Source of the DNA: an uncultured Chloroflexia bacterium
GTDB lineage: Bacteria > Chloroflexota > Limnocylindria > Limnocylindrales > CSP1-4
Reading direction: 5' to 3'
Assembly (NCBI GenBank): GCA_963809595.1
Contig: CAWEKG010000003.1
Location: 291,749 to 355,748, forward strand
DNA length: 64,000 nucleotides
Shown: positions 1 through 64,000 of the stretch, piece after piece
How the letters are laid out: the number at the start of each line of letters is the position of its first letter
Numbering within the stretch: position 1 is the stretch's first letter
Notes under the pieces: generated by a model
The model's input: only the letters and a program-made list of their open reading frames with translations
Databases searched by the model: none
Told to the model about the DNA's origin: nothing
Translations under genes and position numbers: made by a program

Positions 1-72
1 TCGGTCGAGATCCGGCCGATCTTGGAGATGCCGGCGGGCGTCGCCGTCGAGGCCATTGGCGCCGCCGGCTGA
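1..72 (+). CDS. 3' end of an upstream gene (partial), ending ...[18 protein letters not shown]
   Basis: The frame is open from the window edge to a TGA at 70-72. This stop overlaps the start of the sigma factor, suggesting co-transcription. The product is unknown; it may be a YCII-like partner of ECF42 sigma factors. Confidence 0.3.
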
Positions 73-1321
73 CGCGAGGTCAGTCGTCGACCGCCTGTTC
101 CGCGAGGAATCAGGTCGGGCCGTCGCGACCCTCATCCGGCTGACCGGTGACTTCGATCTGGCCGAGGACGCGGTCCAGGAGGCATTCATCGTCGCCCTGG
201 AGCGCTGGCCGCGCGACGGACTGCCCCGGAACCCCGGCGCCTGGATCACGACGACCGCCCGGAACCGGGCGATCGACCGCCTCCGTCGAGCCAGGCGGCT
301 GGCCGATAAGGAAGCGCTCCTCGCCAGGGAGGCGGAGCTCACGGCCGAGCTGGCGACGATCGAGCCGGGAGATGAGCAGGAGATGAGCCCGATCGCCGAC
401 GATCGACTCCGGCTCATCTTCACCTGCTGCCATCCGGCCCTGCCGATCGAGGCCCAGGTCGGGCTGACCCTGCGGACCCTCGGCGGTCTCACCACGCCCG
501 AGATCGCCCGGGCGTTCCTGGTCCCCGAGCCCACCCTGGCCCAGCGCCTGGTCCGGGCCAAGAAGAAGATCCGTGACGCCGGGATCCCCTACCGGGTCCC
601 GCCGGACCATCTCCTGCCCGAGCGTCTGGACGCCGTCCTGCGGGTCATCTACCTCGTCTTCAACGAGGGTTATGCCGCGTCGTCCGGGGACGCCCTCGTC
701 CGTCGCGAGCTGTGCGGCGAGGCGATCCGTCTCGGCCGGGTCCTCGTCGAGCTCATGCCGGACGAGCCGGAGGCGCTCGGTCTCCTCGCCCTGATGCTTC
801 TCCACGATGCCCGGCGGGAGGCGCGGGTAGGGTCCGATGGGGCCATCGTCCTCCTCGAGGAGCAGGACCGGTTGCGCTGGGACCGCGGCCGGATCGAGGA
901 GGGCTCGACGCTCGTCCAACGCGCCCTGCGGATGCGCCGGCCCGGCCCCTACCAGCTCCAGGCCGCGATCGCCGCGGTCCACGACGAAGCGTCCACCCCC
1001 GACGAGACCGACTGGGCCCAGATCGCCCTGCTCTACGACGCCCTCCTGGCCCTCGACTCGTCGCCCGTCGTGGAGCTGAACCGGGCGGTGGCGGTGGCCA
1101 TGGTCGACGGACCGGAGCGCGGGCTGGCGCTCATGGACGGGCTGGTGGACGGGGGCCGTCTCGAGGACTACCACCTCCTGCACGCGGCCCGGGCAGACCT
1201 GCTCCGTCGTCTCGATCGGCCCGCCGACGCGTCCCGGGCCTACGCGCGCGCTCTCGAGCTGGCCGGTAACGAGGCCGAGCGGGACTTCCTCATGCGCCGC
1301 CTCGCCGAGGTCCGGGGCTAG
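56..1321 (+). CDS. ECF-family RNA polymerase sigma factor with a long C-terminal extension (ECF42-like)
   Basis: The N-terminus has sigma-70 region 2 and region 4 motifs ([33 protein letters not shown]). An IYLVFNEGY motif and a ~230-aa helical/TPR-like tail are typical of ECF42/DUF6596 sigma factors. The start is TTG at 56. Confidence 0.8.
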
Positions 1322-1420
1322 CGCCCGACGACGACGACGGTCGGCCGTGGGCCGACGACCACGGATGACGCGACCGGCGTCGTGCCGACCCCTTGTCGCC
1401 GACCCGGCTCGGATGCGACG

Positions 1421-2476
1421 ATGTGTCGCGTGACGACGTCCTCCGTCGCCGAGCAGATCGGCGTCCGTCTCCGCGTCCCGTTCCTCGCGGCGTGCGTCCT
1501 GATCGCTGCGGTCCTCACGGTCCCGTGGGTCGCCTACCTCACGCCCGCCGCCGAGTCCTCACTCCTGACCAACGTCTATAACCCAGGGATGGGCCAGTTC
1601 CGGGCCATCGACGACGCCCTCTACAAGGCGCTCCTCTTCGGCCTGCTGGTCTACGTCCTGTGGGCGACGCGCTTCATCCGCGAGCGAAGCCGAGCGACCG
1701 CGACGGCGGTCGGCACGCTCGTGGACGATGCACCGGCCACCTTCGAGCGTGCCTTCCGATCCGCCGGCCGGATCCTCCCGCCGATCGTCGCTGCGCTGGC
1801 CATGCTCAGCGTCTACTTCGTCGACGCGATCCGCCAGGGTCGGCTCGTCGAGCCTGACATGCTCCCCGCCTATCTCGCGGACCTGGTCATGGTGGCCTGC
1901 CGGTTCGTGATCATGTTCAGCTTCGTGTGGGCCTACTTCGCCTCGGTCTGGGGACTCGCCAACGTCTGCGGCCGGCCGCTCCACATGGCGCCCTACTTCC
2001 GGGATCCGTTGCTCGGGACCCGGCCGCTCGGCTCGCTCTCGCTGTCCCTGGCGAGCGCCTTCCTCGTAGGGCTGGTGCTCAGCGCGGTCTGGGTCGCAGC
2101 CGGCGCGGCGACTCCCGCGCTCTTCGGGCTCACCTTCGGCGTCATGACCGTCGGCGTGGTCCTGTTCTTCCTGCCGCTGAACGCGGTCCATGTCCAGATG
2201 GCCGCCCAGAAGCGTCGCGAGTCCGACATCCTGGCGGGCCGCTACGAGGAGCTGTTCATCGGCCAGACCGGCGGACCGGCCGGAGCGGGACGGCAGACGG
2301 GTCTCGAGGACGTCCGGGCGGCCGTCGGCTTCCGCGTCGTCCGCGATCAGGTCGGGACGATCCGGACCTGGCCGTTCGACACGGCGATCCTCGCCCGGCT
2401 GGCGACCTCGTTCTTCCTGCCGATCGTCCTCACGATCGTGGGTCGCCAGGCGGTCCTCGTGGTGCTGGGCCTCTAG
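1421..2476 (+). CDS. polytopic integral membrane protein, function unknown
   Basis: Multiple hydrophobic helices and no recognisable catalytic motifs. The start is ambiguous, between 1382 and 1583. It lies downstream of the ECF sigma factor. Confidence 0.5.
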   Translation: MCRVTTSSVAEQIGVRLRVPFLAACVLIAAVLTVPWVAYLTPAAESSLLTNVYNPGMGQFRAIDDALYKALLFGLLVYVLWATRFIRERSRATATAVGTLVDDAPATFERAFRSAGRILPPIVAALAMLSVYFVDAIRQGRLVEPDMLPAYLADLVMVACRFVIMFSFVWAYFASVWGLANVCGRPLHMAPYFRDPLLGTRPLGSLSLSLASAFLVGLVLSAVWVAAGAATPALFGLTFGVMTVGVVLFFLPLNAVHVQMAAQKRRESDILAGRYEELFIGQTGGPAGAGRQTGLEDVRAAVGFRVVRDQVGTIRTWPFDTAILARLATSFFLPIVLTIVGRQAVLVVLGL

Positions 2477-2582
2477 CGGCAGGTTTGCTATCCTGCGGCC
2501 GGGGGTCGTCCCGAGCCCCCATCCTTCGCCGCGCTGGCAGGCTCGGCCCCCGACCCCTTGACCGACCCGAGGGAGACGCCCG

Positions 2583-4595
2583 ATGTCCTCGCTCCACAGA
2601 ACCCTCGACCGGGCGGCCGTCGCGACGCTGCTGGCGGCCCTTCTTCTCCCGGCGGCCCTCGTCCAGGCCGCGACCGGACCCGGCGCGGTCACCGGCACGC
2701 TGACCTCCGAGGACCCGATCACGCTCAGCTCGAGCGCGGTCGCGGTCGTCGTCCTGGTCGACCAGTCATCGGGGCCGGCCGCCGGCACGATCATCGGTCT
2801 CCAGCGGATCAATGCGCCGGGCAGCGTCCCCATCGCCTTCAGCGTGCCCTACGACCAGGGCGCCATCCAGACGCTGGGCGCCTACGCGATCTTCGCCTCG
2901 ATCCAGGACGGCCCCAAGGTCTGGCAGAACCTGGCCGGCGTCCCGGTCATCACCGGAGGGCCCACGAGCGGGGTAGCCGTCCCGATGCAGGCGGTCCCCT
3001 CCTCGCCACCGGCCCAGGTCAGCGGGACGATCACCCGGACCGACTTGACAGCCCTCAGCCCGAACGCCGTGGCGGTCGCGGCGCTCGTCAAGACCGAAAC
3101 CGGTACCGTCGTCGGCAGCCAGGTCGTCACGGCGCCGGCCGCGAACAGCATCCCCTTCGCGATCGGCTACGACCCGGCCCTCGTCGACCCGGCGGCGGCC
3201 TACGTGGTCCGTGCCGCGATCGTCGACGCGCCTTCGGCGTGGAGCGGCGGCGCGGGGGTCGCGGTCATCACCGGCGGTGCGCCGACGAGCGGAGTCACCC
3301 TGCCGGTGACCGTGTCCACGGTCACCATCCCGACGCCTCAACCGACGGTGACGCCACCACCCACCCCGACGCCTCCACCGACGGCGACGCCGAGGCCCAC
3401 GACGAAGCCGAGCGCCTCGCCCAAACCGACTCCGACCGCTACGCCCCAGCCGACTCCGACCGCGACGCCCACGCCGGCGCCGACCGCCAGTCCGACTCCG
3501 GCGCCGACCGCCACACCGGCGCCGACCCCGAGCCCCAGCCCGACCCCGACCCCGACCGAGGCCCCCAGCGTCTCGGTCGCGCCGAGCGCCACGACGTCCC
3601 CGGCGGCTTCGCCGACCCCGTCATCCGGCACGGTGACCGGCACCCTGGTCTACGCCGAGCCGGCGACGCTCTCGGCCGATGCCCGGGCGGTGGTCCTCCT
3701 CGTCGCCGGGACGACCGCGGCGACCACCGAGACGATCGTCGGCAGCCAGATCATCTCGCCGACCGGTCAGCAGCCGATCGCGTTCAGCGTCGGCTACCAG
3801 ACCGCCGATATCGATCCCGACTTGACCTACACGATCCAGGCCGAGATCCAGGACGGCGATCACGTCTGGGCGACCACGAAGGGCGTGAAGGTCCTGACCC
3901 AGGGGAACCCATCGACCGGGGTCACCGTGAAGCTGGCCCTGCGCGCGGACCTGCTCAAGGGTGAGGTCACCGGGCAGATCACCGGCGTCGGGATCCAGCT
4001 TGAACCGGGCGCCTACTCGGCCGCCGTCCTCATCCGCGTCGACACCGGCGAGAGCCTCGGGGTGGACGCGAACGCGGCGCCGACGACCGTCCCGATCCCG
4101 TTCTCGATCGCCTTCGACCCCGCCACGATCGACCCGAACGCCGACTACGTGGTCCGAGCCGAGATCGTCTCGGGGACGCGGCGCTGGGAGGACACCACCG
4201 GCGTGCCGGTCGTCACGAAGGGGAACCAGCTGACCGGCGTCTCGGTCCCGGTGACCGAGGTCCAGCCCCCCTCGCCGAGCCCGTCCGCGAGCCCTGCCCC
4301 GGCCCCGACCGAGACCGGCGGCGGTACATCGAACTGGCTCATCCTGCTCGTGATCATCCTCGGGATCGCCCTGGCCGCGGCGGTCTACCTGTGGTACCGG
4401 GCGCGGAACCCGGCCGGCGGGCCGCCGGCCGGAGGAGCGGCGGCGACGGGAGCCGCTGCGGCCGGTGCCGCAGCGGCCGATGCGACGGCGCCCGGCGAGA
4501 CGCCGTCGGATGGCCAGGAGGCCGAAGCCGGGGACTCGGAGCCCGAGGTCGACGTCACCCCACCAGACGTCGGGACACCGGGGTCGGCCGGCTGA
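2583..4595 (+). CDS. surface-anchored protein with four tandem YbaY-like ~130-aa domains, a Pro/Thr-rich linker, a C-terminal TM helix and an acidic tail
   Basis: It has a signal peptide ([16 protein letters not shown]). Four repeats of the pattern ...LVD.S...GTIIG.Q.I....PI.FS..YD...I.....Y.I.A.I.DG...W... resemble the E. coli YbaY lipoprotein domain. A ~100-aa PTPTPT linker falls at 3340-3650. A TM segment ([21 protein letters not shown]) is followed by a D/E-rich tail. The RBS GAGGGAGA precedes the ATG. Confidence 0.75.
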
Positions 4596-4727
4596 GACGG
4601 GTCGCCGAGCCCGGCCGCGGGAGTACGATGGAGCCCAGCCGGCGAACTCGGGATCGAGGCCTCGGACCCCGGTCCTGACCTCGGGCCGTGGACCGGACGA
4701 GCGACGCCGGCCGGACGGAGGTCGTCG

Positions 4728-5063
4728 ATGCGCGCTCGAGTGAGTCTCGTCCTCGCGGTCGCGCTGAGCCTGTCGGCCTGCGGTGGGTCGAGTCCGTCGG
4801 TGTCGCCCAGCGCGCCGTCGTCGTCGTCCGCCGCGTCGGGGGCGCCGGCCCAGAGCGCGGGACCGGGCGCGAGCCTCACCGCCTCGGCCGGTCCGTCGAT
4901 CCCGCCGGCGGGCACGATCTACATCATCCGCAAGGGCGACACCCTGTACGCGATCGCCCGGAGGTTCCACCTCACGCTGAAGGCGCTCCGGGCGGCGAAC
5001 CCGTCGGTCACCGACCCAACGAAGATCCGGATCGGGCAGAAGCTGGTCATCCCCGCGCCGTAG
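4728..5063 (+). CDS. LysM domain lipoprotein
   Basis: Signal peptide with lipobox LSAC, an S/A-rich linker, and a C-terminal LysM motif (YIIRKGDTLYAIARRFHLTLKALRAANP...IRIGQKLVIP). Confidence 0.85.
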   Translation: MRARVSLVLAVALSLSACGGSSPSVSPSAPSSSSAASGAPAQSAGPGASLTASAGPSIPPAGTIYIIRKGDTLYAIARRFHLTLKALRAANPSVTDPTKIRIGQKLVIPAP

Positions 5064-5070
5064 GGCACCC

Positions 5071-5535
5071 TCAGCCGACCGATCGGGGGCTCCGCCACGA
5101 CGTGTACCGCGGCGGCCAGGCGTCCGCGTCGGGCCGCTCCCCGAGCACGGCATGGTCGATCGAGAACTCGAACAGCCGATAGCCGTCGTCGACCTCGAAG
5201 GACCAGGCGCCGGCGGCCGCGGCCCGGAAGTTCGGGTCCATCACCTCGCTGGCCCGACCGCGGACGAGGAACTCGCTCGGCTCGGTCGCGTCCTGGTGGG
5301 CGTGCAGGGCATACCGACCGTCGGCAGCGAGATCCCCGACCTTGGCCGAGCCGACGATGAGGAACGACACCAGGCGTCCCCCCACGATGGCCACGTAGAC
5401 GGGGTTGATCCGGGGCGGCGCGTCCGCCCGGACCGTGGCCAGGAGCGCCTCGCCGATCCCGGTCCGCTCGATGAGCCTGCGTCCGGTCGCTGCGATGCCC
5501 GGCGCCGCGGTCGCGAACTCGTCCCAGGTGACCAT
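5071..5535 (-). CDS. pyridoxamine 5'-phosphate oxidase-family (PNPOx-like, possibly F420-dependent) protein
   Basis: PNPOx-fold signature segments (INPVYVAIVGGRLVSF..., GRYALHAH...EFLVRGRA). The internal Met at MVTWDEF is the likely start. Confidence 0.6.
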   Translation of the reverse strand: MVTWDEFATAAPGIAATGRRLIERTGIGEALLATVRADAPPRINPVYVAIVGGRLVSFLIVGSAKVGDLAADGRYALHAHQDATEPSEFLVRGRASEVMDPNFRAAAAGAWSFEVDDGYRLFEFSIDHAVLGERPDADAWPPRYTSWRSPRSVG

Positions 5536-5737
5536 CGGCTCGACCTCCCTTCTCGTTCTCGTCGCGCTCAGCGTATGGCCTGCAGCGTCCGGTCGGCGCG
5601 GGACCTGCCACTGGCCGCCCGGCAATGGGTCAGCCGGCCCTGTTCCCGGTCGATGTCACGTGACAGGGTGACCCCCGAACGGCGTCCACTCACCGCCCGG
5701 CATCGGCCGGCGGCGACCGACCGGCTGATCGGAGGCC

Positions 5738-6595
5738 ATGGTGACCGAGCGGAAACGGATGACGCTCCCCGGGTTGTTCGCCAAGGTGTCGGACGGGACG
5801 CCGATCACCTGGTTGACCTGCTACGACTACCCGACCGCCCATTTCCAGGACCTGGCGGGGATCGACATGATCCTCGTCGGGGACAGCCTTGGCATGACGA
5901 TGCTCGGGTACGACAGCACCCTGCCGGTGACGATGGACGACATGATCCGGCACACCGCCGCGGTCCGGCGCGGGGCGCCCAACGCCTGGCTCGTCGGCGA
6001 CATGCCGTACATGAGCTACCAGCCCAGCGTCGAGACGGCGATCCGCAACGCCGGCCGGTTCATGGCCGAGACGGGCTGCGACTCGGTCAAGCTGGAGGGC
6101 GGCGCGGAGATGGCCGACCGGGTCGCCGGGATCGCCCGGGCGGGGATCCCGGTCATCGGTCACCTGGGGCTCACCCCACAGAGCGTGAGCGCCCTGGGCG
6201 GGTTCCGGCTCCAGGGTAAGGGCGCAGCGCAGGCGAAGAAGATGGTCGACGACGCCAAGGCGCTCGAGGCCGCCGGCGCCTTCTGCATCCTCCTGGAGCT
6301 GGTGCCCGACCGGGTCTGCCGGCTCATCACGGAGCGTGCCGAGCACTGCATCATCATGAGCCTCGGCTCCGGACCGCACGCCCACGGCCAGCTGCTCATC
6401 TACCACGACGCCTTCGGCCTCTACCCCAAGTTCACCCCGCGGATGGCCCGCGTCTTCGCCGACGCCGGGGCGGTGATCCGCGAGGGTCTCGACGGCTACG
6501 TGCGCGAGGTCACCGAGCGGACCTTCCCGGGACCGGAGAACTGGTTCGGGATGAAGGACGAGGAGTACGACGAGCTGGTGAGGTTGCTGGGATGA
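5738..6595 (+). CDS. panB: 3-methyl-2-oxobutanoate hydroxymethyltransferase (ketopantoate hydroxymethyltransferase)
   Basis: Canonical PanB motifs: TCYDYPTA, DSVKLEGG, GIPVIGHLGLTPQS. Length ~285 aa. Confidence 0.9.
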   Translation: MVTERKRMTLPGLFAKVSDGTPITWLTCYDYPTAHFQDLAGIDMILVGDSLGMTMLGYDSTLPVTMDDMIRHTAAVRRGAPNAWLVGDMPYMSYQPSVETAIRNAGRFMAETGCDSVKLEGGAEMADRVAGIARAGIPVIGHLGLTPQSVSALGGFRLQGKGAAQAKKMVDDAKALEAAGAFCILLELVPDRVCRLITERAEHCIIMSLGSGPHAHGQLLIYHDAFGLYPKFTPRMARVFADAGAVIREGLDGYVREVTERTFPGPENWFGMKDEEYDELVRLLG

Positions 6596-7860
6596 CGGCC
6601 CCCGATATCCGCCAGCGACTCGCGATCCCGACGTCCCGCCTCGACGACCTCAACGCGTTCCTGCTCGATCCCGATACCCAGGTCGTCAACGACGTGCTCG
6701 AGGTCGTCGCTCGCTACGGGACACCCGAGGAGATCAACCGCCGGGCGCGTGAGGCAGGTCGGTTGCCCGCCCTGCTCGAGCGGGTCCGGGCGACGAACCC
6801 TGCCCATCTCGCCGACCTCGAGTGGCTGGCCGCCGAGCGCGACCGCGGCGCCTTCGTGTCGGTGGCCGACTACCGCCGCGGGATCCTCGGGGCCGCGGCC
6901 GACAGCGCGACCTTCCGGGACGACCTGGCGGTCACCCTTGAGGTAAGCGCGCTCCAGTACTTCCCGTGGGTCATCGCGGCCGCCCGACGGGCGATCGAGG
7001 CGCGGTCGCTCATGCCCGCCCGCTGGATCCAGGTGCGCCGGATGAAGGAGCAGGAGGCCGACGGCGACCTCCCGGCGATCGCCGCGGCGATGGCGATCAT
7101 CGGCGCGAGCTACGTCGAGACGCTCGACACGAAGGGCACCGACGGCTCGAACATCCATCTCGGCGGCCCGGCCACCATCACCGGCTACTTCGGCGGGATC
7201 GGCGAGCCGAACGATCATCCGCTCCTCTGGCTGGACGAGTTCCTCCACTACTACACCGAGTACGGCGTCCGCCAGGTCCTGAACATCAACCCGGGCACGG
7301 TGCTGGCGGGCTACATCCTCCATCGCCTCGGTGTCGACATCGAGTTCAAGATCTCCGTCTTCATGGGCAACGACAACCCGTTCGCCGGGATGTGGACCCT
7401 GATCGGAGCGAAGCTCTTCGCCCGGGAAGACGGGACCTCGGCCCTGGTCGGCTTCAACTGGGGCAATTCGGTCGACAACCGGACCCTGGAGATCACCTCC
7501 GGGATCCGTAGGGCGCTCGGGTTCGAGGATGTCGTCCGCTTCGAGCACCACATCACCGAGACCTGGAAGAGCATCGTCATCCAGCCATACGACCGGCGGG
7601 CCGAGCTCTGCGAGCTGGCGGTGCGGGTCCCCAACATCTCGGCCAAGCACGAGGGCGGCGACCCCGAGGTCGACGGCCACCGCGACCACCCGTCGGACAT
7701 CCTCGACTACTTCCGGGAGAAGGACGAGGTGGTCGCGAGCGGCGACTGGGACGCCCTCCAGCTCAACTTCATGGACAAGGTCGATGCGGCGAACCACACC
7801 GCCCGTGCCCTGACCGAGCACGGTCTGAGCTTCGTCGCCGCGAGCGCCCTTCATCGCTGA
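6592..7860 (+). CDS. conserved hypothetical protein (422 aa), translationally coupled to panB
   Basis: The ATG overlaps the panB stop (ATGA). It has a complex, non-repetitive, well-balanced composition, unlike the Arg/Pro-rich antisense artefacts. I could not assign a family (no Rossmann, Cys-cluster or P-loop motifs). Confidence 0.6.
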   Translation: MTAPDIRQRLAIPTSRLDDLNAFLLDPDTQVVNDVLEVVARYGTPEEINRRAREAGRLPALLERVRATNPAHLADLEWLAAERDRGAFVSVADYRRGILGAAADSATFRDDLAVTLEVSALQYFPWVIAAARRAIEARSLMPARWIQVRRMKEQEADGDLPAIAAAMAIIGASYVETLDTKGTDGSNIHLGGPATITGYFGGIGEPNDHPLLWLDEFLHYYTEYGVRQVLNINPGTVLAGYILHRLGVDIEFKISVFMGNDNPFAGMWTLIGAKLFAREDGTSALVGFNWGNSVDNRTLEITSGIRRALGFEDVVRFEHHITETWKSIVIQPYDRRAELCELAVRVPNISAKHEGGDPEVDGHRDHPSDILDYFREKDEVVASGDWDALQLNFMDKVDAANHTARALTEHGLSFVAASALHR

Positions 7861-8053
7861 GCCGCCGACCCCCGAGCGCCGACGCTCGTTTGCGGTGCAT
7901 CGGCACACCGTCCGTTCGCGGCCCTGGCGACCGGCCGCCAAGAAACCGGTCGACACACCCGATTCGCGTGCAGTAGATTCGCGCTCTCAGCGTCCCCCCG
8001 TCGGTCGATGCGGCGCGGCGAACGCTGCCCGCGCGCGAAGAGGAGGAGGAAAC

Positions 8054-9833
8054 GTGGTGTCTCGGCGACGTCTCACGCGCTCGATCCTGGTCTCGATGGC
8101 GGTCTCGGCGCTCCTCGGGAGCCAGATCGCCGCCCTGCCCGTCGCGGCCGCCGGTCCGCGGCACCCGAACGTCCACGGTCGCTACATCGTGGTGGCCAAG
8201 AGCCACGCCGACTTCGCCTCGGCGCGGCGGGCCGCCATCCGCGCCGGCGCGACGATCATCGACGAGATGCCCGCCACGGACACGCTGGTCGTGTCCGGCT
8301 CCGTTGCGACCCACGCGACCATCGCGACCGACAGCTCGGTCCAGGCCGTCGCGCTCGACCACCTCGAGCGGGTCGTCCCGCCCGAGTCGGTCGGGGTCAG
8401 CTCGTTCCACGCCCCGAAGGGTCATAGCGGCGCGCCCGGTAACTCCAAGGTCAAGCCCGACCCGGCGTTCTCGCTCAAGGGCCTGATGTGGGACTTCGGC
8501 CGGATCGGCGCCCAGGACGCCTGGAAGTCGACCCTCGGTCGGTCGTCCGTCCTCGTCGGCGTCGCCGACACGGGTCTCGACTTCACCCACTCGGAGCTCG
8601 CCTCGAAGGTCGTCCACGTCGAGGACTTCACGACGACCGAGGATCCGCCGCTGTGCAAGACCTACTTCGACTACAGCGATGCCGACGCGTCCGCTGAGTT
8701 CGGCGGCCCGGCGAACACCGACTGGAACGGCCACGGCTCGTGGATCGGCGGGAACATCGCCGGGGCCCTCGACGGGGTCGGGATCAACGGGATCGCCCCG
8801 AAGGTCGGGCTCGTCGCGCTCAAGATCGCCCAGTGGTGCGGCTACGCCTACGACTCGACGATCCTCGCCTCGTTCCAGTACGCCGCCGACCACGGGATCA
8901 ACGTCGTCTCGATCTCCTTCGGCGGGTACCTCGACCGGTCGGATCCCGACCAGGAGACGATCTACCAGCAGTACGTGAAGACGGTGGCCTACGCCCGCTC
9001 CAAGGGCACGGTGATCGCAGCCGCGGCCGGCAACGAGCACGTCCGGGTCGGGGCCGGTGGCCGCGTCCTGAGCCACGGCATCCTGTGGATCCCCGGTGAT
9101 GTGCCCGATCCGGTCTCGAACCCGATCGACTACTACGGCCTGTACGAGGTCCCCGGCGGCGTCCCGGGTGTCGTCGACGTCTCGGCGACCGGCAATGTGG
9201 TGGTCGGCAAGTCGGCATCGTGCCCGACCGGGACGTGGGAGACGAGCGACGCGACCTGCAAGCCAGCCTCCGATGCGCATCAGCCGTCGGGCGTGGGTCG
9301 CAAGAACCAGCTCACCTACTACAGCAACTACGGGCCCCGGATCGACGTCGCCGCCCCCGGCGGCGCACGCAAGTTCAACCTGCCGAACGCGGATCGGGGC
9401 GGCACCGGTGGCTTCCCCTACACCGATGCCGACGGGACGACCGCCTACGAGGACTTCGGCATCACCTCGAACTGGGCTCTCCAGATCCCGTGCTGGGTGA
9501 ACCTGGGTCCGCAGTTCTACCCGGACGAGTGCTACTCGAACATCCAGGGCACGTCGATGGCCGCGCCTCACGCCTCGGCCGTCCTGGCCCTGATCGCCAG
9601 CGCTCACCCCGCCCTGGCCCACAGCCCGAGTGCGCTCGTCTGGCTGCTCAAGGCGTCGGCCGACGACATCTCGGGCAACACCACCCGGGCGCTCAGCGCG
9701 ACCGACACGTCGCCCGGCGACCGGACCGGGATCGCCTGCCCGACCGGCTACTGCCACCTCGGCGGTGCCGCCGATCTCGGATCACGAAGCCTACGGGGCC
9801 GGGCTGGTCGACGCCGGAGCCGGCGTCCGCTAG
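8054..9833 (+). CDS. secreted subtilisin-like serine peptidase (S8 family), with a frame disruption near the C-terminus
   Basis: Strong RBS AGGAGGAGGA followed by GTG. It has a signal peptide and the catalytic triad motifs VADTGLD (Asp), HGSWIGG (His) and GTSMAAPH (Ser). The conserved S8 C-terminus ...HEAYGAGLVDAGAGVR* is encoded from 9783 to 9833, one frame off from the body; the shift lies near 9765-9782. Confidence 0.8.
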
Positions 9834-9855
9834 CCCTCCCCTCGTCGCACGCAGT

Positions 9856-9885
9856 GAGAGAGCCGGCCGACAGGCCGGCTCTCTC
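9856..9885. terminator. bidirectional intrinsic-terminator-like hairpin between convergent genes
   Basis: Perfect 13-bp stem GAGAGAGCCGGCC / GGCCGGCTCTCTC with the 4-nt loop GACA. It lies between the protease stop (9833) and the corrinoid-protein stop (9925). The U-tract is weak, as is common at high GC. Confidence 0.55.
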
Positions 9886-9924
9886 GTTCGAGACGACCCG
9901 TCCGGATCGCCCGCTCCGTCGCGG

Positions 9925-10572
9925 TCAGGCTCCCAGGAGCGTCCGGGCGATGTTCACCGCCCCGACCGCGTCCTCGCCGAACCCGTCGGCCCCGATCTCG
10001 TCGGCCCAGGCCGCCGTGACCGGGGCGCCGCCCACGATGACCTTCACGTCGTCGCGGAGGCCGGCCTCGGCGAGTGCGTGGATCACGGCCCGCTGGCCGA
10101 CCATCGTGGTCGTCAGCAGGGCGGAGACGCCGACCACGTTGGCGCCGACCTCGCGGACCTTCTCGACGAAGCGCTCGGGTGCGACGTCGACCCCGAGGTC
10201 GTGGACCTCGAAGCCGTTGGCCGTGAGCATCATCCCGACGAGGTTCTTGCCGATCTCGTGGATGTCGCCCTTGGCGGTGCCGATGACGACCCGGCCGACG
10301 ACCTGGCGGCGGGATGCCCGGGCGAGCATCTCCGGCTCGAGGACCCCGATCGCGGTCTGCATCGCTCGGGCGCCGGCCATCATGTCGGGCAGGAACATCA
10401 CCCCGCAGCGGAAGTCCTCGCCGACCTGGTGGATCCCCGGCACGTACCCCTCATCGATGGCCACGAGCGGGTCGACCCCGTCGGCCAGGGCCTCCCGGGC
10501 CAGCTCGGCGGCCTCGTCAGGATCGCCGTCGATGATGCTCTGGCGCATCGCCGCGAACAGGTCTTCGTTCAT
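9925..10572 (-). CDS. cobalamin-binding corrinoid protein (MtbC/MttC/MtgC-like)
   Basis: N-terminal helical B12-binding cap plus a Rossmann B12-binding domain. The DxHxxG motif is present (GDIHEIGKNLVG). Good RBS CAGGAGG before the ATG at 10572. Length ~215 aa. Confidence 0.85.
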   Translation of the reverse strand: MNEDLFAAMRQSIIDGDPDEAAELAREALADGVDPLVAIDEGYVPGIHQVGEDFRCGVMFLPDMMAGARAMQTAIGVLEPEMLARASRRQVVGRVVIGTAKGDIHEIGKNLVGMMLTANGFEVHDLGVDVAPERFVEKVREVGANVVGVSALLTTTMVGQRAVIHALAEAGLRDDVKVIVGGAPVTAAWADEIGADGFGEDAVGAVNIARTLLGA

Positions 10573-10669
10573 GGTCGGAGCCTCCTGGGGGTGGGTTGAC
10601 GAGGGTGTCCCGTCCCGGTGACGTCCGGGTGGGACCTGGGGGGCCGGGCGCTGCGCCCGCACGGATCGT

Positions 10670-12103
10670 TCATCCGAGCTCCGCGTCCGCGGCGGCAAGG
10701 ATGCGCTCCAGGTCCGCCTCGACCGTCTCGGGCAGGGGAGCGACGGGCGGTCCTTCGATGATCTCCCGGACGCGCTCGCGGGCCCGCCCGTACATCGTCG
10801 GCGACCCGATCTCCCGCCAGTGCTCGTAGGCCTGACGCCCGAGGAGACCAGGGGTCAGGAACTCGCGACTGCGGGCGGCGCGGCGGGTGACCGGGCTGGC
10901 CAGGAAGTTCCCGCCGGGACCGACGGCGGCGATCTCCCCGACGAAGTCCGGGTCGGCCGGAGCGCCGATCCCCTCCACCAGCCGCTCCACGAAGCGAGCC
11001 AGCTCGTTGTCGACGAGGATCTGCTCCAGGACCAGTGCCTGGTCGCCCTGGACCTCGCCGAAGCCCACGATGATGTCCGCTCCCGCGGAGGCCGGCGGGA
11101 GCATCGTCACGAGCTTCTCGAGGACGGCCTCCGGACCGGGCGCCGGGGCGTCCGCGGTACAGCCCGCGGCGGTCGTGGGCAGGCCGTAGAAGCGGCCCAT
11201 CGTCACGAGGGCGGCGGACATCAGGCCCATCTCCGGCGTCCCGCCGAGGAAGGCGCCCGTCCGGAAGTCCATCGTGCCGGTCGCGCTGCTGTAGATCATC
11301 GGGCGACCCGGGTGGGCCAGCTGGAAGACGACGATCGCCGATAGCGCCTCGGCGTTGGCCAGGGCGACGTTGGCCAGGAGCCCGGCGGGTCCCGTGGTGC
11401 CGGTGACCGGCATCGGCATGACCATGACCGGCAGGTCCAGGGCCCCAAGGTCGAGGTATCCGTCCAGCATCGGTCCGTCGTGGACGAGCGGGGCGATCGG
11501 GCAGTAGATCAGCGACCAGGGATGGCGCTCCCGGACCACATCCGAACCGCCGGCGACGAGCGTCAGCGCCTCGGCCAGGTACGGCGCCTGCTCACGGGTG
11601 TGGAGCTCGTGCTGACCGTGCTTCGACGAGGCGCGGATCATCGTCACGAACTCGTGGAGCGCGCGGCTCCCGGCGGGGGCATCGGACGCGGTGACCGGCG
11701 GCCAGGCCAGGACCCCCATCTCGGCGGTCTGGAAGACCCGCAGCGCCAGCTCGGTATCCCGCCGGGTGCCGTAGCGCCGCTCGCCGGTCTCGAAGTCGAT
11801 GGTGAAGGCCGCCGTCCCGTCGAGCCCATAGCGGGTCAGCGCCGACGGAAGGGCGAAGTCGTGGACGGGATCGCGGGCGCCCAGCACGATCTCCCGGGGG
11901 GCGGTCGCGAGGGCAGTCTCGACCACGTTCCGCGGCAACCGGGCGATCCCTGTCTCGGCGTCCACCTCGCCGCCGGCCGCCCCAAGGAGGGGCAGCGCCC
12001 GCTCGCCGTGGAACCGGACGCCGGTCTCGGCCAGGATCCGCAGGCTCGCCTCGTGGACCTGCTCGCGGTCGGCCTCGCCCAGGAAGGTCGCCGTATAGCG
12101 CAT
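10670..12103 (-). CDS. MttB-superfamily (trimethylamine methyltransferase family, COG5598) methyltransferase, non-pyrrolysine paralog 1
   Basis: 477 aa, similar throughout to MttB/MtgB-type TIM-barrel methyltransferases. No in-frame amber codon. Directly upstream of the corrinoid-protein gene. Confidence 0.8.
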   Translation of the reverse strand: MRYTATFLGEADREQVHEASLRILAETGVRFHGERALPLLGAAGGEVDAETGIARLPRNVVETALATAPREIVLGARDPVHDFALPSALTRYGLDGTAAFTIDFETGERRYGTRRDTELALRVFQTAEMGVLAWPPVTASDAPAGSRALHEFVTMIRASSKHGQHELHTREQAPYLAEALTLVAGGSDVVRERHPWSLIYCPIAPLVHDGPMLDGYLDLGALDLPVMVMPMPVTGTTGPAGLLANVALANAEALSAIVVFQLAHPGRPMIYSSATGTMDFRTGAFLGGTPEMGLMSAALVTMGRFYGLPTTAAGCTADAPAPGPEAVLEKLVTMLPPASAGADIIVGFGEVQGDQALVLEQILVDNELARFVERLVEGIGAPADPDFVGEIAAVGPGGNFLASPVTRRAARSREFLTPGLLGRQAYEHWREIGSPTMYGRARERVREIIEGPPVAPLPETVEADLERILAAADAELG

Positions 12104-12106
12104 CCC

Positions 12107-13561
12107 TCAGCCCGCCATCCCGGCGCCGGGCACGGCCTCGGCCGCCCGGTCGACCAGGCCCGCCAGCTCCCGCGCGATCGCCTCGTCCAGGGGCAGGGGA
12201 CGGTGGGCCGCCAGCGTCTCCGTCACCAGCCGACCGGCGTCGTCCACGACGTCCGGCCGTCCGCCGGCCGACCAGTGCTCCCAGGTGTCGTGGACCCCCA
12301 GGCGGTCCGGGTACCACTCGCCCTGATGGGTGGCCCGACGAGTCGCCGGCCGGGCCAGGAAGTCGCCCCCGGGGCCGACCTCGTCGAGCGCCGCCTCGAC
12401 GGCCTCTTCGAGCGCGGCGTCGATCCCGCGCCGGACGCGGAGGCAGCGGCGGAACCCCTCGATGTCGAGGACCAGCTGCTCGAGCGAGAGGACCGTGGAC
12501 CCGCCGAGGAGGCCCGGACCGACCAGCAGGTCCGGCCAGGCCAGGACGGGGAGGAGCCAGTTGACCGCCCGCTCGGCGGCGGCCTGGGCGCCCGGCAGAT
12601 GGGCGTCGGTCCCACCGACGGACGCCTCGACCGGCAGGCCGTAGAAGCGGGCCATCTCCGTCGTCGCCGCGCCGAGGAGCGCGTGTTCCACCGCGCCGCC
12701 GGCCCAGCGCCCGGTGCGCGGCTCCATCACGGCGAGGGCCGGCGCGAAGATGAAGGGCGTCCCGGGTGCCGCCGCCTGGACCAGGCACAGGGTGGCCAGG
12801 GTCTCGGCCGTTCCCAGGACGGTCGTGGACAGCAGCCCGACCGGCGCCGTGAGACCCATCATCGGCATCGGCATGGCCGCCACGGGCAGTCCCCACTCGG
12901 CGGTCGCCAGCCAGGCGTCGGTGTAGGGGCCCTCCAGCGCGAGGGGGCTCAGCGGGCAGAACAGGAACGAGAAGGGCCGCCGCCGCCGGACCTCGTCGCG
13001 CCCGCCGAAGAGGACGCCCAGGACCTCCAGGAGCCAGCCCGCTTCGGCCGGGTCGGCGGCCGAGTCCTGGACGTGGCGCGAGAACCGGGTGAACGCCCCG
13101 GCCCAGCCCCGGACGACGGCGCCGGGCGCCGGATCGGGGCCCTCGAAGTCGACCATCCGCCAGTAGACGCCGACCTCCTCGGAGGCGTCGAGCAGGTCGG
13201 TGGACCGCTCCCAGTCCGCCTGCTCGGCCGGTCGGCGCTCACCCGTCGCGAGGTCGAGGACCTGGAGCGCCTCGCCGTCGGCGACCAGGCTGCAACCGGC
13301 CCCGTCGAGGGCCAGCTCCCAGCCTGGTCGTCGTCCGCCCAGGCTGAACGTGCGTGGCGCGGCGGCCAGCGCCGCCTCGACGACCGCTCGCGGAAGACGG
13401 ACCCGACGCTCGCCCTCGTCGACCGTCGCCCCGGACGCCGCGAGGACCTGCCGGGCCCGATCGGACTCCACCCGGAGCCCGGTCCGGGCCAGCACCGCCA
13501 GGGCCCGCTCGTGGACCTCGGCCCGTCGGGCCGCCGGGAGGACCTCGACGGTGGTCGTCAC
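12107..13561 (-). CDS. MttB-superfamily methyltransferase, non-pyrrolysine paralog 2
   Basis: 484 aa and clearly paralogous to the neighbours, with shared blocks such as ...GPGG.FLA...TR... near the C-terminus and GLP..AA.GGTDA. Its stop lies 3 nt from the next gene's start. Confidence 0.8.
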   Translation of the reverse strand: MTTTVEVLPAARRAEVHERALAVLARTGLRVESDRARQVLAASGATVDEGERRVRLPRAVVEAALAAAPRTFSLGGRRPGWELALDGAGCSLVADGEALQVLDLATGERRPAEQADWERSTDLLDASEEVGVYWRMVDFEGPDPAPGAVVRGWAGAFTRFSRHVQDSAADPAEAGWLLEVLGVLFGGRDEVRRRRPFSFLFCPLSPLALEGPYTDAWLATAEWGLPVAAMPMPMMGLTAPVGLLSTTVLGTAETLATLCLVQAAAPGTPFIFAPALAVMEPRTGRWAGGAVEHALLGAATTEMARFYGLPVEASVGGTDAHLPGAQAAAERAVNWLLPVLAWPDLLVGPGLLGGSTVLSLEQLVLDIEGFRRCLRVRRGIDAALEEAVEAALDEVGPGGDFLARPATRRATHQGEWYPDRLGVHDTWEHWSAGGRPDVVDDAGRLVTETLAAHRPLPLDEAIARELAGLVDRAAEAVPGAGMAG

Positions 13562-13592
13562 CGGTCGTTCCGCAGCACCCGGGTCGGACCGC

Positions 13593-15095
13593 TCACTCGG
13601 CCTCCCCCAGGTCGCGGTCGGCTGCGCCGAGGATCCGGGTCAGCTCGTCGGCCTGCGCCGGGTCGAGCGGCGTCGGATGGTGGTGCTCGCGGATCCAGGC
13701 GACCCGCTCCCGGGCGACCTCCACCGGGTCGCGGAAGCGGCCGCCCTCGACCAGCTCGTGGGTCAGGCTCCGCTTGAGGGCGGTCCGCATGTGCGTCCGG
13801 GTGTGCCGCTCGGCCAGGAAATGGCCGCCCGGCCCGACGTCGGCGATGACATCGAGGGCGAGGGTCTCGTCGCTGACGTCCTCCGCCAGCAGCGCGTGGC
13901 GTGCCCGCTGGTAGAGGTCGTCGTCGAGGATGATCGCCTCCGGATAGAGGAGCGTGTACGTCCGGTCCAGACCGAGTCCGGTGACCAGCTCCGGGCCGGC
14001 GAGCGCCCCGAGAAGCGGGTCGAGGGCGACCTCCGCGGCGGCCTGCCAGGTGCCGGCCGACGGCGAGTCGGTGCCGAAGCAGGCGGCCATCGACGGGAGC
14101 CCCCAGCGGTGGGCCATCTCGACCGGGGCGTAGCGGGCCCGGCCGTCGAGCGAATAGCCGACGTAGTTGCCGGTCCGCGGGTCCGCCCAGGCCTTCATGA
14201 TCGAGTGGAAGACCGGCGCACCCGGGTAGGCCAGCTGGAGCAGGACGATCCCCGAGATGACCTCGGCGTCGCCGACGACCAGGGCGCCGGCCGAGGTCGC
14301 CGGTGCCGTCGTCCCCAGCGTCGGCATCGACAGGAACCCGACCGGGATCCCGGCCTCGGCGAAGACGAGCGACGCCTCGAGGCCGGCCTCGTCCTGGGCC
14401 AGCGGGGCGATCGAGCAGATGAGGTCGGACAGGACGGGCCGCTCCCGAAGCGACTCGCGGCTGCCGGCGAGGACGGTCGCCATCTCGATCGCGCGACGGG
14501 CCGGCTCGGCGCCCATGACCATCGCCTGGAAGTGCTTGACCGTGTTGTTGTAGGCGGCGTCGATCTCGTGGAGCTGGGACGTCCGACCGTGGTCCTGGGC
14601 GCTCACGGTCGGCCACATGAAGCCGATCGACGGGAGGGCGTCGGCGATCCGGGCGATCTCGGCCACGTCGCTCTTGCGCGAGGGTCGCTCCTGGCGGGTG
14701 TCGAAGTCGATCGTGGCCACGCCGCAGCCGTCGGTGGTGAAGTAGCTGACGCCCTCCTCGAGCCGGAGATCGAAGCCGGGATCCCGGGCCGCCATCGTGA
14801 AGCTGCGGGGCGCCGTCGACAGGGCCCGCCGGACGAGGTCCCGCGGGAAGCGGACGATCCGGGTCGCCCGGTCGACGGTCGCGCCGTGGCCGTCGAGGAT
14901 CTCGAGGGCCGTCTCGGACGGGAACCGCACCCCGACGTCCTCGAGGACCCGGAGGGTGGCGTCCTGGAGCCGATCGAGCTGCTCGTCGTCGAGGAAGCGC
15001 ACCCGGTGCGCCGAGCGCAGCGGCTCGAGCGGCGGGGTGGGGCTGGGCGTCCCAGCGATGAGGGCGTCGTCGACGCCCGGCTGACCGACCATCAC
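13593..15095 (-). CDS. MttB-superfamily methyltransferase, non-pyrrolysine paralog 3
   Basis: 500 aa and the best MttB-like of the three (...YFTTDGCGVATIDFDT..., ...GPGGHFLAERHTRTHMR...). First gene of the likely mttB3-mttB2-mttB1-corrinoid operon. Confidence 0.8.
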   Translation of the reverse strand: MMVGQPGVDDALIAGTPSPTPPLEPLRSAHRVRFLDDEQLDRLQDATLRVLEDVGVRFPSETALEILDGHGATVDRATRIVRFPRDLVRRALSTAPRSFTMAARDPGFDLRLEEGVSYFTTDGCGVATIDFDTRQERPSRKSDVAEIARIADALPSIGFMWPTVSAQDHGRTSQLHEIDAAYNNTVKHFQAMVMGAEPARRAIEMATVLAGSRESLRERPVLSDLICSIAPLAQDEAGLEASLVFAEAGIPVGFLSMPTLGTTAPATSAGALVVGDAEVISGIVLLQLAYPGAPVFHSIMKAWADPRTGNYVGYSLDGRARYAPVEMAHRWGLPSMAACFGTDSPSAGTWQAAAEVALDPLLGALAGPELVTGLGLDRTYTLLYPEAIILDDDLYQRARHALLAEDVSDETLALDVIADVGPGGHFLAERHTRTHMRTALKRSLTHELVEGGRFRDPVEVARERVAWIREHHHPTPLDPAQADELTRILGAADRDLGEAE

Positions 15096-15250
15096 CGTCC
15101 TCCAGCTCGGCTTCCCACCTCGTGGGAGCCCGCCGGGCGACCGGGGTCACGCGGCGTCGGATGCCTTGGGACGCCGGGCAACGGTGCCACACGGTCGCTC
15201 GGCTGGGGCGCACTGTCCCGCCGACCGAGCCGCCGAGTCAGGCCGGGAAC

Positions 15251-15309
15251 GACAGACGATCCCGCGGCGGCCGGTCGAGGAGGTAACCGGTCAAGCGGGA
15301 TCGTCTGGC
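15251..15309. promoter_or_regulatory. long imperfect hairpin between araB and the mttB cluster
   Basis: GACAGACGATCCCGC ... GCGGGATCGTCTGGC, a 15-bp inverted repeat with one mismatch around a 29-nt loop that can itself pair (CCGGT/ACCGG). It sits just downstream of the araB stop and upstream of mttB3. Candidate terminator or regulatory structure. Confidence 0.35.
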
Positions 15310-15327
15310 GAGGCAGGCACAGTATGG

Positions 15328-17109
15328 TCAGGCGGTGGCGCTCTCGACTCCGCGCGAGGTCGGGACGGAGGCGGCTGGGTCGGGGACGACGGGGGTCATA
15401 TCCGCGGCGGCCGGTCCCGACCGTGCCCGTTCGAGTTCGTCGCGGCGGATGGCCTTGAGGGTCTTCATCACCGGATCGGCGCCGCGCCCGAACAGGTCGT
15501 GGAGGCGGACGTACTCGGCATACAAGCGGTCGTAGACGGCGACATTCGCATCGATCGGCTCGAAGACCTCGTCGCGGAGGTGGGCCATCCGGCCTGCGGC
15601 GGCGGCGATATCGGGGTACCCCCCGGCTGCCTCCCCGGCTGCGACCGCCGCGAACATCGCCGAGCCGAGGGCCGGGGTCTGGGCCGATGCGGCCTGCCGC
15701 CAGGTTCGTCCGGTGACGTCGGCGAAGATCTGCATCAGGAGGCGGTTGCGCTCCGGGAGCCCGCCGCAGGCGACCACTCGGTCGATCGCGACACCGCCGG
15801 CCTCGAACGCGTCGATGATCACCCGCGTCCCGAAGGCCGTCGCCTCGAGCAGCGCTCGGTAGATCTCGGCGGGCTGGGTGGCGAGGGTCATCCCGATGAG
15901 GAGTCCGGAAAGATCGGCATCGACGAGGATCGAGCGGTTGCCGTTCCACCAGTCGAGGGCGAGAAGTCCGGACTCGCCGGGTCGTAGCCCGCCGGCGTCG
16001 GCCTCGAGGACCTCATGGACGCTCGACCCACTCGAGCGGGCTCGCTCGTGGTAGATGGCCGGCACACCATGCGTGACGAACCAGCCGAACAGGTCGCCGA
16101 CCGACGCCTGACCGGCTTCGAAGCCGAAGCGTCCCGGGACGACCCCGTCCCGGACGACCCCGCACATCCCCGGGATCGCCGGCGCCGAGTCGGCCAGGAC
16201 GATGTGGCAGATGCTCGTTCCCATGATCGCCACGAGCGTGCCCGGTCCGGTGACCGACGCTGCCGGCGCGGAGACGTGGGCATCCACGTTGGCGACGGCC
16301 ACCGCGATCCCCGGTCGGAGTCCGGTCCACCCGGCTGCCCGCTCGCTCAGCCCACCGGCGGGCGTGCCCAGACGGGCGATGGACCGCGACATCTTGTCGT
16401 CGACCACTCGGGCGAAGCGCGGGTCCAGCGCGCCGAAGAAGCGAACGTCGGGAAAGCCGTCCTCGGCCGACCAGAGCGCCTTGTAGCCGGCCGTGCAGCT
16501 GCTCCTCGTCTCGACCCCGGTCAGCTGCCAGACGATCCAGTCGGCGGCCTCGATCAGGCGATCGGCGGCGTCGTAGACGAGGGGGGCCTCGCGCAGGATC
16601 TGGAGCGCCTTGGGAAAGAACCACTCGGATGAGATCTTGCCGCCGTACCGGTCGAGCCACGGCTCGCCGTGCGCGGCAGCGACCCGGTTGATCTCGTCCG
16701 CTTCGGGTTGCGCTGCGTGGTGCTTCCAGAGCTTGACCCAGGCGTGGGGATCGCGCCGGTAGGCGTCGAGCTGGCACAGCGGCGTACCGTCGGCCATCGT
16801 CGGCAGCATCGTGCACGAGGTGAAGTCGATGCCGATGCCGATGACCTGCCCGGGGTCGATCCTGGCGTCGGCGACCGCACACGGGACGGCCCGGCGGAGC
16901 GCCTCGAGGTAGTCCGCCGGATCCTGGAGCGCCCAGTCCGGGCCGAGCGCGACATCCTCGTCGGGCGCCGGCAGCCGTTCGTCGATGACCCCGTTGGCGT
17001 ACTGGTGGACCGCGACACCGAGCTCCCGGCCGTCCGCGACGTCGACGACGACCGCTCGGGCGGATGCCGTTCCGAAGTCCACGCCGATGGCGTACCGTCC
17101 CGCGCCCAT
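15328..17109 (-). CDS. araB: L-ribulokinase
   Basis: FGGY kinase with AraB-specific N-terminus (YAIGVDFGTASARAVVVD, YANGVIDE, WKHHAAQPEADEIN). Length 593 aa. Confidence 0.85.
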   Translation of the reverse strand: MGAGRYAIGVDFGTASARAVVVDVADGRELGVAVHQYANGVIDERLPAPDEDVALGPDWALQDPADYLEALRRAVPCAVADARIDPGQVIGIGIDFTSCTMLPTMADGTPLCQLDAYRRDPHAWVKLWKHHAAQPEADEINRVAAAHGEPWLDRYGGKISSEWFFPKALQILREAPLVYDAADRLIEAADWIVWQLTGVETRSSCTAGYKALWSAEDGFPDVRFFGALDPRFARVVDDKMSRSIARLGTPAGGLSERAAGWTGLRPGIAVAVANVDAHVSAPAASVTGPGTLVAIMGTSICHIVLADSAPAIPGMCGVVRDGVVPGRFGFEAGQASVGDLFGWFVTHGVPAIYHERARSSGSSVHEVLEADAGGLRPGESGLLALDWWNGNRSILVDADLSGLLIGMTLATQPAEIYRALLEATAFGTRVIIDAFEAGGVAIDRVVACGGLPERNRLLMQIFADVTGRTWRQAASAQTPALGSAMFAAVAAGEAAGGYPDIAAAAGRMAHLRDEVFEPIDANVAVYDRLYAEYVRLHDLFGRGADPVMKTLKAIRRDELERARSGPAAADMTPVVPDPAASVPTSRGVESATA

Positions 17110-18155
17110 CAGCCACCCTCATCCTGTGAACCGATCGAGGGGTTGACGACGATCTTCAGCCCACGTCGCGCGGCAAGGGCGACGAACGCCTCCGGGGCCG
17201 CGCTCAGCGGGAAGCACTCGGTGATGAGCGGCTCGAGGGTGACCTGCCCGGCGGCGACGAGGGCGATCGCCCGCTGGAGGTCCAGCGGCGTCATCCGCCG
17301 ACAGACCAGGAGGGTCAGGCCCTTGCGTCGGGCGAGGCTCGCCGGGAAGCTCGTCCGGTCGCCCGCTGGGATGCCGACGAGCACTACTCGACCGCCGGGG
17401 CGCGCGGCGCCCATCGCGTCGACCAGCGCATCGTCGTCGCCCGCGACCTCGAAGGCGACGTCCACGGGTTCCCGGGAGAGCGGGGCCGTCCGGTCGCCCG
17501 TCTGGACCAGGACCGCTTCGGTGGCGCCCAGCGAAGCGGCCGCGGCCACTCGATGGGTCAGCCGGTCGGTCGCCACGATCCCAGCCGCGCCGGCCAGGCG
17601 GAGGAGCTCGACGAGGAGCAGCCCCAGCGGGCCGCTGCCGTACACGCCGGCGCGGCCGCCCACGCCGACCTGAGCGAGCTCGAGGGCGTGGAGCGCGACG
17701 CCGAGCGGCTCGAGCAGCGTGGCCGCATCGGAGTCGAGCCGATCCGGCAGCTGGTGACAGAGGCGCTCCGGCCAGGTCATCAGCGCGCGCAGCGCCCCAT
17801 CGGTCGTGCCGTGCCCGGCGAACCGCATGGCGACACAGAGGTTCGACCGGCCGCGGAGGCACGGATCGCACGCCCCGCAGGGATCGGCCGGGTCGACGGC
17901 GACGCGCTCGCCCGAGCGGGGGCCGGAGGCGATCACCGCGCTGAACTCGTGGCCCAGGACCAGGGGCGCGGCCAGTCGCGCGTCGCCGATCGCGCCCTCT
18001 TCGTACCAGTGGAGATCCGAGCCGCACAGGCCGACCGAGGTGACCCGCAGGAGGACCTCACCGGCCGCCGGCCGGGGTGCGGGCTCGCGCGAGATCCGGA
18101 TGTCGCCGGGCCCGTGGATCCGGGCCACCTCGACCGGGGCGATCGCGGCAGTCAA
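17109..18155 (-). CDS. Zn-dependent medium-chain dehydrogenase (sorbitol/xylitol/L-arabinitol dehydrogenase-like)
   Basis: MDR motifs: GLCGSDLH, GHEFSAVI, a structural Zn Cys cluster (CGACDPC) and a GxGxxG NAD fold (VYGSGPLG). Embedded in the ara operon. Confidence 0.75.
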   Translation of the reverse strand: MTAAIAPVEVARIHGPGDIRISREPAPRPAAGEVLLRVTSVGLCGSDLHWYEEGAIGDARLAAPLVLGHEFSAVIASGPRSGERVAVDPADPCGACDPCLRGRSNLCVAMRFAGHGTTDGALRALMTWPERLCHQLPDRLDSDAATLLEPLGVALHALELAQVGVGGRAGVYGSGPLGLLLVELLRLAGAAGIVATDRLTHRVAAAASLGATEAVLVQTGDRTAPLSREPVDVAFEVAGDDDALVDAMGAARPGGRVVLVGIPAGDRTSFPASLARRKGLTLLVCRRMTPLDLQRAIALVAAGQVTLEPLITECFPLSAAPEAFVALAARRGLKIVVNPSIGSQDEGG

Positions 18156-18868
18156 CGCCGGACCTGCCCGTAATAGGCACCGGCCCCGTGCTTGCGGGTG
18201 AAGTGGCGCTCGAGGAGCTCCGCCGCGATGGGTCGCACGGCCGGCTCGAGCGCGACCGTCCGTCCGGCCATCTCGGCAACAAGCTCGAGGGCCACTGCGT
18301 TCTCGACCGCGTGCGGCGCGTCGGTGCCCCAGATGAACGGCCCGTGGGATGCAACCAGCACCGCCGGCATCTCGACCGGACCGAGCCCTGCCAGGTCGAG
18401 GGCCTCGATGATGACCGCGCCGGTCTCCGCCTCGTACTCCCCGGCCACCTCTGTTGCGCTGAGCTGGCGGGTGACGGGCACCGTGCCGTGGAAGTGATCG
18501 GCGTGGGTCGTGCCGAGGGCGGGGATCCCCCGACCGGCCTGAGCCCAGGCGGTCGCCGCCGTCGAGTGGGTGTGGACGACGCCCCCGATCTCCCGGTAGC
18601 GGCGGTACAGGGCCAGGTGGGTCGGCGTGTCCGAGGACGGTCGAAGGCTGCCGCCGATGACGTGGCCGTCGTCGAGGGCGACCGCGACGAGATCCTCGGG
18701 GCGGAGTCCCGCGTAGGGCACGCCGCTGGGCTTGATCACGATGAGCCCGGCGTCACGGTCGATCGCGCTGGCGTTGCCGAACGAGAGGGCGACGAGGCCG
18801 GCTCGGACGAGCTCCTGGTTCGCCCACCAGACCGCCTCGCGAAGCTCGTCCGCGACCGACTGCGTCAC
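18152..18868 (-). CDS. araD: L-ribulose-5-phosphate 4-epimerase
   Basis: Class II aldolase/adducin fold with AraD-like motifs (GLVALSFGNAS, IKPSGV, HTHS). Length 238 aa. Confidence 0.8.
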   Translation of the reverse strand: MTQSVADELREAVWWANQELVRAGLVALSFGNASAIDRDAGLIVIKPSGVPYAGLRPEDLVAVALDDGHVIGGSLRPSSDTPTHLALYRRYREIGGVVHTHSTAATAWAQAGRGIPALGTTHADHFHGTVPVTRQLSATEVAGEYEAETGAVIIEALDLAGLGPVEMPAVLVASHGPFIWGTDAPHAVENAVALELVAEMAGRTVALEPAVRPIAAELLERHFTRKHGAGAYYGQVRR

Positions 18869-18871
18869 GAC

Positions 18872-20377
18872 CTACAGCCCGCGCGCCAGGTGGTGGTAGG
18901 CCTGGTTCCAGCGGAGCTCGCGACGGAAGACCGGGACGGTGGTCGTCTCGTCGATGAGCAGTAGCTCGATCCCGGCCATCTCCGCGAAGTCGGTCAGCGG
19001 CTCCGCATCCAGAGCGCGACTCAGGACCGTGTGATGGGCTCCGCCGGCGGCAAGCCAGGCCTCGACGGCGGTCCGCATGTCGGGTCGCGGCTTCCAGACG
19101 GCCCGAGCGACCGGCAGCCGCGGCAAGGCGTGCGGTGCTGCGACGATGTCGATCACGTTTGCCACGAGCCGGAACCGGTCACCGAGGTCGGTCAGGCCGG
19201 CCACCACCGCCGGGCCCGGCGCCGCGTCGAAGACGAGCCGGACCGGGTCCGACCGCCCACCGATCCCGAGCGGGTGGATCTCGCAGCTCGGCCGTCCGGC
19301 CGCGATCGACGGACAGACCTCGAGCATGTGGGCCCCGAGAACGGTCGGGCCGGCCGGGTCGAGGTCGTAGGTGTAGTCCTCCATGAACGAGGTCCCACCC
19401 GGCAGGCCGGTCGCCATCACCTTGAGCAGGCGGACCATGACCGCGCTCTTCCAGTCACCCTCGGCACCGAAGCCGAACCCGTCGGCCATCAGCCGCTGGG
19501 CGGCGATGCCGGGCAGCTGGAGCAGGCCGTCGAGGTCCTCGAAGGTGTCGGTGAACGCACCGAACCCCCCGGCGATCAGGAACGTTCGCAGGGCTGCCTC
19601 GATCCGGGCGGCCTCCCGCAGCTCGTCGCGTCGGGCGCCGCCGGGAGCCAGCTCGGGCGCGACGTCGTACTCGTCGGCATAGGCTTCGAGGAGGCGGTCG
19701 ACGTCGACCTCCGGCACGTCCCGGATCGCGGCCCCGAGGTCGCTCGTGCCGTAGCCATTGATCGCCACGCCGAGCCGGATCTGGGCCTCGACCTTGTCGC
19801 CCTCGGTGTCGGCGACGTGGCGCATGTTGTCGCCGAAGCGGGCCACCTTGAGCCGATGGGCCTCCCGCCAGGCGCAGGCCGCCCGCGACCAGGCACCGAT
19901 CCGGTCGGCGACGTAGGGATCCTGCCAATGCCCGGCGACGGTCTTCCGGGCGACCCGCAGGCGAGTCTCGATGTAGCCGAACTCGCGGTCCCCGTGGGCC
20001 GCCTGGTGGAGGTTCATGAAGTCCATGTCGATCTCGCCCCAGGGCAGATCGCGATTGAACTGGGTGTGCAGGTGGAGGAGCGGCTTGGCCAATCCTTGGA
20101 GACCGGCGATCCACATCCGGGCCGGCGAGAACGTGTGCATCCAGGCGAGGACCCCGACGCAGGCGTCCGTGGCGTTGGCCTCGAGACAGGTCGCCGCGAT
20201 CGCCTCCGGCGACGCCACGACCGGCCGGAAGACGACCCGGACCGGGATCGCCGCCGTCGCATCCAGGGCGCCCGCGACACGCTCGGCATCGGCCGCGACC
20301 TGGCGCAGCGCGTCGGCTCCGTACAGGTCCTGGCTGCCGGTGACGAACCATACCTCGAACGCGCCGAGGGGCTTCAC
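18872..20377 (-). CDS. araA: L-arabinose isomerase
   Basis: 501 aa with AraA-specific blocks ([32 protein letters not shown]). GTG start with GGAG 8 nt upstream. The operator block overlaps its 5' UTR. Confidence 0.9.
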
Positions 20378-20387
20378 GAGGCCGCTC

Positions 20388-20428
20388 CGTTATCGGTCCC
20401 GTTATCGATAACGGGAACGCTAACGGGA
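20388..20428. promoter_or_regulatory. nested palindromic LacI-type operator (CCGTTATCGG-TC-CCCGTTATCGATAACGGG-AA-CGCTAACGGG) in the araA promoter/5' UTR
   Basis: An 18-bp perfect palindrome CCCGTTATCGATAACGGG at 20398-20415, flanked by a direct copy of each half-site. A near-identical block recurs at 26545-26584 in front of the LacI-family regulator gene. Confidence 0.7.
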
Positions 20429-20486
20429 CAGTAGCACCGGCGACCGCCAAGCGTCAAGATGGCTCGATCAAGGCGCGACGCGACCA

Positions 20487-21401
20487 TCACTCAGCCGTGA
20501 GGTCGAGGAGGTAGTTGACGAAGTAGCGCTGCTTCTTCGACTCGACGCTCAACGGCAGGTACAGGCCGGACACCTCGCTGGGGAGCGCCACGGTCGTCGT
20601 CCATTCGGCCGTCCCGCCGGCCGGGGTCAGGGGCACCGAGGCGAGGTCGGGGCTCTCGTAGTAGCCGTAGAGGATGCCGTCGCCCCCGATCACCGGTGGA
20701 GTCCCGATGTGGACCGAGGAGGGGTACTCGCCGGGGTTCGTCGTCTGCCAGTCGAGCTCCAGCCCCTTGGCCGTCCGACGCGCCTCGACCAGCCTCAGGC
20801 CGACGCCGTTGATCGCGGTCATCTTCAGGTCGGCCGGCTGGACGAGACCGTCGACCGGCACACCGATCGGATACCGGAGATCGGTCGCGATGGGGTCGAG
20901 CGGCACCTCGAGCTTGGCATCGGTCTTCGTCGCGTCGGGGTCGTAGTAGTTGTACTCACCCGACACATAGCTGTAGTCGAGCGCAAGCCTGGACCCCGGA
21001 CCTGCCGTGGCCCCCGCGCACTCGACCCGGATCAGCTCCGTCGTCGGTGCCTTCTTTGGCCCCGCCTGGTAACCGCGCATCTGCATCCCGGGGCCCAGGC
21101 GGTGGCCGCCGGTCCCGACCTTGACCGTGGCGCAGTCCGTCGTCCTGCCGTCGCCGGTCGTGAGCACGGCAGGCTTCTCGGCGGCGGTCATCGCGCTCCA
21201 CGCCCCGGTCTCGTTCCGGATCGTCAGGTCCACCCGCAGGTCGCCAGCGGCGGTCGTCTCGATACTGGTCGGGACCGCGCTCCAGCCCTTCGACCCTGCC
21301 CCGACCGGGGCACTCGCCTCGGGTGGCAGCACGACGTACTGGCAGCCGGCCAGGACGACCGTTGCGGCCACGACCAGGCCGACTGCTCGAGCGATCTTCA
21401 T
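20487..21401 (-). CDS. lipoprotein of unknown function, last gene of the sugar ABC transporter operon
   Basis: Lipobox LAGC after MKIARAVGLVVAATVVLAGC. The start ATG overlaps the permease stop (ATGA). No family recognised. Confidence 0.55.
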   Translation of the reverse strand: MKIARAVGLVVAATVVLAGCQYVVLPPEASAPVGAGSKGWSAVPTSIETTAAGDLRVDLTIRNETGAWSAMTAAEKPAVLTTGDGRTTDCATVKVGTGGHRLGPGMQMRGYQAGPKKAPTTELIRVECAGATAGPGSRLALDYSYVSGEYNYYDPDATKTDAKLEVPLDPIATDLRYPIGVPVDGLVQPADLKMTAINGVGLRLVEARRTAKGLELDWQTTNPGEYPSSVHIGTPPVIGGDGILYGYYESPDLASVPLTPAGGTAEWTTTVALPSEVSGLYLPLSVESKKQRYFVNYLLDLTAE

Positions 21402-22477
21402 CCCGGCCCCTCGTGGGCCGGTGTCTCCCCTGCCGTCGCCGGGGCGAGCGACCGCCGCCCGGCTGACCGTCGGGCCCCCTTCTGGCCCGACAGGAAGCTC
21501 TGGACGCCGATGAACACGAGGGTCAGGGCGCCCACCACGATGGGCGTCCACCACGAGCTCAGCTGTCCGTTGAATTGGATCAAGGTCTGGATGACGATGA
21601 TGATGAGGACGCCGAACATCGTCCCGAAGACGTAGCCGACCCCACCGGTCAGCAGGGTCCCCCCGATGACGACTGCGCCGATCACGGTCAGCTCCATGCC
21701 CATCGCGTAGAGGCCGTGGCCCGACCCGACATCGACGCTGAGGGCGATCCCGGCCAGCGCCGAGCACAGGCCGTTGAGCGTGTAGACGAGCATCTTGGTC
21801 CGGTTGACCGGCAACCCCATCAGCCGCGCCGACAGTTCGTTGCCGCCGATCGCGTAGACCGCCCGACCGAAGCCGGTGTAGTGCGCGACGAACATCGCGA
21901 CCACCACGATGACCAGCTCGACCACGACCGGGATCGATACGAACTCACCCTGCCTGGTGGCCGGATCGCTCAGGCCGGGGATGAGCAGCTTCGTACCGGC
22001 GAGGACCTCGTAGAGCCGATTGCGGATCGGGATCGCGTCGTCACTGATGAAGAAGCACAGACCCCGGGCCACCCACAGGCCGGCCAGCGTGGCGATGAAC
22101 GGCTGCACCTTGAGGTAGGTGATGAAGAATCCCATCGTGACGCCGAAGGCCATGCCCATGACCAGCACGATGAGCATCACCAGCCAGGGATCCATCCCGT
22201 TGTTCCGCAGCAGGGCGGCGGAGACGACGGTGGTCAGTGCGACCACCCCACCGACCGACAGGTCGATCCCGCCCGACAGGATGACGAAGGTCATCCCGAT
22301 CGCACTGATGAGCAGGAACGGCGCCGCACGGAACATGTTGAGGAAGACCTGGGGGTCGCGCATCCCCTCGTACACGACCGCCCCGTAGGCATAGGCCAGG
22401 CAGAAGAGGGTGATCGTCGCGGCCAGTGGCGCGAACCGCCGATACCGGCCGAGTCGGTCGCGGATCCGCCCGGTCAC
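21398..22477 (-). CDS. sugar ABC transporter permease (CUT2, RbsC/AraH family)
   Basis: About 10 TM helices and BPD_transp_2-like composition. Overlaps adjacent genes in operon fashion. Confidence 0.8.
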   Translation of the reverse strand: MTGRIRDRLGRYRRFAPLAATITLFCLAYAYGAVVYEGMRDPQVFLNMFRAAPFLLISAIGMTFVILSGGIDLSVGGVVALTTVVSAALLRNNGMDPWLVMLIVLVMGMAFGVTMGFFITYLKVQPFIATLAGLWVARGLCFFISDDAIPIRNRLYEVLAGTKLLIPGLSDPATRQGEFVSIPVVVELVIVVVAMFVAHYTGFGRAVYAIGGNELSARLMGLPVNRTKMLVYTLNGLCSALAGIALSVDVGSGHGLYAMGMELTVIGAVVIGGTLLTGGVGYVFGTMFGVLIIIVIQTLIQFNGQLSSWWTPIVVGALTLVFIGVQSFLSGQKGARRSAGRRSLAPATAGETPAHEGPG

Positions 22478-23532
22478 GGTGCGGCGCTCCGCTGGGTGGC
22501 GAACCCGCGGACCCAGTCACGGACCTGGACCGAGAACAGCAGGATGACCAGGATGACGACGAAGCCCTTGATCGCCAGCAGACCACTGGCCGGGACCCCG
22601 ACGGCATACATCGACGTCGTGATCGCCTGGATGACGAGCGCGCCGACGAGGCTGGCGAACAGCGAGAAGCGGCCGCCGGCGCCGAGCGCGGTACCTCCGA
22701 TCACGACCGCAAGGATCGCGTCGAGCTCGAAGTTCAGCCCGATGTTGTTGGCGTCGGACGTCCGGATGCCGGAGCTCGCGACCAGGCCCGCCATGCCCGC
22801 GCAGAAGCCGCAGAACATGTACGCCACGAGCTTTACCCGCTTCTCGTCGATCCCGCTGTAGAAGCTCGCACGGGCGTTGATCCCGACCGCTTCGACGAAC
22901 GTCCCCAGCGCCGTCCGCCTGGTGAACAGCCAGGCCACTGCGAACACCGCGGCGACGATGAAAAGTGAGACGGGCAGCACGACCCAGCCGTTGCCGAAGA
23001 AGGCGTAGGGCTCATAGAAGATCTGGATCCGTACGCCATTCGTGATGAGCTGGGCGATCCCGCGGCCGGCGATCATCAGGATCAACGTGGCGACCATCGG
23101 CTGGATACCGGCGTAGGCAACCAGGACACCGTTCCAGACCCCACATAGGGTCGCCACGACGAGGGTGATGAACACCACGGCCCACAGCGGGATCGCGCTG
23201 AAGTTCGGGTCGTGCGACAGTGTCTTGAGGTCGGGGTTGATGAGGATCGCGGCGACGGACGCCGAGATCGCCATCACCGCGCCGACCGAGAGGTCGACCC
23301 CGCCGGTTGCGATCACCAGGGTCATCCCGAGCGCCAGGAGCATGATCGTCGAGCCATTGCGCGGGATGTCGACGAGGCTCCCGTAGAGATGGCCATCGAT
23401 CGTCTGGAGCCCGAAGAAGCCGGGCACCGCGAACAGGTCGAAGAGCAGGATCAGGCCGAGAGCGACGAGCGGGAACAGGAGTCTGCTGTCGCCGACCCGG
23501 CGGAGCCTCGACGGGCGCTCAGGCAAGGTCAC
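22474..23532 (-). CDS. sugar ABC transporter permease (CUT2, RbsC/AraH family), second permease
   Basis: Paralogous polytopic permease. Overlaps the ATPase gene end. Confidence 0.8.
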   Translation of the reverse strand: MTLPERPSRLRRVGDSRLLFPLVALGLILLFDLFAVPGFFGLQTIDGHLYGSLVDIPRNGSTIMLLALGMTLVIATGGVDLSVGAVMAISASVAAILINPDLKTLSHDPNFSAIPLWAVVFITLVVATLCGVWNGVLVAYAGIQPMVATLILMIAGRGIAQLITNGVRIQIFYEPYAFFGNGWVVLPVSLFIVAAVFAVAWLFTRRTALGTFVEAVGINARASFYSGIDEKRVKLVAYMFCGFCAGMAGLVASSGIRTSDANNIGLNFELDAILAVVIGGTALGAGGRFSLFASLVGALVIQAITTSMYAVGVPASGLLAIKGFVVILVILLFSVQVRDWVRGFATQRSAAP

Positions 23533-25087
23533 CGTCGACTCCTGCCATCGCCTGCATGATCGCCTGCTCGTCCACCTCTCCCTCGAACTCGGTGACCTTG
23601 GCCCGGTCCCGAAGGACGATGATCCGATGGCTCGTACGCAGGACCTCCTCGAGCTCGGACGAGATGAAGACGCACGACTTGCCGTCCTCGGCCAGGGCGA
23701 GGACGAGCCGCTGGACCTCCGCCTTGGCCCCGATGTCGATGCCCCGGGTCGGCTCGTCGAGGATGAGGACCTGCGGGTCGGTGGCCAGCCAGCGGGCGAG
23801 GATGACCTTCTGCTGGTTGCCCCCGCTCAGGTTCTTGACCAGCTGGTCGGCGTCGGGCGTCGCGATCTTGAGCGCCTTGATGTACCGGTCGGCGATCGCG
23901 TACTGGTCGGCCGGGCTGAGGTAACGCAGCCAGCCGCGCCCCGCCTGGACCGCGAGGACGATGTTCTCGCGCACGGTCAGTTCTTCGATGATGCCCTCGG
24001 CCTTGCGGTCTTCGGGGCACAGGGCCACGCCGCGGCCGATGGATCGCAACGGTGAGAAGGTCCGGACCGGAATGCCGTTGACCGCGACGGTCCCGCTGTC
24101 CGGCTTGTCGATGCCGAACAGGAGGTCGGCGATCTCGGTCCGCCCCGAGCCGAGCAGGCCGGCCAGGCCGACCACCTCGCCGGCGCGCAGCTCCAGGTCG
24201 AACGGCTCGATGGAGCCGCCCCGGCCGAGTCCCGTCGCCACGAGTCTCGTCTCACCGCCGCCGCCCTGGCCGCCGGCCAGCTTGATCCTGGCCATGTCGT
24301 CGAGCTCGGTCAGCTCGCGCCCGAGCATCTTCGTGATGAGGTCGAAGCGGGGCATCGCTGCGGTCGGGTAGGTCCCGACCAGCCGCCCGTTGCGAAGGAC
24401 CGTGATCCGGTCGGCGACGGCGTAGACCTGGTCGAGGAAGTGGGTGATGAAGACGATCGCCAGGCCCGAGCTCTTCAGCTTGCGCATCACGCCGAAGAGC
24501 TGCTCGGTCTCGTGAACGTCAAGGCTCGACGTCGGCTCGTCCAGGATCAGGATCCGGGCGGACGAGATCTCGAGCGCCCGGGCGATCGCCGCCATCTGCT
24601 GGATCGCGACCGAGTACGAGCCGAGCGGCTGGGTCACGTCGACCTCGACGTCCAGGCCCCGGAGGATCTGGTCCGCCCGTCGGTGAAGCGCGCGCGAGTC
24701 GATCCGACCGAGGCGTCGCGGTGCCCGGCCGATCAGGATGTTCTCCCCGACCGACAGGTTCGGACAGAGGTTCACCTCCTGGTAGACCGTGCTGATCCCC
24801 AGTGACTGGGCGTGTTGGGGTGACCGGACGTGGATGTCCTGCCGGCCCAGGGTGATCGTCCCGGCGTCCGGCCGCTCGACCCCGGTCAGGATCTTGATCA
24901 GGGTCGACTTGCCGGCTCCGTTCTCCCCGACGATGGCGTGGATCTCGCCTTCGCGGAGGTCGAAGTCCACGCTCTGGAGCGCCTGGACGCCGGGGAAGCC
25001 CTTGTCGATGCCCTGCATGGACAGCAGCGTGTCCACGTCTGTCACGGACCTACCTGCCTGCTTCTGGTTGGCCTTTGGAGATGGCAT
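23519..25087 (-). CDS. sugar ABC transporter ATP-binding protein with duplicated NBDs (RbsA/AraG/XylG type)
   Basis: 522 aa with two Walker A motifs (GENGAGKST and GLLGSGRTE) and two signature motifs (LSGGNQQK and LSVAIQQ). Confidence 0.9.
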   Translation of the reverse strand: MPSPKANQKQAGRSVTDVDTLLSMQGIDKGFPGVQALQSVDFDLREGEIHAIVGENGAGKSTLIKILTGVERPDAGTITLGRQDIHVRSPQHAQSLGISTVYQEVNLCPNLSVGENILIGRAPRRLGRIDSRALHRRADQILRGLDVEVDVTQPLGSYSVAIQQMAAIARALEISSARILILDEPTSSLDVHETEQLFGVMRKLKSSGLAIVFITHFLDQVYAVADRITVLRNGRLVGTYPTAAMPRFDLITKMLGRELTELDDMARIKLAGGQGGGGETRLVATGLGRGGSIEPFDLELRAGEVVGLAGLLGSGRTEIADLLFGIDKPDSGTVAVNGIPVRTFSPLRSIGRGVALCPEDRKAEGIIEELTVRENIVLAVQAGRGWLRYLSPADQYAIADRYIKALKIATPDADQLVKNLSGGNQQKVILARWLATDPQVLILDEPTRGIDIGAKAEVQRLVLALAEDGKSCVFISSELEEVLRTSHRIIVLRDRAKVTEFEGEVDEQAIMQAMAGVDGDLA

Positions 25088-25165
25088 CGAGGGGCGACCT
25101 GGGTGTCGCCCCTCGATGAGCCGGAACCTCGCCCACCGCGGTGGAGCGCGGGGGCGGTCGGTCGA

Positions 25166-26218
25166 TCAGTACTGGCGGGTCGGCAAGATCGCGGCCGCGT
25201 CGGCCGCCTGGAAGACGGCCTCGATGGACGGGACCCACTTGGGCAGGGTCTCGCCGTTGACCGCCTTCAGAGCGGCCTCGTAGACCTGCTTGGCGAGGAG
25301 CGGGTTGCACTCGACGACGGTGTTGATGGTGCCGTCGATCATCGCCTGGAACGCGCCCTTGGTGGCGTCGACCGTGATGACCTTGACGTCGGTCGCCGGC
25401 TTGAGTCCGGCTTCCTTGAGCGCCTGCACGGCGCCGAGGCCCATCTCGTCGTTCTGGGCGAAGACGCCCTGGATGTCCTTGCTCTTCTTCAGGAAGGCCG
25501 CCATGACCTCCTTGCCCTTGTCAGAGGCCCAGTCGGCCGTCTGGCTCTCGGTGATGGTGATGCCGCAGGCGCCCATGTTCTCGCGGAATCCCTTGCCGCG
25601 GTCGATGGCCGCCGAGGAGCCGACGTTGCCGACGAGCTCGACGACGTTCTTCTTGGCGCTGCCCTCGAGCAGCTTGCACATCTCGTCGGCGGCCTTGCGG
25701 CCCTCCAGGGTGAAGTCCGAGCCGATGTACGTTGCGTAGAGATCCTCGGAGGCGTCGATCCGGCGATCCTCGAGGACGACCGTCTTGCCCTTCGCCTTGG
25801 CTTCCTTCAGCACGTCATCCCAGCCGGCCGCTTCCAGCGCGGCGAGGACGATGACGTTGACCGAGTCGTCGGCGATGAACTGGCGGAACGCCGTCAGCTG
25901 GTTCTCCATCTTGTTCTGGGCGTCGTAGAACTTGAGGTTGAGACCCAGCTTGGCGGCCTCGTCCTTGAACGACGCCGTGTTGGCGGCACGCCAGCCGCCC
26001 TCGGACCCGGTCTGGATGAACCCGACCGTCAGGTCCTTGTAGTCCTTCAGCGTGGCCGCGACCGAGGCGGCGACCGAGGGTGCCGCGACCGAGGGTGCGG
26101 CGACCGACGGCGCCGCCACCGACGGGGCAGTCGAACTGCCGGTCGAGCTGCAGGCGGCGACCAGGGTCATGACCGCCAGCGCGGTCGCGATCGGGAGGAA
26201 GGTCCTGGAACGTGTCAC
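25166..26218 (-). CDS. sugar ABC transporter substrate-binding lipoprotein (CUT2, periplasmic binding protein type I)
   Basis: Lipobox VAACSS, an (APSVA)4 linker repeat, and a PBP1 fold similar to arabinose/ribose/xylose binding proteins. Confidence 0.85.
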   Translation of the reverse strand: MTRSRTFLPIATALAVMTLVAACSSTGSSTAPSVAAPSVAAPSVAAPSVAASVAATLKDYKDLTVGFIQTGSEGGWRAANTASFKDEAAKLGLNLKFYDAQNKMENQLTAFRQFIADDSVNVIVLAALEAAGWDDVLKEAKAKGKTVVLEDRRIDASEDLYATYIGSDFTLEGRKAADEMCKLLEGSAKKNVVELVGNVGSSAAIDRGKGFRENMGACGITITESQTADWASDKGKEVMAAFLKKSKDIQGVFAQNDEMGLGAVQALKEAGLKPATDVKVITVDATKGAFQAMIDGTINTVVECNPLLAKQVYEAALKAVNGETLPKWVPSIEAVFQAADAAAILPTRQY

Positions 26219-26544
26219 TGTCTAGCCTCCGAGTAGAAGTCCATCTCACAACACTGCTTACCACGGATCGTTCGGCTGGCGACGCCGGCCGGGCCCGCGA
26301 GGCTCACGCCTCGATCGGGCCGGTCCTCGCCTGGGACTCAGGTGGCGCGTGGCACCATGGGCACCTCCTCCAGCATCACCGCTCAGGGCAAGTGCATCGC
26401 GCGGGAACGGCCGAGCAACCCCGGCAGGCTGCCCCCGGCCGCGAGCGGGCGGGTAGACTCCGTCCCAGATGACATCGCGCTCGGCATGGTCCCGTGGGAT
26501 CTCCTCTGTGGAGAGACCTGCTCTTGCGGGCGATCCGGTGCTCT

Positions 26545-26584
26545 GTTATCGTTCCCGTTAGCGATAACGGGACCGATAACGGGA
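26545..26584. promoter_or_regulatory. second copy of the LacI-type operator block, in the divergent promoter between the SBP gene and the regulator gene
   Basis: TGTTATCG-TT-CCCGTTAGCGATAACGGG-AC-CGATAACGGGAC. Same architecture and same 3' flank (GGGACnGTAGCA) as the 20388-20428 block. Confidence 0.7.
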
Positions 26585-26666
26585 CGGTAGCATCCTCCGC
26601 CGTGGCCCGTCAAGAGCGAACGTCGAATCTGATTCGGTGATGAGGCCCATGACAGCTCGACGTCGG

Positions 26667-27713
26667 ATGACGATCAAGGAAGTCGCCCAGGCAGCCGGCG
26701 TCTCGACCCAGACGGTGTCGCGCGTCCTGAACGATCGCCCGGACGTCGCGCCGGAGACCTACGAGCGGGTCCAGAAGGTCATCGCCGACACCGGCTACGC
26801 CCCGAACATGCTGGCTCGGAGTCTCACCCAGGGCCGCAGCCACATCCTTGGCGTGGTCGCCTTCGGGCTGGAGTACTTCGGGCCGTCGCGGGTGCTGACC
26901 GGGATCGAGCAGCAGGCCGCCGAGATGGGCTACTCGATCTCGCTCAACCTCCTCCACGACCCCGCGACGGCCGATGTCGGCGAGGTCCTCGCCAGCCTCC
27001 TTGGACGCCAGGTCGACGGGATCATCTGGGCCATCCCGGAGGTGGGTGGCAACCGCGCCTGGTCGCACGAGCGGAGTCCCGACCTGCCGGTCCCGGTCAC
27101 CCTGGTCGGGAGCATGGCGGGTCAGACCTCATTACCGTCGATCGGCATCGACAACCGGGCGATCGGGCGGCTGGCGACCGAGCATCTGATCGCCGGTGGG
27201 GCGCGTCGCGCGGCCATCGTCACCGGCCCGCTCGGGTGGTGGGAGGCGCAGGAGCGACTCGAAGGCTGGCGCGAGACGCTGGACGCTCATGGCATCGGTG
27301 AGCGCGATCGGCTCGTCGTGGAGGGCGACTGGGGTGCCCAGAGTGGTGAGCTCGCGCTCGACCGGCTGATGGAGGGGCTCCCGGGCGTCGACGCCGTGTT
27401 CGCCAGCAACGACCAGATGGCGCTCGGGATCCTTCACGGAGCGCATCGGATTGGTCGACGGATCCCCGATGACCTGTCCGTTGTCGGGGTCGACGACATC
27501 CCAGAGTCGTCCCACTTCTGGCCGTCGTTGACGACCGTCCACCAGCCGCTTCGCGATGCCGGCGCGCAGGCCGTCGAGGAGATCGATCGATCGATCCGTC
27601 AGGAGGGACAACGCCGGGAGCGGGATACCCTGGCCCCGGCGGTCACCCTGCTCCAGCCGCGGCTCGTCGTCCGCAACAGCAGTCGACCGGTGGGGACCGA
27701 AGCGAACCTCTGA
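26667..27713 (+). CDS. LacI-family transcriptional regulator, probable arabinose (AraR-like) repressor
   Basis: N-terminal HTH (MTIKEVAQAAGVSTQTVSRVLN) and a periplasmic-binding-protein-like effector domain. It sits next to an operator shared with the ara genes. The start may be as early as 26637. Confidence 0.85.
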   Translation: MTIKEVAQAAGVSTQTVSRVLNDRPDVAPETYERVQKVIADTGYAPNMLARSLTQGRSHILGVVAFGLEYFGPSRVLTGIEQQAAEMGYSISLNLLHDPATADVGEVLASLLGRQVDGIIWAIPEVGGNRAWSHERSPDLPVPVTLVGSMAGQTSLPSIGIDNRAIGRLATEHLIAGGARRAAIVTGPLGWWEAQERLEGWRETLDAHGIGERDRLVVEGDWGAQSGELALDRLMEGLPGVDAVFASNDQMALGILHGAHRIGRRIPDDLSVVGVDDIPESSHFWPSLTTVHQPLRDAGAQAVEEIDRSIRQEGQRRERDTLAPAVTLLQPRLVVRNSSRPVGTEANL

Positions 27714-27756
27714 CCGGCGTGACGCCGCCGGCCTCGGCCGCGCCGAGGGGGCCGGG

Positions 27757-28374
27757 TCAGCCGGCGAAGGCGTCGCCGAGGTGGTCGATGGCGGCGTCGA
27801 GCACCCGGGCGAGATCGTCGCGGCCCTCATGCTGCTGCCAGTCGTCCATCGCGACCTCCACGGCCGTGAAGACGGCCGAGGCGGTCACCCGCGACCCGAG
27901 GTCGTCGGGCGGCAGGCCCCGTCGCTCGGCGAGCATCGCCCCGACGATCCGGCCCATCTCGAGCTGGAACTCCCAGCGCCGCGCCCGCAGGGTCGGCGTG
28001 CGGTAGACGAGCCGGAGCCGGGACAGGAGCGCCTCGCGGTCCTCCACGGAGACCAGGGTGAGACTGCCGGCGACCACCTCTCGAACGGACTCGAGCAGCG
28101 GCTCCTCGGCCGGGCGGGCGGCGATCAGGGCGATGAGCCCGGAGCTGACGTCGTCCCCGAAGGCGACCTCCTCCTTCGTCGCGAAGTAGCGGAAGAAGGT
28201 CCTCGGCGAGACGTCGGCCGCCGCGGCGATGTCGTCGATCGTGGTCGCCTCGTAGCCCTGGCGCTCGAAGAGGTCCAGCGCCGCGGCGATCAGGGCCGCC
28301 CGGGTGCGCGCCCGCTTCCGTTGCCGAAGGGAGGTGGGTTCGTCCGTCCCGAGGAGCTCGAGTCCCGTGGTCAT
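27757..28374 (-). CDS. TetR-family transcriptional regulator
   Basis: TetR HTH (TTIDDIAAAADVSPRTFFRYF). Start chosen at the internal Met (MTTGLELL). Confidence 0.8.
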   Translation of the reverse strand: MTTGLELLGTDEPTSLRQRKRARTRAALIAAALDLFERQGYEATTIDDIAAAADVSPRTFFRYFATKEEVAFGDDVSSGLIALIAARPAEEPLLESVREVVAGSLTLVSVEDREALLSRLRLVYRTPTLRARRWEFQLEMGRIVGAMLAERRGLPPDDLGSRVTASAVFTAVEVAMDDWQQHEGRDDLARVLDAAIDHLGDAFAG

Positions 28375-28529
28375 GCCCGAAACGATAGCACGGGTCGGCG
28401 GTCGCTGCCAGATGGCACATCCTGTTATCTGGCAGCACTTGACAAATGACAGACACTGTCGTAATGTCGGACGCGGTTCGCCCGAGGTGCCCGCCGAGGG
28501 GGCACCGCGGAACGACAGGGAGTCGCGAC

Positions 28530-29006
28530 ATGTCCACATCCATCCGATCGGGACCCGTACCGGCGGGCATCGATCCGGCAGCGGTCCGGGCCGGGGCGAC
28601 CGGCGATCGACGGCGTCGCCTCGCCATGCGGGCGACCGCGGCGATCACCGCCGGCTGCCTGGTCGTCCTCGCGATGATGCTCGCGAACCGGCACACGACC
28701 GGCGAGGAGATCTGGGGCGTCCTGGTGGCCGTCAGCGGGGCCATCGTCGGCGGACTGAGCCTGGCCTACCTGGCCACCTCTCGTCGAAGCCGGGCGGCTC
28801 GTTTCGGCCTTATCGCACTCTGGGCGACGGTGGCCTTCTTCGGCTACGGCGGCTACAACGACCACCGGCTTCCCCGGCCGGCCGACACGATGAGCGACCA
28901 GCGCGACCGTCCGCCGCTGGCCCCCCTGATCTTCACGGCCTGGGGTATCGCCGGAGCGGTGGCCTTGCAGATCGGTCCCAGGCGGACCGAGAACGAAGGA
29001 GACTGA
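28530..29006 (+). CDS. small integral membrane protein (4 TM), unknown function
   Basis: Hydrophobic helices and an RBS GACAGGGAG before the ATG. Divergent from the TetR gene. Confidence 0.5.
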   Translation: MSTSIRSGPVPAGIDPAAVRAGATGDRRRRLAMRATAAITAGCLVVLAMMLANRHTTGEEIWGVLVAVSGAIVGGLSLAYLATSRRSRAARFGLIALWATVAFFGYGGYNDHRLPRPADTMSDQRDRPPLAPLIFTAWGIAGAVALQIGPRRTENEGD

Positions 29007-29007
29007 G

Positions 29008-29481
29008 ATGCACGCGATCGTCATCTACGACACGAAGTTCGGGAACACGGCGAAGATCGCCCAAGCGATCGGGCGGGGGGCCGCCACACGCGGTAGCGTC
29101 CAGGTGCTGGACGTCACCGAGGCCCTCGGCCCGCTCGCGGAGCGACCGGACCTGGTGATCGTCGGCGGACCCACCCAGAACCGCGGCCTCAGCCGCTCGT
29201 TGCGGGCCTTCGTCGACGCCCTGCCGGCCGCTCTGCGCGGCGTCCCGGCCGCCTCGTTCGACACCCGCTACCGGGGGTCGACCTGGCTCATGGGTTCGGC
29301 AGCCGGCGAGGCCGCCAAGCGGCTCGGCAAGGCGGGCAGCCGCCTCGCCGCTCCGCCCGAGAGCTTCTTCATGGCTCGGGGCGGCCCGATCGAGCGCCAG
29401 GGTCTCGAGACCGGCGAGGTCGAGCGCGCGGAGTCGTGGGGGCGCGCGGTGGGAGCCGCCGTCGTCAGCCAGGCCGGCTGA
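29008..29481 (+). CDS. flavodoxin-like fold protein
   Basis: MHAIVIYDTKFGNTAKIAQAI matches the flavodoxin/WrbA-type FMN-binding N-terminus. Length 157 aa. Confidence 0.7.
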   Translation: MHAIVIYDTKFGNTAKIAQAIGRGAATRGSVQVLDVTEALGPLAERPDLVIVGGPTQNRGLSRSLRAFVDALPAALRGVPAASFDTRYRGSTWLMGSAAGEAAKRLGKAGSRLAAPPESFFMARGGPIERQGLETGEVERAESWGRAVGAAVVSQAG

Positions 29482-29501
29482 GACGGCGACCCCGGAGCGG
29501 A

Positions 29502-30299
29502 CTAGGACGCGCCGGCACCCACGAGCACCTGCGATGGGGCAGGTCCCGTCGCTTCGCCCGGCCCGGCCGACGGCGGGGTACGGACCAAGCCGTCGCGCAT
29601 CCGGACGATCCGGTCGCACGCCTCCCCGACCTCGCTGTCATGGGTCACCAGGATGAAGGTCTGGCCGCGGTCCAGGTTGAACCGCCGGAGCAGGGCGAGG
29701 ACCTCGGCCGAGCGCTCTGAATCGAGGTTCCCGGTCGGCTCGTCGGCGAGCACCAGGCGAGGCTGGTTGACGAGGGCACGGGCGATCGCGACCCGTTGCT
29801 GCTCGCCACCCGAGAGCTCGGATGGCCGATGGCCCGCCCGGTCGGCCAGGCCGACCAGGTCGAGCGCGTCGAGGGTCGCGGTCCGGCCCTTCGCCCCGCT
29901 CGTCCCCGCGTAGTCGCAGGCGAGCATCACGTTCTCGAACGCGGTCAGGGTCGGGACGAGATTGAAGTCCTGGAAGACGAAGCCCATCTCCCGGGCCCGG
30001 ATCCGGGTCCGCTCGCGGTCGCCGAGATCGACCATGTCGCGACCGTCGAACGTCAGCTCGGGCCGCGGCCCGTCGTCGAGGTCGGGGGCGTGGAGCAACC
30101 CCAGGATGTGCATGAGGGTGCTCTTGCCCGATCCGGACGGGCCCATGATCGCGACCATCTCGCCGGCGTCGATGGCGAACTCGACGCCCCGGAGGGCCTT
30201 CACCTCGTTGTGCTTGCCGAGCTTGTAGGTCTTGCGCAGGGCCCGTCCGGCGAGCAGTCCCAGCGGTCGATCTTCGAAGGGGGTGGTCATGGCGGTCAC
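29502..30299 (-). CDS. ABC transporter ATP-binding protein (MacB/LolD/FtsE type)
   Basis: Walker A GPSGSGKST, signature LSGGEQQRVAIARAL and Walker B LVLADEPTGNLD. Confidence 0.9.
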   Translation of the reverse strand: MTAMTTPFEDRPLGLLAGRALRKTYKLGKHNEVKALRGVEFAIDAGEMVAIMGPSGSGKSTLMHILGLLHAPDLDDGPRPELTFDGRDMVDLGDRERTRIRAREMGFVFQDFNLVPTLTAFENVMLACDYAGTSGAKGRTATLDALDLVGLADRAGHRPSELSGGEQQRVAIARALVNQPRLVLADEPTGNLDSERSAEVLALLRRFNLDRGQTFILVTHDSEVGEACDRIVRMRDGLVRTPPSAGPGEATGPAPSQVLVGAGAS

Positions 30300-31471
30300 T
30301 CGTAGCGCAGGGCCGTGACCGGGTCGAGCCGGGCGGCATGGAGGGCCGGGACGAAGCCGGCGATGGCGCCGAGGATCGTCGAGAAGGCGATGGCGGTGAT
30401 CGCGGTGCCGGTCGTGAGGTCGAACAGGACCGTGCCCGAGGACCGGCCGGCCTCGTTCACCACCGTGACGACGATCGCCCCGAGGATGAGCCCGACGGCG
30501 CCCCCGATGAAGCCGATGAGGGCCGCCTCGATGACGAGCTCGCGGACGATCCGCGTCCGACTCCCGCCGATGGCCCGCTTGATCCCGATCTCACGGGTCC
30601 GCTCGGCGATCGACATCGCCATCGTGTTCACGACCGACAGCCCGCCCACGAGGAGGCTGATCAGGGCGATCCCGACGAGGATCGAGTTGAGGATCGAGGT
30701 GGCGCTGCCGATCTGCTGGTCGAAGTCTTTGCCGGTCATCGCCGCGACACCGGGGACCTGGTCCTCGATCCGCGCGGCGAGGGTCTCGATGTCCTGACCG
30801 GGCGTCGGATAGACGACCATCGAGGTCGCGATGTCGGACGGGGTGACCTTCGACTGAAGCATCGGCGGCAGGGTGCGCACGAAGAGCCGCTGGGCGGCGG
30901 CCAACGGGACCGAGGCGGCCTGGTCCGGCGCCGTGAGCGTCGGCTGGTAGACCCCGATGACCTGGAAGGGCAGGCCCTTGAGGGTGATCGAGTCGCCGAC
31001 GTGCTTGGCGTACTTGTGGGCGATGTCGGTCCCGAGCACGGTGACGTTCGAGTCGCCGTCGGCAGCCGTGAGCGCCCGGCCCTCGGCCATCTCGAGCTTG
31101 AACGACTCGCGACCCTGGTCGGCTCCGGGGACGGCGCCGTTGATCATCGGCGGCACCCCCATCGTCACCGCGCCGGCCTGGTCGTCCATGAGCATCATCA
31201 CGGCGGGCACGACCACGTCGACGCCGGAGACCTTCCGGACCTGGTCCGCCGTCCTGAGCGACATCGGAGCGCTCGAGAAGCCGCCCATCGAGCCCGACGC
31301 GTCACTCAGGGTGATCTTGTCCGCGTAGTAGCTCGAGCCGCCGGTGACGAGCGCGTTGATCTTGTTGGCCATCGAGCCGAAGACGACCAGCGCCCAGATC
31401 CCGATCGTGATCCCGAGGATCGTGAGCGCGGTCCTGACCTTCCGCCGGCCGAGGTTGCGCAGGTACCGCAT
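30296..31471 (-). CDS. ABC transporter permease, FtsX/MacB family
   Basis: N-terminal TM helix, a large extracytoplasmic domain, and a C-terminal FtsX-like 3-TM bundle. Overlaps the ATPase gene. Confidence 0.8.
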   Translation of the reverse strand: MRYLRNLGRRKVRTALTILGITIGIWALVVFGSMANKINALVTGGSSYYADKITLSDASGSMGGFSSAPMSLRTADQVRKVSGVDVVVPAVMMLMDDQAGAVTMGVPPMINGAVPGADQGRESFKLEMAEGRALTAADGDSNVTVLGTDIAHKYAKHVGDSITLKGLPFQVIGVYQPTLTAPDQAASVPLAAAQRLFVRTLPPMLQSKVTPSDIATSMVVYPTPGQDIETLAARIEDQVPGVAAMTGKDFDQQIGSATSILNSILVGIALISLLVGGLSVVNTMAMSIAERTREIGIKRAIGGSRTRIVRELVIEAALIGFIGGAVGLILGAIVVTVVNEAGRSSGTVLFDLTTGTAITAIAFSTILGAIAGFVPALHAARLDPVTALRYE

Positions 31472-31936
31472 CGAAACGCCTCATGCGGAGCGCCGCGTCC
31501 AGTGGCTTCCGTCGCCGAGCGCTCAAGGGACGCATGTTCGAGCCCGCGACCGGGCGGGACGCGAGAGCGGGAGGCCGAGGCCTCCTCGAGTGGGTCCGAC
31601 CGGCCACCGCCCGGGATCGGAGGGCGATGGGTGGCAGATCCAGGGGATCGCCGGGCCTCCTCAGACTCCGCCAAGTCTCGACGGATCGGAGCCGGATGAC
31701 CCGTTTCGTTCGGATCATCTCGACGGTCCGATCGGCCTGACCTCGGGTCACCACGATGCCGACGCCGAACAGCGATCGGGACCCGGGGGTGAGGTCCGCG
31801 ATCGCTGTTGCCCGCAGGTTCCCCGATGCACGACCCGGGGTCGAGGGCCGTCTGGCCGTCAGGTACCTACTCGACCGGATGGGTCCCCGACCGGGCGGTG
31901 ACGGTCACCGTCTCCGGCCGGGATCGAACGCCGCGC

Positions 31937-32533
31937 CTAGACGAACAGCGAGACGTCGGCGTCGGCCGCCCAGGCCAGGAAGCTCGTCGCGCCGCAGACC
32001 GGGTCGATCCCCTCGATGAACTCGCTCTCATCGAAGCCGAAGACGTCCATCGTCATCCCGCAGGGCTGCAACTTCACACCCATCTCGATGGCCAGGTCGA
32101 TCAGCTCGTCGATCGAGGCCACGCCGTGGTCCTTGAACTTGCTCTTCATCATCCGCGAGGCCATCGGGGTCATCCCCGGCATCACGGTCAGCAGCTGCGG
32201 CATCGTGATGGGCATCGGCATGGCCGGGTTCCCGACCGTGCCGATCTCGAGCTTCCGATCCTTCTTCAGGATCGCGAGCCCGTAGAAGGTGAAGAAGATC
32301 CCGGCCTCCCAGCCGAGCGTCTTCGCCGTCGTGGCCAGGATGAGCGGCGGGTAGGCCCAGTCGAGGGTGCCCTTCGTGGCGATGATGGCGAGCTTCTTCG
32401 GTTTGGCCGCGCGCTCGGCCTCCTTCACCGCGAGCAGCTCCTCGACCCGGGCGGCGACCATCGCGTCGACCCGATCGCGGATCAGGGCGTCGAGGTCGAC
32501 TCCCGCCGACGTGGATCCGGTCGTCTCGACCAT
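31937..32533 (-). CDS. DsrE/DsrF-like (sulfur-relay-like) family protein
   Basis: KLAIIATKGTLDWAYPPLILATTA...GWEAGIFFTFYGL resembles the DsrE_2 fold. Paired with the TusA-like gene upstream. Confidence 0.5.
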   Translation of the reverse strand: MVETTGSTSAGVDLDALIRDRVDAMVAARVEELLAVKEAERAAKPKKLAIIATKGTLDWAYPPLILATTAKTLGWEAGIFFTFYGLAILKKDRKLEIGTVGNPAMPMPITMPQLLTVMPGMTPMASRMMKSKFKDHGVASIDELIDLAIEMGVKLQPCGMTMDVFGFDESEFIEGIDPVCGATSFLAWAADADVSLFV

Positions 32534-32577
32534 GGGACTTTCCTCCTTAACGCCGGATCAGGCCGGGGCGCGCCGGG

Positions 32578-32817
32578 TCACGCCTTCTGGATCCAGAAGC
32601 GCATGACCTTGCCGTCGGTCTCCTGGGCGAGCAACGGGTTGCCGGTGGACTTGGACCACGCCGCCACGTCCGGGATGGACCCCGGATCGGTCGCCTCCAG
32701 CAGGATCACCTGGGCCGGCTCGAGTTCCTTCATCGCCTTGGCGAGCTTCACGATCGGCATCGGGCAGAGCAGGCCCTTCGCGTCGAGCGTCCGATCCGAC
32801 GTCGGGCTGTCGCCCAT
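32578..32817 (-). CDS. TusA-like sulfurtransferase (SirA/YedF/YeeD family)
   Basis: 79 aa with a CPxP-type motif (GLLCPMPIVKLAKAM). Only the C-terminal part of the 504-aa track ORF is real. Confidence 0.75.
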   Translation of the reverse strand: MGDSPTSDRTLDAKGLLCPMPIVKLAKAMKELEPAQVILLEATDPGSIPDVAAWSKSTGNPLLAQETDGKVMRFWIQKA

Positions 32818-33045
32818 GGGTGAGTCTCCTCTGGGGCGCGTGACCGCGTCGATCGCGGGATCACGGCAGGCGTATATAGTCCCCGGCCGAACGCGGATGT
32901 CAACCTGCCTCATCCATGACGGAACCTCACCTACCGACCCATGAGCGGGGGCGCGCGCCGGTCGTCGCCCCTCGACGTCGCCTGCCCGAGGCCCGATGAT
33001 GGCCGACACGTCTCGCGGCGCTCCCGCAGGTGAAGGAGAAGGTGC

Positions 33046-34206
33046 GTGCTCTCGCGTCCCGAGCCGGCCTGTCTGCTGATCGCCGACATCTCCGGCTACA
33101 CGAGCTATCTCGCCGGCGCCGAGCTCGACCACGCCCAGGACATCCTGGCCGACCTGATGACGACGGTCGTCGGCGCCCTCCGGCCGGGCTTCCGGCTCGC
33201 CAAGCTCGAGGGTGACGCGGCCTTCGCCTACCTGCTCACCGAGCGGATCGACGGCTCGCAGCTCCTCGACACGGTCGAGCGTACCTACTTCGCCTTCCGG
33301 CGGCGGCTGCGCGATATCGCCCAGGCGACCGCCTGCGAGTGCAACGCGTGCGTCCTGATGCCCCGGCTCGACCTCAAGGTCATCGCCCACCACGGCTCGA
33401 TCATCCGTCACCGGATCGCCGGCCACGAGGAGCTGGTGGGCTCCGATGTGATCGTCGCCCATCGGCTTCTCAAGAACCACGTCGTCGAGCGGCTCGGGAC
33501 CGACGCTTACGCGCTGTTCAGCGTCCCGTGCGTGGCTGCCATGGGGATCGACCCCGTCGCGCTCGGGATGACCGAATACCGCGACACCGATCCCGATCTG
33601 GGCGAGCTGGCCGGCTGGGTCCACGACCTCGGGGCAGCCTGGACGGCCGAGCTCGAGCGCCGGAGGGTGGTCGTCGCGGAGCGGGACGCCGGGTACGTCC
33701 TCGAGACGATCCAGCCCGCACCCCGCGACCTCGTCTGGTCGTTCATGACCGACCCGGCGCTGCGTCCCCGGTGGCAGGCCGGCGTCACCGGTGTCGACGA
33801 GCTGCCGACGGCGCCGCGACGCGGGGTCGGGACGACGAACCACTGCATGCACGGGGCGGAGGTCCTCATCGAGGAGATCCTCGACTGGCGACCGACCGAC
33901 CACGTGACTCTCCGGACGACGATGCCGAACGGCTTCAAGGCGATGTCCACCTTCATGTTCGAGGACGCCCCGGAGGGCACCCGGGTCCGGCTCCTGTTCA
34001 CCTGGGGCAAGAGCCGTCGCGAGCGTGAGGAGCTCACCTCCGTGCGCGACTTCATCGCAGATCTCATCGAGCGCGGTCAGTCGAACCTGCACGATGTGCT
34101 TGCCGAGGAGATGGCTCGCCGGGCGGCGCTGGCGGTTGATGCGCCGCCTGAGCCGGTCAGGCCGAGGTCGCAGGATCGGGAGCTTCGCGAGCCGGTCAGG
34201 CGTTAG
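33046..34206 (+). CDS. DUF2652-like (nucleotidyl-cyclase-like fold) N-terminal domain fused to an SRPBCC/polyketide-cyclase-like domain
   Basis: GTG start after the RBS GAAGGAGAAGG. The N-terminus (LIADISGYTSYL) resembles DUF2652. The C-terminal half resembles SRPBCC ligand-binding domains. Confidence 0.55.
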   Translation: MLSRPEPACLLIADISGYTSYLAGAELDHAQDILADLMTTVVGALRPGFRLAKLEGDAAFAYLLTERIDGSQLLDTVERTYFAFRRRLRDIAQATACECNACVLMPRLDLKVIAHHGSIIRHRIAGHEELVGSDVIVAHRLLKNHVVERLGTDAYALFSVPCVAAMGIDPVALGMTEYRDTDPDLGELAGWVHDLGAAWTAELERRRVVVAERDAGYVLETIQPAPRDLVWSFMTDPALRPRWQAGVTGVDELPTAPRRGVGTTNHCMHGAEVLIEEILDWRPTDHVTLRTTMPNGFKAMSTFMFEDAPEGTRVRLLFTWGKSRREREELTSVRDFIADLIERGQSNLHDVLAEEMARRAALAVDAPPEPVRPRSQDRELREPVRR

Positions 34207-34236
34207 GCTCGGCGGACGAAGAACAGGGCCTGGACG

Positions 34237-34620
34237 TCAATGCACTTCCCCGCAGGCAAGGAACGAGCCGTCGGTCCAGTTGCCGCCGGACATCTCGACC
34301 CAGGAGCCGGTCCTCGTGACCACGTTGCCCCGACCGTCGATGACCTCGACCCCACCCAGTGAGCTGCGCCCGGTGTAGCCGATGGGCCAGGTGACCGCAT
34401 AACGGTGGCCGCTCTGCGCTTCGATGACTGCCGTGCCGGCCACGTCGTCGACCACCAGTTGGCCCGAGGTACCGCTGGTGTAGCAGCCGATCATGCCTGG
34501 CGGCGCATCGGGATACAGTGAGCCCGTCTTCAGGGTGACGCTGCGTCCGAACGGTCCGAGGGCGAGGACGGCTGCCAGGGCCAGGAGACCCAGCCCGCCG
34601 CCGATCAGGCGTTTGTCCAT
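34237..34620 (-). CDS. small secreted protein, unknown function
   Basis: Signal peptide MDKRLIGGGLGLLALAAVLALG. Length 127 aa. Confidence 0.45.
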   Translation of the reverse strand: MDKRLIGGGLGLLALAAVLALGPFGRSVTLKTGSLYPDAPPGMIGCYTSGTSGQLVVDDVAGTAVIEAQSGHRYAVTWPIGYTGRSSLGGVEVIDGRGNVVTRTGSWVEMSGGNWTDGSFLACGEVH

Positions 34621-34720
34621 ACCCGATCGTTAGATCACCCCTTCGTCGCGGGCAAGGACCCAGACGTACGAGGATCGTCCGCCACCCGGATACGCCGGCG
34701 TCCCGGCGGGCCCTCGACGA

Positions 34721-37456
34721 TCACCTCGACCGGGCCGTCATGGCCCGGGACGGCCGTCGCCTGCCATGAGCGCGCCGGCGGATCAGCCACTTCTCGATCT
34801 CGACCGCAACGAACGCCAGCGTGGACGCGGCCAGCATCACTGCCAGCTCGATGGGGGCGAGCGCCTCCGTCTCGAAGATCGGCTGGAGCGGCGGCAGGTA
34901 GATGATGGCGAGCTGCATGGCGACCGTCGCCGCAACGGCACGCGCCAGCGGCACGTTCGTTCGCCAACCGAGCGTGAAGAAGCTCTCGGTCTCCGAGCGG
35001 ACGGCCAGCGCGTGACCGAGCTGCAGGAACGCGAGCGTCGAGAAGACGATGGTCTGCCAGTGCCAGTCGAAGTTGATGGCCGTCGCCTGCATGCCCAGGC
35101 ACACCCCTCCGATGAGGAGCCCGACCCACAGTGCGTGCTGCCAGAGGCCACGGGCGAAGATCGATTCGCTCATCGGGCGCGGCGGTCTGCGCATCGTGTC
35201 CCGCTCGGCCGGCTCGACGCCAAGGGCGAGTCCCGGCAGGCCGTCGGTCACGAGATTGATCCACAGGATGTGGACCGGCAGCAGGGGCAACGGCAAGCCG
35301 GCGAATGGCGCCAGGAACATGACCCAGATCTCGCCCGAGTTGCCCGTCAGCGCATAGCGGACGAACCGCCGGATGTTGTCGTAGATCCGACGACCCTCCT
35401 CGACCGCCGAGATGATCGTGGCGAAGTTGTCGTCGGCAAGGACCATGTCGGCGGCTTCCTTGCTCACCTCGGTTCCAGCCATCCCCATCGCAACACCGAT
35501 GTCCGCCAACTTGAGTGCGGGCGCGTCATTGACCCCGTCGCCGGTCATCGCGACGACCGCTCCGCGGGTCTTCCACGCCTCGACGATCCGGAGCTTCTGC
35601 TCGGGGTTCGTCCGCGCGTAGACGGCAACGTCGTCGACGAGCCCGTCGAACGCTCCATCGTCCAGCGTCTCGAGCTCGGCCCCCGTGAGCGTCTGCCCGC
35701 CGTCGGTGAGGATCCCGAGCCGGCGCGCGATCGCCTGCGCCGTCAAGACGTGGTCGCCCGTGATCATGACCGGAGTGATACCCGCTGCCCGCGCCGCGGC
35801 CACGGCGTCAGCCGACTCAGGTCGTGGCGGGTCGGCCATCGCGACCAGCCCCAGGAACGACAGGCCCGCCTCGGCTCCACCCAGATCGACGGGCAGCTCG
35901 TCAAGGCTCCGCTCGGCCAGGGCCAGCACGCGGTAGCCCTCGGACGCGTAGCGATCGGCGGCGGCCTGCGCACGCTCCCACGCCTCGTGGTCGACGGGAT
36001 CGCCGAGCGGCGCGAGGGCCTCGACGCCGCCCTTCACCGCGACCCACAGCCGGCCCTGATCGTGGTGGACGGTCGACATCCGCCGGCGGGTGGCGTCGAA
36101 GGCGACCTCCGCGACGCGTGGCAATCGCGCCTCGAGGCTGGGGCGATCGACGCCAAGCTTGCCCGCCAGAGCGAGGAGGGCGCCCTCCGTGGGATCCCCG
36201 GTGATCGTCCACGGATCGCCATCTCGGAGTGGGGCGTGCAGCGTCGCGTCGTTGCAGGCCGCTGCCGCCAGGGCGAGGCGCGGCAGGTACGGATCGCGAT
36301 GCTGGACCGCGTCGCCGGAGATCGCTCCCGTCGGCTCGTAGCCGATGCCGGTGACGCGATGCTCGGCCGCGGGCGTCCAGACCCACTCGACCAGCATCCG
36401 GTTCTGGGTCAGGGTGCCCGTCTTGTCCGAGCACACGACGTTGACGGATCCCAGCGTCTCGACCGCCGGCAGCTTGCGGGTGAGGGCTCGCCGGCTGGCC
36501 ATGCGCTGGGCCCCGAGGGCGAGCGACACGGTCACCACGGCAGGAAGCGCCTCGGGGATGGCCGCCACGGCGAGGCTCACCGCGGTGAGGAACATCAGCT
36601 CGACGGACTCCCCGCGGGCGACCCCAACCACGAAGACGATCGCGCAGACGACGAGGGCTGCAGCAGCGAGCCCCTTGCCGAGTGTCGAGAGCCGGCGCTG
36701 GAGTGGGGTGGGGCCAGCATCATGGGCCTGGAGCAGGTCGGCGATCCGTCCGAGAGCCGTCGCCATGCCCGTCGTCACGACGATCCCGGCACCCCGTCCG
36801 TAGGTCACCGCGGTGCCCTTGAAGGCCATGTTCCGCTGATCGGCCATGAGCGCGTCCGTGACGTCGGGAAGTGCCGCGACGACCTTGGCAGCGGGCTCCG
36901 ACTCGCCGGTCAGCGCAGCCTCGTTGACTCGGAGGGCGGCGGACTCGGTGAGCCGTACGTCGGCGGCGACGATGTCGCCGGTCTCGAGACGGACGACATC
37001 ACCGGGCACCAGCTCGGCGGCCGGAACCTCTGCAACCTCACCGCCCCGCACGACGCGGGCGGTCGGGCTCGTCATCTGCTTGAGCGCGGCCATCGCCTGT
37101 TCGGCGCGGTAGTCCTGGATGAACCCGATCACGCCGTTGAGCACCACGATGGCGAGAATGACGAACGTGTCCTTGAGGTCGCCGATGAGCGCGGTGACGA
37201 TGGCCGCGATCATGAGCACGACGATCATCGTGTTCGTGAACTGCTCGACGAACAGGCGCCAGTGCGGCTTGCGCCCGCGCTCGACCAGCTCGTTCGGTCC
37301 GAACCGGGCCAATCGCTCGGCGGCGTCGGCCACGGTCAAACCCAGCGCCGGATCGGTCGCCAGCGATGCGGCGACCGCAGGCCCTTCGATCGTCCACGGA
37401 CGAGCCGGCACCTGGGGCTGATCGATCGTGGCTCGCGTCACGCTGCAGACCTCCAC
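34721..37456 (-). CDS. cation-transporting P-type ATPase (P2-type, Ca2+/Mg2+-ATPase-like)
   Basis: 911 aa with the phosphorylation motif DKTGTLT, a TGES-type actuator motif (TGESEP), GDGVNDAPAL and ten TM helices. Confidence 0.9.
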   Translation of the reverse strand: MEVCSVTRATIDQPQVPARPWTIEGPAVAASLATDPALGLTVADAAERLARFGPNELVERGRKPHWRLFVEQFTNTMIVVLMIAAIVTALIGDLKDTFVILAIVVLNGVIGFIQDYRAEQAMAALKQMTSPTARVVRGGEVAEVPAAELVPGDVVRLETGDIVAADVRLTESAALRVNEAALTGESEPAAKVVAALPDVTDALMADQRNMAFKGTAVTYGRGAGIVVTTGMATALGRIADLLQAHDAGPTPLQRRLSTLGKGLAAAALVVCAIVFVVGVARGESVELMFLTAVSLAVAAIPEALPAVVTVSLALGAQRMASRRALTRKLPAVETLGSVNVVCSDKTGTLTQNRMLVEWVWTPAAEHRVTGIGYEPTGAISGDAVQHRDPYLPRLALAAAACNDATLHAPLRDGDPWTITGDPTEGALLALAGKLGVDRPSLEARLPRVAEVAFDATRRRMSTVHHDQGRLWVAVKGGVEALAPLGDPVDHEAWERAQAAADRYASEGYRVLALAERSLDELPVDLGGAEAGLSFLGLVAMADPPRPESADAVAAARAAGITPVMITGDHVLTAQAIARRLGILTDGGQTLTGAELETLDDGAFDGLVDDVAVYARTNPEQKLRIVEAWKTRGAVVAMTGDGVNDAPALKLADIGVAMGMAGTEVSKEAADMVLADDNFATIISAVEEGRRIYDNIRRFVRYALTGNSGEIWVMFLAPFAGLPLPLLPVHILWINLVTDGLPGLALGVEPAERDTMRRPPRPMSESIFARGLWQHALWVGLLIGGVCLGMQATAINFDWHWQTIVFSTLAFLQLGHALAVRSETESFFTLGWRTNVPLARAVAATVAMQLAIIYLPPLQPIFETEALAPIELAVMLAASTLAFVAVEIEKWLIRRRAHGRRRPSRAMTARSR

Positions 37457-37462
37457 AGGCGA

Positions 37463-37669
37463 TCAGGTCCGCGCCGGTCGATGCAACGTGGTCGGCTGTC
37501 GAATGACCCCGGACCACCCGCCGCCCTCAGCCTCGATGAGGCGCTCGAGCTCCCCGTGGTCGAGGAAGATGCCCCGGCAATCCTCGCACTGCTCGACGAC
37601 CACCCCGCTGCGGTCGTAGAGGCACATCCGGCCGCCGCACTTGTGGCACGCGGGCCCCTCGGGCGGCCT
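37463..37669 (-). CDS. zinc-ribbon domain protein (zf-TFIIB/FmdB-like)
   Basis: Two CxxC pairs (CHKCGG...CEDCRG). Immediately upstream of the P-type ATPase. Confidence 0.5.
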   Translation of the reverse strand, partial: RPPEGPACHKCGGRMCLYDRSGVVVEQCEDCRGIFLDHGELERLIEAEGGGWSGVIRQPTTLHRPART

Positions 37670-38073
37670 CATCGTGCGGCTGTCCGCGATGGCCATGCCA
37701 GTCGGTCGGGTGGGATCGCACGGGCCGACGTTCGCCCGAGCATGACGCTGGCGAGACCGGCCGTGAACGAGGGATAGAGGTTGGTAGCCATGCGCAGCCT
37801 CCGGCATCATCGAGCCGAAGGTCTCGCCCGCTCGCGTCGCGGGCCGCGGGACCGGGCGACATGTCGCCGTGATGACGATCCAGCGGTCGAGGGCTACTCC
37901 CCTTCGATGCTTATTCTATGGTCCCCGCCGGCGTGCCGCTGCGAGCCGAAAGTCACAAGTGATCGAGTCGGACATCCCGCCAGTGCCGGCAGGCCCCTTC
38001 GCAGCCCGAGATACGGGTGTTGACTCAGCGGCGCCGTCCATGATGGTCGTCGGCCCGCGGGTGCGGTGATGGT

Positions 38074-38745
38074 TCAGTCCTCCTCACCGTCCTCGAAGTC
38101 CGGCCAGGCCGCGATGTCTACGCCGTGGTTCTCCGGCGAGGCGAGCGTCCACCAATGGGGCACGTGCGAATTGTCAACCAGGCGCCCTCCCGCTGCGAGT
38201 GCCGCGGCGACCCGTGCCTCGGCCTGATCAGCGGGGACGCTGACGTCGATGTGGGTCCGGCCCCGGCCGGGCTTTGGTGGACGGAGGCGCTGGAACGACA
38301 CGTGAGGATTGCGTCGGTGCCGATCGACGACGTCCTCACCTGCCCCGAGACTCTTGTACCCGAGGGCTGCGGCCCAGAACGGACCTACGTCGCTGCCGGC
38401 ATCCTGTGCTACGGCGATCCCGACGACCTGTACCTGGGAGGGGTCTGATTCGACCCGCAGTGTCCGGGCCTCGGCCGAGATCCGGCGCGCCAACTCGACA
38501 TCACGGTCGCTCAACGCTCCGTACTCGCCCGACGCGGTCCGGACTGTGACGCCATCGGGCCGAAGGTCAACATCGGGAAAGTGGCCCACTGCCTGGGCGA
38601 TGTCAGCGATCACGGTCACGAATCTGGCGCCTTGCGCGAACGACCCCGCACGGAAATAGGCGTGGGCGCCCGAGAAGAGGACCCGCCAGTCCTCGACTCC
38701 GTCGGCGTCGTGGAAGGCTTTGGCAGTGGTTCTGCGGTCGCTCAT
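38074..38745 (-). CDS. pterin-4a-carbinolamine dehydratase-like domain fused to a VOC/glyoxalase-like domain
   Basis: The N-terminal ~95 aa match the PCD fold (WRVLFSGAHAYF...VDLRPDGVTVRT). The C-terminal half is VOC-like. Confidence 0.55.
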   Translation of the reverse strand: MSDRRTTAKAFHDADGVEDWRVLFSGAHAYFRAGSFAQGARFVTVIADIAQAVGHFPDVDLRPDGVTVRTASGEYGALSDRDVELARRISAEARTLRVESDPSQVQVVGIAVAQDAGSDVGPFWAAALGYKSLGAGEDVVDRHRRNPHVSFQRLRPPKPGRGRTHIDVSVPADQAEARVAAALAAGGRLVDNSHVPHWWTLASPENHGVDIAAWPDFEDGEED

Positions 38746-39226
38746 CGGGAACGCCCTCCTAGCCCACCGCCTTCTTCACGAGCGCGGCGAGCTTCTCTTC
38801 GTCCTCTGGGGTCGACTTCTCGATCCCCCACGAGGTTGCCCACATCGATCCGTCATCGATCATTCATCATGCGGCGGAGACAACTCTACGTTCTCGAGTT
38901 CGGCAGACTCCGGGCCTCGAGGTACGACCAAGTCCAGGGTTCGGGTAGGCCGGTCAGCGGAAGAGCACTCGTTGGCGCCGCTTGCCGGCACCGGTCGCGG
39001 ACGCCATGCCGAAGGCAAGGTCGTTTACGTCGCTTCGCCAGCGGAGTCCGGTTCTTCACCGTCTGGCAGCTCGGGCTGCCTAGTTCGCATCGGACAATAG
39101 TCGCTGTCTCGTGTTTACGACCCTGTCGCAGCGTGTCAATAGTTGCTGACAGTGACGGGGTGCCGGGAGGCACCAGCAACTGTGGGCGCCCTACAGTCGC
39201 TGAGCTCACGCTCAAACCGAGAGAAG

Positions 39227-39288
39227 TGGAGCCGACACTCGGATTTGAACCGAGGACCTGCTGTCTACGAAACAGCTGCTCTACCGCC
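39227..39288 (-). repeat. 3' fragment (62 nt, D-arm to CCA) of tRNA-Thr(CGU), with 1 mismatch to the intact gene at 41557-41631
   Basis: GGCGGTAGAGCAGCTGTTTCGTAGACAGCAGGTCCTCGGTTCAAATCCGAGTGTCGGCTCCA (minus strand). The 5' acceptor arm is missing. It abuts the stop of the TetR gene and reads like an att-site remnant. Confidence 0.8.
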
Positions 39289-40054
39289 CTTGGTCACGCT
39301 CAATCCGTGCGTTGGGGGGTAATCCGCTTGGGGGGTGACTTGGGGGTGATTCAGCCGAGAGGCGAAGCGGAGAGGTTGGCAGCTCGGCAGGGAGGTCGAA
39401 CCGATCGGTCGGCATGAGCTGCCAGCGGAGCGCCTCGGAGAGCCAATCGCGAAAGGCCGGTGGGGCCCACCCGCGCTGGTTCACCAGCAGGTGGTAGAGC
39501 CCGGGATCGTTCAGTGCCCAGACGGCGTCGGCGGCGGCGACCAGGTCAAGGTCCTCGCGCAGGCCCCCGCGTGCCTTCACGCCCGCCACGACGTTCCTGG
39601 CTCCGCCGAGACGCTCGGCCACGACCTTCTCCCAGACTTCCCGCGCCTCCGGGTCTGCGCTGGCTGCTCCTCGGACTGCCTCATAGATGGGCGCCAGACG
39701 GCTGTGCACGTCAGTCATGATCCCGGCGTAGCCGTCGAGGAAGGCCGCGGGATCGGTCCGGGCCATCACGGCCCGCGACTCGGGCCGGTCCGGGAGCGCG
39801 ACCGGGGCATCGTCACCGACGAGCGCGACGTCGTAGGCGGCCTTCAGGATCGCCGCCTTGCCGCCGACCGAGTTGAAGACCGTCGCCCGGCTGACACCGG
39901 CGGCCTCGGCGATAGCGTCGATCGACGTCAGGACATATCCGTGCTCGATGAAGAGTCGGCCGGCTGCCTGGAGGATGGCGAGGCGAGTGGACGCCGCCTG
40001 CGCCTGTCGCAGCGGTGACCGATATCGGCGCTTGACAGGGTCGGTCATGTCCAC
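39281..40054 (-). CDS. TetR-family transcriptional regulator
   Basis: TetR HTH (TSIDAIAEAAGVSRATVFNSVGGK). The Pro-rich C-terminus overlaps the tRNA fragment by a few nt. Confidence 0.8.
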   Translation of the reverse strand: MDMTDPVKRRYRSPLRQAQAASTRLAILQAAGRLFIEHGYVLTSIDAIAEAAGVSRATVFNSVGGKAAILKAAYDVALVGDDAPVALPDRPESRAVMARTDPAAFLDGYAGIMTDVHSRLAPIYEAVRGAASADPEAREVWEKVVAERLGGARNVVAGVKARGGLREDLDLVAAADAVWALNDPGLYHLLVNQRGWAPPAFRDWLSEALRWQLMPTDRFDLPAELPTSPLRLSAESPPSHPPSGLPPNARIERDQGR

Positions 40055-40108
40055 TAGATTGCCAGTCTAACCAACATATCAACAGTATAGCGGAAGTGAG
40101 GGAGCCCG

Positions 40109-40552
40109 ATGACTGTAGCGGTCGGCATCGATCCCCTGGCCGTCGTCGAGCGGCTCCGGGCGGCCATCAACACGCATGACCTCGATGCGCTGGTCGGCTG
40201 CTTCACGCCGGGCTACATCAGCCAGGCGCCCGCTCATCCCGCCAGGGACTTCGTGGGTCGCGACCAGGTGCGCCAGAACTGGGGCCAGATCCTGGCCGGC
40301 GTCCCCGATCTGCGAGCCGAGCTCGTCCGCTCGACCGTCGTCGCCGACATGGTCTGGGCCGAGTGGGACTGGACCGGGACGCGTCGCGACGGGCAGCCCC
40401 ACCACATGGCGGGCGTGACGATCCAGGGTGTCGAGGGCGACGCCATCGCCTGGGTCCGTTTCTACATGGAGGTCGTCGAGGCCGGCGGGCAAGGACCTGA
40501 ATTGGCCGTGCGTGAGCGTGTCGGCGCCCCGATCATCGGAGTCGAGTCGTGA
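40109..40552 (+). CDS. SnoaL-like/NTF2-like family protein
   Basis: 147 aa with the NTF2-like pattern (LRAAINTHDLDALVGCFTPGY...). Confidence 0.6.
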   Translation: MTVAVGIDPLAVVERLRAAINTHDLDALVGCFTPGYISQAPAHPARDFVGRDQVRQNWGQILAGVPDLRAELVRSTVVADMVWAEWDWTGTRRDGQPHHMAGVTIQGVEGDAIAWVRFYMEVVEAGGQGPELAVRERVGAPIIGVES

Positions 40553-41469
40553 CCACCCTGCTCGTCGGCGGAACCGGCCACCTCGGTCCCGGACTCATCC
40601 GCCTGCTGAGCGCGAACGGGCGCGGGCCGCGGGTCCTGACGCGCGATCCGGCGCGAGCCCGCGGAGTCCTGGGCGATGGCGTCGAACTGGTGGCCGGGGA
40701 CGTCCGCGATTCCGTGAGCCTGACCGGAGCGCTGGAAGGGGCCACAACGGTCATCTCGGCGTTCAGCGGCTTCGGCGATCCGAAGGGACCCGGTCCGCGG
40801 GCGATCGACCGGGACGGCAACATCGCGCTCATCCGCGCGGCTCGTCTCGGTGGCGTCGAGCACTTCGTGCTGCTGTCCGTCACGCAAGCCTCGCCAGACC
40901 ATCCGATGGAGCTCATGCGCTCCAAATACGCGGCCGAGCAGGAACTCAAGTCGTCCGGTCTCGCCTGGACGATCATCCGACCGGCGCTCTACATGCAGAC
41001 CTGGCTCCACACTGCCGCCGACCCGCTTGTTGAGACGGGCCGGACGCGGGTCTTCGGTCGGGGCGACAACCCGCTGAACCTCGTTTCGGCCGATGACGTC
41101 GCCCAGATCGTCGAGCTCGCGCTCGTCGATCCAGCTCTGCGCGGCGCCATGCTGGAGGTCGGCGGCCCGGAGAACGTGTCGATGAACCAGCTACTCACCA
41201 CCGTCGAGCGGGTGACCGGCCGGTCTGGTCGGGTGGATCACGTCCCGCTGCCGGTGCTCCGGCTCATGTCGAATTTATTGCGCCCGATCCGCCCGGCGCT
41301 GGCGGGCCTGATCGGCGCGGCCGTCGTGATGGACACGCGGGACATGTCATTCGACGCCTCGGCGACGGCGCGGCGCTTCCCATCCATCACCCCGACCTCG
41401 CTTGAGGCCGTCGTCCGCGGGCTCTATGACCCCGATGGGCAGGCGAGCGGCGCCACGGTCCGGGAATGA
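40549..41469 (+). CDS. NAD(P)H-binding NmrA-like/atypical SDR family protein
   Basis: N-terminal GxxGxxG (LLVGGTGHLG) and NmrA-like features. Overlaps the preceding gene (ATGA). Confidence 0.75.
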   Translation: MTTLLVGGTGHLGPGLIRLLSANGRGPRVLTRDPARARGVLGDGVELVAGDVRDSVSLTGALEGATTVISAFSGFGDPKGPGPRAIDRDGNIALIRAARLGGVEHFVLLSVTQASPDHPMELMRSKYAAEQELKSSGLAWTIIRPALYMQTWLHTAADPLVETGRTRVFGRGDNPLNLVSADDVAQIVELALVDPALRGAMLEVGGPENVSMNQLLTTVERVTGRSGRVDHVPLPVLRLMSNLLRPIRPALAGLIGAAVVMDTRDMSFDASATARRFPSITPTSLEAVVRGLYDPDGQASGATVRE

Positions 41470-41556
41470 TCACCGGCGTAAGCCCATTCCCCGGCGGGCC
41501 AGCATCGGACAGAAGTCAGGAAGCCGGCCTCGCGGCCGGCTTCCGGTTGGGATTAC

Positions 41557-41631
41557 TGGAGCCGACACTCGGATTTGAACCGAGGACCTGCTGTTTACGA
41601 AACAGCTGCTCTACCGCTGAGCTATGTCGGC
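41557..41631 (-). tRNA. tRNA-Thr (anticodon CGU), with encoded CCA
   Basis: Folds into a cloverleaf: acceptor GCCGACA/TGTCGGC, D-arm GCTC-AGCGGTA-GAGC, anticodon arm GCTGT-TTCGTAA-ACAGC, T-arm CTCGG-TTCAAAT-CCGAG, discriminator T, then CCA. Confidence 0.9.
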
Positions 41632-41990
41632 GCCGATCAAGAATAGCCGATGCTCAGGGACATCAGCTATTCGCGCTTATGCGAACACGTTTGACATCGT
41701 GCTCAAAACCCTGGCACAACGCTCGAACAGCTGATGACTATTTGACGAACCTCCGGCTCGTCCCAGGAGACAAGAACGCTCGTTCTATAGCAGCGACCTC
41801 GCTCGAGGGTCAGCCGCCCGACGAACGAGCCGCTGGCTTCGAATCAGGTGCCAAACCCAAATCCAGGTCAGAGGAAATTCTGCGATGGCGTCTGACGACG
41901 TCGGCCGACTCCTGTCGGCGCGCTTCTGAACACTTGTTTTGTTCTGCGTGGGCTCTATGGGCGAGGCCGCTTGCTGATCAGCCGACGGGG

Positions 41991-43668
41991 TCAGCTGCCC
42001 TGCTTGCACTCCGTCTTATCGACCCACGTCGTGCAGACCGCGATCTCGATGCGCAGGGGCGACTCGGGGTGGAGGGTGATCTGTCCGCCGAGCGGCGGCT
42101 GCTGGAACAGGTAGAGCATCCCGCCGTCATCGAGGCGCTGCTTGCCGAGTATCTCCATGCCCAGGGTCGCTAGCCGCTGATCCCAATACGCTTCCACCTC
42201 GTCCTCCGAGGCCGTGCTGGCCAGGAAGAGGATGCAGTTGTTCGGCAGAGCGGGGTAGGTATCGGTCTCCGAGGAGCCGGGCAGGCCCTGCGCCAGCTGG
42301 CGCGCCGTCTCGATGCATACTCCGGCCGATCCGCTGGGGCCGGCGCTGGCGGCCTCGCTGGGGCCCTCGCTGGGGCTCGGCGACGCATTCGGCGTGTGGT
42401 ACATGACGTCGAGGAGGGCGAAGCCCGATGGTCGCATCACCATATTCAGCGTCGGCTCCATAGCCTGGTACAGGGCCTTGACGGTCGATCCGGCGGGAGA
42501 GCCGGCGGCGTCCCCAAGCAGGATCGACTTTGACGACCGCGGCGAGGGCGGTCATCTCGGCTCGATCGACCCACGCGTTGACCCACATCTGGGCGGTCAC
42601 CGGATCCCCGTTGTCCGCAGTGTCTTTGCTTTCGGTTGCCGTCTGGTAGGTCAGCGCGGCAACGCCGGTGTCGTCGACCTGCGATTGCCCGGCAACATCG
42701 GTGGCGTGCGCGCCCAGGCCGCTGGAGTCCCAGACGACCGACGACCCCTCGACCGGGACCGACGCCAGCTGGGCATCGGCCAGCGAGGCACAATCGGCGA
42801 CGTCGTCGGCGAAGACGTCCGCGCCGGAGAGCACGGTCAGGTCGACCTCGCCCTCGACCGGGTCCTGGCCCTCGATGCCGTAGGCGACGGCGGCCGGGTC
42901 GGGCACCAGGCTCACCGTCCACGGCCGAGCCAGGCTCGTTGCGTAGCTCAGGAGCGCAAGCGCGCCGATGGTCTTTTGGAGCAGCCCGGGGTTGTCCTTG
43001 TACTGCGGCGCGTAGAGGTCGATCAGCTGCTTCAGCCACGCCGGCGGGTCCGCCGTGGAGTTGACGATGCCGTTCAGCGCATCGGACAGGTAGGCCGAAA
43101 TCTCGGCGCAGTAGCCCGAGCTGGAGACCAACCGGATGGATGCACCGGAACTCACGGCGCCGCTGCCGCCGTCGACGTCGGCCACAAAGGCGACCAGAGC
43201 GAGCGTCGGGAAGACCTTCGCCGTCGGCTCCAATGCGCCGCCCGTACCGACGAGGGATGCGGCCAGGGTTGCTCCCGGGGTGGTTCCCGCAGCGGCCCAG
43301 GCGGCGATGAGCGCACTGACCGGCCCGCCGCCGCCGGCAGAGGTCAACGCGTCGAGGTCCGCGCCTTTCGTGCCACCCCCACCCGCACGTTCGAGGGCGA
43401 GGTTGCGGACCTGGAGGCGGAGGAGCCGGACCGCCGACCGTTTGCCCGTGACGGCCGCGATGGGAGCAGCATCGGACGGCCGAACCCGGGTCTCGATGCC
43501 GAGTCTGGCGAGATCGTCGACCGCTTGCTGCACATCTGCCTGGCTGAATGCCCCCGCGCCCGGGGTCGGACCCGGGGAGGACGCACCGCCGGATCCCGTC
43601 CCCGATGGGGTCGAGCTGCAACCCGCCAGGATCACGAGCGTCATGGCGCCGGCCAGCAGCGTCCTCAC
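41991..43668 (-). CDS. large lipoprotein of unknown function, apparently frameshifted near 42470
   Basis: Signal peptide plus lipobox LAGCSS. The body is in the 42127..43794 frame up to ...AVVKVDPAW. The protein-like continuation (DAAGSPAGSTVKALYQAMEPTLNMVM... to ...KQGS*) is in the 41991..42461 frame. The switch falls in a GGGG run. Confidence 0.55.
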
Positions 43669-43708
43669 GCGGGATCGGTGCCGAGGATCCGCGCCAGATC
43701 TGTTCACG

Positions 43709-44278
43709 TCAGTGGATCGCGGCGAGCACCGCCTGTGCGACGGCGACCGCGTCGTCCTTGCGGTCCTTGCCCGAGGGATCGTAGATGTCGACATAGAGTG
43801 CGCCCTGGTCCGGCGAGAGCTTCACCGTGAGGTAGGTTTCGTCCGAACTCGGATGCACCACGAAGGCCGCCGCTCCCAGCCCGGAGACGTCCTCCTGGCC
43901 TGGAGCTGGTACACCGCCGCCGACGCCCGTGTCGCTGGAAGCGAGGGTGACCTGGAGTTGGATCGTCCCATCGGAGTACGTGCATTCGTACGGAGGAAAC
44001 GTCTGGCTTTTCGGCGGCGGAGCGCTGGGGACGACCCCGGCGGCGAGATCAGGGGTCACCAGAGTGCACACGTCGGTCACCTTGCTGGCCGCGTCGACCA
44101 GGGACGTGCCGCCGTCTCCGCCAGTCGTCGACGGCTGGGTCTCGGCCGAGGGTTGCGACTCGCTCGAAGGCTGCGACGCCCCGGCCGACTGGTCCGCGCC
44201 CGCAGGCGGGTTCGCCGTCGAAGCCCCGCAGGCCGATAGCATCAAGCCGACGAGACCAACCATCACTATGCGCTTCAT
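43709..44278 (-). CDS. DUF3558-like actinobacterial lipoprotein
   Basis: Lipobox LSAC after MKRIVMVGLVGLMLSAC, an S/Q/P-rich linker and a conserved CTLVTP block. RBS GAGGA before the ATG. Confidence 0.65.
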   Translation of the reverse strand: MKRIVMVGLVGLMLSACGASTANPPAGADQSAGASQPSSESQPSAETQPSTTGGDGGTSLVDAASKVTDVCTLVTPDLAAGVVPSAPPPKSQTFPPYECTYSDGTIQLQVTLASSDTGVGGGVPAPGQEDVSGLGAAAFVVHPSSDETYLTVKLSPDQGALYVDIYDPSGKDRKDDAVAVAQAVLAAIH

Positions 44279-44387
44279 GGCATCCTCAGCCCTGCGGCGA
44301 CCGCGCCGCTGCGAATGATGCTCCAGACAAGTGTGCCCGTTTGTATCAGCCCGCCACGCTCGTAGCACTGCGCTGAGGGCGAGAGAC

Positions 44388-44424
44388 TTACGAAACGGCT
44401 GCTCTACCGCTGAGCTATGTCGGC
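44388..44424 (-). repeat. 5' half (nt 1-37) of tRNA-Thr(CGU), followed by a non-tRNA sequence with a conserved motif
   Basis: GCCGACATAGCTCAGCGGTAGAGCAGCCGTTTCGTAA (minus strand). It diverges after the anticodon loop into GTCTCTCGCCCTCAGCGCAGTGCTAC...CTGATACAAACGGGCACAC, shared with the copy at 48286-48322. Its upstream flank is homologous to the region upstream of the intact tRNA. Confidence 0.75.
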
Positions 44425-44593
44425 CCGGGTTTCACGCTCAGTCACACCTATGACTGGCGATTCCAACGAATCCACTGCGCGACCGCAATGGCGATACAAC
44501 GAGAGTCTTCGAGACCTACGACGACGTCCGGCCGTGCCGATGTTAGCGCACCCGGCGATTCGTCCTACAGAGCGACCTCGTTCGCGCGCGCTG

Positions 44594-45187
44594 TCAAGCG
44601 AGTGGTAGTCGCCTCTCAAGCCACGTTGCAAGGAGGTCCGACACTAGGCTGACTGCTTCCTCGCTCGTCCGACCTGCCTCTTGGAGCGAGCCGATGACCC
44701 ATCGACCGAACACAGTCAACACCACCGCCACGGCATCCTCGTCCGAAGACAGCGGTCCGAGCGCCGTGCGGACGAGCGCATCGAGCTGTAGGTAGAATTG
44801 GGCCTCGGCATCGGCCCAGAACGAGACACCAGGGCCTTCACGTTGCGACGCGCGATACCACGACTCGCTTCGATCGAAGAACGCCGACAACTCCCGGACG
44901 AGGAGATCGACCCGATCTCGCAGCCCCACGACCCCGTCGAATATTTCCGGCGTCGGCATCCGTAGTTCACTCAAGATCTCCCCGGTGACCTCGGTCGCCA
45001 GCGCGGCGGCGGACCCGAAGTGGTTGGCGACCGTCCCCGGAGCGACATCGGCTCGCCGGGCGATGTCGAGCATCGTCGTCGACGAGACGCCCCGCTCCTG
45101 GTACAGCTCCAGGGCCGCGGCGACGATCCGGCGGCGCGTATCCGCCTGCTGCACCGCCCGCTTCCCGAGCTCGTACTTCCTTGGCAA
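44594..45187 (-). CDS. TetR-family transcriptional regulator
   Basis: TetR HTH (TTMLDIARRADVAPGTVANHF). Length 197 aa. Confidence 0.8.
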   Translation of the reverse strand: MPRKYELGKRAVQQADTRRRIVAAALELYQERGVSSTTMLDIARRADVAPGTVANHFGSAAALATEVTGEILSELRMPTPEIFDGVVGLRDRVDLLVRELSAFFDRSESWYRASQREGPGVSFWADAEAQFYLQLDALVRTALGPLSSDEDAVAVVLTVFGRWVIGSLQEAGRTSEEAVSLVSDLLATWLERRLPLA

Positions 45188-45316
45188 TCGGCTGTCTCTC
45201 CAATCTATTGACTTAATGATGCATCCATTATAGCATCGTGCCGTCGACCACCGCCGACGGCCGTCTGCTCATCGCGATGGTAGGTATGTCGTCGCCCAGA
45301 GATGAGGACCTGAGGC

Positions 45317-45828
45317 ATGAATTGGGCGGAACTCTACCCGTGGCTGCTCGTATTCCACGTCTTGTGTGTGCTCGGGTTCCTCGCGATCCACGGCGTGTCG
45401 ATGGGTGTCTGGTGGCGCGTCCGTCGCGAGCGCGACCGAGTGACATTCGCCGCATGGTTCGACCTGTCGGCCGGGTTCATGACGCCGATGCTGGTCACCG
45501 GCCTCCTGCTCATCGTGAGCGGCATCGTCGTCGGGATCGCGGCAGGGTGGTGGTTCAACGGCCAGTGGTGGCTGTGGGTGTCCGTCGTCCTGCTCGCCGT
45601 CATCGTCCTGTCGATGAACTCGCTCAACGCCATCCCGATGGTCGAGATGCGGCGTGGGCTCGGGATCCCGAGCCTGGCGGACCGCGCGGCTGGCACAAGT
45701 CGTGAGGCCGGTGGACGATGCGACCCTCGACACCCTCCTGCGTGACCGCCGTCCGCTCATCGGCAGCGCGCTTGCGATCGTCGGGATCGTCGTGGTCACG
45801 TGGCTGATGGAGTCCAAGCCGTTCTGAA
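45317..45828 (+). CDS. DUF2269-like integral membrane protein, apparently frameshifted near 45690-45740
   Basis: 4-TM protein. The plausible C-terminus (...LLRDRRPLIGSALAIVGIVVVTWLMESKPF*) lies in a different frame ending at 45828. Confidence 0.5.
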
Positions 45829-45855
45829 CGACCGCTCAGTGCGGCAAGAGGATCG

Positions 45856-46446
45856 ATGATGGTGACTAGATCGCTGGTGGTGGGGGAGGCGCGAACGGGG
45901 CACGACCTCGGAGACGCTGGCCGGCGGGCCGCTCAGGCGGCGGCTGGTCTGACGATCTGTGGCGCGACGGCCCTAGCCGCGTTCTTCGCGGTCGGCGAAC
46001 CATGGGGCACACTCAACGACACTCTGTCGATCGGCTTGGCCTGGTCCACATTGCCGATCGCGATCGACCTGGCTCGGCGGCATCCGGGGTCGCGGCTCCT
46101 TGGTCTCGGCGTCGTCTCTGATCTGTTCGGCGTCACCACGACGACGCTCTTCACGTCGCTGCTGATCTCGCGCCGGATGACCTTCGAGGACAGCCTCCTG
46201 CCGATCCTCACCGGCCAGGCGTTCATCGGTGCCTGGCTCATCCTCGCGGGCGCGTGGGCCTGGTCGCACCAAGGATCCCGCCGCGTGTCGGTGCTGGGCA
46301 TCGCCGGCGGCACGGGCCTCGTGGCGACCGCCGCCGGAATCGCGACGGGCGGCATGGAGAGTCCGGTCGCAGCCGTCGGGTTCATCTCGGCCCTTGTCGG
46401 CACGACTGGCTTCTACGCGCTCCTGGGTCTCCGGCTCGCTCGATGA
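45856..46446 (+). CDS. integral membrane protein (5-6 TM), unknown function
   Basis: Hydrophobic helical composition. Tandem with a similar gene at 46555. Confidence 0.45.
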   Translation: MMVTRSLVVGEARTGHDLGDAGRRAAQAAAGLTICGATALAAFFAVGEPWGTLNDTLSIGLAWSTLPIAIDLARRHPGSRLLGLGVVSDLFGVTTTTLFTSLLISRRMTFEDSLLPILTGQAFIGAWLILAGAWAWSHQGSRRVSVLGIAGGTGLVATAAGIATGGMESPVAAVGFISALVGTTGFYALLGLRLAR

Positions 46447-46554
46447 CCGACTAGCTGAAGGAGGGCTGATCGCTTTGATCGCCGCCCGCGCCGGTCATGG
46501 CTGCTGCTCCCGGTCCTGACGCTCCAACTACACGACCTGCATGAGGAGTCAACG

Positions 46555-47118
46555 ATGGCATCAGAAAGCCTGCTATCAATGTCCGGGATGCGCCTCGCCG
46601 GGCTGGCCTCACTCGCGAGTGCCGCAGTCGCTACAGTTGCTGTGATCCTTCTGTTCGCGATGTACGGCGCTTTCGGCGTCGGGGCGGCGTCCGCCGGCCA
46701 GACGTTCGGCGGGATCAATGACGTACTCACCTTGGTCGCTTATGTGCTGGCGGTGCCGGGTGTCCTGGCGACCGCGGCTATCCTCAGGTCTTCTCGTCCG
46801 GGTCTCGTTTCCCTTGGGGCGCTCGTCGCGCTCGCGGCACTTGGCGCGATCGCTGTGCTTCAGTGGCAGCTGGTCACGGGTGCCGTGACGTTCGAGCAGC
46901 AGATCGGACCGGTCTCGGTGGCCTTCCTTGCCCTGGGTGGGTGGTACGTCCTCTCCGGCTACTTGGGCGCGGGCGTCCTCCCCTATGGTGTCGGGATCGG
47001 TGCGCTGGCCGCGCTCTACGTCGGCTATCCGGTGCTCGCCTACCGCTTGGGTCGCTCGCTGGTGGCGAGGACCGGGGGTGTTGTCCAACCGCCAAGGGCG
47101 ATTGGCGAGGTGCAATGA
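46555..47118 (+). CDS. integral membrane protein, unknown function (similar architecture to the 45856 gene)
   Basis: Ala/Gly/Leu-rich TM helices. Length 187 aa. Confidence 0.45.
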   Translation: MASESLLSMSGMRLAGLASLASAAVATVAVILLFAMYGAFGVGAASAGQTFGGINDVLTLVAYVLAVPGVLATAAILRSSRPGLVSLGALVALAALGAIAVLQWQLVTGAVTFEQQIGPVSVAFLALGGWYVLSGYLGAGVLPYGVGIGALAALYVGYPVLAYRLGRSLVARTGGVVQPPRAIGEVQ

Positions 47119-47324
47119 CAAGCGTGGGAGATCGAGTCTGGATGAGGTGACCCCATTCGTCAGACGATGACGCCTGCGGCCCGCAGCATCGATCCTGGAC
47201 GGGCGCGCCGGCGACGCAGGTCGACAGATGATGGTGCATGCCGGCGAGGGCCAAGCATCCCTTCGAGCCGTGGCTTCTTGCGGACGGGACAAGACGAGAT
47301 AGGACAAGGGGAAGGAGAATCCCG

Positions 47325-47933
47325 ATGACGATGCGGGCCGGCGAGGTCTACGAACATCCCGGCGAACGATTGGTGGTCAGAGTCGGAACTGCCGAGTCTC
47401 AGGGCCGCGAGCTGATCATCGATCTCTACGTCCCGGGCAATGCGCCCGGGGTGCCGCCTCACCTTCACCCGCAGATGGAAGAGGCGCTCACGGTCATCCG
47501 AGGCAAGGTCGAAGTCATGTCACCGGATGGAGGGTGGCGGCTGGTTGGACCCGGCGAGCGCGTCGTCATTCCGGCGAACACGGCGCACAGTTGGCGGCCG
47601 GTCGGCGAAGACATCCGGATTCTGGGAGAGGCTCGCCCCGGGGCGAGATTCGAGGAGATGTGGCGCCAGTTCCTGGGCCTGTCGATGGACGAGAAGCTGG
47701 GCCCGAAGGGAGACCACCTGCCCTTCCTCCAGGCGATGGCGATGATCCGCGAGTTCCCGGACGTTATGGCGCTGGCCGGACCGCCAGTATTCCTGCAGCA
47801 CGCGCTGGCCGCGGTCCTCGCGCCGATTGCACGGCTCCGCGGATACAGGGGCAAGTATGAGGAGTACCTGAACCGAGGACCCTCCATGACCGTCGAACTC
47901 GAGCCGCTGCCGGTCTTTCCCTTGAAGCAATAG
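47325..47933 (+). CDS. cupin-domain protein
   Basis: Strong RBS GGGAAGGAGAA before the ATG. Cupin beta-barrel motif region (GVPPHLHPQMEEALTVIRGKVEV...IPANTAHSW). Confidence 0.7.
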   Translation: MTMRAGEVYEHPGERLVVRVGTAESQGRELIIDLYVPGNAPGVPPHLHPQMEEALTVIRGKVEVMSPDGGWRLVGPGERVVIPANTAHSWRPVGEDIRILGEARPGARFEEMWRQFLGLSMDEKLGPKGDHLPFLQAMAMIREFPDVMALAGPPVFLQHALAAVLAPIARLRGYRGKYEEYLNRGPSMTVELEPLPVFPLKQ

Positions 47934-48285
47934 CGTCCATTGAGCCACTCAGCTACATAGAGCAGACCTCGAGACGGCGTATCTATTGTGCGACCCTCTC
48001 CGCGAACGATGCCGCCGTGCTGCTCGATCGTCCACCCCGGTCCCAAGTCGACACGATGGCCGGCGAACGTACGATGACTCCCACTGTGCCGAGTGGCCAA
48101 GACCCTGACTCTTGGATCAGCCTACGATCTTATGAGACGATTCCGAGTAGCTAGGGTCCGTTTGGAGGCAGGCCGGCCGCAGCGTCGATCCTAGGCGAGC
48201 ATCCACTCGAAAGCGTATAGCTGATATGTGTGCCCGTTTGTATCAGGTCTCCACTCGGGGTAGCACTGCGCAGAGGGCTAGAGAC

Positions 48286-48322
48286 TTACGAAACAGCTGC
48301 TCTACCGCTGAGCTATGTCGGC
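48286..48322 (-). repeat. second 5'-half copy of tRNA-Thr(CGU), with the same downstream motif and upstream promoter-like flank
   Basis: GCCGACATAGCTCAGCGGTAGAGCAGCTGTTTCGTAA, followed by GTCTCTAGCCCTCTGCGCAGTGCTAC...GAGACCTGATACAAACGGGCACAC. About 130 bp upstream (48323-48460) aligns with the flank of the intact tRNA (41632-41760). Confidence 0.75.
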
Positions 48323-48569
48323 GCGAGCGCCAGTATAGGTGATGCTCGTGGGACATCGGCTCTTCGAGGCTGAGGGAGTGCGCTCGCGGACTTGCGTCAA
48401 TGCCGGCGCAACGCTCGTGCAACTGATGACTGTGAGGCAGCGGCACCGGTGGTGGATCCCGTGGACGGGTCGACGCTGGTGCGGAGACGGAAGCGCCTAG
48501 CCCCGCGAGATCGGCCCTCCTCGATCGTCTCTTCGGCCCCGTCGCACGTCTGGTGCGGCTCGGGTTCGC

Positions 48570-49304
48570 TCAGCCGGGCCGGAAGTCGATCGACTGGATG
48601 ATGCGATGGAGCTCATCCCGGATCGAGGGAGACATGTCGACGGTCCGCGAGGTCTGGGCCACGAAGCGAACCCCATTGACGTCCACGATCCATGCCTCGT
48701 TGACGCGGCCTGGCGCGTCGGCAGCACCGAGCCAGAAGACCGAGTCATCCGTGACCGGTCGCCCAGCCTCCAGGTGGGCGCCGTCCCAATACCGGAACTC
48801 GGCGATCTGGTCCCGGTCGCAGTCGGTGATGTCGACGCCGTCGGCGACCGCGAACTCGATGCGGAGCCCGTCGAAGCCGTCGAGGGTGATCGGGACAGCT
48901 GGCGCCGCATCAGTGAGGTGCTGTCGGTCAAGGGCGGTCGCCAGTTCCGCGACCGACGCGCCCGCCGACGGGTCGACCGGCCCCTTCTTCCAATGGCAGG
49001 GGTCCGCGTACACGTTGCCGACCAGCCAGAACCCGACCATCGCCGGGGCGGTGCCACCTCCCGCGACGGGCACTTCCTTGAAGAACAGATCGCAGCCATC
49101 CCAGCCCTCGGTCAGGGTGATCGACAGGGGAACGGGCGTCGCCTGGTCCGATGCGACAGTCCACGTCCCGGCCTCGCCTCGCACGCCCGCCGGGCATGAT
49201 GCCGTCATCGGGCTCGACCTCGGCGTCCCGGCGCACGCCGCGAGAACCACGGTCACGAGGACCAGAGCGAGCAGGGCCCGAGACATCGGGGTGACCTCCA
49301 GCAA
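48570..49304 (-). CDS. lipoprotein of unknown function
   Basis: Lipobox LAAC after MSRALLALVLVTVVLAAC. Length 244 aa. Confidence 0.55.
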   Translation of the reverse strand: MLEVTPMSRALLALVLVTVVLAACAGTPRSSPMTASCPAGVRGEAGTWTVASDQATPVPLSITLTEGWDGCDLFFKEVPVAGGGTAPAMVGFWLVGNVYADPCHWKKGPVDPSAGASVAELATALDRQHLTDAAPAVPITLDGFDGLRIEFAVADGVDITDCDRDQIAEFRYWDGAHLEAGRPVTDDSVFWLGAADAPGRVNEAWIVDVNGVRFVAQTSRTVDMSPSIRDELHRIIQSIDFRPG

Positions 49305-49445
49305 GATGGTCGCGACGGGACGGTCGCGGCCTTACACCAACGAGATGCCGTCGAAGGCCGCGCGGTTGGGTGCAAACCGAATCCCGCCGACCGGCATCTG
49401 GACAAGCGGCGCCACACTGGATCACGACCCGAGAGGGGATTCCTG

Positions 49446-50042
49446 TTGGACACGCTGGGCGCGCGAGACCGCATCGCGACATCGCCGGATGATGGCCTCA
49501 TCCGACGTGCGCGATCGGGTGACGCCGCAGCGTTCGACGCCCTGGTCGCGACCCGGGTCGATCGTTGCTATCGCCTGGCGTGGTCGATCCTGAACAGCGA
49601 CGCGGACGCGGCCGACGCGACCCAGGAGGCCTTCGTGTCCGCGTGGCGGGAGCTTCCCCGTCTGCGTGACACTTCCGCCTTCGATGGTTGGCTCAATCGG
49701 ATCGTTGCCAACGCGGCGCGGATGTCGCGGCGTCATCGCATTCGCCTCCGCGAGGTCCACATCCGTGAGGCCAGGGCCGATGGGGCGACGTTGGAAGCCC
49801 GCGAAGATCCGGCCGACCCGGCCGCCCATGCGGAGATCGATCGCGTCGCCGAGAGCGACGCGATCGGCCGCGCATTCGATCGATTGCGGCCCGAGGACCG
49901 CGCGATGCTGGCCTTGCATCACGTCGAGGAGCGACCCGTCCGGGAGATCGCCCGTTCGCTCGGCATCCCGGTCGGCACGGCCAAGTGGCGTCTCCATGCC
50001 GCGCGACGGGCGCTGGAGAAGGCGATGGAGGCCGAGTCGTGA
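49446..50042 (+). CDS. ECF-family RNA polymerase sigma factor
   Basis: Region 2 (DATQEAFVSAWRELPRL...) and region 4 (ERPVREIARSLGIPVGTAKWRLHAAR). TTG start. Length 198 aa. Confidence 0.85.
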   Translation: MDTLGARDRIATSPDDGLIRRARSGDAAAFDALVATRVDRCYRLAWSILNSDADAADATQEAFVSAWRELPRLRDTSAFDGWLNRIVANAARMSRRHRIRLREVHIREARADGATLEAREDPADPAAHAEIDRVAESDAIGRAFDRLRPEDRAMLALHHVEERPVREIARSLGIPVGTAKWRLHAARRALEKAMEAES

Positions 50043-51619
50043 TCGACCGACGCCTGAGCGATGCCAGGATCAGCGCCGCCCTTCGCACGCATCTGCCGGC
50101 GAGCGCTCCGGCGGGCCTCCAGGATCGCATCCGCATCGAGGTCGCCCAGGTGCGGCAGCTTCGCCCCCTGCCGTCGCTGGTGGCCGGCCTCGGCGATGCC
50201 GATCCGACGGCTCGCCGCACCGCCCTCCTCGTGGCAGCCGCGCTCCTCCTGGCTCTCGCGCTTGCCGCTGCCCTGGCAGTCGGGGCGTCGCGCCTCCTCC
50301 GACCAGACCCCCTCCGCGACCTGTCCCTCGACCCTCCGAAGGACGTCCCGGCGTTCGTCCTGTCAGTGCACGATCGCCTGCCCGAACTCGGCTCCGTCGC
50401 CATCACGACCGTGCAGGATGGGACCAAGCCCGGCGCGATCTACGTCGCCTCGAACGGCGACATTCGGGTCGAACGCTACCGCACCGCCGCGGCCACTGAG
50501 CCCGAGTGGGTGAGAGTCATCTCAGGCACCGCGACCTGGGAGCTCGTGTCGATGCCGTCCGGGCCCGCGTGGGTGAACACGGGTGGGATCGCCGAGGACC
50601 CGCGCGTCTTCATCCTCGCGACCCTGGGGCCGTCGCCGTTGGATCAGGGCTGCGAGATGACGCGCGATGGTGTATCGGGCACGCCGGCGATCGGCTGGAC
50701 GTATGTCGGGCTGGAGACGGTCGCCGGTCGTCGCGTTCACCGGTTCCAATGCCACGGCGAGAACATCTGGATCGACGTCGAAACCCGCTTGCCGATGCGT
50801 GTGCAGGCGCCCGACGGATCCCACGGCATCGAGGTGACCGAAGTCGCGTTCGGCCCGCAGCCCGCCACCCTGTTCTCACCCGATCCGCCGCCGGGAGTCC
50901 CCGTGATCCCGCAAGGGGTCTACAGCTGCTCGATCGATCCGTCGTGCCTGGCCTCGCCGCGGCCGGTCGTCACCCCGCCGCCGGCCTCGGACCAGCCGTC
51001 CGGACCGGTCGAACTTGCTCCTGTGATCTCCCACGCGCTCGCCGCCTACGCAGACCCTCCCGCGTTCGACGTGGTCATTGCACAGAGCAACACGAAGCGC
51101 AGCGAGGCCGCACGGTCGCGCGTCGTGTTCGATGGGACCAGCCGATGGCGGACCGAAGAGATCGCCGTCGTTGGCGACGGGCGCCTGGCCACGATCAAGC
51201 TCTTCGGCCCCCGCTATCTCTTTGTGCGCGAGACCCACGATGACGGCTCTACCGTCTGGATCGACCGGTCCTTCCGACCCGACGCGCCCCGTGGCTTCCC
51301 ACTCTGGAGTCCTGGTGCGACATGCGCCGGCGGGTGGCGACACCGCGGAGTCGACCTCGTCGCAGACCGTAAGGCCGACCACATCGCCTGTCCGCAAGCG
51401 GACGATTGGACCGACTTCTGGATCGATCGCGAGAGCGGGCTCGCGCTGCGGATCGTCGGACGCGAGGACCCGGTTTCGGGAGCGGACGTCGCCGAGGTCG
51501 TCGAGCTGCGGCTCGGACCATCGCCCGCCTCGATGTTCGAGCTTCCACCGGATGCGGTCGTCGTGCAAGCCGGCGCCCAGAGCCAGACGCCTGGCCCGCT
51601 GTCCACATCCGGCCCATAG
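50038..51619 (+). CDS. putative membrane-anchored anti-sigma factor with a large extracytoplasmic domain
   Basis: GTG start overlapping the sigma stop (GTGA). A short cytoplasmic N-terminus, one TM helix (ALLVAAALLLALALAAALAV), and a ~450-aa extracytoplasmic domain. Confidence 0.6.
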
Positions 51620-51660
51620 CGCATGACGTAGTAGCCCCACGTGTTCGTGGTGGCTGGCGC

Positions 51661-52956
51661 TCAGTGGGCCCCGGCGAGCTCCCAGCTCGAGCCGTCGGGA
51701 CCGTCGCGGACCTCGACGCCGGCGGCGGTCAGACGCTCCCGGATGAGATCTGCGGTCGCCCAGTCCTGCGTGTCGCGGGCGCGCGTCCGGAGCGCAAGCA
51801 GGGCGTCGACGAAGGGCTCGATGGTCGATCGCGGGTCCGCCCCGAGACCCGCCGCCTCGCCGAGTCGGGCGATCAGCGACCGGAAGGTGGCCCGGGCGTT
51901 GTCGAGATCCGGGCTGTCCTCGCCGGCCCGGAGCCTGGCTTCGATCGCCGAGTCGAGATCGAGGAGGGCCGCCACAGCGGCCCGGCGATCCCGCTGACCG
52001 AGGGCCGCGACGAAGGCGCCCTCGAGCGTGGCCATCTCGTCGCGCAGCGGCTCGGCCGACGGTGACGACCGTCCACCGCCGAGCGCCCCGGACGATCCGC
52101 CGCCCCCGATCGGCCGGGACTCCCAGGCGAGGTCGACGGCCTCCCCGGTCGCCAGGTCACGGGCGACCTCGGAGATCGTCTCGAAGGCGACCTCGCTCCC
52201 CCTGAGGAGGACCGCGCTCCGCCCGTCGACCCGGACCGTCACGTCGCCGAGACCCGAGATCGAAGCCGTCCGCCGGTCCAGGTCCAGGACGAGCGCCGTG
52301 TGGCTGTCGACGCCGAGGATGAACGTGCCCGGGGGCAGCTGGCCCTCCAGCGTCCGGAGCCGGCGCTCGCCCATGTAGCAGAAGCGGGTGTCGTGGTTGC
52401 CGCCCTCGGCGTTGTCGTAGTGGGGGACCACAGCCGCCTGGAGCCCGGTCGCCGGCCCGAGCAGGTCGAGCCCGGGCAGCCAGCAGGGGTCGGCTCCGAC
52501 CTTGTAGATCTCATAGACCGGGATCGTGACCGTCCCCAGGGTGAGGGCGGCGGCGCTGGCCATCGTCAGGATCCCGCCATCGCGCAGGCCGTCGGCGAGC
52601 GCGACCGGTATCGGGCCGTCGGCCCACTGGCGCAGGGCGTAGCTGGGGCTGCCCGGCCCGGCCATGAGGTAGCGCGCCTCGCGTATCCGGGCGACGGCGG
52701 TGGCGAGGGTGACCGCGTCGACCTCCCGCGACCGGTACGAGGCGACCGCCACCTCCCGGCCGATGCTCTCGCGGAAGAAGCTCACCGTCCGGGCGCTCAG
52801 CTCGTCAGCGTTCTCCTGGAAGCCGTAGGGGGTGTCGATGATGGCGGCGGTGGCGGGCTCGGCGCCGAACCGCTCGAACAGGGCGCGGTGAACCTTGGCC
52901 ATCGTCGGCGCGATCTCGCCGGAGCCCATGATCGCGAGGATGCGCGGGCCGCTCAT
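51661..52956 (-). CDS. two-domain protein: N-terminal class-I glutamine-amidotransferase/peptidase-S51-like domain plus a C-terminal helical domain resembling the CysRS/MshC C-terminus
   Basis: The start ATG overlaps the stop of the upstream hydrolase (ATGA). The N-terminus reads MSGPRILAIMGSGEIAP.... The C-terminus (...TQDWATADLIRERLTAAGVEVRDGPDGSSWEL) matches the conserved C-terminal motif of cysteinyl-tRNA synthetase/MshC. Confidence 0.5.
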   Translation of the reverse strand: MSGPRILAIMGSGEIAPTMAKVHRALFERFGAEPATAAIIDTPYGFQENADELSARTVSFFRESIGREVAVASYRSREVDAVTLATAVARIREARYLMAGPGSPSYALRQWADGPIPVALADGLRDGGILTMASAAALTLGTVTIPVYEIYKVGADPCWLPGLDLLGPATGLQAAVVPHYDNAEGGNHDTRFCYMGERRLRTLEGQLPPGTFILGVDSHTALVLDLDRRTASISGLGDVTVRVDGRSAVLLRGSEVAFETISEVARDLATGEAVDLAWESRPIGGGGSSGALGGGRSSPSAEPLRDEMATLEGAFVAALGQRDRRAAVAALLDLDSAIEARLRAGEDSPDLDNARATFRSLIARLGEAAGLGADPRSTIEPFVDALLALRTRARDTQDWATADLIRERLTAAGVEVRDGPDGSSWELAGAH

Positions 52957-53885
52957 CCGGGGGATCCGCTCGCGGCAGGTCCCGAGGCCGATCCCGGGGG
53001 TCCGCCGGCCGCGACGAAGCCGTCGAAGACGCCGGCCGCGAAGTCGTGCATGGCGCCGGAGAGCGCGTCGGGGTGCTGGGCGTGGATGTCGTGGTCGCCG
53101 GCGAACCAGCGGACGTGGGCGTCCGGGATCGCCGCCGCGGCCGCTTCGATGGCGTGCCGCTTCCGCCCGGTCCGGTCCGGGTCGCCGCCGTCGGCGGGCG
53201 CCAGCATGACGGGCACGGTGATCTCGGGGTAGCGCCGGCTGGGATGGTGCTCCCACAGACCGCGCAGGACAGTCAGGTGGTGCTCGTACGTGAGCCATGG
53301 GGCGATCCTGCCGTCGGGCCGGACCTCGAAGTTCGCCAGCGTCCCGCGGATCCCGCTCTCGGGCCAGTCGTGGTGGGCCGAGCGGATGTAGCCCTCGATC
53401 TCCTCGAACCGGCGCCCGGCCAGCCGGGGTGGCGCGAGGGCGGCCAGGCAGGCGTCCCAGTCGGCGAACTCGCGGCTCGGTTCGAGCCAGCCGCCATCCA
53501 CGCAGACGATCCCCCGGACGCGACCGGGGTGACGGGCCGCCAGCTCGAGGACCACGTTGCCGCCCCAGGACTGGCCGGCCGCGATCGGTCGGTCGAGCCC
53601 CAGGCGATCGATCAGGGTCGCCAGGTCGTCGGCCACCGTCGGGACATGGTACGGACCGTCCGGCTTCGAGGACCGCCCGTGCCCGCGGAGATCCACCGTG
53701 AAGACCCGATGGCCGTTGGCGACGAGACCGGCCGCAACCCCGTCCCACGTACGGGCGTTCGAGGCCAGGCCGTGGACCAGCAGGAAGGGCGTGACGACGG
53801 TGCCGTCCGGCCCGGCGTGGTCGTCCGGCCCGACGGCATCATCCCGCGCGCCGACGTCCCACGCATCGACCACGAGGTCGACACC
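52953..53885 (-). CDS. alpha/beta-fold hydrolase
   Basis: Nucleophile elbow GQSWGG and an HG oxyanion motif (LLVHGLASN). The start is uncertain (ORF open to 54089). Confidence 0.7.
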   Translation of the reverse strand, partial: GVDLVVDAWDVGARDDAVGPDDHAGPDGTVVTPFLLVHGLASNARTWDGVAAGLVANGHRVFTVDLRGHGRSSKPDGPYHVPTVADDLATLIDRLGLDRPIAAGQSWGGNVVLELAARHPGRVRGIVCVDGGWLEPSREFADWDACLAALAPPRLAGRRFEEIEGYIRSAHHDWPESGIRGTLANFEVRPDGRIAPWLTYEHHLTVLRGLWEHHPSRRYPEITVPVMLAPADGGDPDRTGRKRHAIEAAAAAIPDAHVRWFAGDHDIHAQHPDALSGAMHDFAAGVFDGFVAAGGPPGSASGPAASGSPG

Positions 53886-54198
53886 GTCGGCCACCTGGAT
53901 CCGCTCGGTCCGCATCCACCGGATGGTAGCGGGCGCGTCGACCTCGACCTCGGCCCTGGCCGCCGTTCCACCTCGGCGTCCGGCTTCGGCCGACTCTCTA
54001 CCTCGACCACCCGTACGCGATGAAATGGATGCATCAAGGAGCGCCGCTGTGGGAACGGGTTCACCACCTCTCCGATCGAGGCGATGCATCCAATGGCATC
54101 ACGGGTCGATGGGTCCGGGCGCCGGCGACCCAGGCGGATCACGGGACGGGGCAGACGCGGGACGAAGGGGGAGGTCGAGGCCGCACTCGGGCCCGAGC

Positions 54199-56214
54199 TC
54201 AGGCCGGTGCGATCCCCAGGGCGCGGGCGATGACGGCCCCGGTGCCGAGGGCCAGGACGAGGGTCGCCCCGGCCATCCCGAGCGCCGGCCGCCAACCGAA
54301 CTCGTCGGCCAGGGTGGCCAGCGTCGCGGCGCACGGCACCGAGATCGAGACGACGATGGCGAAGACGAACAGCTGGGCCGACGACATGAAGCCGCCCAGG
54401 GTCGCCGCGCCGGCGCCGTACTGGACGATCGCCAGGGCGAGGAGGAGCTGGAGGGCCAGCTCCTTGCGCAGGAAGGCGAAGACGATGGCGACCCCGGCGA
54501 TGGCCGGCAGCCCGAGCAGGGTCTCGGTGATCGGGCCCAGGATCGAGGCGAGGGGGACCCACAGCCCCGACTCGTAGATGAGGCCGAGCACGAACGACCC
54601 GACCAGCATGATCGGGGTGGCCATGACCACGAACGAGCGGAACCGCGACCAGGCCTTGGCCCAGACATGCCGGACGACGGGCCGGCGGAGGGGAGCGAGC
54701 TCGAGGACCAGGGCGGGCTGTCGTCCCGGCACCACCGCGTTCGCGGCCAGGCTTGCGGCGAAGGTGATCAGGGCGACGACGCCGAACGCGGCCAGGGCGA
54801 CGAGCGGTCCGGCGAACGGGGCGAGAGCCGCGATCACGACCGCGGTCCGCGCCGAGCAGGGCGTCAGCGTGACCAGGAAGGCACCCAGGAGGCGCTCCCG
54901 GTGGGTGGCCAGGATCCGCGTCCCGTAGATCCCCGGCACGTTGCAGCCGGCTGCGGTGAGCAGGGGCACGGCGGTCCGGCCGGGCAGGCCCAGGACGTTG
55001 AAGACGCGATCCATCAGGACGGCCGCGCTGGTCAGGTAGCCAGAATCCTCGAGGCCGGCCACCAGGACATAGAACGTGAGGACGTAGGGGACGCCGATCG
55101 TCAGCATCGCCAGGAGCCCGCCGTCGACGGCCCACAGGATCGCGGTCGCCAGGGCCGGGAAGGGGACGATCGTCGTCACCAGCGTCGTCATCGCCGGGGA
55201 GACGGTCGCGCTCCAGAAGGAGGCCAGGACCCCGGACAGGAACCCGCCGACCACGACCATCGTGGCGAACAGGCCGAGCGTGACGCCGACGAACAGGGGC
55301 AGCCCCGGGAACGGCGAGGTGGCCAGCCTGGCGAGGCGGTCGGCCGTGGTGGCCGACGTGGTCCGGCGTCGCTCCACCTGCCCCGCCCACGCCGCGGCGA
55401 CCTGCCACAGGACCGGCTCGACCACGTCGGAGAGCCGGAGGGTCGCGGCGCCCCGGACCGAGACCGCGCCGCCGGTCACCGCCGCGAGGAGGCCGTCCGG
55501 GTCGTAGACGGCGGCGCCGAGGGAGTTCGACGAGCGGATCGTGCCGGCCTCGCCCTGGATCGCCCGCTCCACCTGGAACGGGAAGATGCCCGCCGGAGCC
55601 GTGGCGTGCGGTGACCGTCGTCCGTCGCCGACCTCGAGCCGCTGCCAGGCCAGGGCCACCGCATCGGCCATCGCCGCGTCCACGCCCCGGCCCGTCCGAC
55701 CGGTCGTCCGGTGGACCGGCGCGACGAGGAGCTGGGAGAGGCGGCCCGCGTCGATCTCGACGCCGTGGCCCGTCGCCTCATCGGTGAGGTTCGCGGCGAG
55801 GACGACCGGCAGACCCAGCTCCCGACAGGCGAGCACGAGCGGCAGGTGCCGGCCCAGGTCGCCGCTGTCGGCGACGACGAGGATCGAATCTGGCGCTTGG
55901 TCCAGCAGCAGCCGCCAGAACGGATCTTCGCCGGCCGGCCGATCGGTCAGCGAGCGGGTCCCGGGCAGGTCGACGAGCCAGGCCCCCCTGCCCCCGGCCA
56001 CGATGCGGCGACGCTCGACGTAGACCGTGGTCCCCGGCGTGTTCGAGGTCTCGACGAAGCGGTGGCTGGCCCGCGCGAGGAAGGTGGACTTGCCGACGTT
56101 CGGCCGGCCGACCAGGGCGACGGTGGGCAGTCGCTCATCGCCGAACGCAGGGCTCGCCGTGCCGTCCCGGTCGTCGGTCTCGCGTGTCGCGGTACGTCGG
56201 TGTCGGCCGATCAT
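54199..56214 (-). CDS. feoB: ferrous iron transport protein B
   Basis: N-terminal GTPase (GRPNVGKSTFL G1, DLPGT G3) followed by a polytopic Gate-type membrane domain. Length 671 aa. Confidence 0.9.
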   Translation of the reverse strand: MIGRHRRTATRETDDRDGTASPAFGDERLPTVALVGRPNVGKSTFLARASHRFVETSNTPGTTVYVERRRIVAGGRGAWLVDLPGTRSLTDRPAGEDPFWRLLLDQAPDSILVVADSGDLGRHLPLVLACRELGLPVVLAANLTDEATGHGVEIDAGRLSQLLVAPVHRTTGRTGRGVDAAMADAVALAWQRLEVGDGRRSPHATAPAGIFPFQVERAIQGEAGTIRSSNSLGAAVYDPDGLLAAVTGGAVSVRGAATLRLSDVVEPVLWQVAAAWAGQVERRRTTSATTADRLARLATSPFPGLPLFVGVTLGLFATMVVVGGFLSGVLASFWSATVSPAMTTLVTTIVPFPALATAILWAVDGGLLAMLTIGVPYVLTFYVLVAGLEDSGYLTSAAVLMDRVFNVLGLPGRTAVPLLTAAGCNVPGIYGTRILATHRERLLGAFLVTLTPCSARTAVVIAALAPFAGPLVALAAFGVVALITFAASLAANAVVPGRQPALVLELAPLRRPVVRHVWAKAWSRFRSFVVMATPIMLVGSFVLGLIYESGLWVPLASILGPITETLLGLPAIAGVAIVFAFLRKELALQLLLALAIVQYGAGAATLGGFMSSAQLFVFAIVVSISVPCAATLATLADEFGWRPALGMAGATLVLALGTGAVIARALGIAPA

Positions 56215-57924
56215 CGGACGGCCACGGGTCGATCCGCGGCGGCCGCGGCTCGCTCGCCGGGGTGCATCTCGACCGTCCCGGCCACCGACCGGGCGAGGGC
56301 TACCCGGGCCCGTCCGACGTCGAGCACGAGGGGACCGCCGAACGGGGCCGCCGCGGCGACCGACAGGTCGGCCCCGGGCTGGATCCCTTCGTGGGCGAGC
56401 TCGGCCCGATGCGTCGGGCCGACGCTCGCGACCCGGCCGCCGTCTCCCGGGGCGAGACGGTCGAGCGGGACGGTGGGCGCAGACGCAGACGCGGGCTGTC
56501 GGCCGCCGGACGACCCGCCGCCGGCCGGCGCGCTCTCAGCCGCCTCGCCGGCCAGCAGTGCCCCCACGGTCGACGCGGCCGCCCGGCCCTGCCCGATGCA
56601 GTCCGGCAATCCGACGCCCCGGTACGGAGCCCCGGCGAGCACGAGCCCGGGCAGGTCGGCGAGCGCCTCGAATACGGCCTCGACGCGGTCCAGGTGTCCG
56701 ACCGTGTAGTGCGGCATCTGGCCGTCCCAGCGGGCGACCCGCCGGAGGATCGGGCGGCCGTGCGCCCCGAGGGTCGTCGCGATGTCCCGCTCGGCGGCGG
56801 CCAGGAGCTCCTCGTCGCTGCCGGCCAGGATCCCCGGCCGCCGCGACCCGATGAAGCAGCGCAGGAGGATCGTCCCGTCCGGCGCGCGCCCGGCCCACTT
56901 CCGGGAGCTGAACGTGCAGGCGTCGATGGCCAGCGGCTCGCCCGCCGCGACGAGGAAGCCGTGCCCGGTCGGCGGCTCCGCGAAGGCGTCGAGCGGATAG
57001 GCCAGGGTGACGACGGCCGTGCTGCCGTGGGGGATCGTCCGGATCCGTTCGGCCGCGACCGGGACGAGACCCTCGAGCAGCTCCGCGGCAGCCGGACCGG
57101 AGGTCGCCAGGACCACCGCGTCGAAGTGCGTGGTCGGCTCGTCGCCCAGGCGGGTGTCGTACCCGCCTGTGGTCCGCCGGATCGGCCCGACCGAGGTGGC
57201 CGTCCGGACCGTGACATCCGTCATCGCGCTTATCGACTCGGCGAGCGCGTCGGTGAGCTGACCCGTCCCACCGGCCAGGGTCACGAACGGCGAGCCGCCC
57301 GGCTGCCCCTTCCGGGCGCGTCCCGAGGCCAGGCTGGCCAGGAGGAGGCTGCGGTGCTCGCGCTCGGCCTCGCGGAGCTGGGGGACCACGGCCAGCAGGC
57401 TCAGCTCGTCGACCGGCGTCCCGTAGACGCCGCCGATGAGCGGTCCCGCCAGCCGCTCCACGAGGGCGCCGCCGAGCCGCCGGCGGAGGAACGTGCCCAC
57501 GGCGACGTCGCTCGTCCAGTCCGTCGCGGGGGAGGACGAGGTCGAGCCCCATCCGGAGCTTCTCGAAGGGCGAGAAGAGGTCGCTCGTGACGAACGGGCG
57601 CATCCGGGTCGGCAGGACGAGGCCCATCCCGTCGGGCAGTCGGCGGAAGCGGCCGCCGCTCCGGATGTGGACCGTCCGGGGCTCGGTCGGCCGGATGATC
57701 GCCTCGCCGAGGCCGAGCTCGCGGGCCAGCTCGAGGGCCGCCGGCCGGTAGCTGATGAACGAGTCCGGTCCCGACTCGATGAGGAAGCCGTCCTGTCGCT
57801 CCGTGCCGACCTTGCCGCCCAGCCGGGCGCTCGCCTCGGCGAGGACGACCGGGATCCCGGCCCGACCCAGCGCGTAGGCCGCGGTCAGGCCGGTGATCCC
57901 ACCGCCGACGACGAGGACGGACAT
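56214..57924 (-). CDS. hemY: protoporphyrinogen/coproporphyrinogen III oxidase (HemY/CgoX) fused in frame, via a Gly/Ser linker, to a C-terminal FeoA domain; one frame disruption near 57500-57520
   Basis: N-terminal FAD motif (VLVVGGGITGLTAAYAL) in the frame of ORF 56536..58041. The rest of HemY (LIGGVYG..., WDGQMPHYTVGHLDRV, LAGAPYRGVGLPDCI) is in the frame of ORF 56211..57500. It continues without a stop through APAGGGSSGGRQPASASAPT into an FeoA-like SH3 domain (VPLDRLAPGDGGRVASVG...EMHPGE). Its stop overlaps the feoB ATG. Confidence 0.65.
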
Positions 57925-57935
57925 CGCCGCGACAC

Positions 57936-59133
57936 TCAGACGGCCGGGACGGCGGTCGTCGGCGGCACGTACGGGCAGAGCGGATCGGTCTCGAGCGGGT
58001 CGCCGGTCCAGGCGAAGGCGCGGGCCCGCGAGCCGCCGCACAGGCGGGCGTACTCGCAGCGGCCGCAGCGGCCCTTGTAGGTGGTCACGTCGCGCAGGCT
58101 GGTGAAGACCGGGTGGCTCCGGTAGAGCTCCACGATGTCGTCCTGCCGGACGTTGCCGACGACGAGGGGCAGGAAGCCGGACGGATAGACGTTCCCGTCA
58201 TGCGACGACGAACATGATCCCGTTGCCGTCGCGGACGCCGAAGCCGCGACCGACCGGGGTCGCCGCGATCGCCGCGTCGTCGAGGCCCTCCTCGTGCATC
58301 CGGCGGATGGCGATCCGGCGGTAGTGGGTGGCCTCGGTCGTCTTGATCGCGAACGGCGACGTCTTCGAGAGCTCGTAGAGCCAGCCGTTCAGCCGCTCGG
58401 AATCGGCCGGGCCGATCTCCCGGAGGCTCGTCCCGCGGCCGACCGAGATGAGGTAGAAGAGGCTCCAGCGGATGATCCCGAGGCGCTTCATGAGCTCGTA
58501 GGTCGCCGGCAGGTCGGACAGCGTCTCGTCGGTGACCAGGGTGTTGATCTGGAGCGGGAGACCCACCTCGTGGGCCCAGCCGGCGGCCCGTACGGTCAGG
58601 TCGAAGGTGCCCGGGACGCCCCGGAACCCGTCGTGACGCTGGGCGTCGGAGCCGTCGATGCTCAGCGACATCGTCTGGATCCCGGCCGCCTTCAGGGCGT
58701 AGAGCCGCTCGATGGTCATGTCGGGGGTCGCGGCCGGGGCGAGCGAGGCGCCGATCCCGCGCTCGGTCGCGGCGGTCACGAGCGTCTCGAGGTCGGGCCG
58801 GCGGAGCGGGTCGCCGCCGGTGAAGACGACGTGGGGGTACGGCTGGCCGAACCCGGTGACCCGGTCGAGCAGGGCGAAGCCCTCCTCGGTCGTCAGCTCG
58901 CGCGGGTCGCGCTCGGGCATCGCCGTGGCCCGGCAGTGCTTGCACGCGAGGCCGCACGAGAGGGTCGTCTCCCAGTAGACGAGCATCGGCGCCCGGCCGA
59001 AGACGTAGCCCTCGGGCCGGACCGCGCCGACCGCGGTCGGATGGCCGCCGGGATGGCCGCCGGGGTGGCCGCCGGGATGCCCCGGCCGCTCGACGACCGG
59101 CTCGACGATCGGTTCGCTGATCAGCTGGCTCAT
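57936..59133 (-). CDS. radical SAM/SPASM-domain protein (AhbD-like candidate), with one frame disruption near 58140-58200
   Basis: CxxxCxxC (CGLACKHC) radical-SAM core in the frame of ORF 58198..59133. The C-terminal Cys-rich SPASM/twitch region (CGRCEYARLCGG...CPY) is in the frame of ORF 57936..58133. The N-terminus carries an (HPGG)4 repeat. Confidence 0.65.
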
Positions 59134-59157
59134 GGTGGACCTCGTGGATGCCGACGG

Positions 59158-60099
59158 TCAGGCGAGACCGACCGGGGCGTGGGACGCCGGGACCAGGGAC
59201 TCGACCGCGAGGTCGGCCAGCCCGGCGATGAAGGTGGGGTCGTCGTTCATCGAGCGGGCCCGCTCGAGGCGGATCCCCACCTCGGACGCGACGGCCTGCG
59301 CCTCGATGTCGATGTCGTAGAGGACCTCGAGGTGATCGGCCACGAAGCCGACCGGGCGGACCACGAGCCCGCGGACCCGGCTTGTCGCCAGCCGTCGGAT
59401 CTCGGCCAGGATGTCCGGCCCGAGCCACGGCTCGCCGGTCCGGCCGGCGCTCTGGTAGGCGAAGTCGTAGCCGGTCAGGCCGAGCCGCTCGGCGACGAGG
59501 GCGGCCGTGGCCGCCAGCTGGTCGGGGTACGGATCGCCCTCGGCCACGACCCGTGCCGGCAGGCTGTGGGCGGTGAACATCACCCGCACCTCGTTCGGGT
59601 CCGCGAACCGGCCGATCGCCTCGCGGGTCGTCTCGGCCAGCGCCTCGATGAACCGGGGCTGGTCGTGCCAGGAGTCGACGAAGATGACCGCGGGCGCCGA
59701 CTCGCCGAGCCCGGCCAGGGCGCCGTCCACGGCCCGCCGGTAGCCGGCCGCGTTCGAGGACGCCTGGGGGGCGAGGGCGATCGCCACGAACCGGCGCACA
59801 CCGTCGGCCGCCATCCCCTCGACGATCCGACCGATCCGCGGCTCGATGTGGCGCATCCCGGCGTAGACCCGGACCGGGTGACCGCGGGCGGCCAGCTCGA
59901 GCTCGAGGGCTGCCCGCTGGGCCTCGACGATCCGCGACAGGGGCGACCCGCCGCCGATCGCCCGGTAGCGCTCGAGGAGCTCGTCGAGGAGCTCCGGCGA
60001 GGGCGGGCTGCCCCGGCGGATGTCGGTGTAGTAGGCCTCGACCTGGTCGAGCCGATCGGGGCTCCCGTAGGCCATGAGCAGGACGGCGTCGGCGCTCAC
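59158..60099 (-). CDS. hemH: ferrochelatase (coproporphyrin ferrochelatase type)
   Basis: RBS AAGGAG then GTG. The GTG overlaps the hemE stop (GTGA). Ferrochelatase motifs are present (LLMAYGSP, FTAHSLP). Confidence 0.85.
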   Translation of the reverse strand: MSADAVLLMAYGSPDRLDQVEAYYTDIRRGSPPSPELLDELLERYRAIGGGSPLSRIVEAQRAALELELAARGHPVRVYAGMRHIEPRIGRIVEGMAADGVRRFVAIALAPQASSNAAGYRRAVDGALAGLGESAPAVIFVDSWHDQPRFIEALAETTREAIGRFADPNEVRVMFTAHSLPARVVAEGDPYPDQLAATAALVAERLGLTGYDFAYQSAGRTGEPWLGPDILAEIRRLATSRVRGLVVRPVGFVADHLEVLYDIDIEAQAVASEVGIRLERARSMNDDPTFIAGLADLAVESLVPASHAPVGLA

Positions 60100-61146
60100 T
60101 GCGCGCTCCTTCGGCTGGTCCGCTCGTGGACGAGGTCGACGAGACGGCGGAGGTCGTCGGGATCGGTCTCGGGCAGGACGCCGTGACCGAGGTTGAAGAC
60201 GTGGCCCGGGCGACCGCCGGCCTGGTCCAGGATCCAGTCCGCGGCGTCGGCGACCGCCTCGAACGGGCCGAGGAGGAGAGCCGGGTCGAGGTTCCCCTGG
60301 ACGGCCCGGTCGCCGACCAGCTCCCAGCCGTCGTCCAGGGCGATCCGCCAGTCGAGCCCGATCACGTCGCCGCCCGCCTCGGCCTGCCGGGAGAGCAGGC
60401 CGGCGGTCCCGATGCCGAAATGGGTCCGCGGGACGCCGAGGGGGGCGAGGCCGTCGAACAAGCGGCGCATCCAGGGCCCGACGTGGAGGTCGTAGTCGCG
60501 TGGCCCGAGACCGCCGACCCACGAGTCGAAGACCTGGACCGCCTGGGCCCCGGCCGCCACCTGCGCGCCGAGGTAGGCGATCGTCGTCTCGACGAGACGC
60601 TCCATGAGCGTCGCCCAGGCCGTCGGCTCGGCGTGCATGAAGGCGCGGGTCCGCAGGAACTCGCGCGACGGGCCGCCCTCGATGAGGTAGCAGGCGAGGG
60701 TGAACGGCGCCCCGGCGAAGCCGATGAGCGGGACCGGCGAGGCCGCCCGGATGAGCCGGATCGCCTCGAGGAGGGGACCGACCGCGGCCTCCGGATCGAA
60801 CGCCCGGAGCCGGGCCACGTCGGCGGCCGTCCGGATCGGCGTCTCGATGACCGGCCCGACGCCCGGCCTGATGTCGAAGGCGACGCCGAGCCCGGTGAAC
60901 GGCGTCGTGATGTCGGCGAAGAGGATCGCCGCGTCCACGCCGAGCCGGCGGACCGGCTGGAGGGTGACCTCGGCGCAGAGGGCCGGATCCCGGGTGATCT
61001 CGATGAGCGAGGCGCGCTCCCGGACGGCCCGGAACTCGGGCAGCGAGCGGCCGGCCTGGCGCATGAACCAGACCGGGGTCGCGTCGACCGGCTCGCGCCG
61101 GCAGGCGCGCAGGTAGCGCTCGGCCCGCGGATCGACGGCGGGGCAC
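60096..61146 (-). CDS. hemE: uroporphyrinogen decarboxylase; the N-terminus reads through without a canonical start in the current frame
   Basis: PVWFMRQAGR, ITRDPALCAEVTLQP and LIGFAGAPFTLACYLIEGG are classic URO-D motifs. In frame there is no ATG/GTG/TTG between the hemL stop (61188) and ...RYLRACRREPVDATPVW. Removing one C from the CCCC run at 61140-61143 gives a GTG start (V-PAVDPRAERYLRAC...). Confidence 0.8.
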
Positions 61147-61187
61147 GCCGGAGCCCGGACCCGAGGCGGCGAGGACCGGCGACCCGG

Positions 61188-62478
61188 TCACGAGCGGAAG
61201 GCCGCCCGGGCGGCCTCGATCGTCTCGGCCACCACCTCCGGCGCCGTGGGCCAGGGAGATGAACCAGGCCTCGAACTGGGACGGCGGGAGGAGGACGCCG
61301 GCATCGAGCATCGCCCCGAAGAACCGGGCGAAGGCGTCTCGATCGGACTCGCCGGCCTCGGCGTAGTCGCGCGGGGCCGCCGCCCGGAAGAAGACCGTCA
61401 GCAGGGCTCCCACCCGGCCGATCGAGATGCTCGCCCCGGCCGCCGCGGCCGCGTCCCGCAGACCGCTCTCGAGGGCCGCCCCGGTCGCCTCCAGCTCGAC
61501 GTAGCGGTCGGGTCCCAGGTGGCGCAGCGTGGCGACCCCGGCGGCCATCGTCAGGGGATGCCCGGAGAGGGTCCCGGCCTGGTAGACCGGACCGGCCGGG
61601 GCGACCAGGTCCATGATGTCGCGGCGGCCGCCGTAGGCGCCGACCGGCAGACCGCCGCCGATGATCTTGCCCAGGACCGTCAGGTCCGGGCGCATCCCGT
61701 AGCGCGCCTGGGCGCCGCCGTGGGCGACCCGGAAGCCGGTGATGACCTCGTCGAAGATGAGCAGGGCGCCATCGGCGGTGGTGACCTCGCGGAGCCCCTC
61801 GAGGAAGCCCGGGGCGGGCGGCACGACCCCGACGTTGGCGGCGACCGGCTCGACGATGATCGCGGCGATCCGGCCGGGGTGCCGCTCGAACGCCTCGCGG
61901 ACGGCGGCCAGGTCGTTGTAGGGCACGACGACCGTGGCCTCGGCGATGCTGGCCGGGACGCCGGCGCTGCCCGGGATGGCCAGCGTGGCGATGCCCGAGC
62001 CGGCCTCCACGAGGAGGCCGTCGGAGTGGCCGTGGTAGCCGCCGGCGAACTTCAGGACGAGGTCGCGGCCGGTGGCGCCGCGGGCGAGCCGGAGCGCGCT
62101 CATCGCGGCCTCGGTGCCCGAGGAGGTGAAGCGGAGTCGCTCCATCGAGGGGAGGGCTGACCGGATCGCCTCGCCCAGCTCGATCTCGCGGGGCGAGGTC
62201 GCCCCGAGGGCGAAGCCGTCGAGGGCCGCCGCCCGGACCGCCTCCACGACGTCCGGATGGGCGTGACCGAGGATCGCCGGCCCCCAGGCGCCGATGTAGT
62301 CGAGGTACCAGCGGCCGTCCGCGTCGCGGACGCGCGGTCCCTCGCCGGCGTCCAGGATGAGCGGCGGTCGGCCGACCGACCGGAAGGCCCGGACCGGGCT
62401 GTTGACGCCGCCCGGGAAGAGGTCCTCGGCTCGCCGGATGAGCTCGGCCTGGCGGGTCTCGATCGTCGTCTCCATCAA
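61188..62478 (-). CDS. hemL: glutamate-1-semialdehyde 2,1-aminomutase, with one frame disruption near 61240
   Basis: TTG/ATG start. GSA-AT motifs are present ([17 protein letters not shown], a PLP Lys region [16 protein letters not shown]). The body is in one frame to ...FISLAHG. The conserved C-terminus [17 protein letters not shown] is in the adjacent frame, with its stop at 61188. Confidence 0.85.
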
Positions 62479-63464
62479 TCGTTCCCTTCGCGGAGCCAGG
62501 CCGCCAGGTCCGCGGCCGCGTAGGTGATCACGAACGTCGCCCCGGCCCGGACGATCGAGGTCGCGGCCTCGAGGTGGGTCCGCCGCCGGTCGATCCAGCC
62601 GAGACGGGCGGCCGCCTCGATCTGGGCGTACTCGCCGCTGACCTGGTAGGCGCCGATCGGGACCTCGAACCGCTCGCGGGCGGCGGCGAGGATGTCGAGC
62701 GAGGGCATCGCCGGCTTGACCAGGAGCATGTCGGCGCCCTCGTCGAGGTCGACCGCCATCTCGCGCATCGCCTCGCGTCGGTTGGCCGGGTCCATCTGGT
62801 AGCCCCGTCGGTCACCGAACGCGGGAGCCGAGTCGGCGGCCTCGCGGAAGGGCCCGTAGAACGCCGAGGCGGTCTTGGCGGCGTAGGCCAGGATCGGGGT
62901 CTCGCTGAAGCCGGCATCGTCGAGACCGGCCCGGATCGCGGCGACCTGGCCGTCCATCATCGCGCTGGGGGCGACGACGTCGGCGCCGGCCCGGGCCTGC
63001 GACGCGGCGGTCTCGGCCAGCCGGGCGATCGCCTCGTCGTTGAGGACGCTGCCCCCGGCGTCCACCGGCCCGCAGTGACCGTGGTCGGTGTACTCGCACA
63101 GGCAGGTGTCGGCGATGAGGACCAGGTCCAGTCCCGCGTCGCGGATCCGGCCGAGCGTCTCCTGGACGATCCCGTCCTCGATCCAGGCGCCGGTCCCGAT
63201 CGGGTCCTTGGCGGCCGGCAGGCCGAACAGGATGACCGCACCGACGTCGAGAGCCGCCAGACGGCGTGACTCGACGACGGCCTCGTCCGGGCTGAGCCGG
63301 GAGACGCCGGGCAGCGACGAGATCGGCGAGCGGGTCGCCCGTCCGGGCTGGACGAAGAGCGGGGCGACGAGCTGGCGGGGGTGGAGACGGGTCTCGCGGA
63401 CCAGCGCCCGGAGCGGGGCGGTCCGGCGCAGGCGCCGAAGGCGGTGGCCGGGGTCGGGGGTCAC
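62475..63464 (-). CDS. hemB: porphobilinogen synthase (delta-aminolevulinate dehydratase)
   Basis: 329 aa with the active-site Lys region (...[12 protein letters not shown]..., [11 protein letters not shown]) and a Zn/Cys-type motif ([14 protein letters not shown]). Confidence 0.9.
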
Positions 63465-63489
63465 GGTCGCGGTGGGCGGCGAGCGACGG

Positions 63490-64000
63490 TCATCGGGTCA
63501 CCTCGACGGTGGCGGGGGTCTCGGTCAGCTCGGCGACGATCCCGGCGGCGAGCGCCTCGGCCGATCGACCGGCTGCCTCGCGGACCCGGCCGAAGCCGTG
63601 CTCGCGGGCGACCGTGGCGGTGGCCGGGCCGATGCACCAGGCGGTCGACCGGAGGGCGACCCGGCGGTCCTGGGGCGTGAGCACGGCGAGCAGGCCCCGG
63701 ACCGTGGAGCCGCTGGTGAAGACGACGGCGTCGAACGGGCCCTCGGCGAACGCGGCGGCCAGCGGCGCCCGGGAGTCGGCCGGGCCCTCGACCGTCCGGT
63801 AGGCGACCACCTCGTCGACGATCGCGCCGCGGGCGAGCAGCCGCGTCGGCAGGATCCCGTCGGCGATGTCCGCCCGGGCGAGGAGGACGCGCTCGCCGGG
63901 TCGGATCGGGAGCTCCTCGGCGATGCCTTCGCCGTCGTTCTCGGACGGCACGAAGGCGACCTTGACGCCGCCGGCCGCGAGGACCGCAGCCGTCGCCGGC
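63490..64000 (-). CDS. hemD: uroporphyrinogen-III synthase (partial, runs off the window end)
   Basis: HemD-like C-terminal half (...[14 protein letters not shown]...). The ORF stays open to the window edge. Upstream of hemB as in hemCDB clusters. Confidence 0.7.

What the first reader, a model, noticed from the sequence alone, without database searches (positions are those of the whole stretch)
9925..15095. Three tandem non-pyrrolysine MttB-family methyltransferases with a cognate corrinoid protein in an aerobic-type high-GC genome
mttB3-mttB2-mttB1 are 477-500 aa each and mutually about 30-40% alike by eye. They are followed by a B12-binding corrinoid protein (DxHxxG) in one operon with 3-30 nt spacers. 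None carries an in-frame UAG, so these are the non-Pyl quaternary-amine type (glycine betaine, proline betaine, carnitine or butyrobetaine-like MtgB/MtpB/MtcB/MtyB relatives). Three diverged paralogs suggest three substrates feeding one corrinoid carrier. No methylcorrinoid:THF methyltransferase (MtgA/MtqA) or RamA-type reductive activase is encoded in the window, and the flanking genes (S8 protease, ara operon) are unrelated. The downstream partners of this module are therefore unknown.
Basis: partly seen in the sequence, partly recalled or inferred. Interest (0 to 1): 0.65.

Follow-up and report, generated by a model that had tools for sequence, protein, structure and literature searches.

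The report
Tandem MttB-family methyltransferases with corrinoid protein
A four-gene operon in a high-GC soil Chloroflexota genome encodes three diverged vitamin-B12-dependent N-methyl demethylase homologues and their B12 carrier protein; it is a trimmed copy of a cluster common in that lineage and belongs to a known enzyme kind, but its substrates are unknown and probably not betaines.

Summary
Four minus-strand genes at 9925-15095 encode three MttB-superfamily proteins (PF06253, E 1e-61 to 1e-72; 34-38% identical to each other) and a cognate corrinoid protein (DxHxxG at residues 103-108). None has an in-frame stop. No methylcorrinoid:THF methyltransferase, RamA or DUF1638 gene lies in the 64 kb window.

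The interpretation needs correcting in three ways.

- **Taxon.** All 71 related loci are Chloroflexota MAGs (Limnocylindria-like, 70-75% GC). The closest shares 13 kb of synteny.
- **Cluster.** The three genes belong to three of four conserved orthogroups (A, C, D). Close relatives carry a PotABCD-type polyamine transporter, then A'-A-B-C-D and the corrinoid protein. The window holds a trimmed version that is still under purifying selection (dN/dS 0.11-0.18).
- **Substrate.** None of 155 orthogroup members keeps Arg312 or His348 of MtgB. Arg312 is reported conserved in every characterised non-Pyl member, all of which act on acidic quaternary amines. Pyl334 and Tyr364 of MttB are also absent. 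An invariant Asp-Gly motif is present instead.

Betaine substrates are therefore unlikely, and cationic N-methyl amines without an acid group are my best guess. In three relatives a pterin-binding methyltransferase gene lies beside or near the D gene, which supports THF as the methyl acceptor.

Verdict: a new member of a known kind, of moderate interest.

The parts
13593..15095 (-). mttB3, an MttB-superfamily methyltransferase of orthogroup A (499/500 aa; probable start ATG 15092 after GGAGGA)
   Evidence: PF06253 E 3.1e-63. TIGR02369 346.7 bits, below the 525 cut-off. 67% identical to gene A of L002/L018 and 90% to the L003 orthologue. dN/dS 0.13. Pocket signature D-G-C, M336, G341 at the Pyl column, Y380.
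12107..13561 (-). mttB2, an MttB-superfamily methyltransferase of orthogroup C (484 aa)
   Evidence: PF06253 E 1e-61. 60% identical to gene C of L002/L018 and 87% to the L003 orthologue. dN/dS 0.18. Pocket signature D-G-E, E312, G317 at the Pyl column, S355.
10670..12103 (-). mttB1, an MttB-superfamily methyltransferase of orthogroup D (477 aa)
   Evidence: PF06253 E 3.6e-72. PDB 7xcl MttB 3e-57 and 9yce MtgB 2e-52. AlphaFold pLDDT 88; TM 0.88 to 7XCL and 0.87 to 9YCE. 91% identical to the L003 orthologue; dN/dS 0.18. Pocket signature D-G-T, T311, T316 at the Pyl column, D354.
9925..10572 (-). cognate corrinoid (B12-binding) protein, 215 aa, with cap and Rossmann domains
   Evidence: PF02607 plus PF02310. 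TIGR02370 222.8 bits, above the 215.3 cut-off. Best specific model is MtgC NF047995, 226.5 bits, below its 310 cut-off. DIHEIG at 103-108, SAL at 150. AGGAGG 8 nt before the ATG. dN/dS 0.11 against L003.
9856..9885 (.). perfect 13-bp GC-rich hairpin, 40 nt past the corrinoid stop codon, between the convergent genes; probable operon end or bidirectional terminator
   Evidence: Read from the sequence. RNA fold of 9840-9930: -54.6 kcal/mol, z -3.97, and 0 of 200 shuffles fold as well. It has no T tract, so the consensus terminator scan did not report it.
15096..15327 (-). 232-nt intergenic region between the araB-like stop and mttB3; a presumed promoter/leader, function not shown
   Evidence: The proximal ~140 nt are conserved with L003, where the upstream genes differ: the alignment runs to window 15235. 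No sigma-70 consensus, terminator or riboswitch was detected.

Best explanation
**What it is.** The four genes are the substrate-activating half of a corrinoid-dependent methyl-transfer system.

**How it most likely works**
1. Each of the three MttB-like TIM-barrel enzymes binds a different N-methylated compound. Following the literature they would be called 'MtxB', meaning substrate unassigned.
2. Each lets the Co(I) form of the single co-encoded corrinoid protein (His-on, DxHxxG) take one methyl group.
3. The methyl-Co(III) protein is then demethylated by a pterin-binding methyltransferase encoded elsewhere in the genome, giving methyl-tetrahydrofolate.
4. The methyl group is then oxidised or assimilated.
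5. Oxidised cofactor is re-reduced by an unlinked activase of the RamA or DUF1638 type.

**Substrates.** Most likely cationic methylated amines without a carboxylate or phosphate group, not betaines. The candidates (methylated di- or polyamines, choline-like or tetramethylammonium-like compounds) are my own guesses.

**Status of each step**
- Shown by homology: the identity of the three MT1 enzymes and of the corrinoid protein, the operon structure, and purifying selection.
- Inferred from relatives: THF as acceptor, and uptake by a PotABCD-type transporter that this genome has lost at this site.
- Inferred from pocket residues: the substrate class.
For: **Family and fold:**

**Operon:** 31-, 3- and 97-nt spacers, Shine-Dalgarno sequences and a terminal hairpin.

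**Functional constraint:** dN/dS 0.11-0.18 for all four genes against the closest MAG, L003.

**Separate specificities**
- Three of four orthogroups are each conserved in 38-54 loci, with invariant group-specific pocket residues.
- These are DGC...Y in A, DGE in C, and DGT...D in D.

**Not betaines**
- R312 and H348 of MtgB are absent in 155 of 155 members.
- R312 is reported conserved in all characterised non-Pyl enzymes and to bind the acid group (PMC13080624; PMC12155760).
- An Asp at MttB position 109 is conserved in 154 of 155 members, and C and D carry further acidic pocket residues.

**Transporter**
- The linked transporter in relatives is PotABCD-like. The binding protein matches PotD 1pot at 1.3e-46, and the ATPase scores above the TIGR01187 potA cut-off.
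- 24 of 47 loci with full flanks carry it.

**THF acceptor:** Pterin_bind genes overlap the D-type stop codon in L033 and L044. In L018 a Pterin_bind gene and DUF1638 lie beside the cluster, upstream of the transporter genes.
Against: - No biochemical or expression data exist for any member of these orthogroups.
- The substrate class rests on alignment columns, not on a ligand-bound structure. Alignment around Y97/G110 shifts by one column between runs.
- The window and L003 lack the transporter, so the PotD clue is indirect here. Some relatives carry an Opp/Dpp-type transporter instead.
- MT2 and the activase are not in the window, so a complete pathway in this genome is unproven.
- Only 14 of 71 related loci have the corrinoid gene nearby.
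Confidence: 0.6

Rival explanations
1. One reading: the three enzymes are MtgB/MtpB/MtcB/MtyB-like demethylases of acidic quaternary amines (glycine betaine, proline betaine, carnitine, gamma-butyrobetaine), feeding one corrinoid protein.
For: - They are non-Pyl MttB-superfamily members with a cognate corrinoid protein.
- The corrinoid protein's best specific model is MtgC.
- All characterised non-Pyl members use such substrates.
- mttB3 keeps an aromatic residue (Y380) at the F356 column.
Against: - R312 and H348 are absent in all three genes and in 155 of 155 orthologues. Y97 is replaced by C, E or T.
- The MtgC model score (226.5) is below its 310 cut-off.
- Relatives carry PotABCD-type or Opp-type transporters, and no OpuA/ProX or BCCT-type transporter turned up among the neighbour genes scanned.
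- The S. meliloti homologue 4YYC, from an aerobe, does keep Y97, R312 and H348, so these residues are not simply lost outside anaerobes.
Confidence: 0.15
2. They demethylate simple methylamines (trimethylamine, dimethylamine or monomethylamine) without pyrrolysine. An acidic pocket residue holds the protonated amine instead of a Pyl adduct.
For: - mttB1 scores slightly higher against Pyl-MttB than against MtgB.
- MttB's Gly110, Met249 and the H348-column deletion are shared by all three.
- mttB1 keeps the G-T pair of MttB's Gly110-Thr111.
- The Asp109 position is conserved in 154 of 155 members.
Against: - Pyl334 and Tyr364, both tied to TMA activation (PMC9842639), are absent from all members.
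- TIGR02369 scores of 299-348 bits are far below the 525 cut-off.
- No Pyl-independent MttB acting on TMA is described in the papers read.
- A PotD-type binding protein is an odd choice for small volatile amines. This last point is my inference.
Confidence: 0.1
3. The module is a decaying remnant. After losing the transporter and two paralogues (A' and B), the remaining genes no longer do useful work.
For: - The closest full clusters have five MttB genes plus PotABCD. The window and L003 keep only A-C-D-Cor.
- No MT2 or activase is in the window.
Against: - All four ORFs are intact and full length against the profile.
- dN/dS is 0.11-0.18 with dS 0.27-0.41 since the split from L003, which carries the same trimmed layout.
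- Shine-Dalgarno sequences and the terminal hairpin are intact.
Confidence: 0.05
4. The corrinoid protein is shared with methionine synthesis, or the system runs in reverse, as proposed for MtgC/MtgD of Ruegeria pomeroyi. The module would then serve biosynthesis (methyl-THF to corrinoid to acceptor) as well as, or instead of, catabolism.
For: There is a precedent in aerobic bacteria, where MtgC and MtgD are needed both for methionine synthesis and for glycine betaine demethylation (PMC12478193). MT2 is unlinked here, as in R. pomeroyi.
Against: - The corrinoid gene sits inside the MttB operon and co-varies with it in 14 loci.
- It scores best with the methylotrophic corrinoid-protein family (TIGR02370/MtgC-like), not with MetH.
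- No homocysteine-binding module appears in the window or in the related loci examined.
Confidence: 0.07

Closest known systems
Desulfitobacterium hafniense MtgB/MtgC/MtgA, the glycine betaine:corrinoid:THF methyltransferase system (PDB 2QNE, 9YCE)
   Same: Same superfamily and fold (E 2e-52; TM 0.87). Non-Pyl. The MT1 gene is next to a cognate corrinoid protein whose best specific model is MtgC. A THF-type MT2 is linked in some relatives.
   Different: About 28-30% identity. All four glycine-betaine-binding residues (Y97, R312, H348, F356) are replaced or deleted. No MT2 in the window. Three paralogues share one corrinoid protein.
Methanosarcina barkeri MttB/MttC, the pyrrolysine-dependent trimethylamine methyltransferase (PDB 7XCL, 7XCN)
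   Same: Best sequence and fold match for mttB1 (E 3e-57; TM 0.88). Shares Gly110, Met249 and the deletion at the MtgB-H348 column. The corrinoid protein has the same Asp-His ligand motif.
   Different: No UAG/Pyl334: G, G and T occupy that column. No Tyr364. Scores are below the TIGR02369 cut-off. Bacterial, and the acceptor is probably THF rather than coenzyme M.
Eubacterium limosum MtpB, MtcB, MtyB and MthB, with MtqC/MthC, MtqA/MthA and RamQ
   Same: Many diverged MttB paralogues with different substrates feed corrinoid protein(s), and the methyl group then passes to THF (PMC12155760). This is the same logic as 'several MT1, one carrier'.
   Different: Those enzymes act on acidic quaternary amines and reportedly keep R312; the window's proteins do not. 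I could not obtain the E. limosum sequences, so no direct phylogeny was made.
Ruegeria pomeroyi MtgB/MtgC/MtgD, with RamA and DUF1638 (aerobic marine bacteria; PMC12478193)
   Same: Shows that MttB-family plus corrinoid systems work in aerobic bacteria with unlinked partner genes. DUF1638 and a pterin-binding protein also flank the cluster in relative L018.
   Different: A different phylum. The S. meliloti homologue 4YYC, the only homologue from an aerobic Alphaproteobacterium I could compare, keeps Y97/R312/H348. No dual role in methionine synthesis is indicated here.

Membership tests
MttB superfamily (Pfam PF06253 / COG5598) | Full-length match to the family HMM above the gathering score | tested here: met
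   214, 208.9 and 243.4 bits against a cut-off of 25, covering profile positions ~26-499 of 500.
MttB superfamily (Pfam PF06253 / COG5598) | TIM-barrel fold with a C-terminal extension, like solved members | tested here: met
   mttB1 model: pLDDT 88, pTM 0.88. TM 0.88 to 7XCL, 0.87 to 9YCE/2QNE, 0.85 to 4YYC. Only mttB1 was modelled.
Pyrrolysine-containing trimethylamine methyltransferase MttB (TIGR02369 equivalog) | In-frame UAG encoding Pyl334 | tested here: not met
   The ORFs are uninterrupted. The Pyl334 column holds G341, G317 and T316.
Pyrrolysine-containing trimethylamine methyltransferase MttB (TIGR02369 equivalog) | Score at or above the curated equivalog cut-off (525 bits) | tested here: not met
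   346.7, 298.9 and 348.5 bits.
Pyrrolysine-containing trimethylamine methyltransferase MttB (TIGR02369 equivalog) | Tyr364 and Gly110, both 100% conserved in Pyl-MttB (PMC9842639) | tested here: inconclusive
   Gly110 is kept in all three genes and in 155 of 155 orthologues. Tyr364 is replaced by T, V and V. So one of the two residues is met.
MtgB glycine betaine methyltransferase | Glycine-betaine-binding residues Y97, R312, H348 and F356 (PMC13080624) | tested here: not met
   mttB3: C, M, deletion, Y. mttB2: E, E, deletion, S. mttB1: T, T, deletion, D. No Arg at the R312 column in any of 155 orthogroup members.
Characterised acidic-quaternary-amine MttB homologues (MtpB, MtcB, MtyB, MthB) | Conserved Arg equivalent to MtgB R312, which binds the acid group | tested here: not met
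   Same columns as above. Conservation of the Arg among the characterised enzymes is taken from PMC13080624.
Characterised acidic-quaternary-amine MttB homologues (MtpB, MtcB, MtyB, MthB) | Phylogenetic placement inside a clade that holds a characterised enzyme | not tested
In an NJ tree rooted on 4YYC, orthogroups A-D each formed a clade containing neither MtgB nor MttB; their relationship to one another and to the references was not resolved or support-tested.
Methyltransferase cognate corrinoid protein (TIGR02370) | Score above cut-off, B12-binding cap plus Rossmann domains, and the DxHxxG lower-ligand motif | tested here: met
   222.8 bits against 215.3. PF02607 plus PF02310. DIHEIG at 103-108, SAL at 150.
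MtgC glycine-betaine-specific corrinoid protein (NF047995) | Score at or above the curated cut-off (310 bits) | tested here: not met
   226.5 bits.
Complete three-component corrinoid methyltransferase system (MT1 + corrinoid protein + MT2 + activase) | A methylcorrinoid:THF (pterin-binding) methyltransferase and a RamA-type or DUF1638 reactivation protein encoded with the system | tested here: not met
   Neither is in the window (Pfam; tblastn). Linked Pterin_bind genes occur in relatives L018, L033 and L044, and DUF1638 in L018. Whether this genome encodes them elsewhere cannot be tested with these tools.

The most novel reading that the evidence does not exclude
The four Chloroflexota orthogroups (A, B, C, D; three of them in this window) would form a branch of the MttB superfamily that uses neither pyrrolysine nor the acid-binding arginine. 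This branch would demethylate a substrate class not yet known for the family: cationic N-methyl amines without an acidic group, for example methylated di- or polyamines taken up by the linked PotABCD-type transporter. It would do so in abundant high-GC soil bacteria. Among the 131 full-length 50%-identity representatives from the 150 library proteins closest to mttB1, only 4 have Arg at that column. Such chemistry could therefore be widespread.
Probability: 0.3. Interest if true: 0.65.

Novelty: new member of a known kind. Interest (0 to 1): 0.4.

Why it matters
Only six substrates are known for the very large MttB superfamily, and every non-Pyl one is an acidic quaternary amine (PMC12155760). 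These genes lack the residue that binds the acid group, and in sister genomes they sit beside polyamine-type transporters. They therefore point to a set of soil Chloroflexota enzymes that may demethylate other N-methyl compounds.

If confirmed, three things would follow:
- the chemistry of B12-dependent demethylation would be wider than known;
- the routine annotation of such genes as 'trimethylamine' or 'glycine betaine' methyltransferases in metagenome C1 and nitrogen budgets would need correcting;
- a cobalamin-demanding pathway would be added to a dominant soil lineage.

As it stands, this is an ordinary uncharacterised member of a well-known system type.

Tried and rejected
- **Exact look-up of mttB1 in public assemblies.** Not on record, so the source genome is not in that collection.
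- **Cobalamin or other riboswitch.** None at the gathering threshold in the window, and none at E <= 1 in 9700-15500.
- **Consensus promoters and terminators in 9700-15500.** None found. The hairpin at 9856-9885 was found by eye and by folding.
- **Pyl machinery.** The only tRNA is tRNA-Thr.
- **RamA candidates by size.**
  - 15328-17109 (593 aa) is an FGGY kinase.
  - 49769-51619 (616 aa) has no family hit.
- **MtaA/MtbA-type MT2.** The URO-D gene at 60096-61187 scores 397 bits as a decarboxylase and sits among HemB, HemD and other haem genes, so I read it as HemE.
- **Ancestral synteny of the ara genes with the cluster.** An Aldolase_II gene recurs near the cluster in relatives. It is only 38% identical to the window's araD-like gene, so I rejected the idea.
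- **Phylogeny against MtpB, MtcB, MtyB and MthB.** Their sequences could not be obtained, and the supplement is not held.
- **Literature.**
  - A search for MttB together with polyamine found nothing relevant.
  - One paper notes that mttB is commonly annotated in Anaerolineae and Limnocylindria MAGs.
- **Actinobacterial origin.** Rejected, because all 71 related loci are Chloroflexota.

Full report
**1. What is in the sequence**

Four genes lie head to tail on the minus strand:
- mttB3, 13593-15095
- mttB2, 12107-13561
- mttB1, 10670-12103
- a corrinoid protein, 9925-10572

The three large proteins match Pfam PF06253 (MTTB) over nearly the whole profile, with E 3e-63, 1e-61 and 4e-72. The small protein has the B12-binding cap and Rossmann domains. 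It passes the curated cut-off of TIGR02370, 'methyltransferase cognate corrinoid protein'. It carries DIHEIG (DxHxxG) at residues 103-108.

The paralogues are 34-38% identical to one another. The spacers are 31, 3 and 97 nt. GGAGGA and AGGAGG precede the likely starts of mttB3 and the corrinoid gene. A perfect 13-bp GC hairpin at 9856-9885 follows the last gene (z -3.97). No ORF contains a stop codon, so there is no amber codon.

An AlphaFold model of mttB1 (pLDDT 88) superposes on MttB 7XCL with TM 0.88 and on MtgB 9YCE with TM 0.87. The only correction is the 97-nt spacer.

**2. Surroundings in the window**

- Upstream on the same strand, after a 232-nt gap, lies an arabinose-type block: an FGGY kinase, a Zn-ADH, a class II aldolase and AraA. 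A sugar ABC transporter and LacI follow.
- Downstream lies a convergent S8 protease.

I called genes by third-position GC content and scanned every ORF I called across the 64 kb with Pfam. None has a Pterin_bind, RamA-type or DUF1638 domain. tblastn with pterin-binding and DUF1638 proteins from related loci found nothing, the best pterin-binding hit having E = 1.4.

The URO-D gene at 60096-61187 sits among HemB, HemD and other haem genes, so it is HemE. No riboswitch was found.

**3. Where it comes from**

The exact protein is not on record. Homologues at 60-91% identity are abundant in metagenomes. All 71 loci recovered from species-representative genomes are Chloroflexota MAGs. They are labelled 'uncultured Chloroflexia' (isolate names prefixed MFD), Candidatus Limnocylindrales, Anaerolineales or RBG_16_72_14. 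The closer relatives sampled have 70-75% GC.

The closest locus, L003 (CAWIYR010000005.1), aligns with window 1-7871 at 83% and with 9922-15235 at 88%. The window is therefore a high-GC Chloroflexota genome, not an actinobacterium. Relative to L003, the S8 protease gene is an insertion and the upstream flank differs.

**4. The cluster in its relatives**

I used the well-ordered locus L002/L018 as the key. Its order is:
- a pterin-binding methyltransferase and DUF1638
- PotA-like ATPase, binding protein and two permeases
- four MttB genes, A-B-C-D
- a corrinoid protein

Against this key, mttB3 is A (67% identity), mttB2 is C (60%) and mttB1 is D (69%). B is absent.

In a neighbour-joining tree of 156 MttB proteins from the loci, these form four clades: A (43 members), B (19), C (39) and D (54). 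Neither MtgB nor MttB falls inside any of them.

Most of the closest relatives (L004, L005, L006, L009; L010, L024 and L026 as far as their flanks or assemblies allow) carry PotABCD-like genes, then A'-A-B-C-D, then the corrinoid protein (absent within the flank in L026). That makes five MttB genes. Only the window and L003 have the short A-C-D-Cor form. Most of the nearest relatives have the long form, so loss in this lineage is the simpler reading.

Counts across the loci:

| Feature | Loci with it |
|---|---|
| at least three MttB genes | 33 of 47 with full flanks |
| a PotABCD-like component | 24 of 47 with full flanks |
| a corrinoid gene nearby | 14 of 71 |

The transporter is polyamine-type:
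- the binding protein matches PotD (1pot, 1.3e-46) and PotF;
- the ATPase passes the potA subfamily cut-off;
- the permeases match PotB and PotC best.

A smaller group of loci carries an Opp/Dpp-type transporter instead.

In L033 and L044 the D-type gene's stop overlaps the start of a 283-287 aa Pterin_bind gene. More distant loci place the C-D pair beside SelD, SelA, a molybdopterin formate-dehydrogenase-like set and a ThiO/DAO-type flavoprotein. That is compatible with oxidation of C1 units, but it is only an association.

**5. Are the window's genes functional?**

Against L003, dN/dS is 0.13 for mttB3, 0.18 for mttB2, 0.18 for mttB1 and 0.11 for the corrinoid gene. dS ranges from 0.27 to 0.41. 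The trimmed module has therefore stayed under purifying selection.

**6. Substrate class**

The glycine-betaine-bound MtgB structure and mutagenesis define Y97, R312, H348 and F356. R312 is reported conserved in every characterised non-Pyl member: MtgB, MtpB, MtcB, MtyB and MthB. All of their substrates are acidic quaternary amines (PMC13080624; PMC12155760).

I rebuilt the MtgB, MttB and S. meliloti 4YYC sequences from the printed PDB alignments and aligned them with the paralogues. The four MtgB positions read as follows:

| Gene | Y97 | R312 | H348 | F356 |
|---|---|---|---|---|
| mttB3 | C | M | deleted | Y |
| mttB2 | E | E | deleted | S |
| mttB1 | T | T | deleted | D |

4YYC keeps Y, R and H at the first three positions. 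None of the 155 orthogroup members has Arg at the R312 column, and all lack the His.

The proteins do share MttB's Gly110, Met249 and the one-residue deletion. They lack Pyl334 and Tyr364, which serve TMA activation (PMC9842639). An Asp precedes Gly110 in 154 of 155 members. Each group also has its own fixed pocket residues: DGC...Y in A, DGE in C, and DGT...D in D.

Put together, there is no acid-binding Arg, there are conserved acidic residues in the pocket, and a polyamine-type transporter lies next door in relatives. I therefore consider betaines unlikely. I favour cationic N-methyl amines without an acid group. This is an inference from alignment columns, not a demonstration.

In a search of 1.84 billion cluster representatives, mttB1 has 977 relatives at E <= 1e-30. 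Among the 131 full-length proteins in the best 150, only 4 have Arg at that column and 95 have the MttB-like Gly. The named ones are all generic 'trimethylamine methyltransferase family protein' entries. The window's genes thus belong to a large, uncharacterised part of the superfamily. The literature would label them 'MtxB' (PMC10653893).

**7. Mechanism proposed**

1. Three substrate-specific MT1 enzymes methylate one Co(I) corrinoid protein.
2. An unlinked pterin-binding MT2 passes the methyl group to THF. This is supported by linkage in L018, L033 and L044.
3. An unlinked RamA-type or DUF1638 activity restores Co(I).

R. pomeroyi offers a precedent for unlinked partner genes and for such a system in an aerobe (PMC12478193). 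Steps 2 and 3 are inferred for this genome.

**8. Comparison and verdict**

The module is a clear member of the MttB superfamily plus cognate corrinoid protein kind. It fails the tests for Pyl-MttB, for MtgB and, on the R312 criterion, for the characterised betaine and phosphocholine enzymes.

mttB genes are already noted as frequent in Anaerolineae and Limnocylindria MAGs (PMC11264602). MttB-type systems in aerobes have been demonstrated. A specialist would therefore not be surprised by the finding itself.

The added value is threefold: the orthogroup structure, the missing arginine, and the polyamine-transporter linkage. Together they make a new substrate class testable. I rate the finding a new member of a known kind, with interest 0.4.

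Noticed in passing
window 7895-9832 (+): The S8 protease gene appears frameshifted near 9775-9780. The long ORF runs on as nonsense to 10621, antisense to the corrinoid gene. Another reading frame gives a typical subtilase end, '...ISDHEAYGAGLVDAGAGVR*', stopping at about 9830. This could be a long-read sequencing error or a pseudogene. The whole gene is absent from the closest relative L003, where 68 bp replace window 7871-9922.
   Followed up: partly
window 6592-7860 (+): A 422-aa ORF convergent with the operon has no Pfam or NCBIfam match. It is 92% identical in L003 at the same position. It is a conserved gene of unknown function next to the cluster.
   Followed up: partly
window 49769-51619 (+): A 616-aa ORF with coding-like GC3 has no Pfam or NCBIfam hit.
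   Followed up: no
window 54199-63999 (-): An iron and haem block: FeoB; an ORF combining an amine-oxidase (HemY-like) region with a FeoA domain, which overlaps FeoB's 5' end and may be two genes or a miscall; a radical SAM protein; HemE; HemB; HemD.
   Followed up: no
L019, L021, L058, L073 and about 20 other loci: In more distant Chloroflexota the MttB C-D pair sits beside SelD, SelA, a molybdopterin/NuoF-type formate-dehydrogenase-like set and a ThiO/DAO-type FAD oxidase. This may be a C1-oxidation and amine-oxidation neighbourhood.
   Followed up: partly
L033 7459-8310; L044 11434-12297: A 283-287 aa Pterin_bind (methylcorrinoid:THF methyltransferase-like) gene starts at the stop codon of the D-type MttB gene. 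The two are 87% identical to each other and 32-33% identical to the L018 pterin-binding protein.
   Followed up: yes
L043, L045, L054, L040, L053, L033: Some four-MttB loci carry an Opp/Dpp-type ABC transporter (SBP_bac_5 plus OppB/C-like permeases) instead of the PotABCD-type one.
   Followed up: no
window 38000-50000: GC content drops to 0.66-0.67, against 0.71-0.76 elsewhere. The stretch holds the only tRNA (Thr-CGT, 41557-41631) and several short ORFs without family hits. I did not examine it for mobile-element features.
   Followed up: no
L006, L009, L024, L071: Several related long-read MAG loci show split or over-long matches for the D and corrinoid genes, which suggests assembly frameshifts. 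Apparent pseudogenes in this lineage should be read with care.
   Followed up: no

Follow-up and report, generated by a model that had tools for sequence, protein, structure and literature searches.

A probable integration hotspot on the anticodon loop of a tRNA-Thr(CGU) gene in an uncultured Chloroflexia bacterium

The window, a 64-kb stretch of DNA from an uncultured Chloroflexia bacterium that was analysed as a whole, raises the question of how one tRNA-Thr(CGU) gene has come to be accompanied by three partial copies of itself, two of which are 5' halves. The only full tRNA-Thr(cgt) detected by ARAGORN lies at 41557-41631 on the reverse strand and is a functional tRNA gene with an Rfam score of 72.6 bits. 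On the same strand are a 3' fragment at 39227-39288 (26.7 bits), which matches nt 15-75 of the tRNA (linear numbering) at 61 of 62 positions and carries A37G, and the halves c1 (48286-48322) and c2 (44388-44424), which both comprise nt 1-37, the former being exact (37/37) and the latter having a single mismatch, T28C. A sequence-only reading had described these copies and the genes between them, and both descriptions are upheld, the first by ARAGORN and alignments and the second by Pfam annotation. Directly after the last base of the loop (TTCGTAA) both halves change to GTCTCT.GCCCTC.GCGCAGTGCTAC...CTGATACAAACGGGCACAC, and a 19-mer from this common sequence has exactly two occurrences in the window, where 0.02 would be expected. 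No 3' half follows c1 or c2 anywhere in the window besides the intact gene and the nt 15-75 fragment, and the 5' halves are, as had been argued, beyond the reach of ordinary 3'-end integration. The locus is probably a site-specific integration hotspot on the 7-nt anticodon loop, with three integrase-less islets around one working gene.

The ancestral state of the locus is apparent from its relatives. L019 shares synteny with window 51625-48558 (87-91% identity) and has an empty site, with a single undivided tRNA, no half and no arm, which contradicts the earlier suggestion of a tandem tRNA array disrupted twice. L020 is also syntenic and has an undivided tRNA, the promoter of which (12347-12506) is 80% identical to window 48448-48286 over 164 nt. 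The matching region in the window, P0 (48323-48448, reverse strand), is the native promoter region of the original tRNA-Thr gene, now joined only to c1; a -10-like TATACT immediately precedes nt 1, and a syntenic 244-aa gene is 118 nt away. Over the last 31 nt of P0 the identity to L020 is 87%, compared with 63% for the promoter of the intact gene. As P0 is the ortholog of the native L020 promoter, c1 is the native 5' half, pushed from its 3' half by a 6.7-kb insert and left at an attL-type junction. The working tRNA is now driven by a different promoter, P2 (41632-41742, reverse strand), which arrived with the inner part of the insert and resembles the promoters of the syntenic relatives less than P0 does. 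It is homologous to tRNA-Thr promoters, holding their conserved box CATCAGCTGTTCGAGCGTTGTGC near -104, with 81% identity to the promoter of the intact gene in L002 and 87% to that upstream of L021_B. The upstream flanks of both halves had been considered promoter-like, which is correct for the copy at 48286; the copy at 44388 has only a patchy distal match and no recognisable tRNA promoter, and this weighs against the hotspot reading.

The insert consists of two modules, E1 of 3.9 kb (48285 to 44388) and E2 of 2.8 kb (44387 to about 41595), each of which begins with a conserved arm and carries at its far end a tRNA 5' half that would rebuild the tRNA gene. The cargo of E1 (44425-48103) is five genes, encoding a cupin (47325-47933), two proteins of unknown function (46555-47118 and 45856-46446, the latter with a DUF6220 counterpart in related metagenome contigs) and a DUF2269-like membrane protein (45317-45745), all on the forward strand, and a TetR regulator on the reverse strand (44594-45187). 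E1 is absent from the syntenic L019 and L020, and its cupin is also found in L004, adjoining an arm. The core of E1, from TetR to the 174-aa gene, is 87% identical to metagenome contigs L023, L024, L026 and L029, where it runs directly into an intact tRNA-Thr(CGU) lying downstream, which is the c2 junction before it was split. The arrangement in these contigs is what a predicted intermediate would look like, and c2, the right end of E1, probably served the working gene as its 5' half before E2 arrived. Within 10 kb upstream of the core no half or arm was seen in the metagenome contigs, which weighs against the hotspot reading; this DNA may there be in its native context. E2 carries three reverse-strand genes (41743-44325): one for a lipoprotein (43709-44278), one for another secreted or lipoprotein-like product (about 42650-43670) and one for a small protein (41991-42461 or 41991-42590). 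Window 44326-41557 is 98.4% identical to L021 9954-12720 over 2771 nt, with homology stopping exactly at the tRNA 3' end and the L021 flanks unrelated to the window, whereas the neighbouring c1-type unit in L021 is only 82% identical.

The sequence shared after the halves had been put at ~55 nt, which proves too short, as in relatives the conserved arm extends to ~180-230 bp in its full form and is 81-95% conserved across copies with entirely different cargo. The left arm of E1 (48104-48285, reverse strand; GTCTC...GCGCAGTGCTAC...GATACAAACGGGCACAC.TATCAGCTAT.CG...GCCTAGGATCGACGC...) is 81-82% identical to the arms of L002, L006 and L021_A, the cargo and flanks of which are otherwise unrelated to those of E1, and it is probably the element-side arm of an attachment site. 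The arm of E2 (44326-44387, reverse strand) is truncated, being 95% identical to L021_B over half and arm and lacking ~233 nt of the full L021_B arm. Amid variable bases the blocks CAAACGGGCACAC (7/7 copies) and TATCAGCT (6/7) are invariant or nearly so, which suggests that they are maintained binding sites. The seven 5' copies, which come from at least five genomes, share one break point, nt 37 followed by GTCTC, and the c1 junction recurs in L002, L006/L007, L021 (twice) and L004, the half in L004 having its first ~14 nt lost or replaced while its 3'-proximal ~23 nt are kept with one mismatch. The halves are nearly unmutated, with 37/37 identity in five of seven, while their flanks are only ~80% identical. 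Gene conversion is another process that might keep halves in this state. The 3' fragments of L020 and L021 comprise nt 31-75 and start at exactly the first loop base; with the 5' pieces ending at nt 37, the overlap is therefore exactly the 7-nt loop TTCGTAA.

On the other side of the gene is an islet of more familiar kind, with a cargo (39376-41480) of TetR (about 39376-40048, reverse strand), SnoaL-like (40109-40552, forward) and NmrA-like (40549-41469, forward) genes, 81% identical to a block that occupies a different position (248-2352) in the close relative L020. Three direct G-rich repeats on the forward strand, TTGGGGGGTAA, TTGGGGGGTGA and TTGGGGGTGA (39312-39351), lie just inside the islet and abut the 3' fragment; they cluster nowhere else in the window, are absent from the 16 loci L001-L016, and are candidate arm-type recombinase sites. 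The displaced 3' fragment forms an attR-type junction with a lower-GC non-coding flank (38746-39226), the start of which (CTTCTCTCG...) resembles the 3' flank that tRNA-Thr has in L002 and L023/L024, where the gene is undivided; L023 63-131 is 95.7% identical to window 39219-39287. The fragment and block are the classic integrase-less att signature that they were first taken for. The intact gene itself has a 3' flank with a terminator hairpin (GGAAGCCGGCC...GGCCGGCTTCC; 41520-41556, reverse strand), a flank type not common to L021 but found in L019, where 11728-11839 is 90% identical to window 41631-41520 over tRNA and flank. L019 has no 3' fragment within 9 kb, so that either 3' flank may be the native one, which weighs against the hotspot reading. 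The intact tRNA is probably chimeric, with a 5' half derived from E2, and the 3' islet may have contributed its nt 15-75 in part or in full. In L002 a single half is followed by 1.9 kb of different cargo and then by an intact tRNA with no 3' fragment within 5 kb, and L020 has a 3' fragment without a half, so the two kinds of fragment occur independently; L021 has two halves and one 3' fragment downstream of its intact gene. Comparison of these loci also bears out the expectation that the copies bound strain-variable DNA.

Under the hotspot reading E1 and E2 would be islets of the 5'-fragment type, upstream of the gene, with an attachment site made up of the ~180-230 bp arm on one side of the loop and tRNA nt 1-37, plus in E2 a tRNA promoter, on the other. 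By strand exchange in the loop the 5' half of the newcomer would be joined to the 3' half already in place, leaving the gene intact, and the resident promoter and 5' half would be displaced outwards, fused to the arm. E1 would have come first and E2 later, into the rebuilt gene, giving c1 as native promoter and half followed by the E1 arm, and c2 as the E1 half followed by the E2 arm. The downstream islet, 41556 to 39289, would be of the usual 3'-fragment type and the source of the nt 15-75 fragment. Insertion into the anticodon loop without restoration of the tRNA had been among the explanations offered; the target is right, as the junctions are at the loop, but the inserted DNA restores the gene, supplying the 5' half and in E2 the promoter too, and the halves have no paired 3' partners. 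The recombinase behind the junctions is a hypothetical enzyme, probably a tyrosine recombinase acting in the loop. Neither an integrase nor another recombinase is among the matches listed for the 64-kb window, one scan of which listed 25 of its 30 matched families, and neither was found in the related loci L002, L004, L006/7, L019, L020 and L021; this weighs against the hotspot reading, so the modules are read as decayed remnants or as having moved in trans. That no circular or attP form was seen weighs against the hotspot reading as well.

The absence of a recombinase gene near any copy would also fit a history in which one ancient disruption made the half-arm junction and all that followed was RecA-dependent duplication and module swapping, with tRNA halves, promoters and arms serving as portable homology and no dedicated recombinase active today. 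The repeats do supply 37-230 bp of homology, and the truncated arm and the half without its first ~14 nt are relic-like. This history is rather unlikely, as it does not explain why the founding junction should fall precisely on one edge of the loop or why the nt 31-75 fragments should begin on the opposite edge, and it sits poorly with the (near-)invariance of CAAACGGGCACAC and TATCAGCT and with halves so much better preserved than their flanks, although gene conversion could produce the latter.

It is less likely still that integration did not restore the gene, as in the tRNA-dependent lysogeny that exists in actinobacteriophages (PMC10865867), with either the loop or nt 15-37 as a short common core. 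The host tRNA would then lie in two pieces, its 5' half next to the arm and its 3' fragment next to a right arm, and the element would have brought the intact tRNA as a whole gene, promoter and terminator included. The foreign-looking promoter and clean terminator hairpin of the intact tRNA are in keeping with this, in both the window and L021 a 3' fragment follows the intact gene, and c2 joined to the window 3' fragment and its flank gives the L023/L024 arrangement. Against this, the window and L021 each have two halves to one 3' fragment, leaving one orphaned junction each, and the unpaired half of L002 and unpaired fragment of L020 are not expected. Furthermore, the 98.4% homology between window and L021 includes no shared element body beyond the tRNA 3' end, and in L019 the terminator-type flank occurs together with a native-type promoter and not one junction is present.

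A selected non-coding RNA gene, made of promoter, 5' half and ~200 nt and unrelated to integration, is very improbable. A -10-like box is retained upstream of c1 and in L002 and L006, and conservation between genomes is high in the half and in parts of the arm, but the unit has no Rfam match at E<=1 and is missing as a whole from the syntenic relatives, and c2 has a truncated arm and no promoter. Consensus folding of the arm speaks against it too, with many broken pairs and a covariation term that is unfavourable at +0.58 for 3 sequences and +4.84 for 5, and the CTGATA/TATCAG inverted repeat is broken in L021 without compensation; the short hairpins first reported in the shared sequence have no covariation support. 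An intron-containing or split tRNA, with intron or split leader after nt 37 and a 3' half downstream or in trans, is refuted by the missing 3' exons despite the break falling in the anticodon-loop region, where bacterial tRNA group I introns sit, there being also no intron family match in Rfam and the intervals being filled with protein-coding genes.

The hotspot reading has parallels in several known systems. CIMEs, integrase-less cis-mobilisable elements found next to ICEs in streptococci, form accretion arrays and share with the locus att-type repeats that bound cargo blocks, the lack of a recombinase and tandem stacking at a tRNA-type site; they differ in that the window has no visible helper element, its mobilisation is putative and its polarity is 5' rather than 3'. 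A second is the Islander database, in which 2083 islands have an anticodon-centred attP and 159 of 3919 a 5' tDNA fragment (Hudson, Lau & Williams 2015, PMC4383910). In such islands, too, a cognate end fragment accompanies an intact tDNA and points the same way, with 5' fragments found upstream of the regenerated gene, crossover at the anticodon loop and tandem arrays at one tDNA. An Islander island requires an integrase, whereas the modules here all lack one, are only 2-4 kb, share a family-wide arm of ~180-230 bp, flank the same gene with 5'- and 3'-type islets, and reside in uncultured high-GC soil bacteria. As this class is already recognised (PMC4383910), the tRNA-derived repeat of unknown kind that was once entertained is unnecessary. 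The tycheposons of Prochlorococcus stack by successive integration at one tRNA (bioRxiv 10.1101/2020.12.28.424599), pushing older elements outward, with partial tRNAs marking old events and degenerate elements and flanking DNA of other hosts accumulating, as here; they carry tyrosine recombinases, of which there are none here, and island growth in Prochlorococcus is described as one-sided with respect to the tRNA, whereas here it is on both sides. With tRNA-dependent lysogeny the locus would share a site inside a tRNA gene, a tyrosine integrase and an element that supplies tRNA function (Guerrero-Bustamante & Hatfull 2024, PMC10865867). There the phage carries a whole tRNA gene and that of the host is not rebuilt, whereas the window fits rebuilding by a carried 5' half, holds no phage genes, and has an arm with no match in the viral contigs searched.

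The layout matches that of anticodon-loop-centred tyrosine-integrase islands. The two 5' half-copies were probably left behind by islands of a recognised but infrequent type, which carry a tRNA 5' half of their own; the mechanism is judged an ordinary one, with islets that sit on both sides of the anticodon loop.

A single tRNA gene is present in the 64-kb window, a tRNA-Thr(cgt) on the minus strand at 41557-41631 that was found by ARAGORN and scores 72.6 bits against Rfam; when numbered linearly from nt 1 to 75 its anticodon loop TTCGTAA occupies nt 31-37. Three fragments of it lie on the same strand, a 3' fragment at 39227-39288 that carries nt 15-75 with the single change A37G, and two 5' halves of nt 1-37, one exact (c1, 48286-48322) and one with a single change (c2, 44388-44424). 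Relative to the minus-strand gene (41.6 kb), the 5' halves (44.4 and 48.3 kb) lie upstream and the 3' fragment (39.2 kb) downstream. After the last base of the loop both halves read GTCTCT.GCCCTC.GCGCAGTGCTAC...CTGATACAAACGGGCACAC, with the junction 19-mer occurring twice in the window against an expectation of 0.02. The inventory of one intact gene, one 3' fragment and two 5' halves in the sequence-only reading is confirmed by ARAGORN, Rfam and alignment of the copies, and the genes it placed between the copies match those annotated with Pfam. Its claim that the flanks upstream of the halves are homologous to the promoter of the intact gene is clear for c1 only, and the shared motif it put at ~55 nt is the start of a much longer conserved sequence, the arm, that reaches ~200 nt past the junction in relatives.

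The same junction is found elsewhere. A scan of species-representative genomes and JGI metagenomes gave, along with chance matches, at least four true homologs of the 19-mer, two in MAGs titled 'uncultured Chloroflexia bacterium' (L002, L004) and two in soil contigs that share one sequence (L006, L007), and in all of these the tRNA-Thr 5' sequence stops at nt 37 and is followed by GTCTC. Homology of ~81% between c1, L002 and L006 continues ~200 nt beyond the junction and the neighbouring genes are unrelated. Within L002 an intact tRNA-Thr(CGU) follows 1.9 kb downstream of the half in the same orientation, with a TetR gene and a gene of unknown function between the two. Plasmid and phage collections were searched with blastn, where the arm gave only tRNA matches, and pattern scans of viral contigs found no arm-like sequence, hence a plasmid or phage origin of the arm was rejected.

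Every 5' piece ends at nt 37, the last base of the loop, and the 3' fragments of two further loci, L020 (14645-14689) and L021 (19138-19182), start exactly on its first base, nt 31, so the two kinds of piece overlap by exactly the 7-nt loop. Such an overlap is what strand exchange inside the anticodon loop is expected to leave, and the coincidence of overlap segment and loop is that of the anticodon-loop ('A') class of att sublocation. Halves and 3' fragments occur independently of each other, with L002 having a half and no 3' fragment within 5 kb, L020 a 3' fragment only, and the window and L021 each having two halves and one 3' fragment.

The state of the locus before insertion can be approached through two syntenic relatives, L019 and L020, that were reached via the 90%-identity cluster of the 244-aa protein adjoining c1 and that both match window 51625-48558 at 87-92%. 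L019 has a single undivided tRNA-Thr(CGU) and neither half nor arm; the tRNA gene of L020 is also undivided and the two modules found upstream of the gene in the window, E1 and E2, are lacking. The L020 promoter (12347-12506) aligns with the region upstream of c1 (48448-48286, 80% over 164 nt) and with just 38 nt upstream of the window's intact gene, and its last 31 nt have 87% identity to the c1 flank against 63% to the intact-gene flank. As the L020 promoter matches the c1 flank better than the intact-gene flank, c1 is the native promoter and 5' half, kept beside the syntenic 244-aa gene. The intact gene is driven by a different, imported promoter (P2), and the 6.7 kb between c1 and the intact gene are inserted DNA.

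The surroundings of c1 are variable in other ways. The spacer between the 244-aa gene and the native tRNA promoter (48449-48566) is replaced by ~1 kb in L019 (10653-11705) and in L020 (7750-12346) by 4.6 kb with a RES toxin domain gene and an AF_1845-family gene, and is another variable spot, one without bounding tRNA fragments. In a more distant relative, L015, synteny of the anti-sigma, ECF sigma and 244-aa genes stops exactly at the stop of the 244-aa gene (window 48566; L015 4932-4947), beyond which there are prephenate dehydratase and LeuA genes and no tRNA, so that L015 is uninformative. As those two genes are absent from the window, the tRNA-Thr region as a whole must have another location in that lineage. 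Third-position GC of the genes at ~38-52 kb is 0.76-0.86, compared with 0.90-0.96 in the flanking housekeeping genes (measured over 37400-52000), a difference that fits a wide zone around the tRNA of genes that are acquired or weakly expressed. Elsewhere in the window the genes are of the housekeeping kind, with roles in haem and pantothenate synthesis, sugar transport and the like.

Further loci for the insert were found via 90%-identity clusters of its proteins, and among these is L021, a 417-kb contig with flanks unrelated to the window. It contains, in order, a half and arm with 82% identity to the c1 unit (A), 3.4 kb of different cargo, a second half and arm (B) with 95% identity to the c2 unit and a P2-like promoter before it, DNA that is 98.4% identical over 2771 nt to window 44326-41557 and ends exactly at the tRNA 3' end, a different downstream block of 6.4 kb, and a tRNA fragment of nt 31-75. 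By this layout E2, from 44387 to about 41595, forms a unit with tRNA-derived sequence at both of its ends, present in two different contexts at an identity far above that of neighbouring DNA. The B arm of L021 is full length and the c2 arm of the window has lost about 233 nt.

The core of E1 (TetR, DUF2269-like, DUF6220-like and 174-aa genes) is found in ten soil contigs at 87% identity to window 44589-45861 and 46564-47077. Directly downstream of it there is a complete tRNA-Thr(CGU) in four of these contigs (L023, L024, L026, L029), and a fifth (L027) starts inside the 5' half of a tRNA in this position. An E1 core adjoining an unsplit tRNA would be the c2 junction prior to splitting, the intermediate that is expected if E1 arrived first and E2 second. 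Both E1 and E2 have an arm junction at one end and a 5' half at the other, and neither has a recombinase gene; the long ORF of E2, considered as a hidden recombinase, encodes a secreted or lipoprotein-like protein without a family match.

The best-supported model, built on these comparisons, is anticodon-loop-centred site-specific integration in two polarities. In the upstream modules the arm would lie to one side of the loop and tRNA nt 1-37 to the other, together with a promoter in the case of E2; on arrival such a module would restore a complete gene and push the resident 5' half aside. E1 would have rebuilt the gene first and E2 would then have integrated into the rebuilt gene, with the islet downstream carrying the 3' part of the tRNA in the usual way. 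It is known from Islander that the 5'-fragment configuration occurs in 159 of 3919 islands and an anticodon-centred attP in 2083, the rule being that a 5' fragment lies upstream of the tDNA and a 3' fragment downstream (PMC4383910). As in those islands, the intact tDNA and its cognate end fragments share orientation and replicon, and the fragments are placed according to this rule. The intervals are strain-variable, with an empty site in L019, no E1 or E2 in L020 and E2 only in L021, so the lack of any link between the copies and variable DNA, which the sequence-only reading had named as the outcome against it, was not found. That reading was right in seeing an integration hotspot with strain-variable DNA, but its list of explanations for the 5' halves omitted the established one, as the known class of 5'-fragment islands would explain them. 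For tycheposons it has been described that elements stack up as one integration follows another, and that degenerate elements and flanking DNA of foreign origin gather beside a tRNA (bioRxiv 10.1101/2020.12.28.424599).

Unlike Islander islands, there is no integrase (PF00589) gene inside the candidate islands. No recombinase was detected by a Pfam scan of all likely genes from 34-54 kb, nor, among the matches listed, by a scan of the remaining window genes, and unknown proteins scanned also with NCBIfam gave no integrase. Integrase genes were likewise not found in L002, L004, L006/7, L019, L020 or L021 by scans or precomputed Pfam annotation, where the sole transposase belongs to an IS in the L021 downstream block. 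In having att-type sites at both ends and no recombinase, E1 and E2 are like integrase-less cis-mobilisable elements (CIMEs).

A different route to the same halves is integration without restoration, as in tRNA-dependent lysogeny (PMC10865867), where the element brings a whole tRNA gene and the host tRNA is split and not reconstructed. The self-contained look of the intact gene fits this, but it leaves orphan junctions in the window and L021, where there are two halves to one fragment, cannot explain L002 (one half, no fragment) or L020 (no half, one fragment), and does not predict that E2 homology ends at the tRNA 3' end; the loci taken together do not agree with it. Homologous recombination alone would account for the missing integrase, yet leaves the loop-exact junctions unexplained.

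That the arm is instead a functional RNA gene is not supported. Across seven copies it keeps the blocks GTCTC, GCGCAGTGCTAC, CAAACGGGCACAC (7/7 exact), TATCAGCT (6/7) and GCCYAGGAYCG.CGC, with varying bases between. Consensus folding with alifold of at most five sequences gave unfavourable covariation terms (+0.58 and +4.84), and in L021 the CTGATA/TATCAG inverted repeat is disrupted with no compensating change. Apart from the tRNA matches to the intact gene and the 3' fragment, Rfam at E<=1 returned only one sub-threshold chance match, antisense over the tRNA, and with neither a curated-family match nor covariation a known or structured RNA was rejected. On the covariation and the uncompensated break the arm is read as a DNA site rather than an RNA. 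Nor are the halves parts of intron-containing or split tRNA genes, since no matching 3' half follows c1 or c2, tRNA 3' halves occur in the window only at 39231-39258 and 41561-41588, and Rfam gave no intron family match.

A box of 13-18 nt, ACA.TTATCAGCT.TTCG, recurs ~104 nt upstream of every tRNA-Thr copy, in the form CATCAGCTGTTCGAGCGTTGTGC at window 41722-41744 and 48425-48447 and also ~104 nt upstream of the tRNA-Thr in L002, L019 and L020. It resembles the anticodon-arm sequence of the tRNA itself, GCAGCTGTTTCG, and the arm block TATCAGCTATTCG. The box is native to the promoter, being present even in empty-site genomes, and cannot therefore be counted in favour of arm sites specific to the element. 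It may be bound by a regulator. Extended homology between the promoter arm and the motif arm, of the kind left by nested relic copies, was rejected as this native box is all they have in common.

The standard 3'-type signature is seen on the other side of the gene, where the block at 39289-41556 (TetR, SnoaL-like and NmrA-like genes) separates the intact gene from the nt 15-75 fragment. Its cargo (39376-41480) has 81% identity to a block elsewhere in L020. The outer flank of the 3' fragment resembles, in its first bases, the sequence 3' of the undivided genes in L002 and L023/L024, and the terminator-type 3' flank of the intact gene is common to the window and L019. Just inside the islet and abutting the 3' fragment are three direct G-rich repeats at 39312-39351 (TTGGGGGGTAA, TTGGGGGGTGA, TTGGGGGTGA), a cluster found nowhere else in the window and a candidate for the arm-type recombinase sites of this islet. 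There is a weaker G-rich repeat, TAATCCCAAC, directly after the intact tRNA at 41545-41556. The TetR ORF of the islet runs ~60 codons beyond its Pfam domains and across the G-rich repeats (39281-39375), to stop at a TAG inside the tRNA fragment (39281-39283); as its L020 homolog has only 181 aa, this tail is probably not genuine coding sequence. In L021 an exact 13-mer, GACCTGCTAACTG, lies just inside both ends of the 6.4-kb downstream islet, at 12791-12803 (71 nt after the intact tRNA) and 19071-19083 (55 nt before the 3' fragment), and it is also found in L024 at 5828-5840 on the minus strand, 84 nt after the tRNA. Around 0.005 exact matches would be expected by chance in the 162 kb searched, and the window has no copy.

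Smaller pieces of cargo have a distribution of their own. The cupin gene was tried as a marker for more copies of the arm, but none lies near its homologs (L011-L014, L017, L018; 75-92% identity). The match of the window copy (47310-47915) to soil contig L017 (4162-4767) is 92% and limited to the gene, with entirely different neighbours, and TetR-cupin pairs recur in L004, L011 and L018. The cupin gene seems to travel as a very small unit. In L011 (GCA_046727235.1, 8892-8967) the TetR-cupin pair adjoins a tRNA-Lys(CTT) and a DUF87/TraG-like ATPase, and the locus may be an integrative element at another tRNA with related cargo.

What is new here is the particular family, which belongs to uncultured high-GC soil bacteria, with its conserved arm, integrase-less modules of 2-4 kb and arrays that flank one tRNA-Thr gene on either side. 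It provides a base-resolved and clean example of the minority 5'-polarity of tRNA-targeted integration beside the usual 3'-polarity at the same loop, and one tRNA gene can seed variable DNA on both sides, with its promoter swapped by the incoming DNA. For annotation, a tRNA 5' half followed by the conserved arm is an island border and not a pseudogene or a new RNA gene, and island finders that filter on integrase would miss all three islets at this locus. The occurrence of E2 at 98.4% identity in a different context is only a hint that the modules may be moved in trans; if so, they would make up a compact system of cassettes in soil lineages that have been little studied. It is rather unlikely that the modules, instead of being dead remnants, are cassettes with the ~200 bp arm and the tRNA 5' half as their sole recombination site, inserted and excised at the anticodon loop by a recombinase encoded elsewhere, in the host or a helper. 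Were this the case, integron-like arrays would lie upstream of tRNA-Thr(CGU) in these uncultured high-GC soil bacteria, and with every new arrival an active tRNA gene would also have its promoter exchanged.

Follow-up and report, generated by a model that had tools for sequence, protein, structure and literature searches.

The Chloroflexota class Limnocylindria harbours a genuine and lineage-conserved gene fusion, in which a HemY-type FAD oxidase of the heme pathway continues in frame into an FeoA domain. We characterized it in a window, by which we mean the whole 64,000-nt stretch of DNA analysed, from an uncultured Chloroflexia bacterium (GCA_963809595.1, contig CAWEKG010000003.1, positions 291,749 to 355,748, forward strand; GTDB lineage Bacteria; Chloroflexota; Limnocylindria; Limnocylindrales; CSP1-4). 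The junction, the missing feoA start, the ATGA coupling to the ferrous-iron transporter gene feoB and the operon setting all recur in relatives, and the fusion is therefore both real and conserved. At the same time, the window itself holds an interrupted copy of hemY. We consider it moderately probable that the Limnocylindria protein is a CgoX-type HemY with a tethered FeoA, coupled to feoB, and that the interruption is an error.

The junction lies in a minus-strand ORF (56211..57500, 429 aa) in which Pfam recognizes Amino_oxidase at residues 4-312 (E 2.8e-27) and FeoA at residues 344-411, the latter well above the cutoff of 23 bits both within the ORF (41.8 bits) and as an isolated piece of 89 aa (45.8 bits). 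The C-terminal two thirds of the CgoX/PgoX-type hemY (56532..57509, minus strand; Amino_oxidase profile positions 140-442) are followed in the same frame by the Ala/Gly/Pro/Ser-rich linker APAGGGSSGGRQPASASAPT (56472..56531), and then by the FeoA domain with its 18-residue C-terminal tail (56214..56471; Pfam match 56268-56471). The linker contains no stop, and no in-frame ATG, GTG or TTG; nor was such a start found just upstream of FeoA in the linkers of the five loci examined. Rather than a free FeoA of 75-85 aa with its own start codon, the domain is thus the end of an ORF that runs on from HemY. Its stop codon, TGA (56211-56213), shares bases with the feoB ATG (56214-56212) as a directly readable ATGA (56211..56214, minus strand), from which hemY::feoA is predicted to be translationally coupled to feoB. 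Nor is this an FeoB-fused FeoA, as the TGA separates the domain from FeoB, which has its own ATG or GTG. No second FeoA was found in the 64-kb window, leaving the fused domain as the sole one, and its best solved relative is the FeoA protein 3E19 (phmmer, E 1.9e-8). The first-pass annotation had described this in-frame junction, the FeoA domain in the tail, the lack of a start for a stand-alone feoA and the ATGA overlap, all of which held up.

The minus-strand heme operon proposed there was likewise recovered in a tblastn search that used proteins from a related operon (L001), in the order hem(C)D-hemB-hemL-hemE-hemH-rSAM-hemY::feoA-feoB, and it too recurs in relatives. From its upstream end, it comprises the 3' (HemD) portion of a fused hemC-hemD that is truncated where the window stops (63490..64000; L001 HemCD residues 405-572), hemB for ALA dehydratase (62475..63464; residues 9-338, 90.9% identity), hemL for GSA aminomutase (61188..62478, with a +1 frameshift near 61242), hemE for uroporphyrinogen decarboxylase (60096..61196, start approximate; residues 8-365, 87.5% identity) and hemH for ferrochelatase (59158..60099; residues 1-313, 84.7% identity to L001). 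In relatives, Porphobil_deam and HEM4 are combined in a single gene, and the L001 hemH orthologue scores above the TIGR00109 cutoff. A radical SAM/SPASM gene of the TIGR04053 family, AhbD-like, comes next (57936..59133, with a 1-nt deletion at ~58184-58206); its L001 orthologue reaches 455.6 bits for TIGR04053 (cutoff 395) and 299 bits for the AhbD model TIGR04545 (cutoff 500). The second-to-last gene is hemY::feoA, and the last is feoB (54199..56214, 671 aa), which shares 85% identity with its L001 counterpart over 668 aa. The N-terminal G-domain (FeoB_N, 6.3e-30), two Gate domains and FeoB_C of its product all exceed their Pfam cutoffs, and its score below the NCBIfam equivalog cutoff for TIGR00437 (288.8 vs 315.65 bits) is a near miss in a protein of complete domain architecture.

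Two activities, CgoX and PgoX, come into question for the HemY part. An intact homologue, P0005, passes TIGR00562 with 230.4 bits (cutoff 97.85), and Foldseek matches the fold to 9A78_B (CgoX), 2IVD and 3I6D with TM 0.88-0.90, in alignments to CgoX/PgoX that span only ~470 columns. Among solved proteins, the closest in sequence is B. subtilis HemY (3I6D, 260 bits, vs 180 for the Myxococcus PgoX), and Chlor_dismutase (HemQ/ChdC) is encoded within or adjoining related operons, although no HemQ was found in the 64-kb window. Because of this closeness to B. subtilis HemY and the HemQ/ChdC in related operons, we favour CgoX over PgoX; judged from sequence and context, the enzyme most likely acts as coproporphyrinogen oxidase in the coproporphyrin-dependent route to heme. 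It shares fold, FAD motif, TIGR00562 membership and its position within a heme operon with B. subtilis HemY/CgoX (3I6D) and M. xanthus PgoX (2IVD), but adds to them a linker of 14-39 aa and an FeoA domain of ~75 aa.

The earlier proposal that databases be searched for other HemY-FeoA architectures yielded ten further loci (L001, L002, L003, L008, L090, L101, L102, L103, L112 and L114), in each of which the GGGITGL motif, the PDC motif and FeoA are all contained in a single ORF of 548-581 aa. These loci stem from independent assemblies, among them the NCBI MAGs GCA_936414885.1, GCA_040752335.1 and JANMQO01 as well as JGI metagenomes. An FeoA domain is present in 47 of the 120 best homologue clusters, and full-length fused homologues measure 552-598 aa. 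With the window counted, feoB lies directly downstream in all eleven fused loci, with a 4-nt ATGA/GTGA overlap in eight, and in every case the fused locus closes the same heme operon. The HemY and FeoA parts correlate in pairwise identity (r = 0.79), which points to one old fusion, as does the presence of fused forms in several deep clades of the HemY tree. That tree has at least ten changes between the fused and unfused state; the fusion has been lost in many lineages, and is therefore dispensable.

What is lost, however, is lost as a unit: the FeoA domain strictly co-occurs with feoB, and the two disappear together. None of the unfused relatives with enough downstream sequence (L004/5, L006, L009-11 and several of L091-L113) has feoB, and four loci are caught in joint decay or absence. 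In L007 there is an internal deletion in FeoA and FeoB is reduced to residues 566-669; the P0004 contig has a split FeoA and has lost feoB; L088 retains only residues 27-60 of FeoB; and L089 has neither. No reversion to a separate feoA with feoB kept was found among the relatives examined. Outside this lineage, neither FeoA nor FeoB occurs within 6 kb of HemY in any of 76 HemY loci, and feo genes inside the heme operon are thus confined to Limnocylindria.

A most likely function can be proposed from this architecture. FeoA is needed together with FeoB and stabilises GTP-bound NFeoB, according to PMC8749426 and PMC8980893. The tethered domain would be the partner that FeoB requires, binding its cytoplasmic G-domain as free or FeoB-fused FeoA does elsewhere. 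Because the FeoA partner of FeoB sits on HemY, HemY and FeoB activity would be made together and in proportion, and HemY, and possibly ferrochelatase through it, would be kept at the site of Fe2+ entry. The tethered FeoA would in this way couple Fe2+ import to coproporphyrin-dependent heme synthesis, whereas physical channelling of iron is a step that we only infer. More tentatively, the FeoA domain might dock HemY (CgoX) and coproporphyrin ferrochelatase on the cytoplasmic face of FeoB, with Fe2+ passed from the transporter straight to the porphyrin made beside it, a rather doubtful possibility. The first-pass annotation had stated outright that the arrangement physically joins Fe2+ import to that end of the heme pathway at which iron is inserted, which overstates what follows from a gene fusion. 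Moreover, it is HemH, and not HemY, that inserts iron. Iron channelling via HemY would additionally require contact between HemY and HemH. HemY itself uses no iron, and for channelling one would sooner expect a fusion with HemH.

Another account of the fusion has to be weighed, namely that the stop between an ancestral hemY and feoA was lost, the halves acting independently ever since, one as an oxidase and the other as an ordinary FeoB partner, with equal expression as the sole gain and a tether that contributes neither to iron delivery nor to pathway organisation. The linker fits this account well, being long, variable and disordered: it measures 14-39 aa and is rich in A, G, P, S and T in 36 fused homologues, and in an AF2 model of P0005 it has a pLDDT of ~30 between a confident HemY (1-460) and a confident FeoA (485-560). 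So do the repeated loss on the tree, the fact that HemY is not an iron-using enzyme, and the weaker conservation of the FeoA domain (mean pairwise identity 0.53 vs 0.66 for HemY). A fusion may also persist merely because a flexible linker renders it harmless. The AF2 run reports no inter-domain confidence, and hence gives no judgement on docking of FeoA to HemY. Against independent halves stand the retention of the fusion in at least eleven loci, down to ~51% protein identity, the restriction of feo genes in heme operons to this lineage, and the lack of any locus in which a separate feoA was kept with feoB. We regard such a neutral origin as possible, if rather unlikely.

The interruption of hemY raises a different question, that of whether the gene in this organism is intact. 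The first-pass annotation took 56214-57924 as one reading frame, and here it erred: the interval is 1711 nt long and not a single open frame. The N-terminal 138 codons (57511..57924, minus strand; MSVLVVGGGITG...DGLDE) contain the GGGITG FAD-binding motif and match NAD_binding_8 and Amino_oxidase profile positions 1-119, but their frame is not that of the remaining gene (57509..56214; DVAVGTFLRRRLG...). Three-frame translation and the DNA place an extra base, a +1 frameshift, at ~57510 (exact base ambiguous, ~57510-57513; context 'gac gag C gac gtc'). As deposited, the gene thus encodes no full-length HemY-FeoA, and the gene call for the contig (P0001) is the truncated 429-aa ORF. Between them, the two pieces account for positions 1-119 and 140-442 of the Amino_oxidase profile; the N-terminal piece is 89.8% identical to L001 residues 1-137, and the C-terminal piece matches residues 132-558 of the L001 HemY::FeoA (tblastn). 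Homologues read unbroken across the site (LVLPRDGLDRD[IV]AVGTFLRRRLG).

In our view, the most likely cause of this interruption is a wrong indel in the consensus of a long-read assembly, and not biology. Mismatches to L088, which is 90.6% identical, fall at codon position 3 in 64-67% of cases in the N-terminal hemY piece, the C-terminal piece and FeoA, each in its own frame; these statistics indicate purifying selection, and the indels are therefore most likely consensus errors. Nor is hemY the only gene affected: a stretch of 9 kb holds 1-nt indels in hemL, in the radical SAM gene and in hemY. The tblastn match of the radical SAM gene breaks into two frames at residue 302/303, and at ~58184 the window reads CC and L088 CCC; the match of hemL ends at residue 411 of 429, with the expected C-terminus in another frame. 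The alternative, that the frameshift is real and marks either a recent inactivation of hemY or a gene recoded by +1 frameshifting, draws on L088, in which a base is inserted at this very codon boundary ('CGG[G]GAC'), and on L089, which has a +1 shift 16 nt downstream ('GGGA[A]CC') in an otherwise intact heme operon. Random errors would seldom recur at such sites, and a recoded gene would likewise keep both of its parts under purifying selection. All three contigs, however, bear 'contig_N' names and belong to the same ENA series, ERZ25039xxx, presumably of long reads, which is rich in indels (L007, L088); the three insertions are of different bases at different positions, with no slippery motif in common, and the two further indels in the window speak the same way. 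The spacing across the ~57510 site is in frame in 26 of 26 metagenome contigs, as well as in L001, L002, L003 and L008. That the +1 frameshifts recurring in hemY of three related genomes, all within 20 nt, mark a true recoding or switching site is a reading less likely than the docking on FeoB, and a real frameshift of either kind seems to us improbable.

The remaining alternatives fare worse. The FeoA-like SH3 domain could be a regulatory module of HemY, sensing iron or binding a partner so that porphyrin output is tuned to iron, and not serve FeoB at all. It forms the C-terminus of HemY, which has to keep its product in step with the iron supply, and PF04023 also includes the SH3-like C-terminal domains of iron-dependent (DtxR-family) repressors. 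The domain is nevertheless tied strictly to feoB and decays once feoB is lost, the solved proteins closest to it are true FeoA proteins and not repressors, and FeoB in the window has no other FeoA, all of which makes this role very unlikely. We give equally little credence to the release of FeoA as a separate protein, by non-canonical internal initiation or by proteolysis, which would leave a fusion at the gene level only: the exposed, disordered linker of the AF2 model makes cleavage conceivable, but the five loci lack an in-frame start there and the linker sequences are unconserved, with no common cleavage motif. Finally, the idea that the fusion is itself an assembly artefact, a hemY stop hidden by an indel, can be dismissed, for although the window does carry indel errors and an alternative frame has a stop at ~56538, the same continuous ORF is found in ten other loci from independent assemblies.

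In the literature searched, we found no description of a HemY/CgoX-FeoA fusion, in agreement with the earlier remark that such fusions are undescribed, and a 2026 review of heme biosynthesis makes no mention of Feo. These proteins are now named only 'protoporphyrinogen oxidase', and their annotation therefore needs correction. A precedent within the pathway is the HemH-HemQ (CpfC-ChdC) fusion of Cutibacterium acnes, which helped to identify HemQ (cited in PMC13564367). It, too, is a natural fusion within the coproporphyrin-dependent pathway that points to a functional partnership, although it links consecutive enzymes, whereas HemY-FeoA links a pathway enzyme to the accessory protein of a metal transporter. 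Feo(AB) proteins, such as that of Bacteroides fragilis, similarly carry the SH3-like FeoA domain covalently on a protein of the same operon, with no separate feoA, but at the N-terminus of FeoB (PMC8980893, PMC8749426); in the Limnocylindria fusion it instead forms the C-terminus of a heme-pathway flavoenzyme encoded by the gene before feoB, with a stop-start overlap between the two. Stand-alone FeoA (PF04023; 3E19, 2GCX, 6E55) shares the sequence family, the place just upstream of feoB and the predicted small beta-rich domain, which in P0005 (residues 485-560) is modelled at pLDDT 85-90 with five strands and short helices. Stand-alone FeoA is, however, a free protein, whereas the window FeoA lacks its own start codon and has a 460-aa enzyme at its N-terminus. 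The one-base indels in three heme genes mean that ORF architecture read from a single contig in such assemblies needs comparison with relatives.

To our knowledge, how Fe2+ is supplied to bacterial ferrochelatase without free-iron damage is still poorly understood. In mitochondria, Chen et al. in 2010 reportedly described a complex of ferrochelatase, mitoferrin-1 and Abcb10, and the mitochondrial assemblies offer a functional analogy for channelling, in that they unite an iron importer with the final enzymes of heme synthesis, among them PPOX, the homologue of HemY. They consist of unrelated proteins and an unrelated transporter in non-covalent, transient contacts that are experimentally supported, whereas the bacterial case is one of gene architecture only; the mitochondrial heme metabolism complex comprises ferrochelatase, PPOX and ALAS2 (PMC4545792). 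Natural fusions have revealed true partnerships in the heme pathway before, HemH-HemQ among them (PMC13564367). HemY-FeoA is further a naturally occurring construct with which the interaction of FeoA with FeoB, itself poorly understood, could be approached by pull-downs and structural studies. In this context, the conserved HemY-FeoA fusion and its coupling to feoB lead to a specific hypothesis that can be put to the test, namely a wiring of the Feo importer to the synthesis of heme. If the docking on FeoB also holds, the covalent fusion would expose a bacterial iron-importer/heme-synthesis metabolon, like the mitoferrin-ferrochelatase-PPOX assembly of mitochondria.

The minus-strand ORF at 56211..57500 encodes 429 aa, in which Pfam places an Amino_oxidase domain at residues 4-312 and a FeoA domain at residues 344-411 (41.8 bits, cutoff 23). 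The two are bridged by 20 residues, APAGGGSSGGRQPASASAPT, a stretch free of stops and of any in-frame ATG, GTG or TTG, and the first residue of the FeoA domain is a valine encoded by GTC. The TGA stop of hemY::feoA overlaps the ATG of feoB as ATGA, and feoB itself (54199..56214, minus strand) encodes a 671-aa protein with FeoB_N, two Gate domains and FeoB_C. The first-pass annotation had described an in-frame junction, a missing feoA start codon and a stop-start overlap with feoB, and all three are borne out here, as are both domains in the Pfam search of this piece. Internal initiation of a separate FeoA is rejected, there being no start codon from which it could begin. No second FeoA was found in the 64-kb window; the FeoA available to the window's FeoB is the HemY tail, the only one in the window. 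Directly downstream of feoB, the ORF at 52953-54089 (minus strand) appears from its sequence to encode an alpha/beta-hydrolase. An Abhydrolase_1 gene holds this post-feoB position in the related locus L002, and one is found a short way downstream on the contig encoding the HemY-related protein P0004, which helps to locate where the feo insertion originally ended.

The same architecture recurs in relatives. With the 429-aa ORF as query, we recovered dozens of intact proteins, 552-598 aa in length, that carry both PF01593 and PF04023; those with a name are entered as 'protoporphyrinogen oxidase' from Candidatus Limnocylindrales, Limnocylindria or Chloroflexota. Exact-sequence matching of this ORF and of the window's FeoB gave no record, and the placement in Limnocylindria follows from the NCBI names of the homologues together with taxonomy. 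An HMM of the FeoA part matched 47 of the 120 best homologue clusters. In a search of 50%-identity cluster representatives, fused and unfused HemY share clusters and the matches are mostly fragments. At the level of DNA, the fusion was seen at ten more loci, all taken from independent assemblies (L001, L002, L003, L008, L090, L101, L102, L103, L112 and L114). Each contains one ORF of 548-581 aa in which the GGGITGL motif, the PDC motif and FeoA follow one another, with feoB directly behind it; with the window counted, 8 of the 11 loci show an ATGA or GTGA overlap at the hemY::feoA/feoB junction. Because these ten independent loci each present a single ORF followed by feoB, we conclude that the HemY-FeoA fusion is genuine and conserved, and an artefact in which a stop lies hidden between the two domains is rejected.

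The window's own copy of hemY is another matter. The first-pass annotation treated 56214-57924 as one frame and missed a frameshift, for this stretch of 1711 nt holds two frames: the first 138 codons of hemY (57924..57511, minus strand; MSVLVVGGGITG...LVLPRDGLDE) lie in a frame different from that of the remainder (57509..56214, minus strand; DVAVGTFLRRRLG...). Homologues are unbroken at the site (...LVLPRDGLDRD[IV]AVGTFLRRRLG...), and the window therefore has a surplus base near 57510 ('gac gag C gac gtc'); the public gene call of the contig is a 429-aa truncated protein (P0001). When the proteins of a related operon were compared with the window by tblastn, the split in hemY was seen again together with a second split, in rSAM, where a one-base indel at about 58184-58206 leaves CC in the window versus CCC in the related locus L088. 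Near 61242, hemL carries a +1 that puts its last 18 codons and stop (61188-61190) out of frame, and the expected C-terminus is present in another frame. Within 9 kb, then, three heme genes each carry a one-base indel, and the further indels in the essential genes hemL and rSAM indicate that the window sequence is error-prone; other ORF-level features of the window are to be compared with relatives. The 1106-aa ORF at 59158-62478 (minus strand), for example, is not a gene but a run of hemL, wrong-frame hemE and hemH, the last by chance in the frame of hemL, that stays open because few stops occur at 74% G+C and because the frameshift removes the stop of hemL. A GC3 frame scan along the entire window lacked the resolution to tell gene boundaries from frameshifts; over some 15 kb, at about 37000-52000, the third-position G+C signal is much weaker than elsewhere, and this region may be non-coding or foreign DNA, or sequence with more errors. 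An Rfam scan of the window gave a single match, a tRNA inside this region at 41560-41631 (minus strand), and nothing relevant to the hemY-feoB locus.

The hemY frameshift is most likely a consensus error. Indels are abundant in 'contig_N' relatives from the same ENA series (L007, L088), and an anchored pattern scan found in-frame spacing across the hemY site in 26 of 26 metagenome contigs, with other intact assemblies likewise in frame. A real site of recoding or inactivation may be considered as an alternative, since +1 insertions fall within about 20 nt of one another in the hemY genes of three related contigs: the window's at 57505-57515 ('GAG[C]GAC'), that of L088 at 3990-4000 ('CGG[G]GAC') at the identical codon boundary, and that of L089 at 10010-10020 ('GGGA[A]CC'), 16 nt downstream, in a heme operon whose gene lengths otherwise look intact. 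Errors arising independently and at random would seldom fall so close together. All three contigs, however, have 'contig_N' names and belong to the ENA ERZ25039xxx series, and against a real site stand both the 26 in-frame contigs and the company of the other one-base indels in the window's heme genes; our preferred guess is a systematic base-calling hot spot. An old pseudogene is rejected by codon position, for with each of hemY-N, hemY-C and FeoA counted in its own frame, 64-67% of the differences that separate the window from L088 (90.6% identity) are at third codon positions, as do 59% in hemH, and a pseudogene would give about 33%.

An AlphaFold2 model of P0005, an intact homologue, built with a 36-sequence alignment, shows with confidence both the body of HemY (residues 1-460) and a small beta-rich domain at 485-560 (pLDDT 85-90), and between them a linker (461-482) at pLDDT of about 30. 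Foldseek alignments to CgoX/PgoX structures are limited to about 470 columns (TM 0.88-0.90), and the linkers of the fused proteins span 14-39 residues, are A/G/P/S/T-rich and show no sequence conservation. Together these features are those of a tethered domain.

When 36 full-length fused proteins are compared pairwise, the identities of their HemY and FeoA parts (means 0.66 and 0.53, respectively) correlate with r = 0.79, and we infer that the two halves share a history. A neighbour-joining tree built from 94 HemY domains has fused members in several deep clades and requires at least 10 state changes, although some 'unfused' entries may be truncated gene calls. In unfused relatives, whose HemY measures 461-482 aa, feoB is absent downstream (L004/5, L006, L009-L011 and several of L091-L113), and at four loci the FeoA/feoB module is decayed or missing as a unit. 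In L007 (11414-12011), FeoA has an internal deletion and only the last 104 residues of FeoB (566-669) remain; on the P0004 contig (JGI 3300075153), FeoA is split and feoB absent; L088 (5035-5473) keeps FeoA and about 34 residues of FeoB (27-60); and L089 (10900-11500) has neither. These four are intermediates of loss, and with the HemY/FeoA correlation they make one ancestral fusion, followed by repeated loss, the simplest reading of the sequences. In both L088 and L089, a gene for a GerE-type regulator is found in the downstream region. A scan of genome contigs gave, among the matches listed, 80 loci, comprising 4 close relatives and 76 HemY loci of other lineages (e.g. Actinomycetota, Bacillota, Acidobacteriota and other Chloroflexota); these 76 are used chiefly as a negative control, and in none of them does a relative of FeoA or FeoB lie within 6 kb of HemY.

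The operon, where flank suffices (L001-L003), reads hemA, hemCD, hemB, hemL, hemE, hemH, rSAM, hemY::feoA, feoB. In these loci hemC and hemD form one gene (Porphobil_deam plus HEM4, 568-606 aa; L001 2696-4414, L002 2570-4330, L003 2573-4393), and the window ends inside its HemD part (63490-64000, minus strand). The HemY part passes TIGR00562, and its closest solved protein is B. subtilis HemY (260 bits; Myxococcus PgoX, 180 bits). A Chlor_dismutase (HemQ/ChdC) gene lies within or beside the operon in relatives; its position shifts, from between hemB and hemL in unfused L004/L005 (4782-5471) to divergent and upstream of the operon in fused L003 (1-378), and HemQ was not found in the 64-kb window or in the L001/L002 sequence examined. 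The radical SAM/SPASM gene between hemH and hemY (rSAM, TIGR04053; window 57936-59133, minus strand; L001 8790-9989) is kept in every Limnocylindria heme operon examined, including those that bear hemQ. After TIGR04053 it best matches the heme synthase AhbD (299 bits against a cutoff of 500), which in some organisms with the coproporphyrin-dependent pathway is an oxygen-independent alternative to ChdC (PMC13564367). The gene product may decarboxylate coproheme without oxygen or serve another anaerobic step. The proximity to B. subtilis HemY, hemQ in relatives' operons and the AhbD-like rSAM form a context that points to a coproporphyrin-dependent pathway with HemY as CgoX.

The first-pass annotation knew of no described HemY-FeoA fusion, and the titles and abstracts returned by full-text literature searches agree, suggesting none for HemY or CgoX. 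A 2026 review of heme biosynthesis covers a HemH-HemQ fusion and protein-protein interactions and makes no mention of Feo (PMC13564367). Public protein sets already contain the architecture, annotated just as protoporphyrinogen oxidase. On these grounds we rate as new HemY as the partner of a FeoA domain and FeoA as an accessory domain on HemY, both kinds being known.

What might the tether do? In the B. fragilis FeoA-FeoB fusion, GTP-bound FeoB is reported to be stabilised by FeoA (PMC8980893). By extension, the FeoA tail of HemY would bind the FeoB G-domain, transporter activity would therefore be tied to the amount of HemY, depending on and scaling with the heme enzyme, and HemY would be held at the membrane where Fe2+ enters. 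In a further step, HemH might join the assembly and iron be channelled into coproporphyrin, by analogy with the mitochondrial complex, which minimally comprises ferrochelatase, PPOX and ALAS2 (PMC4545792). The main rival holds that the fusion is a tolerated accident whose sole effect is fixed co-expression. The HemY-FeoA fusion offers a direct handle on the supply of iron to heme synthesis.
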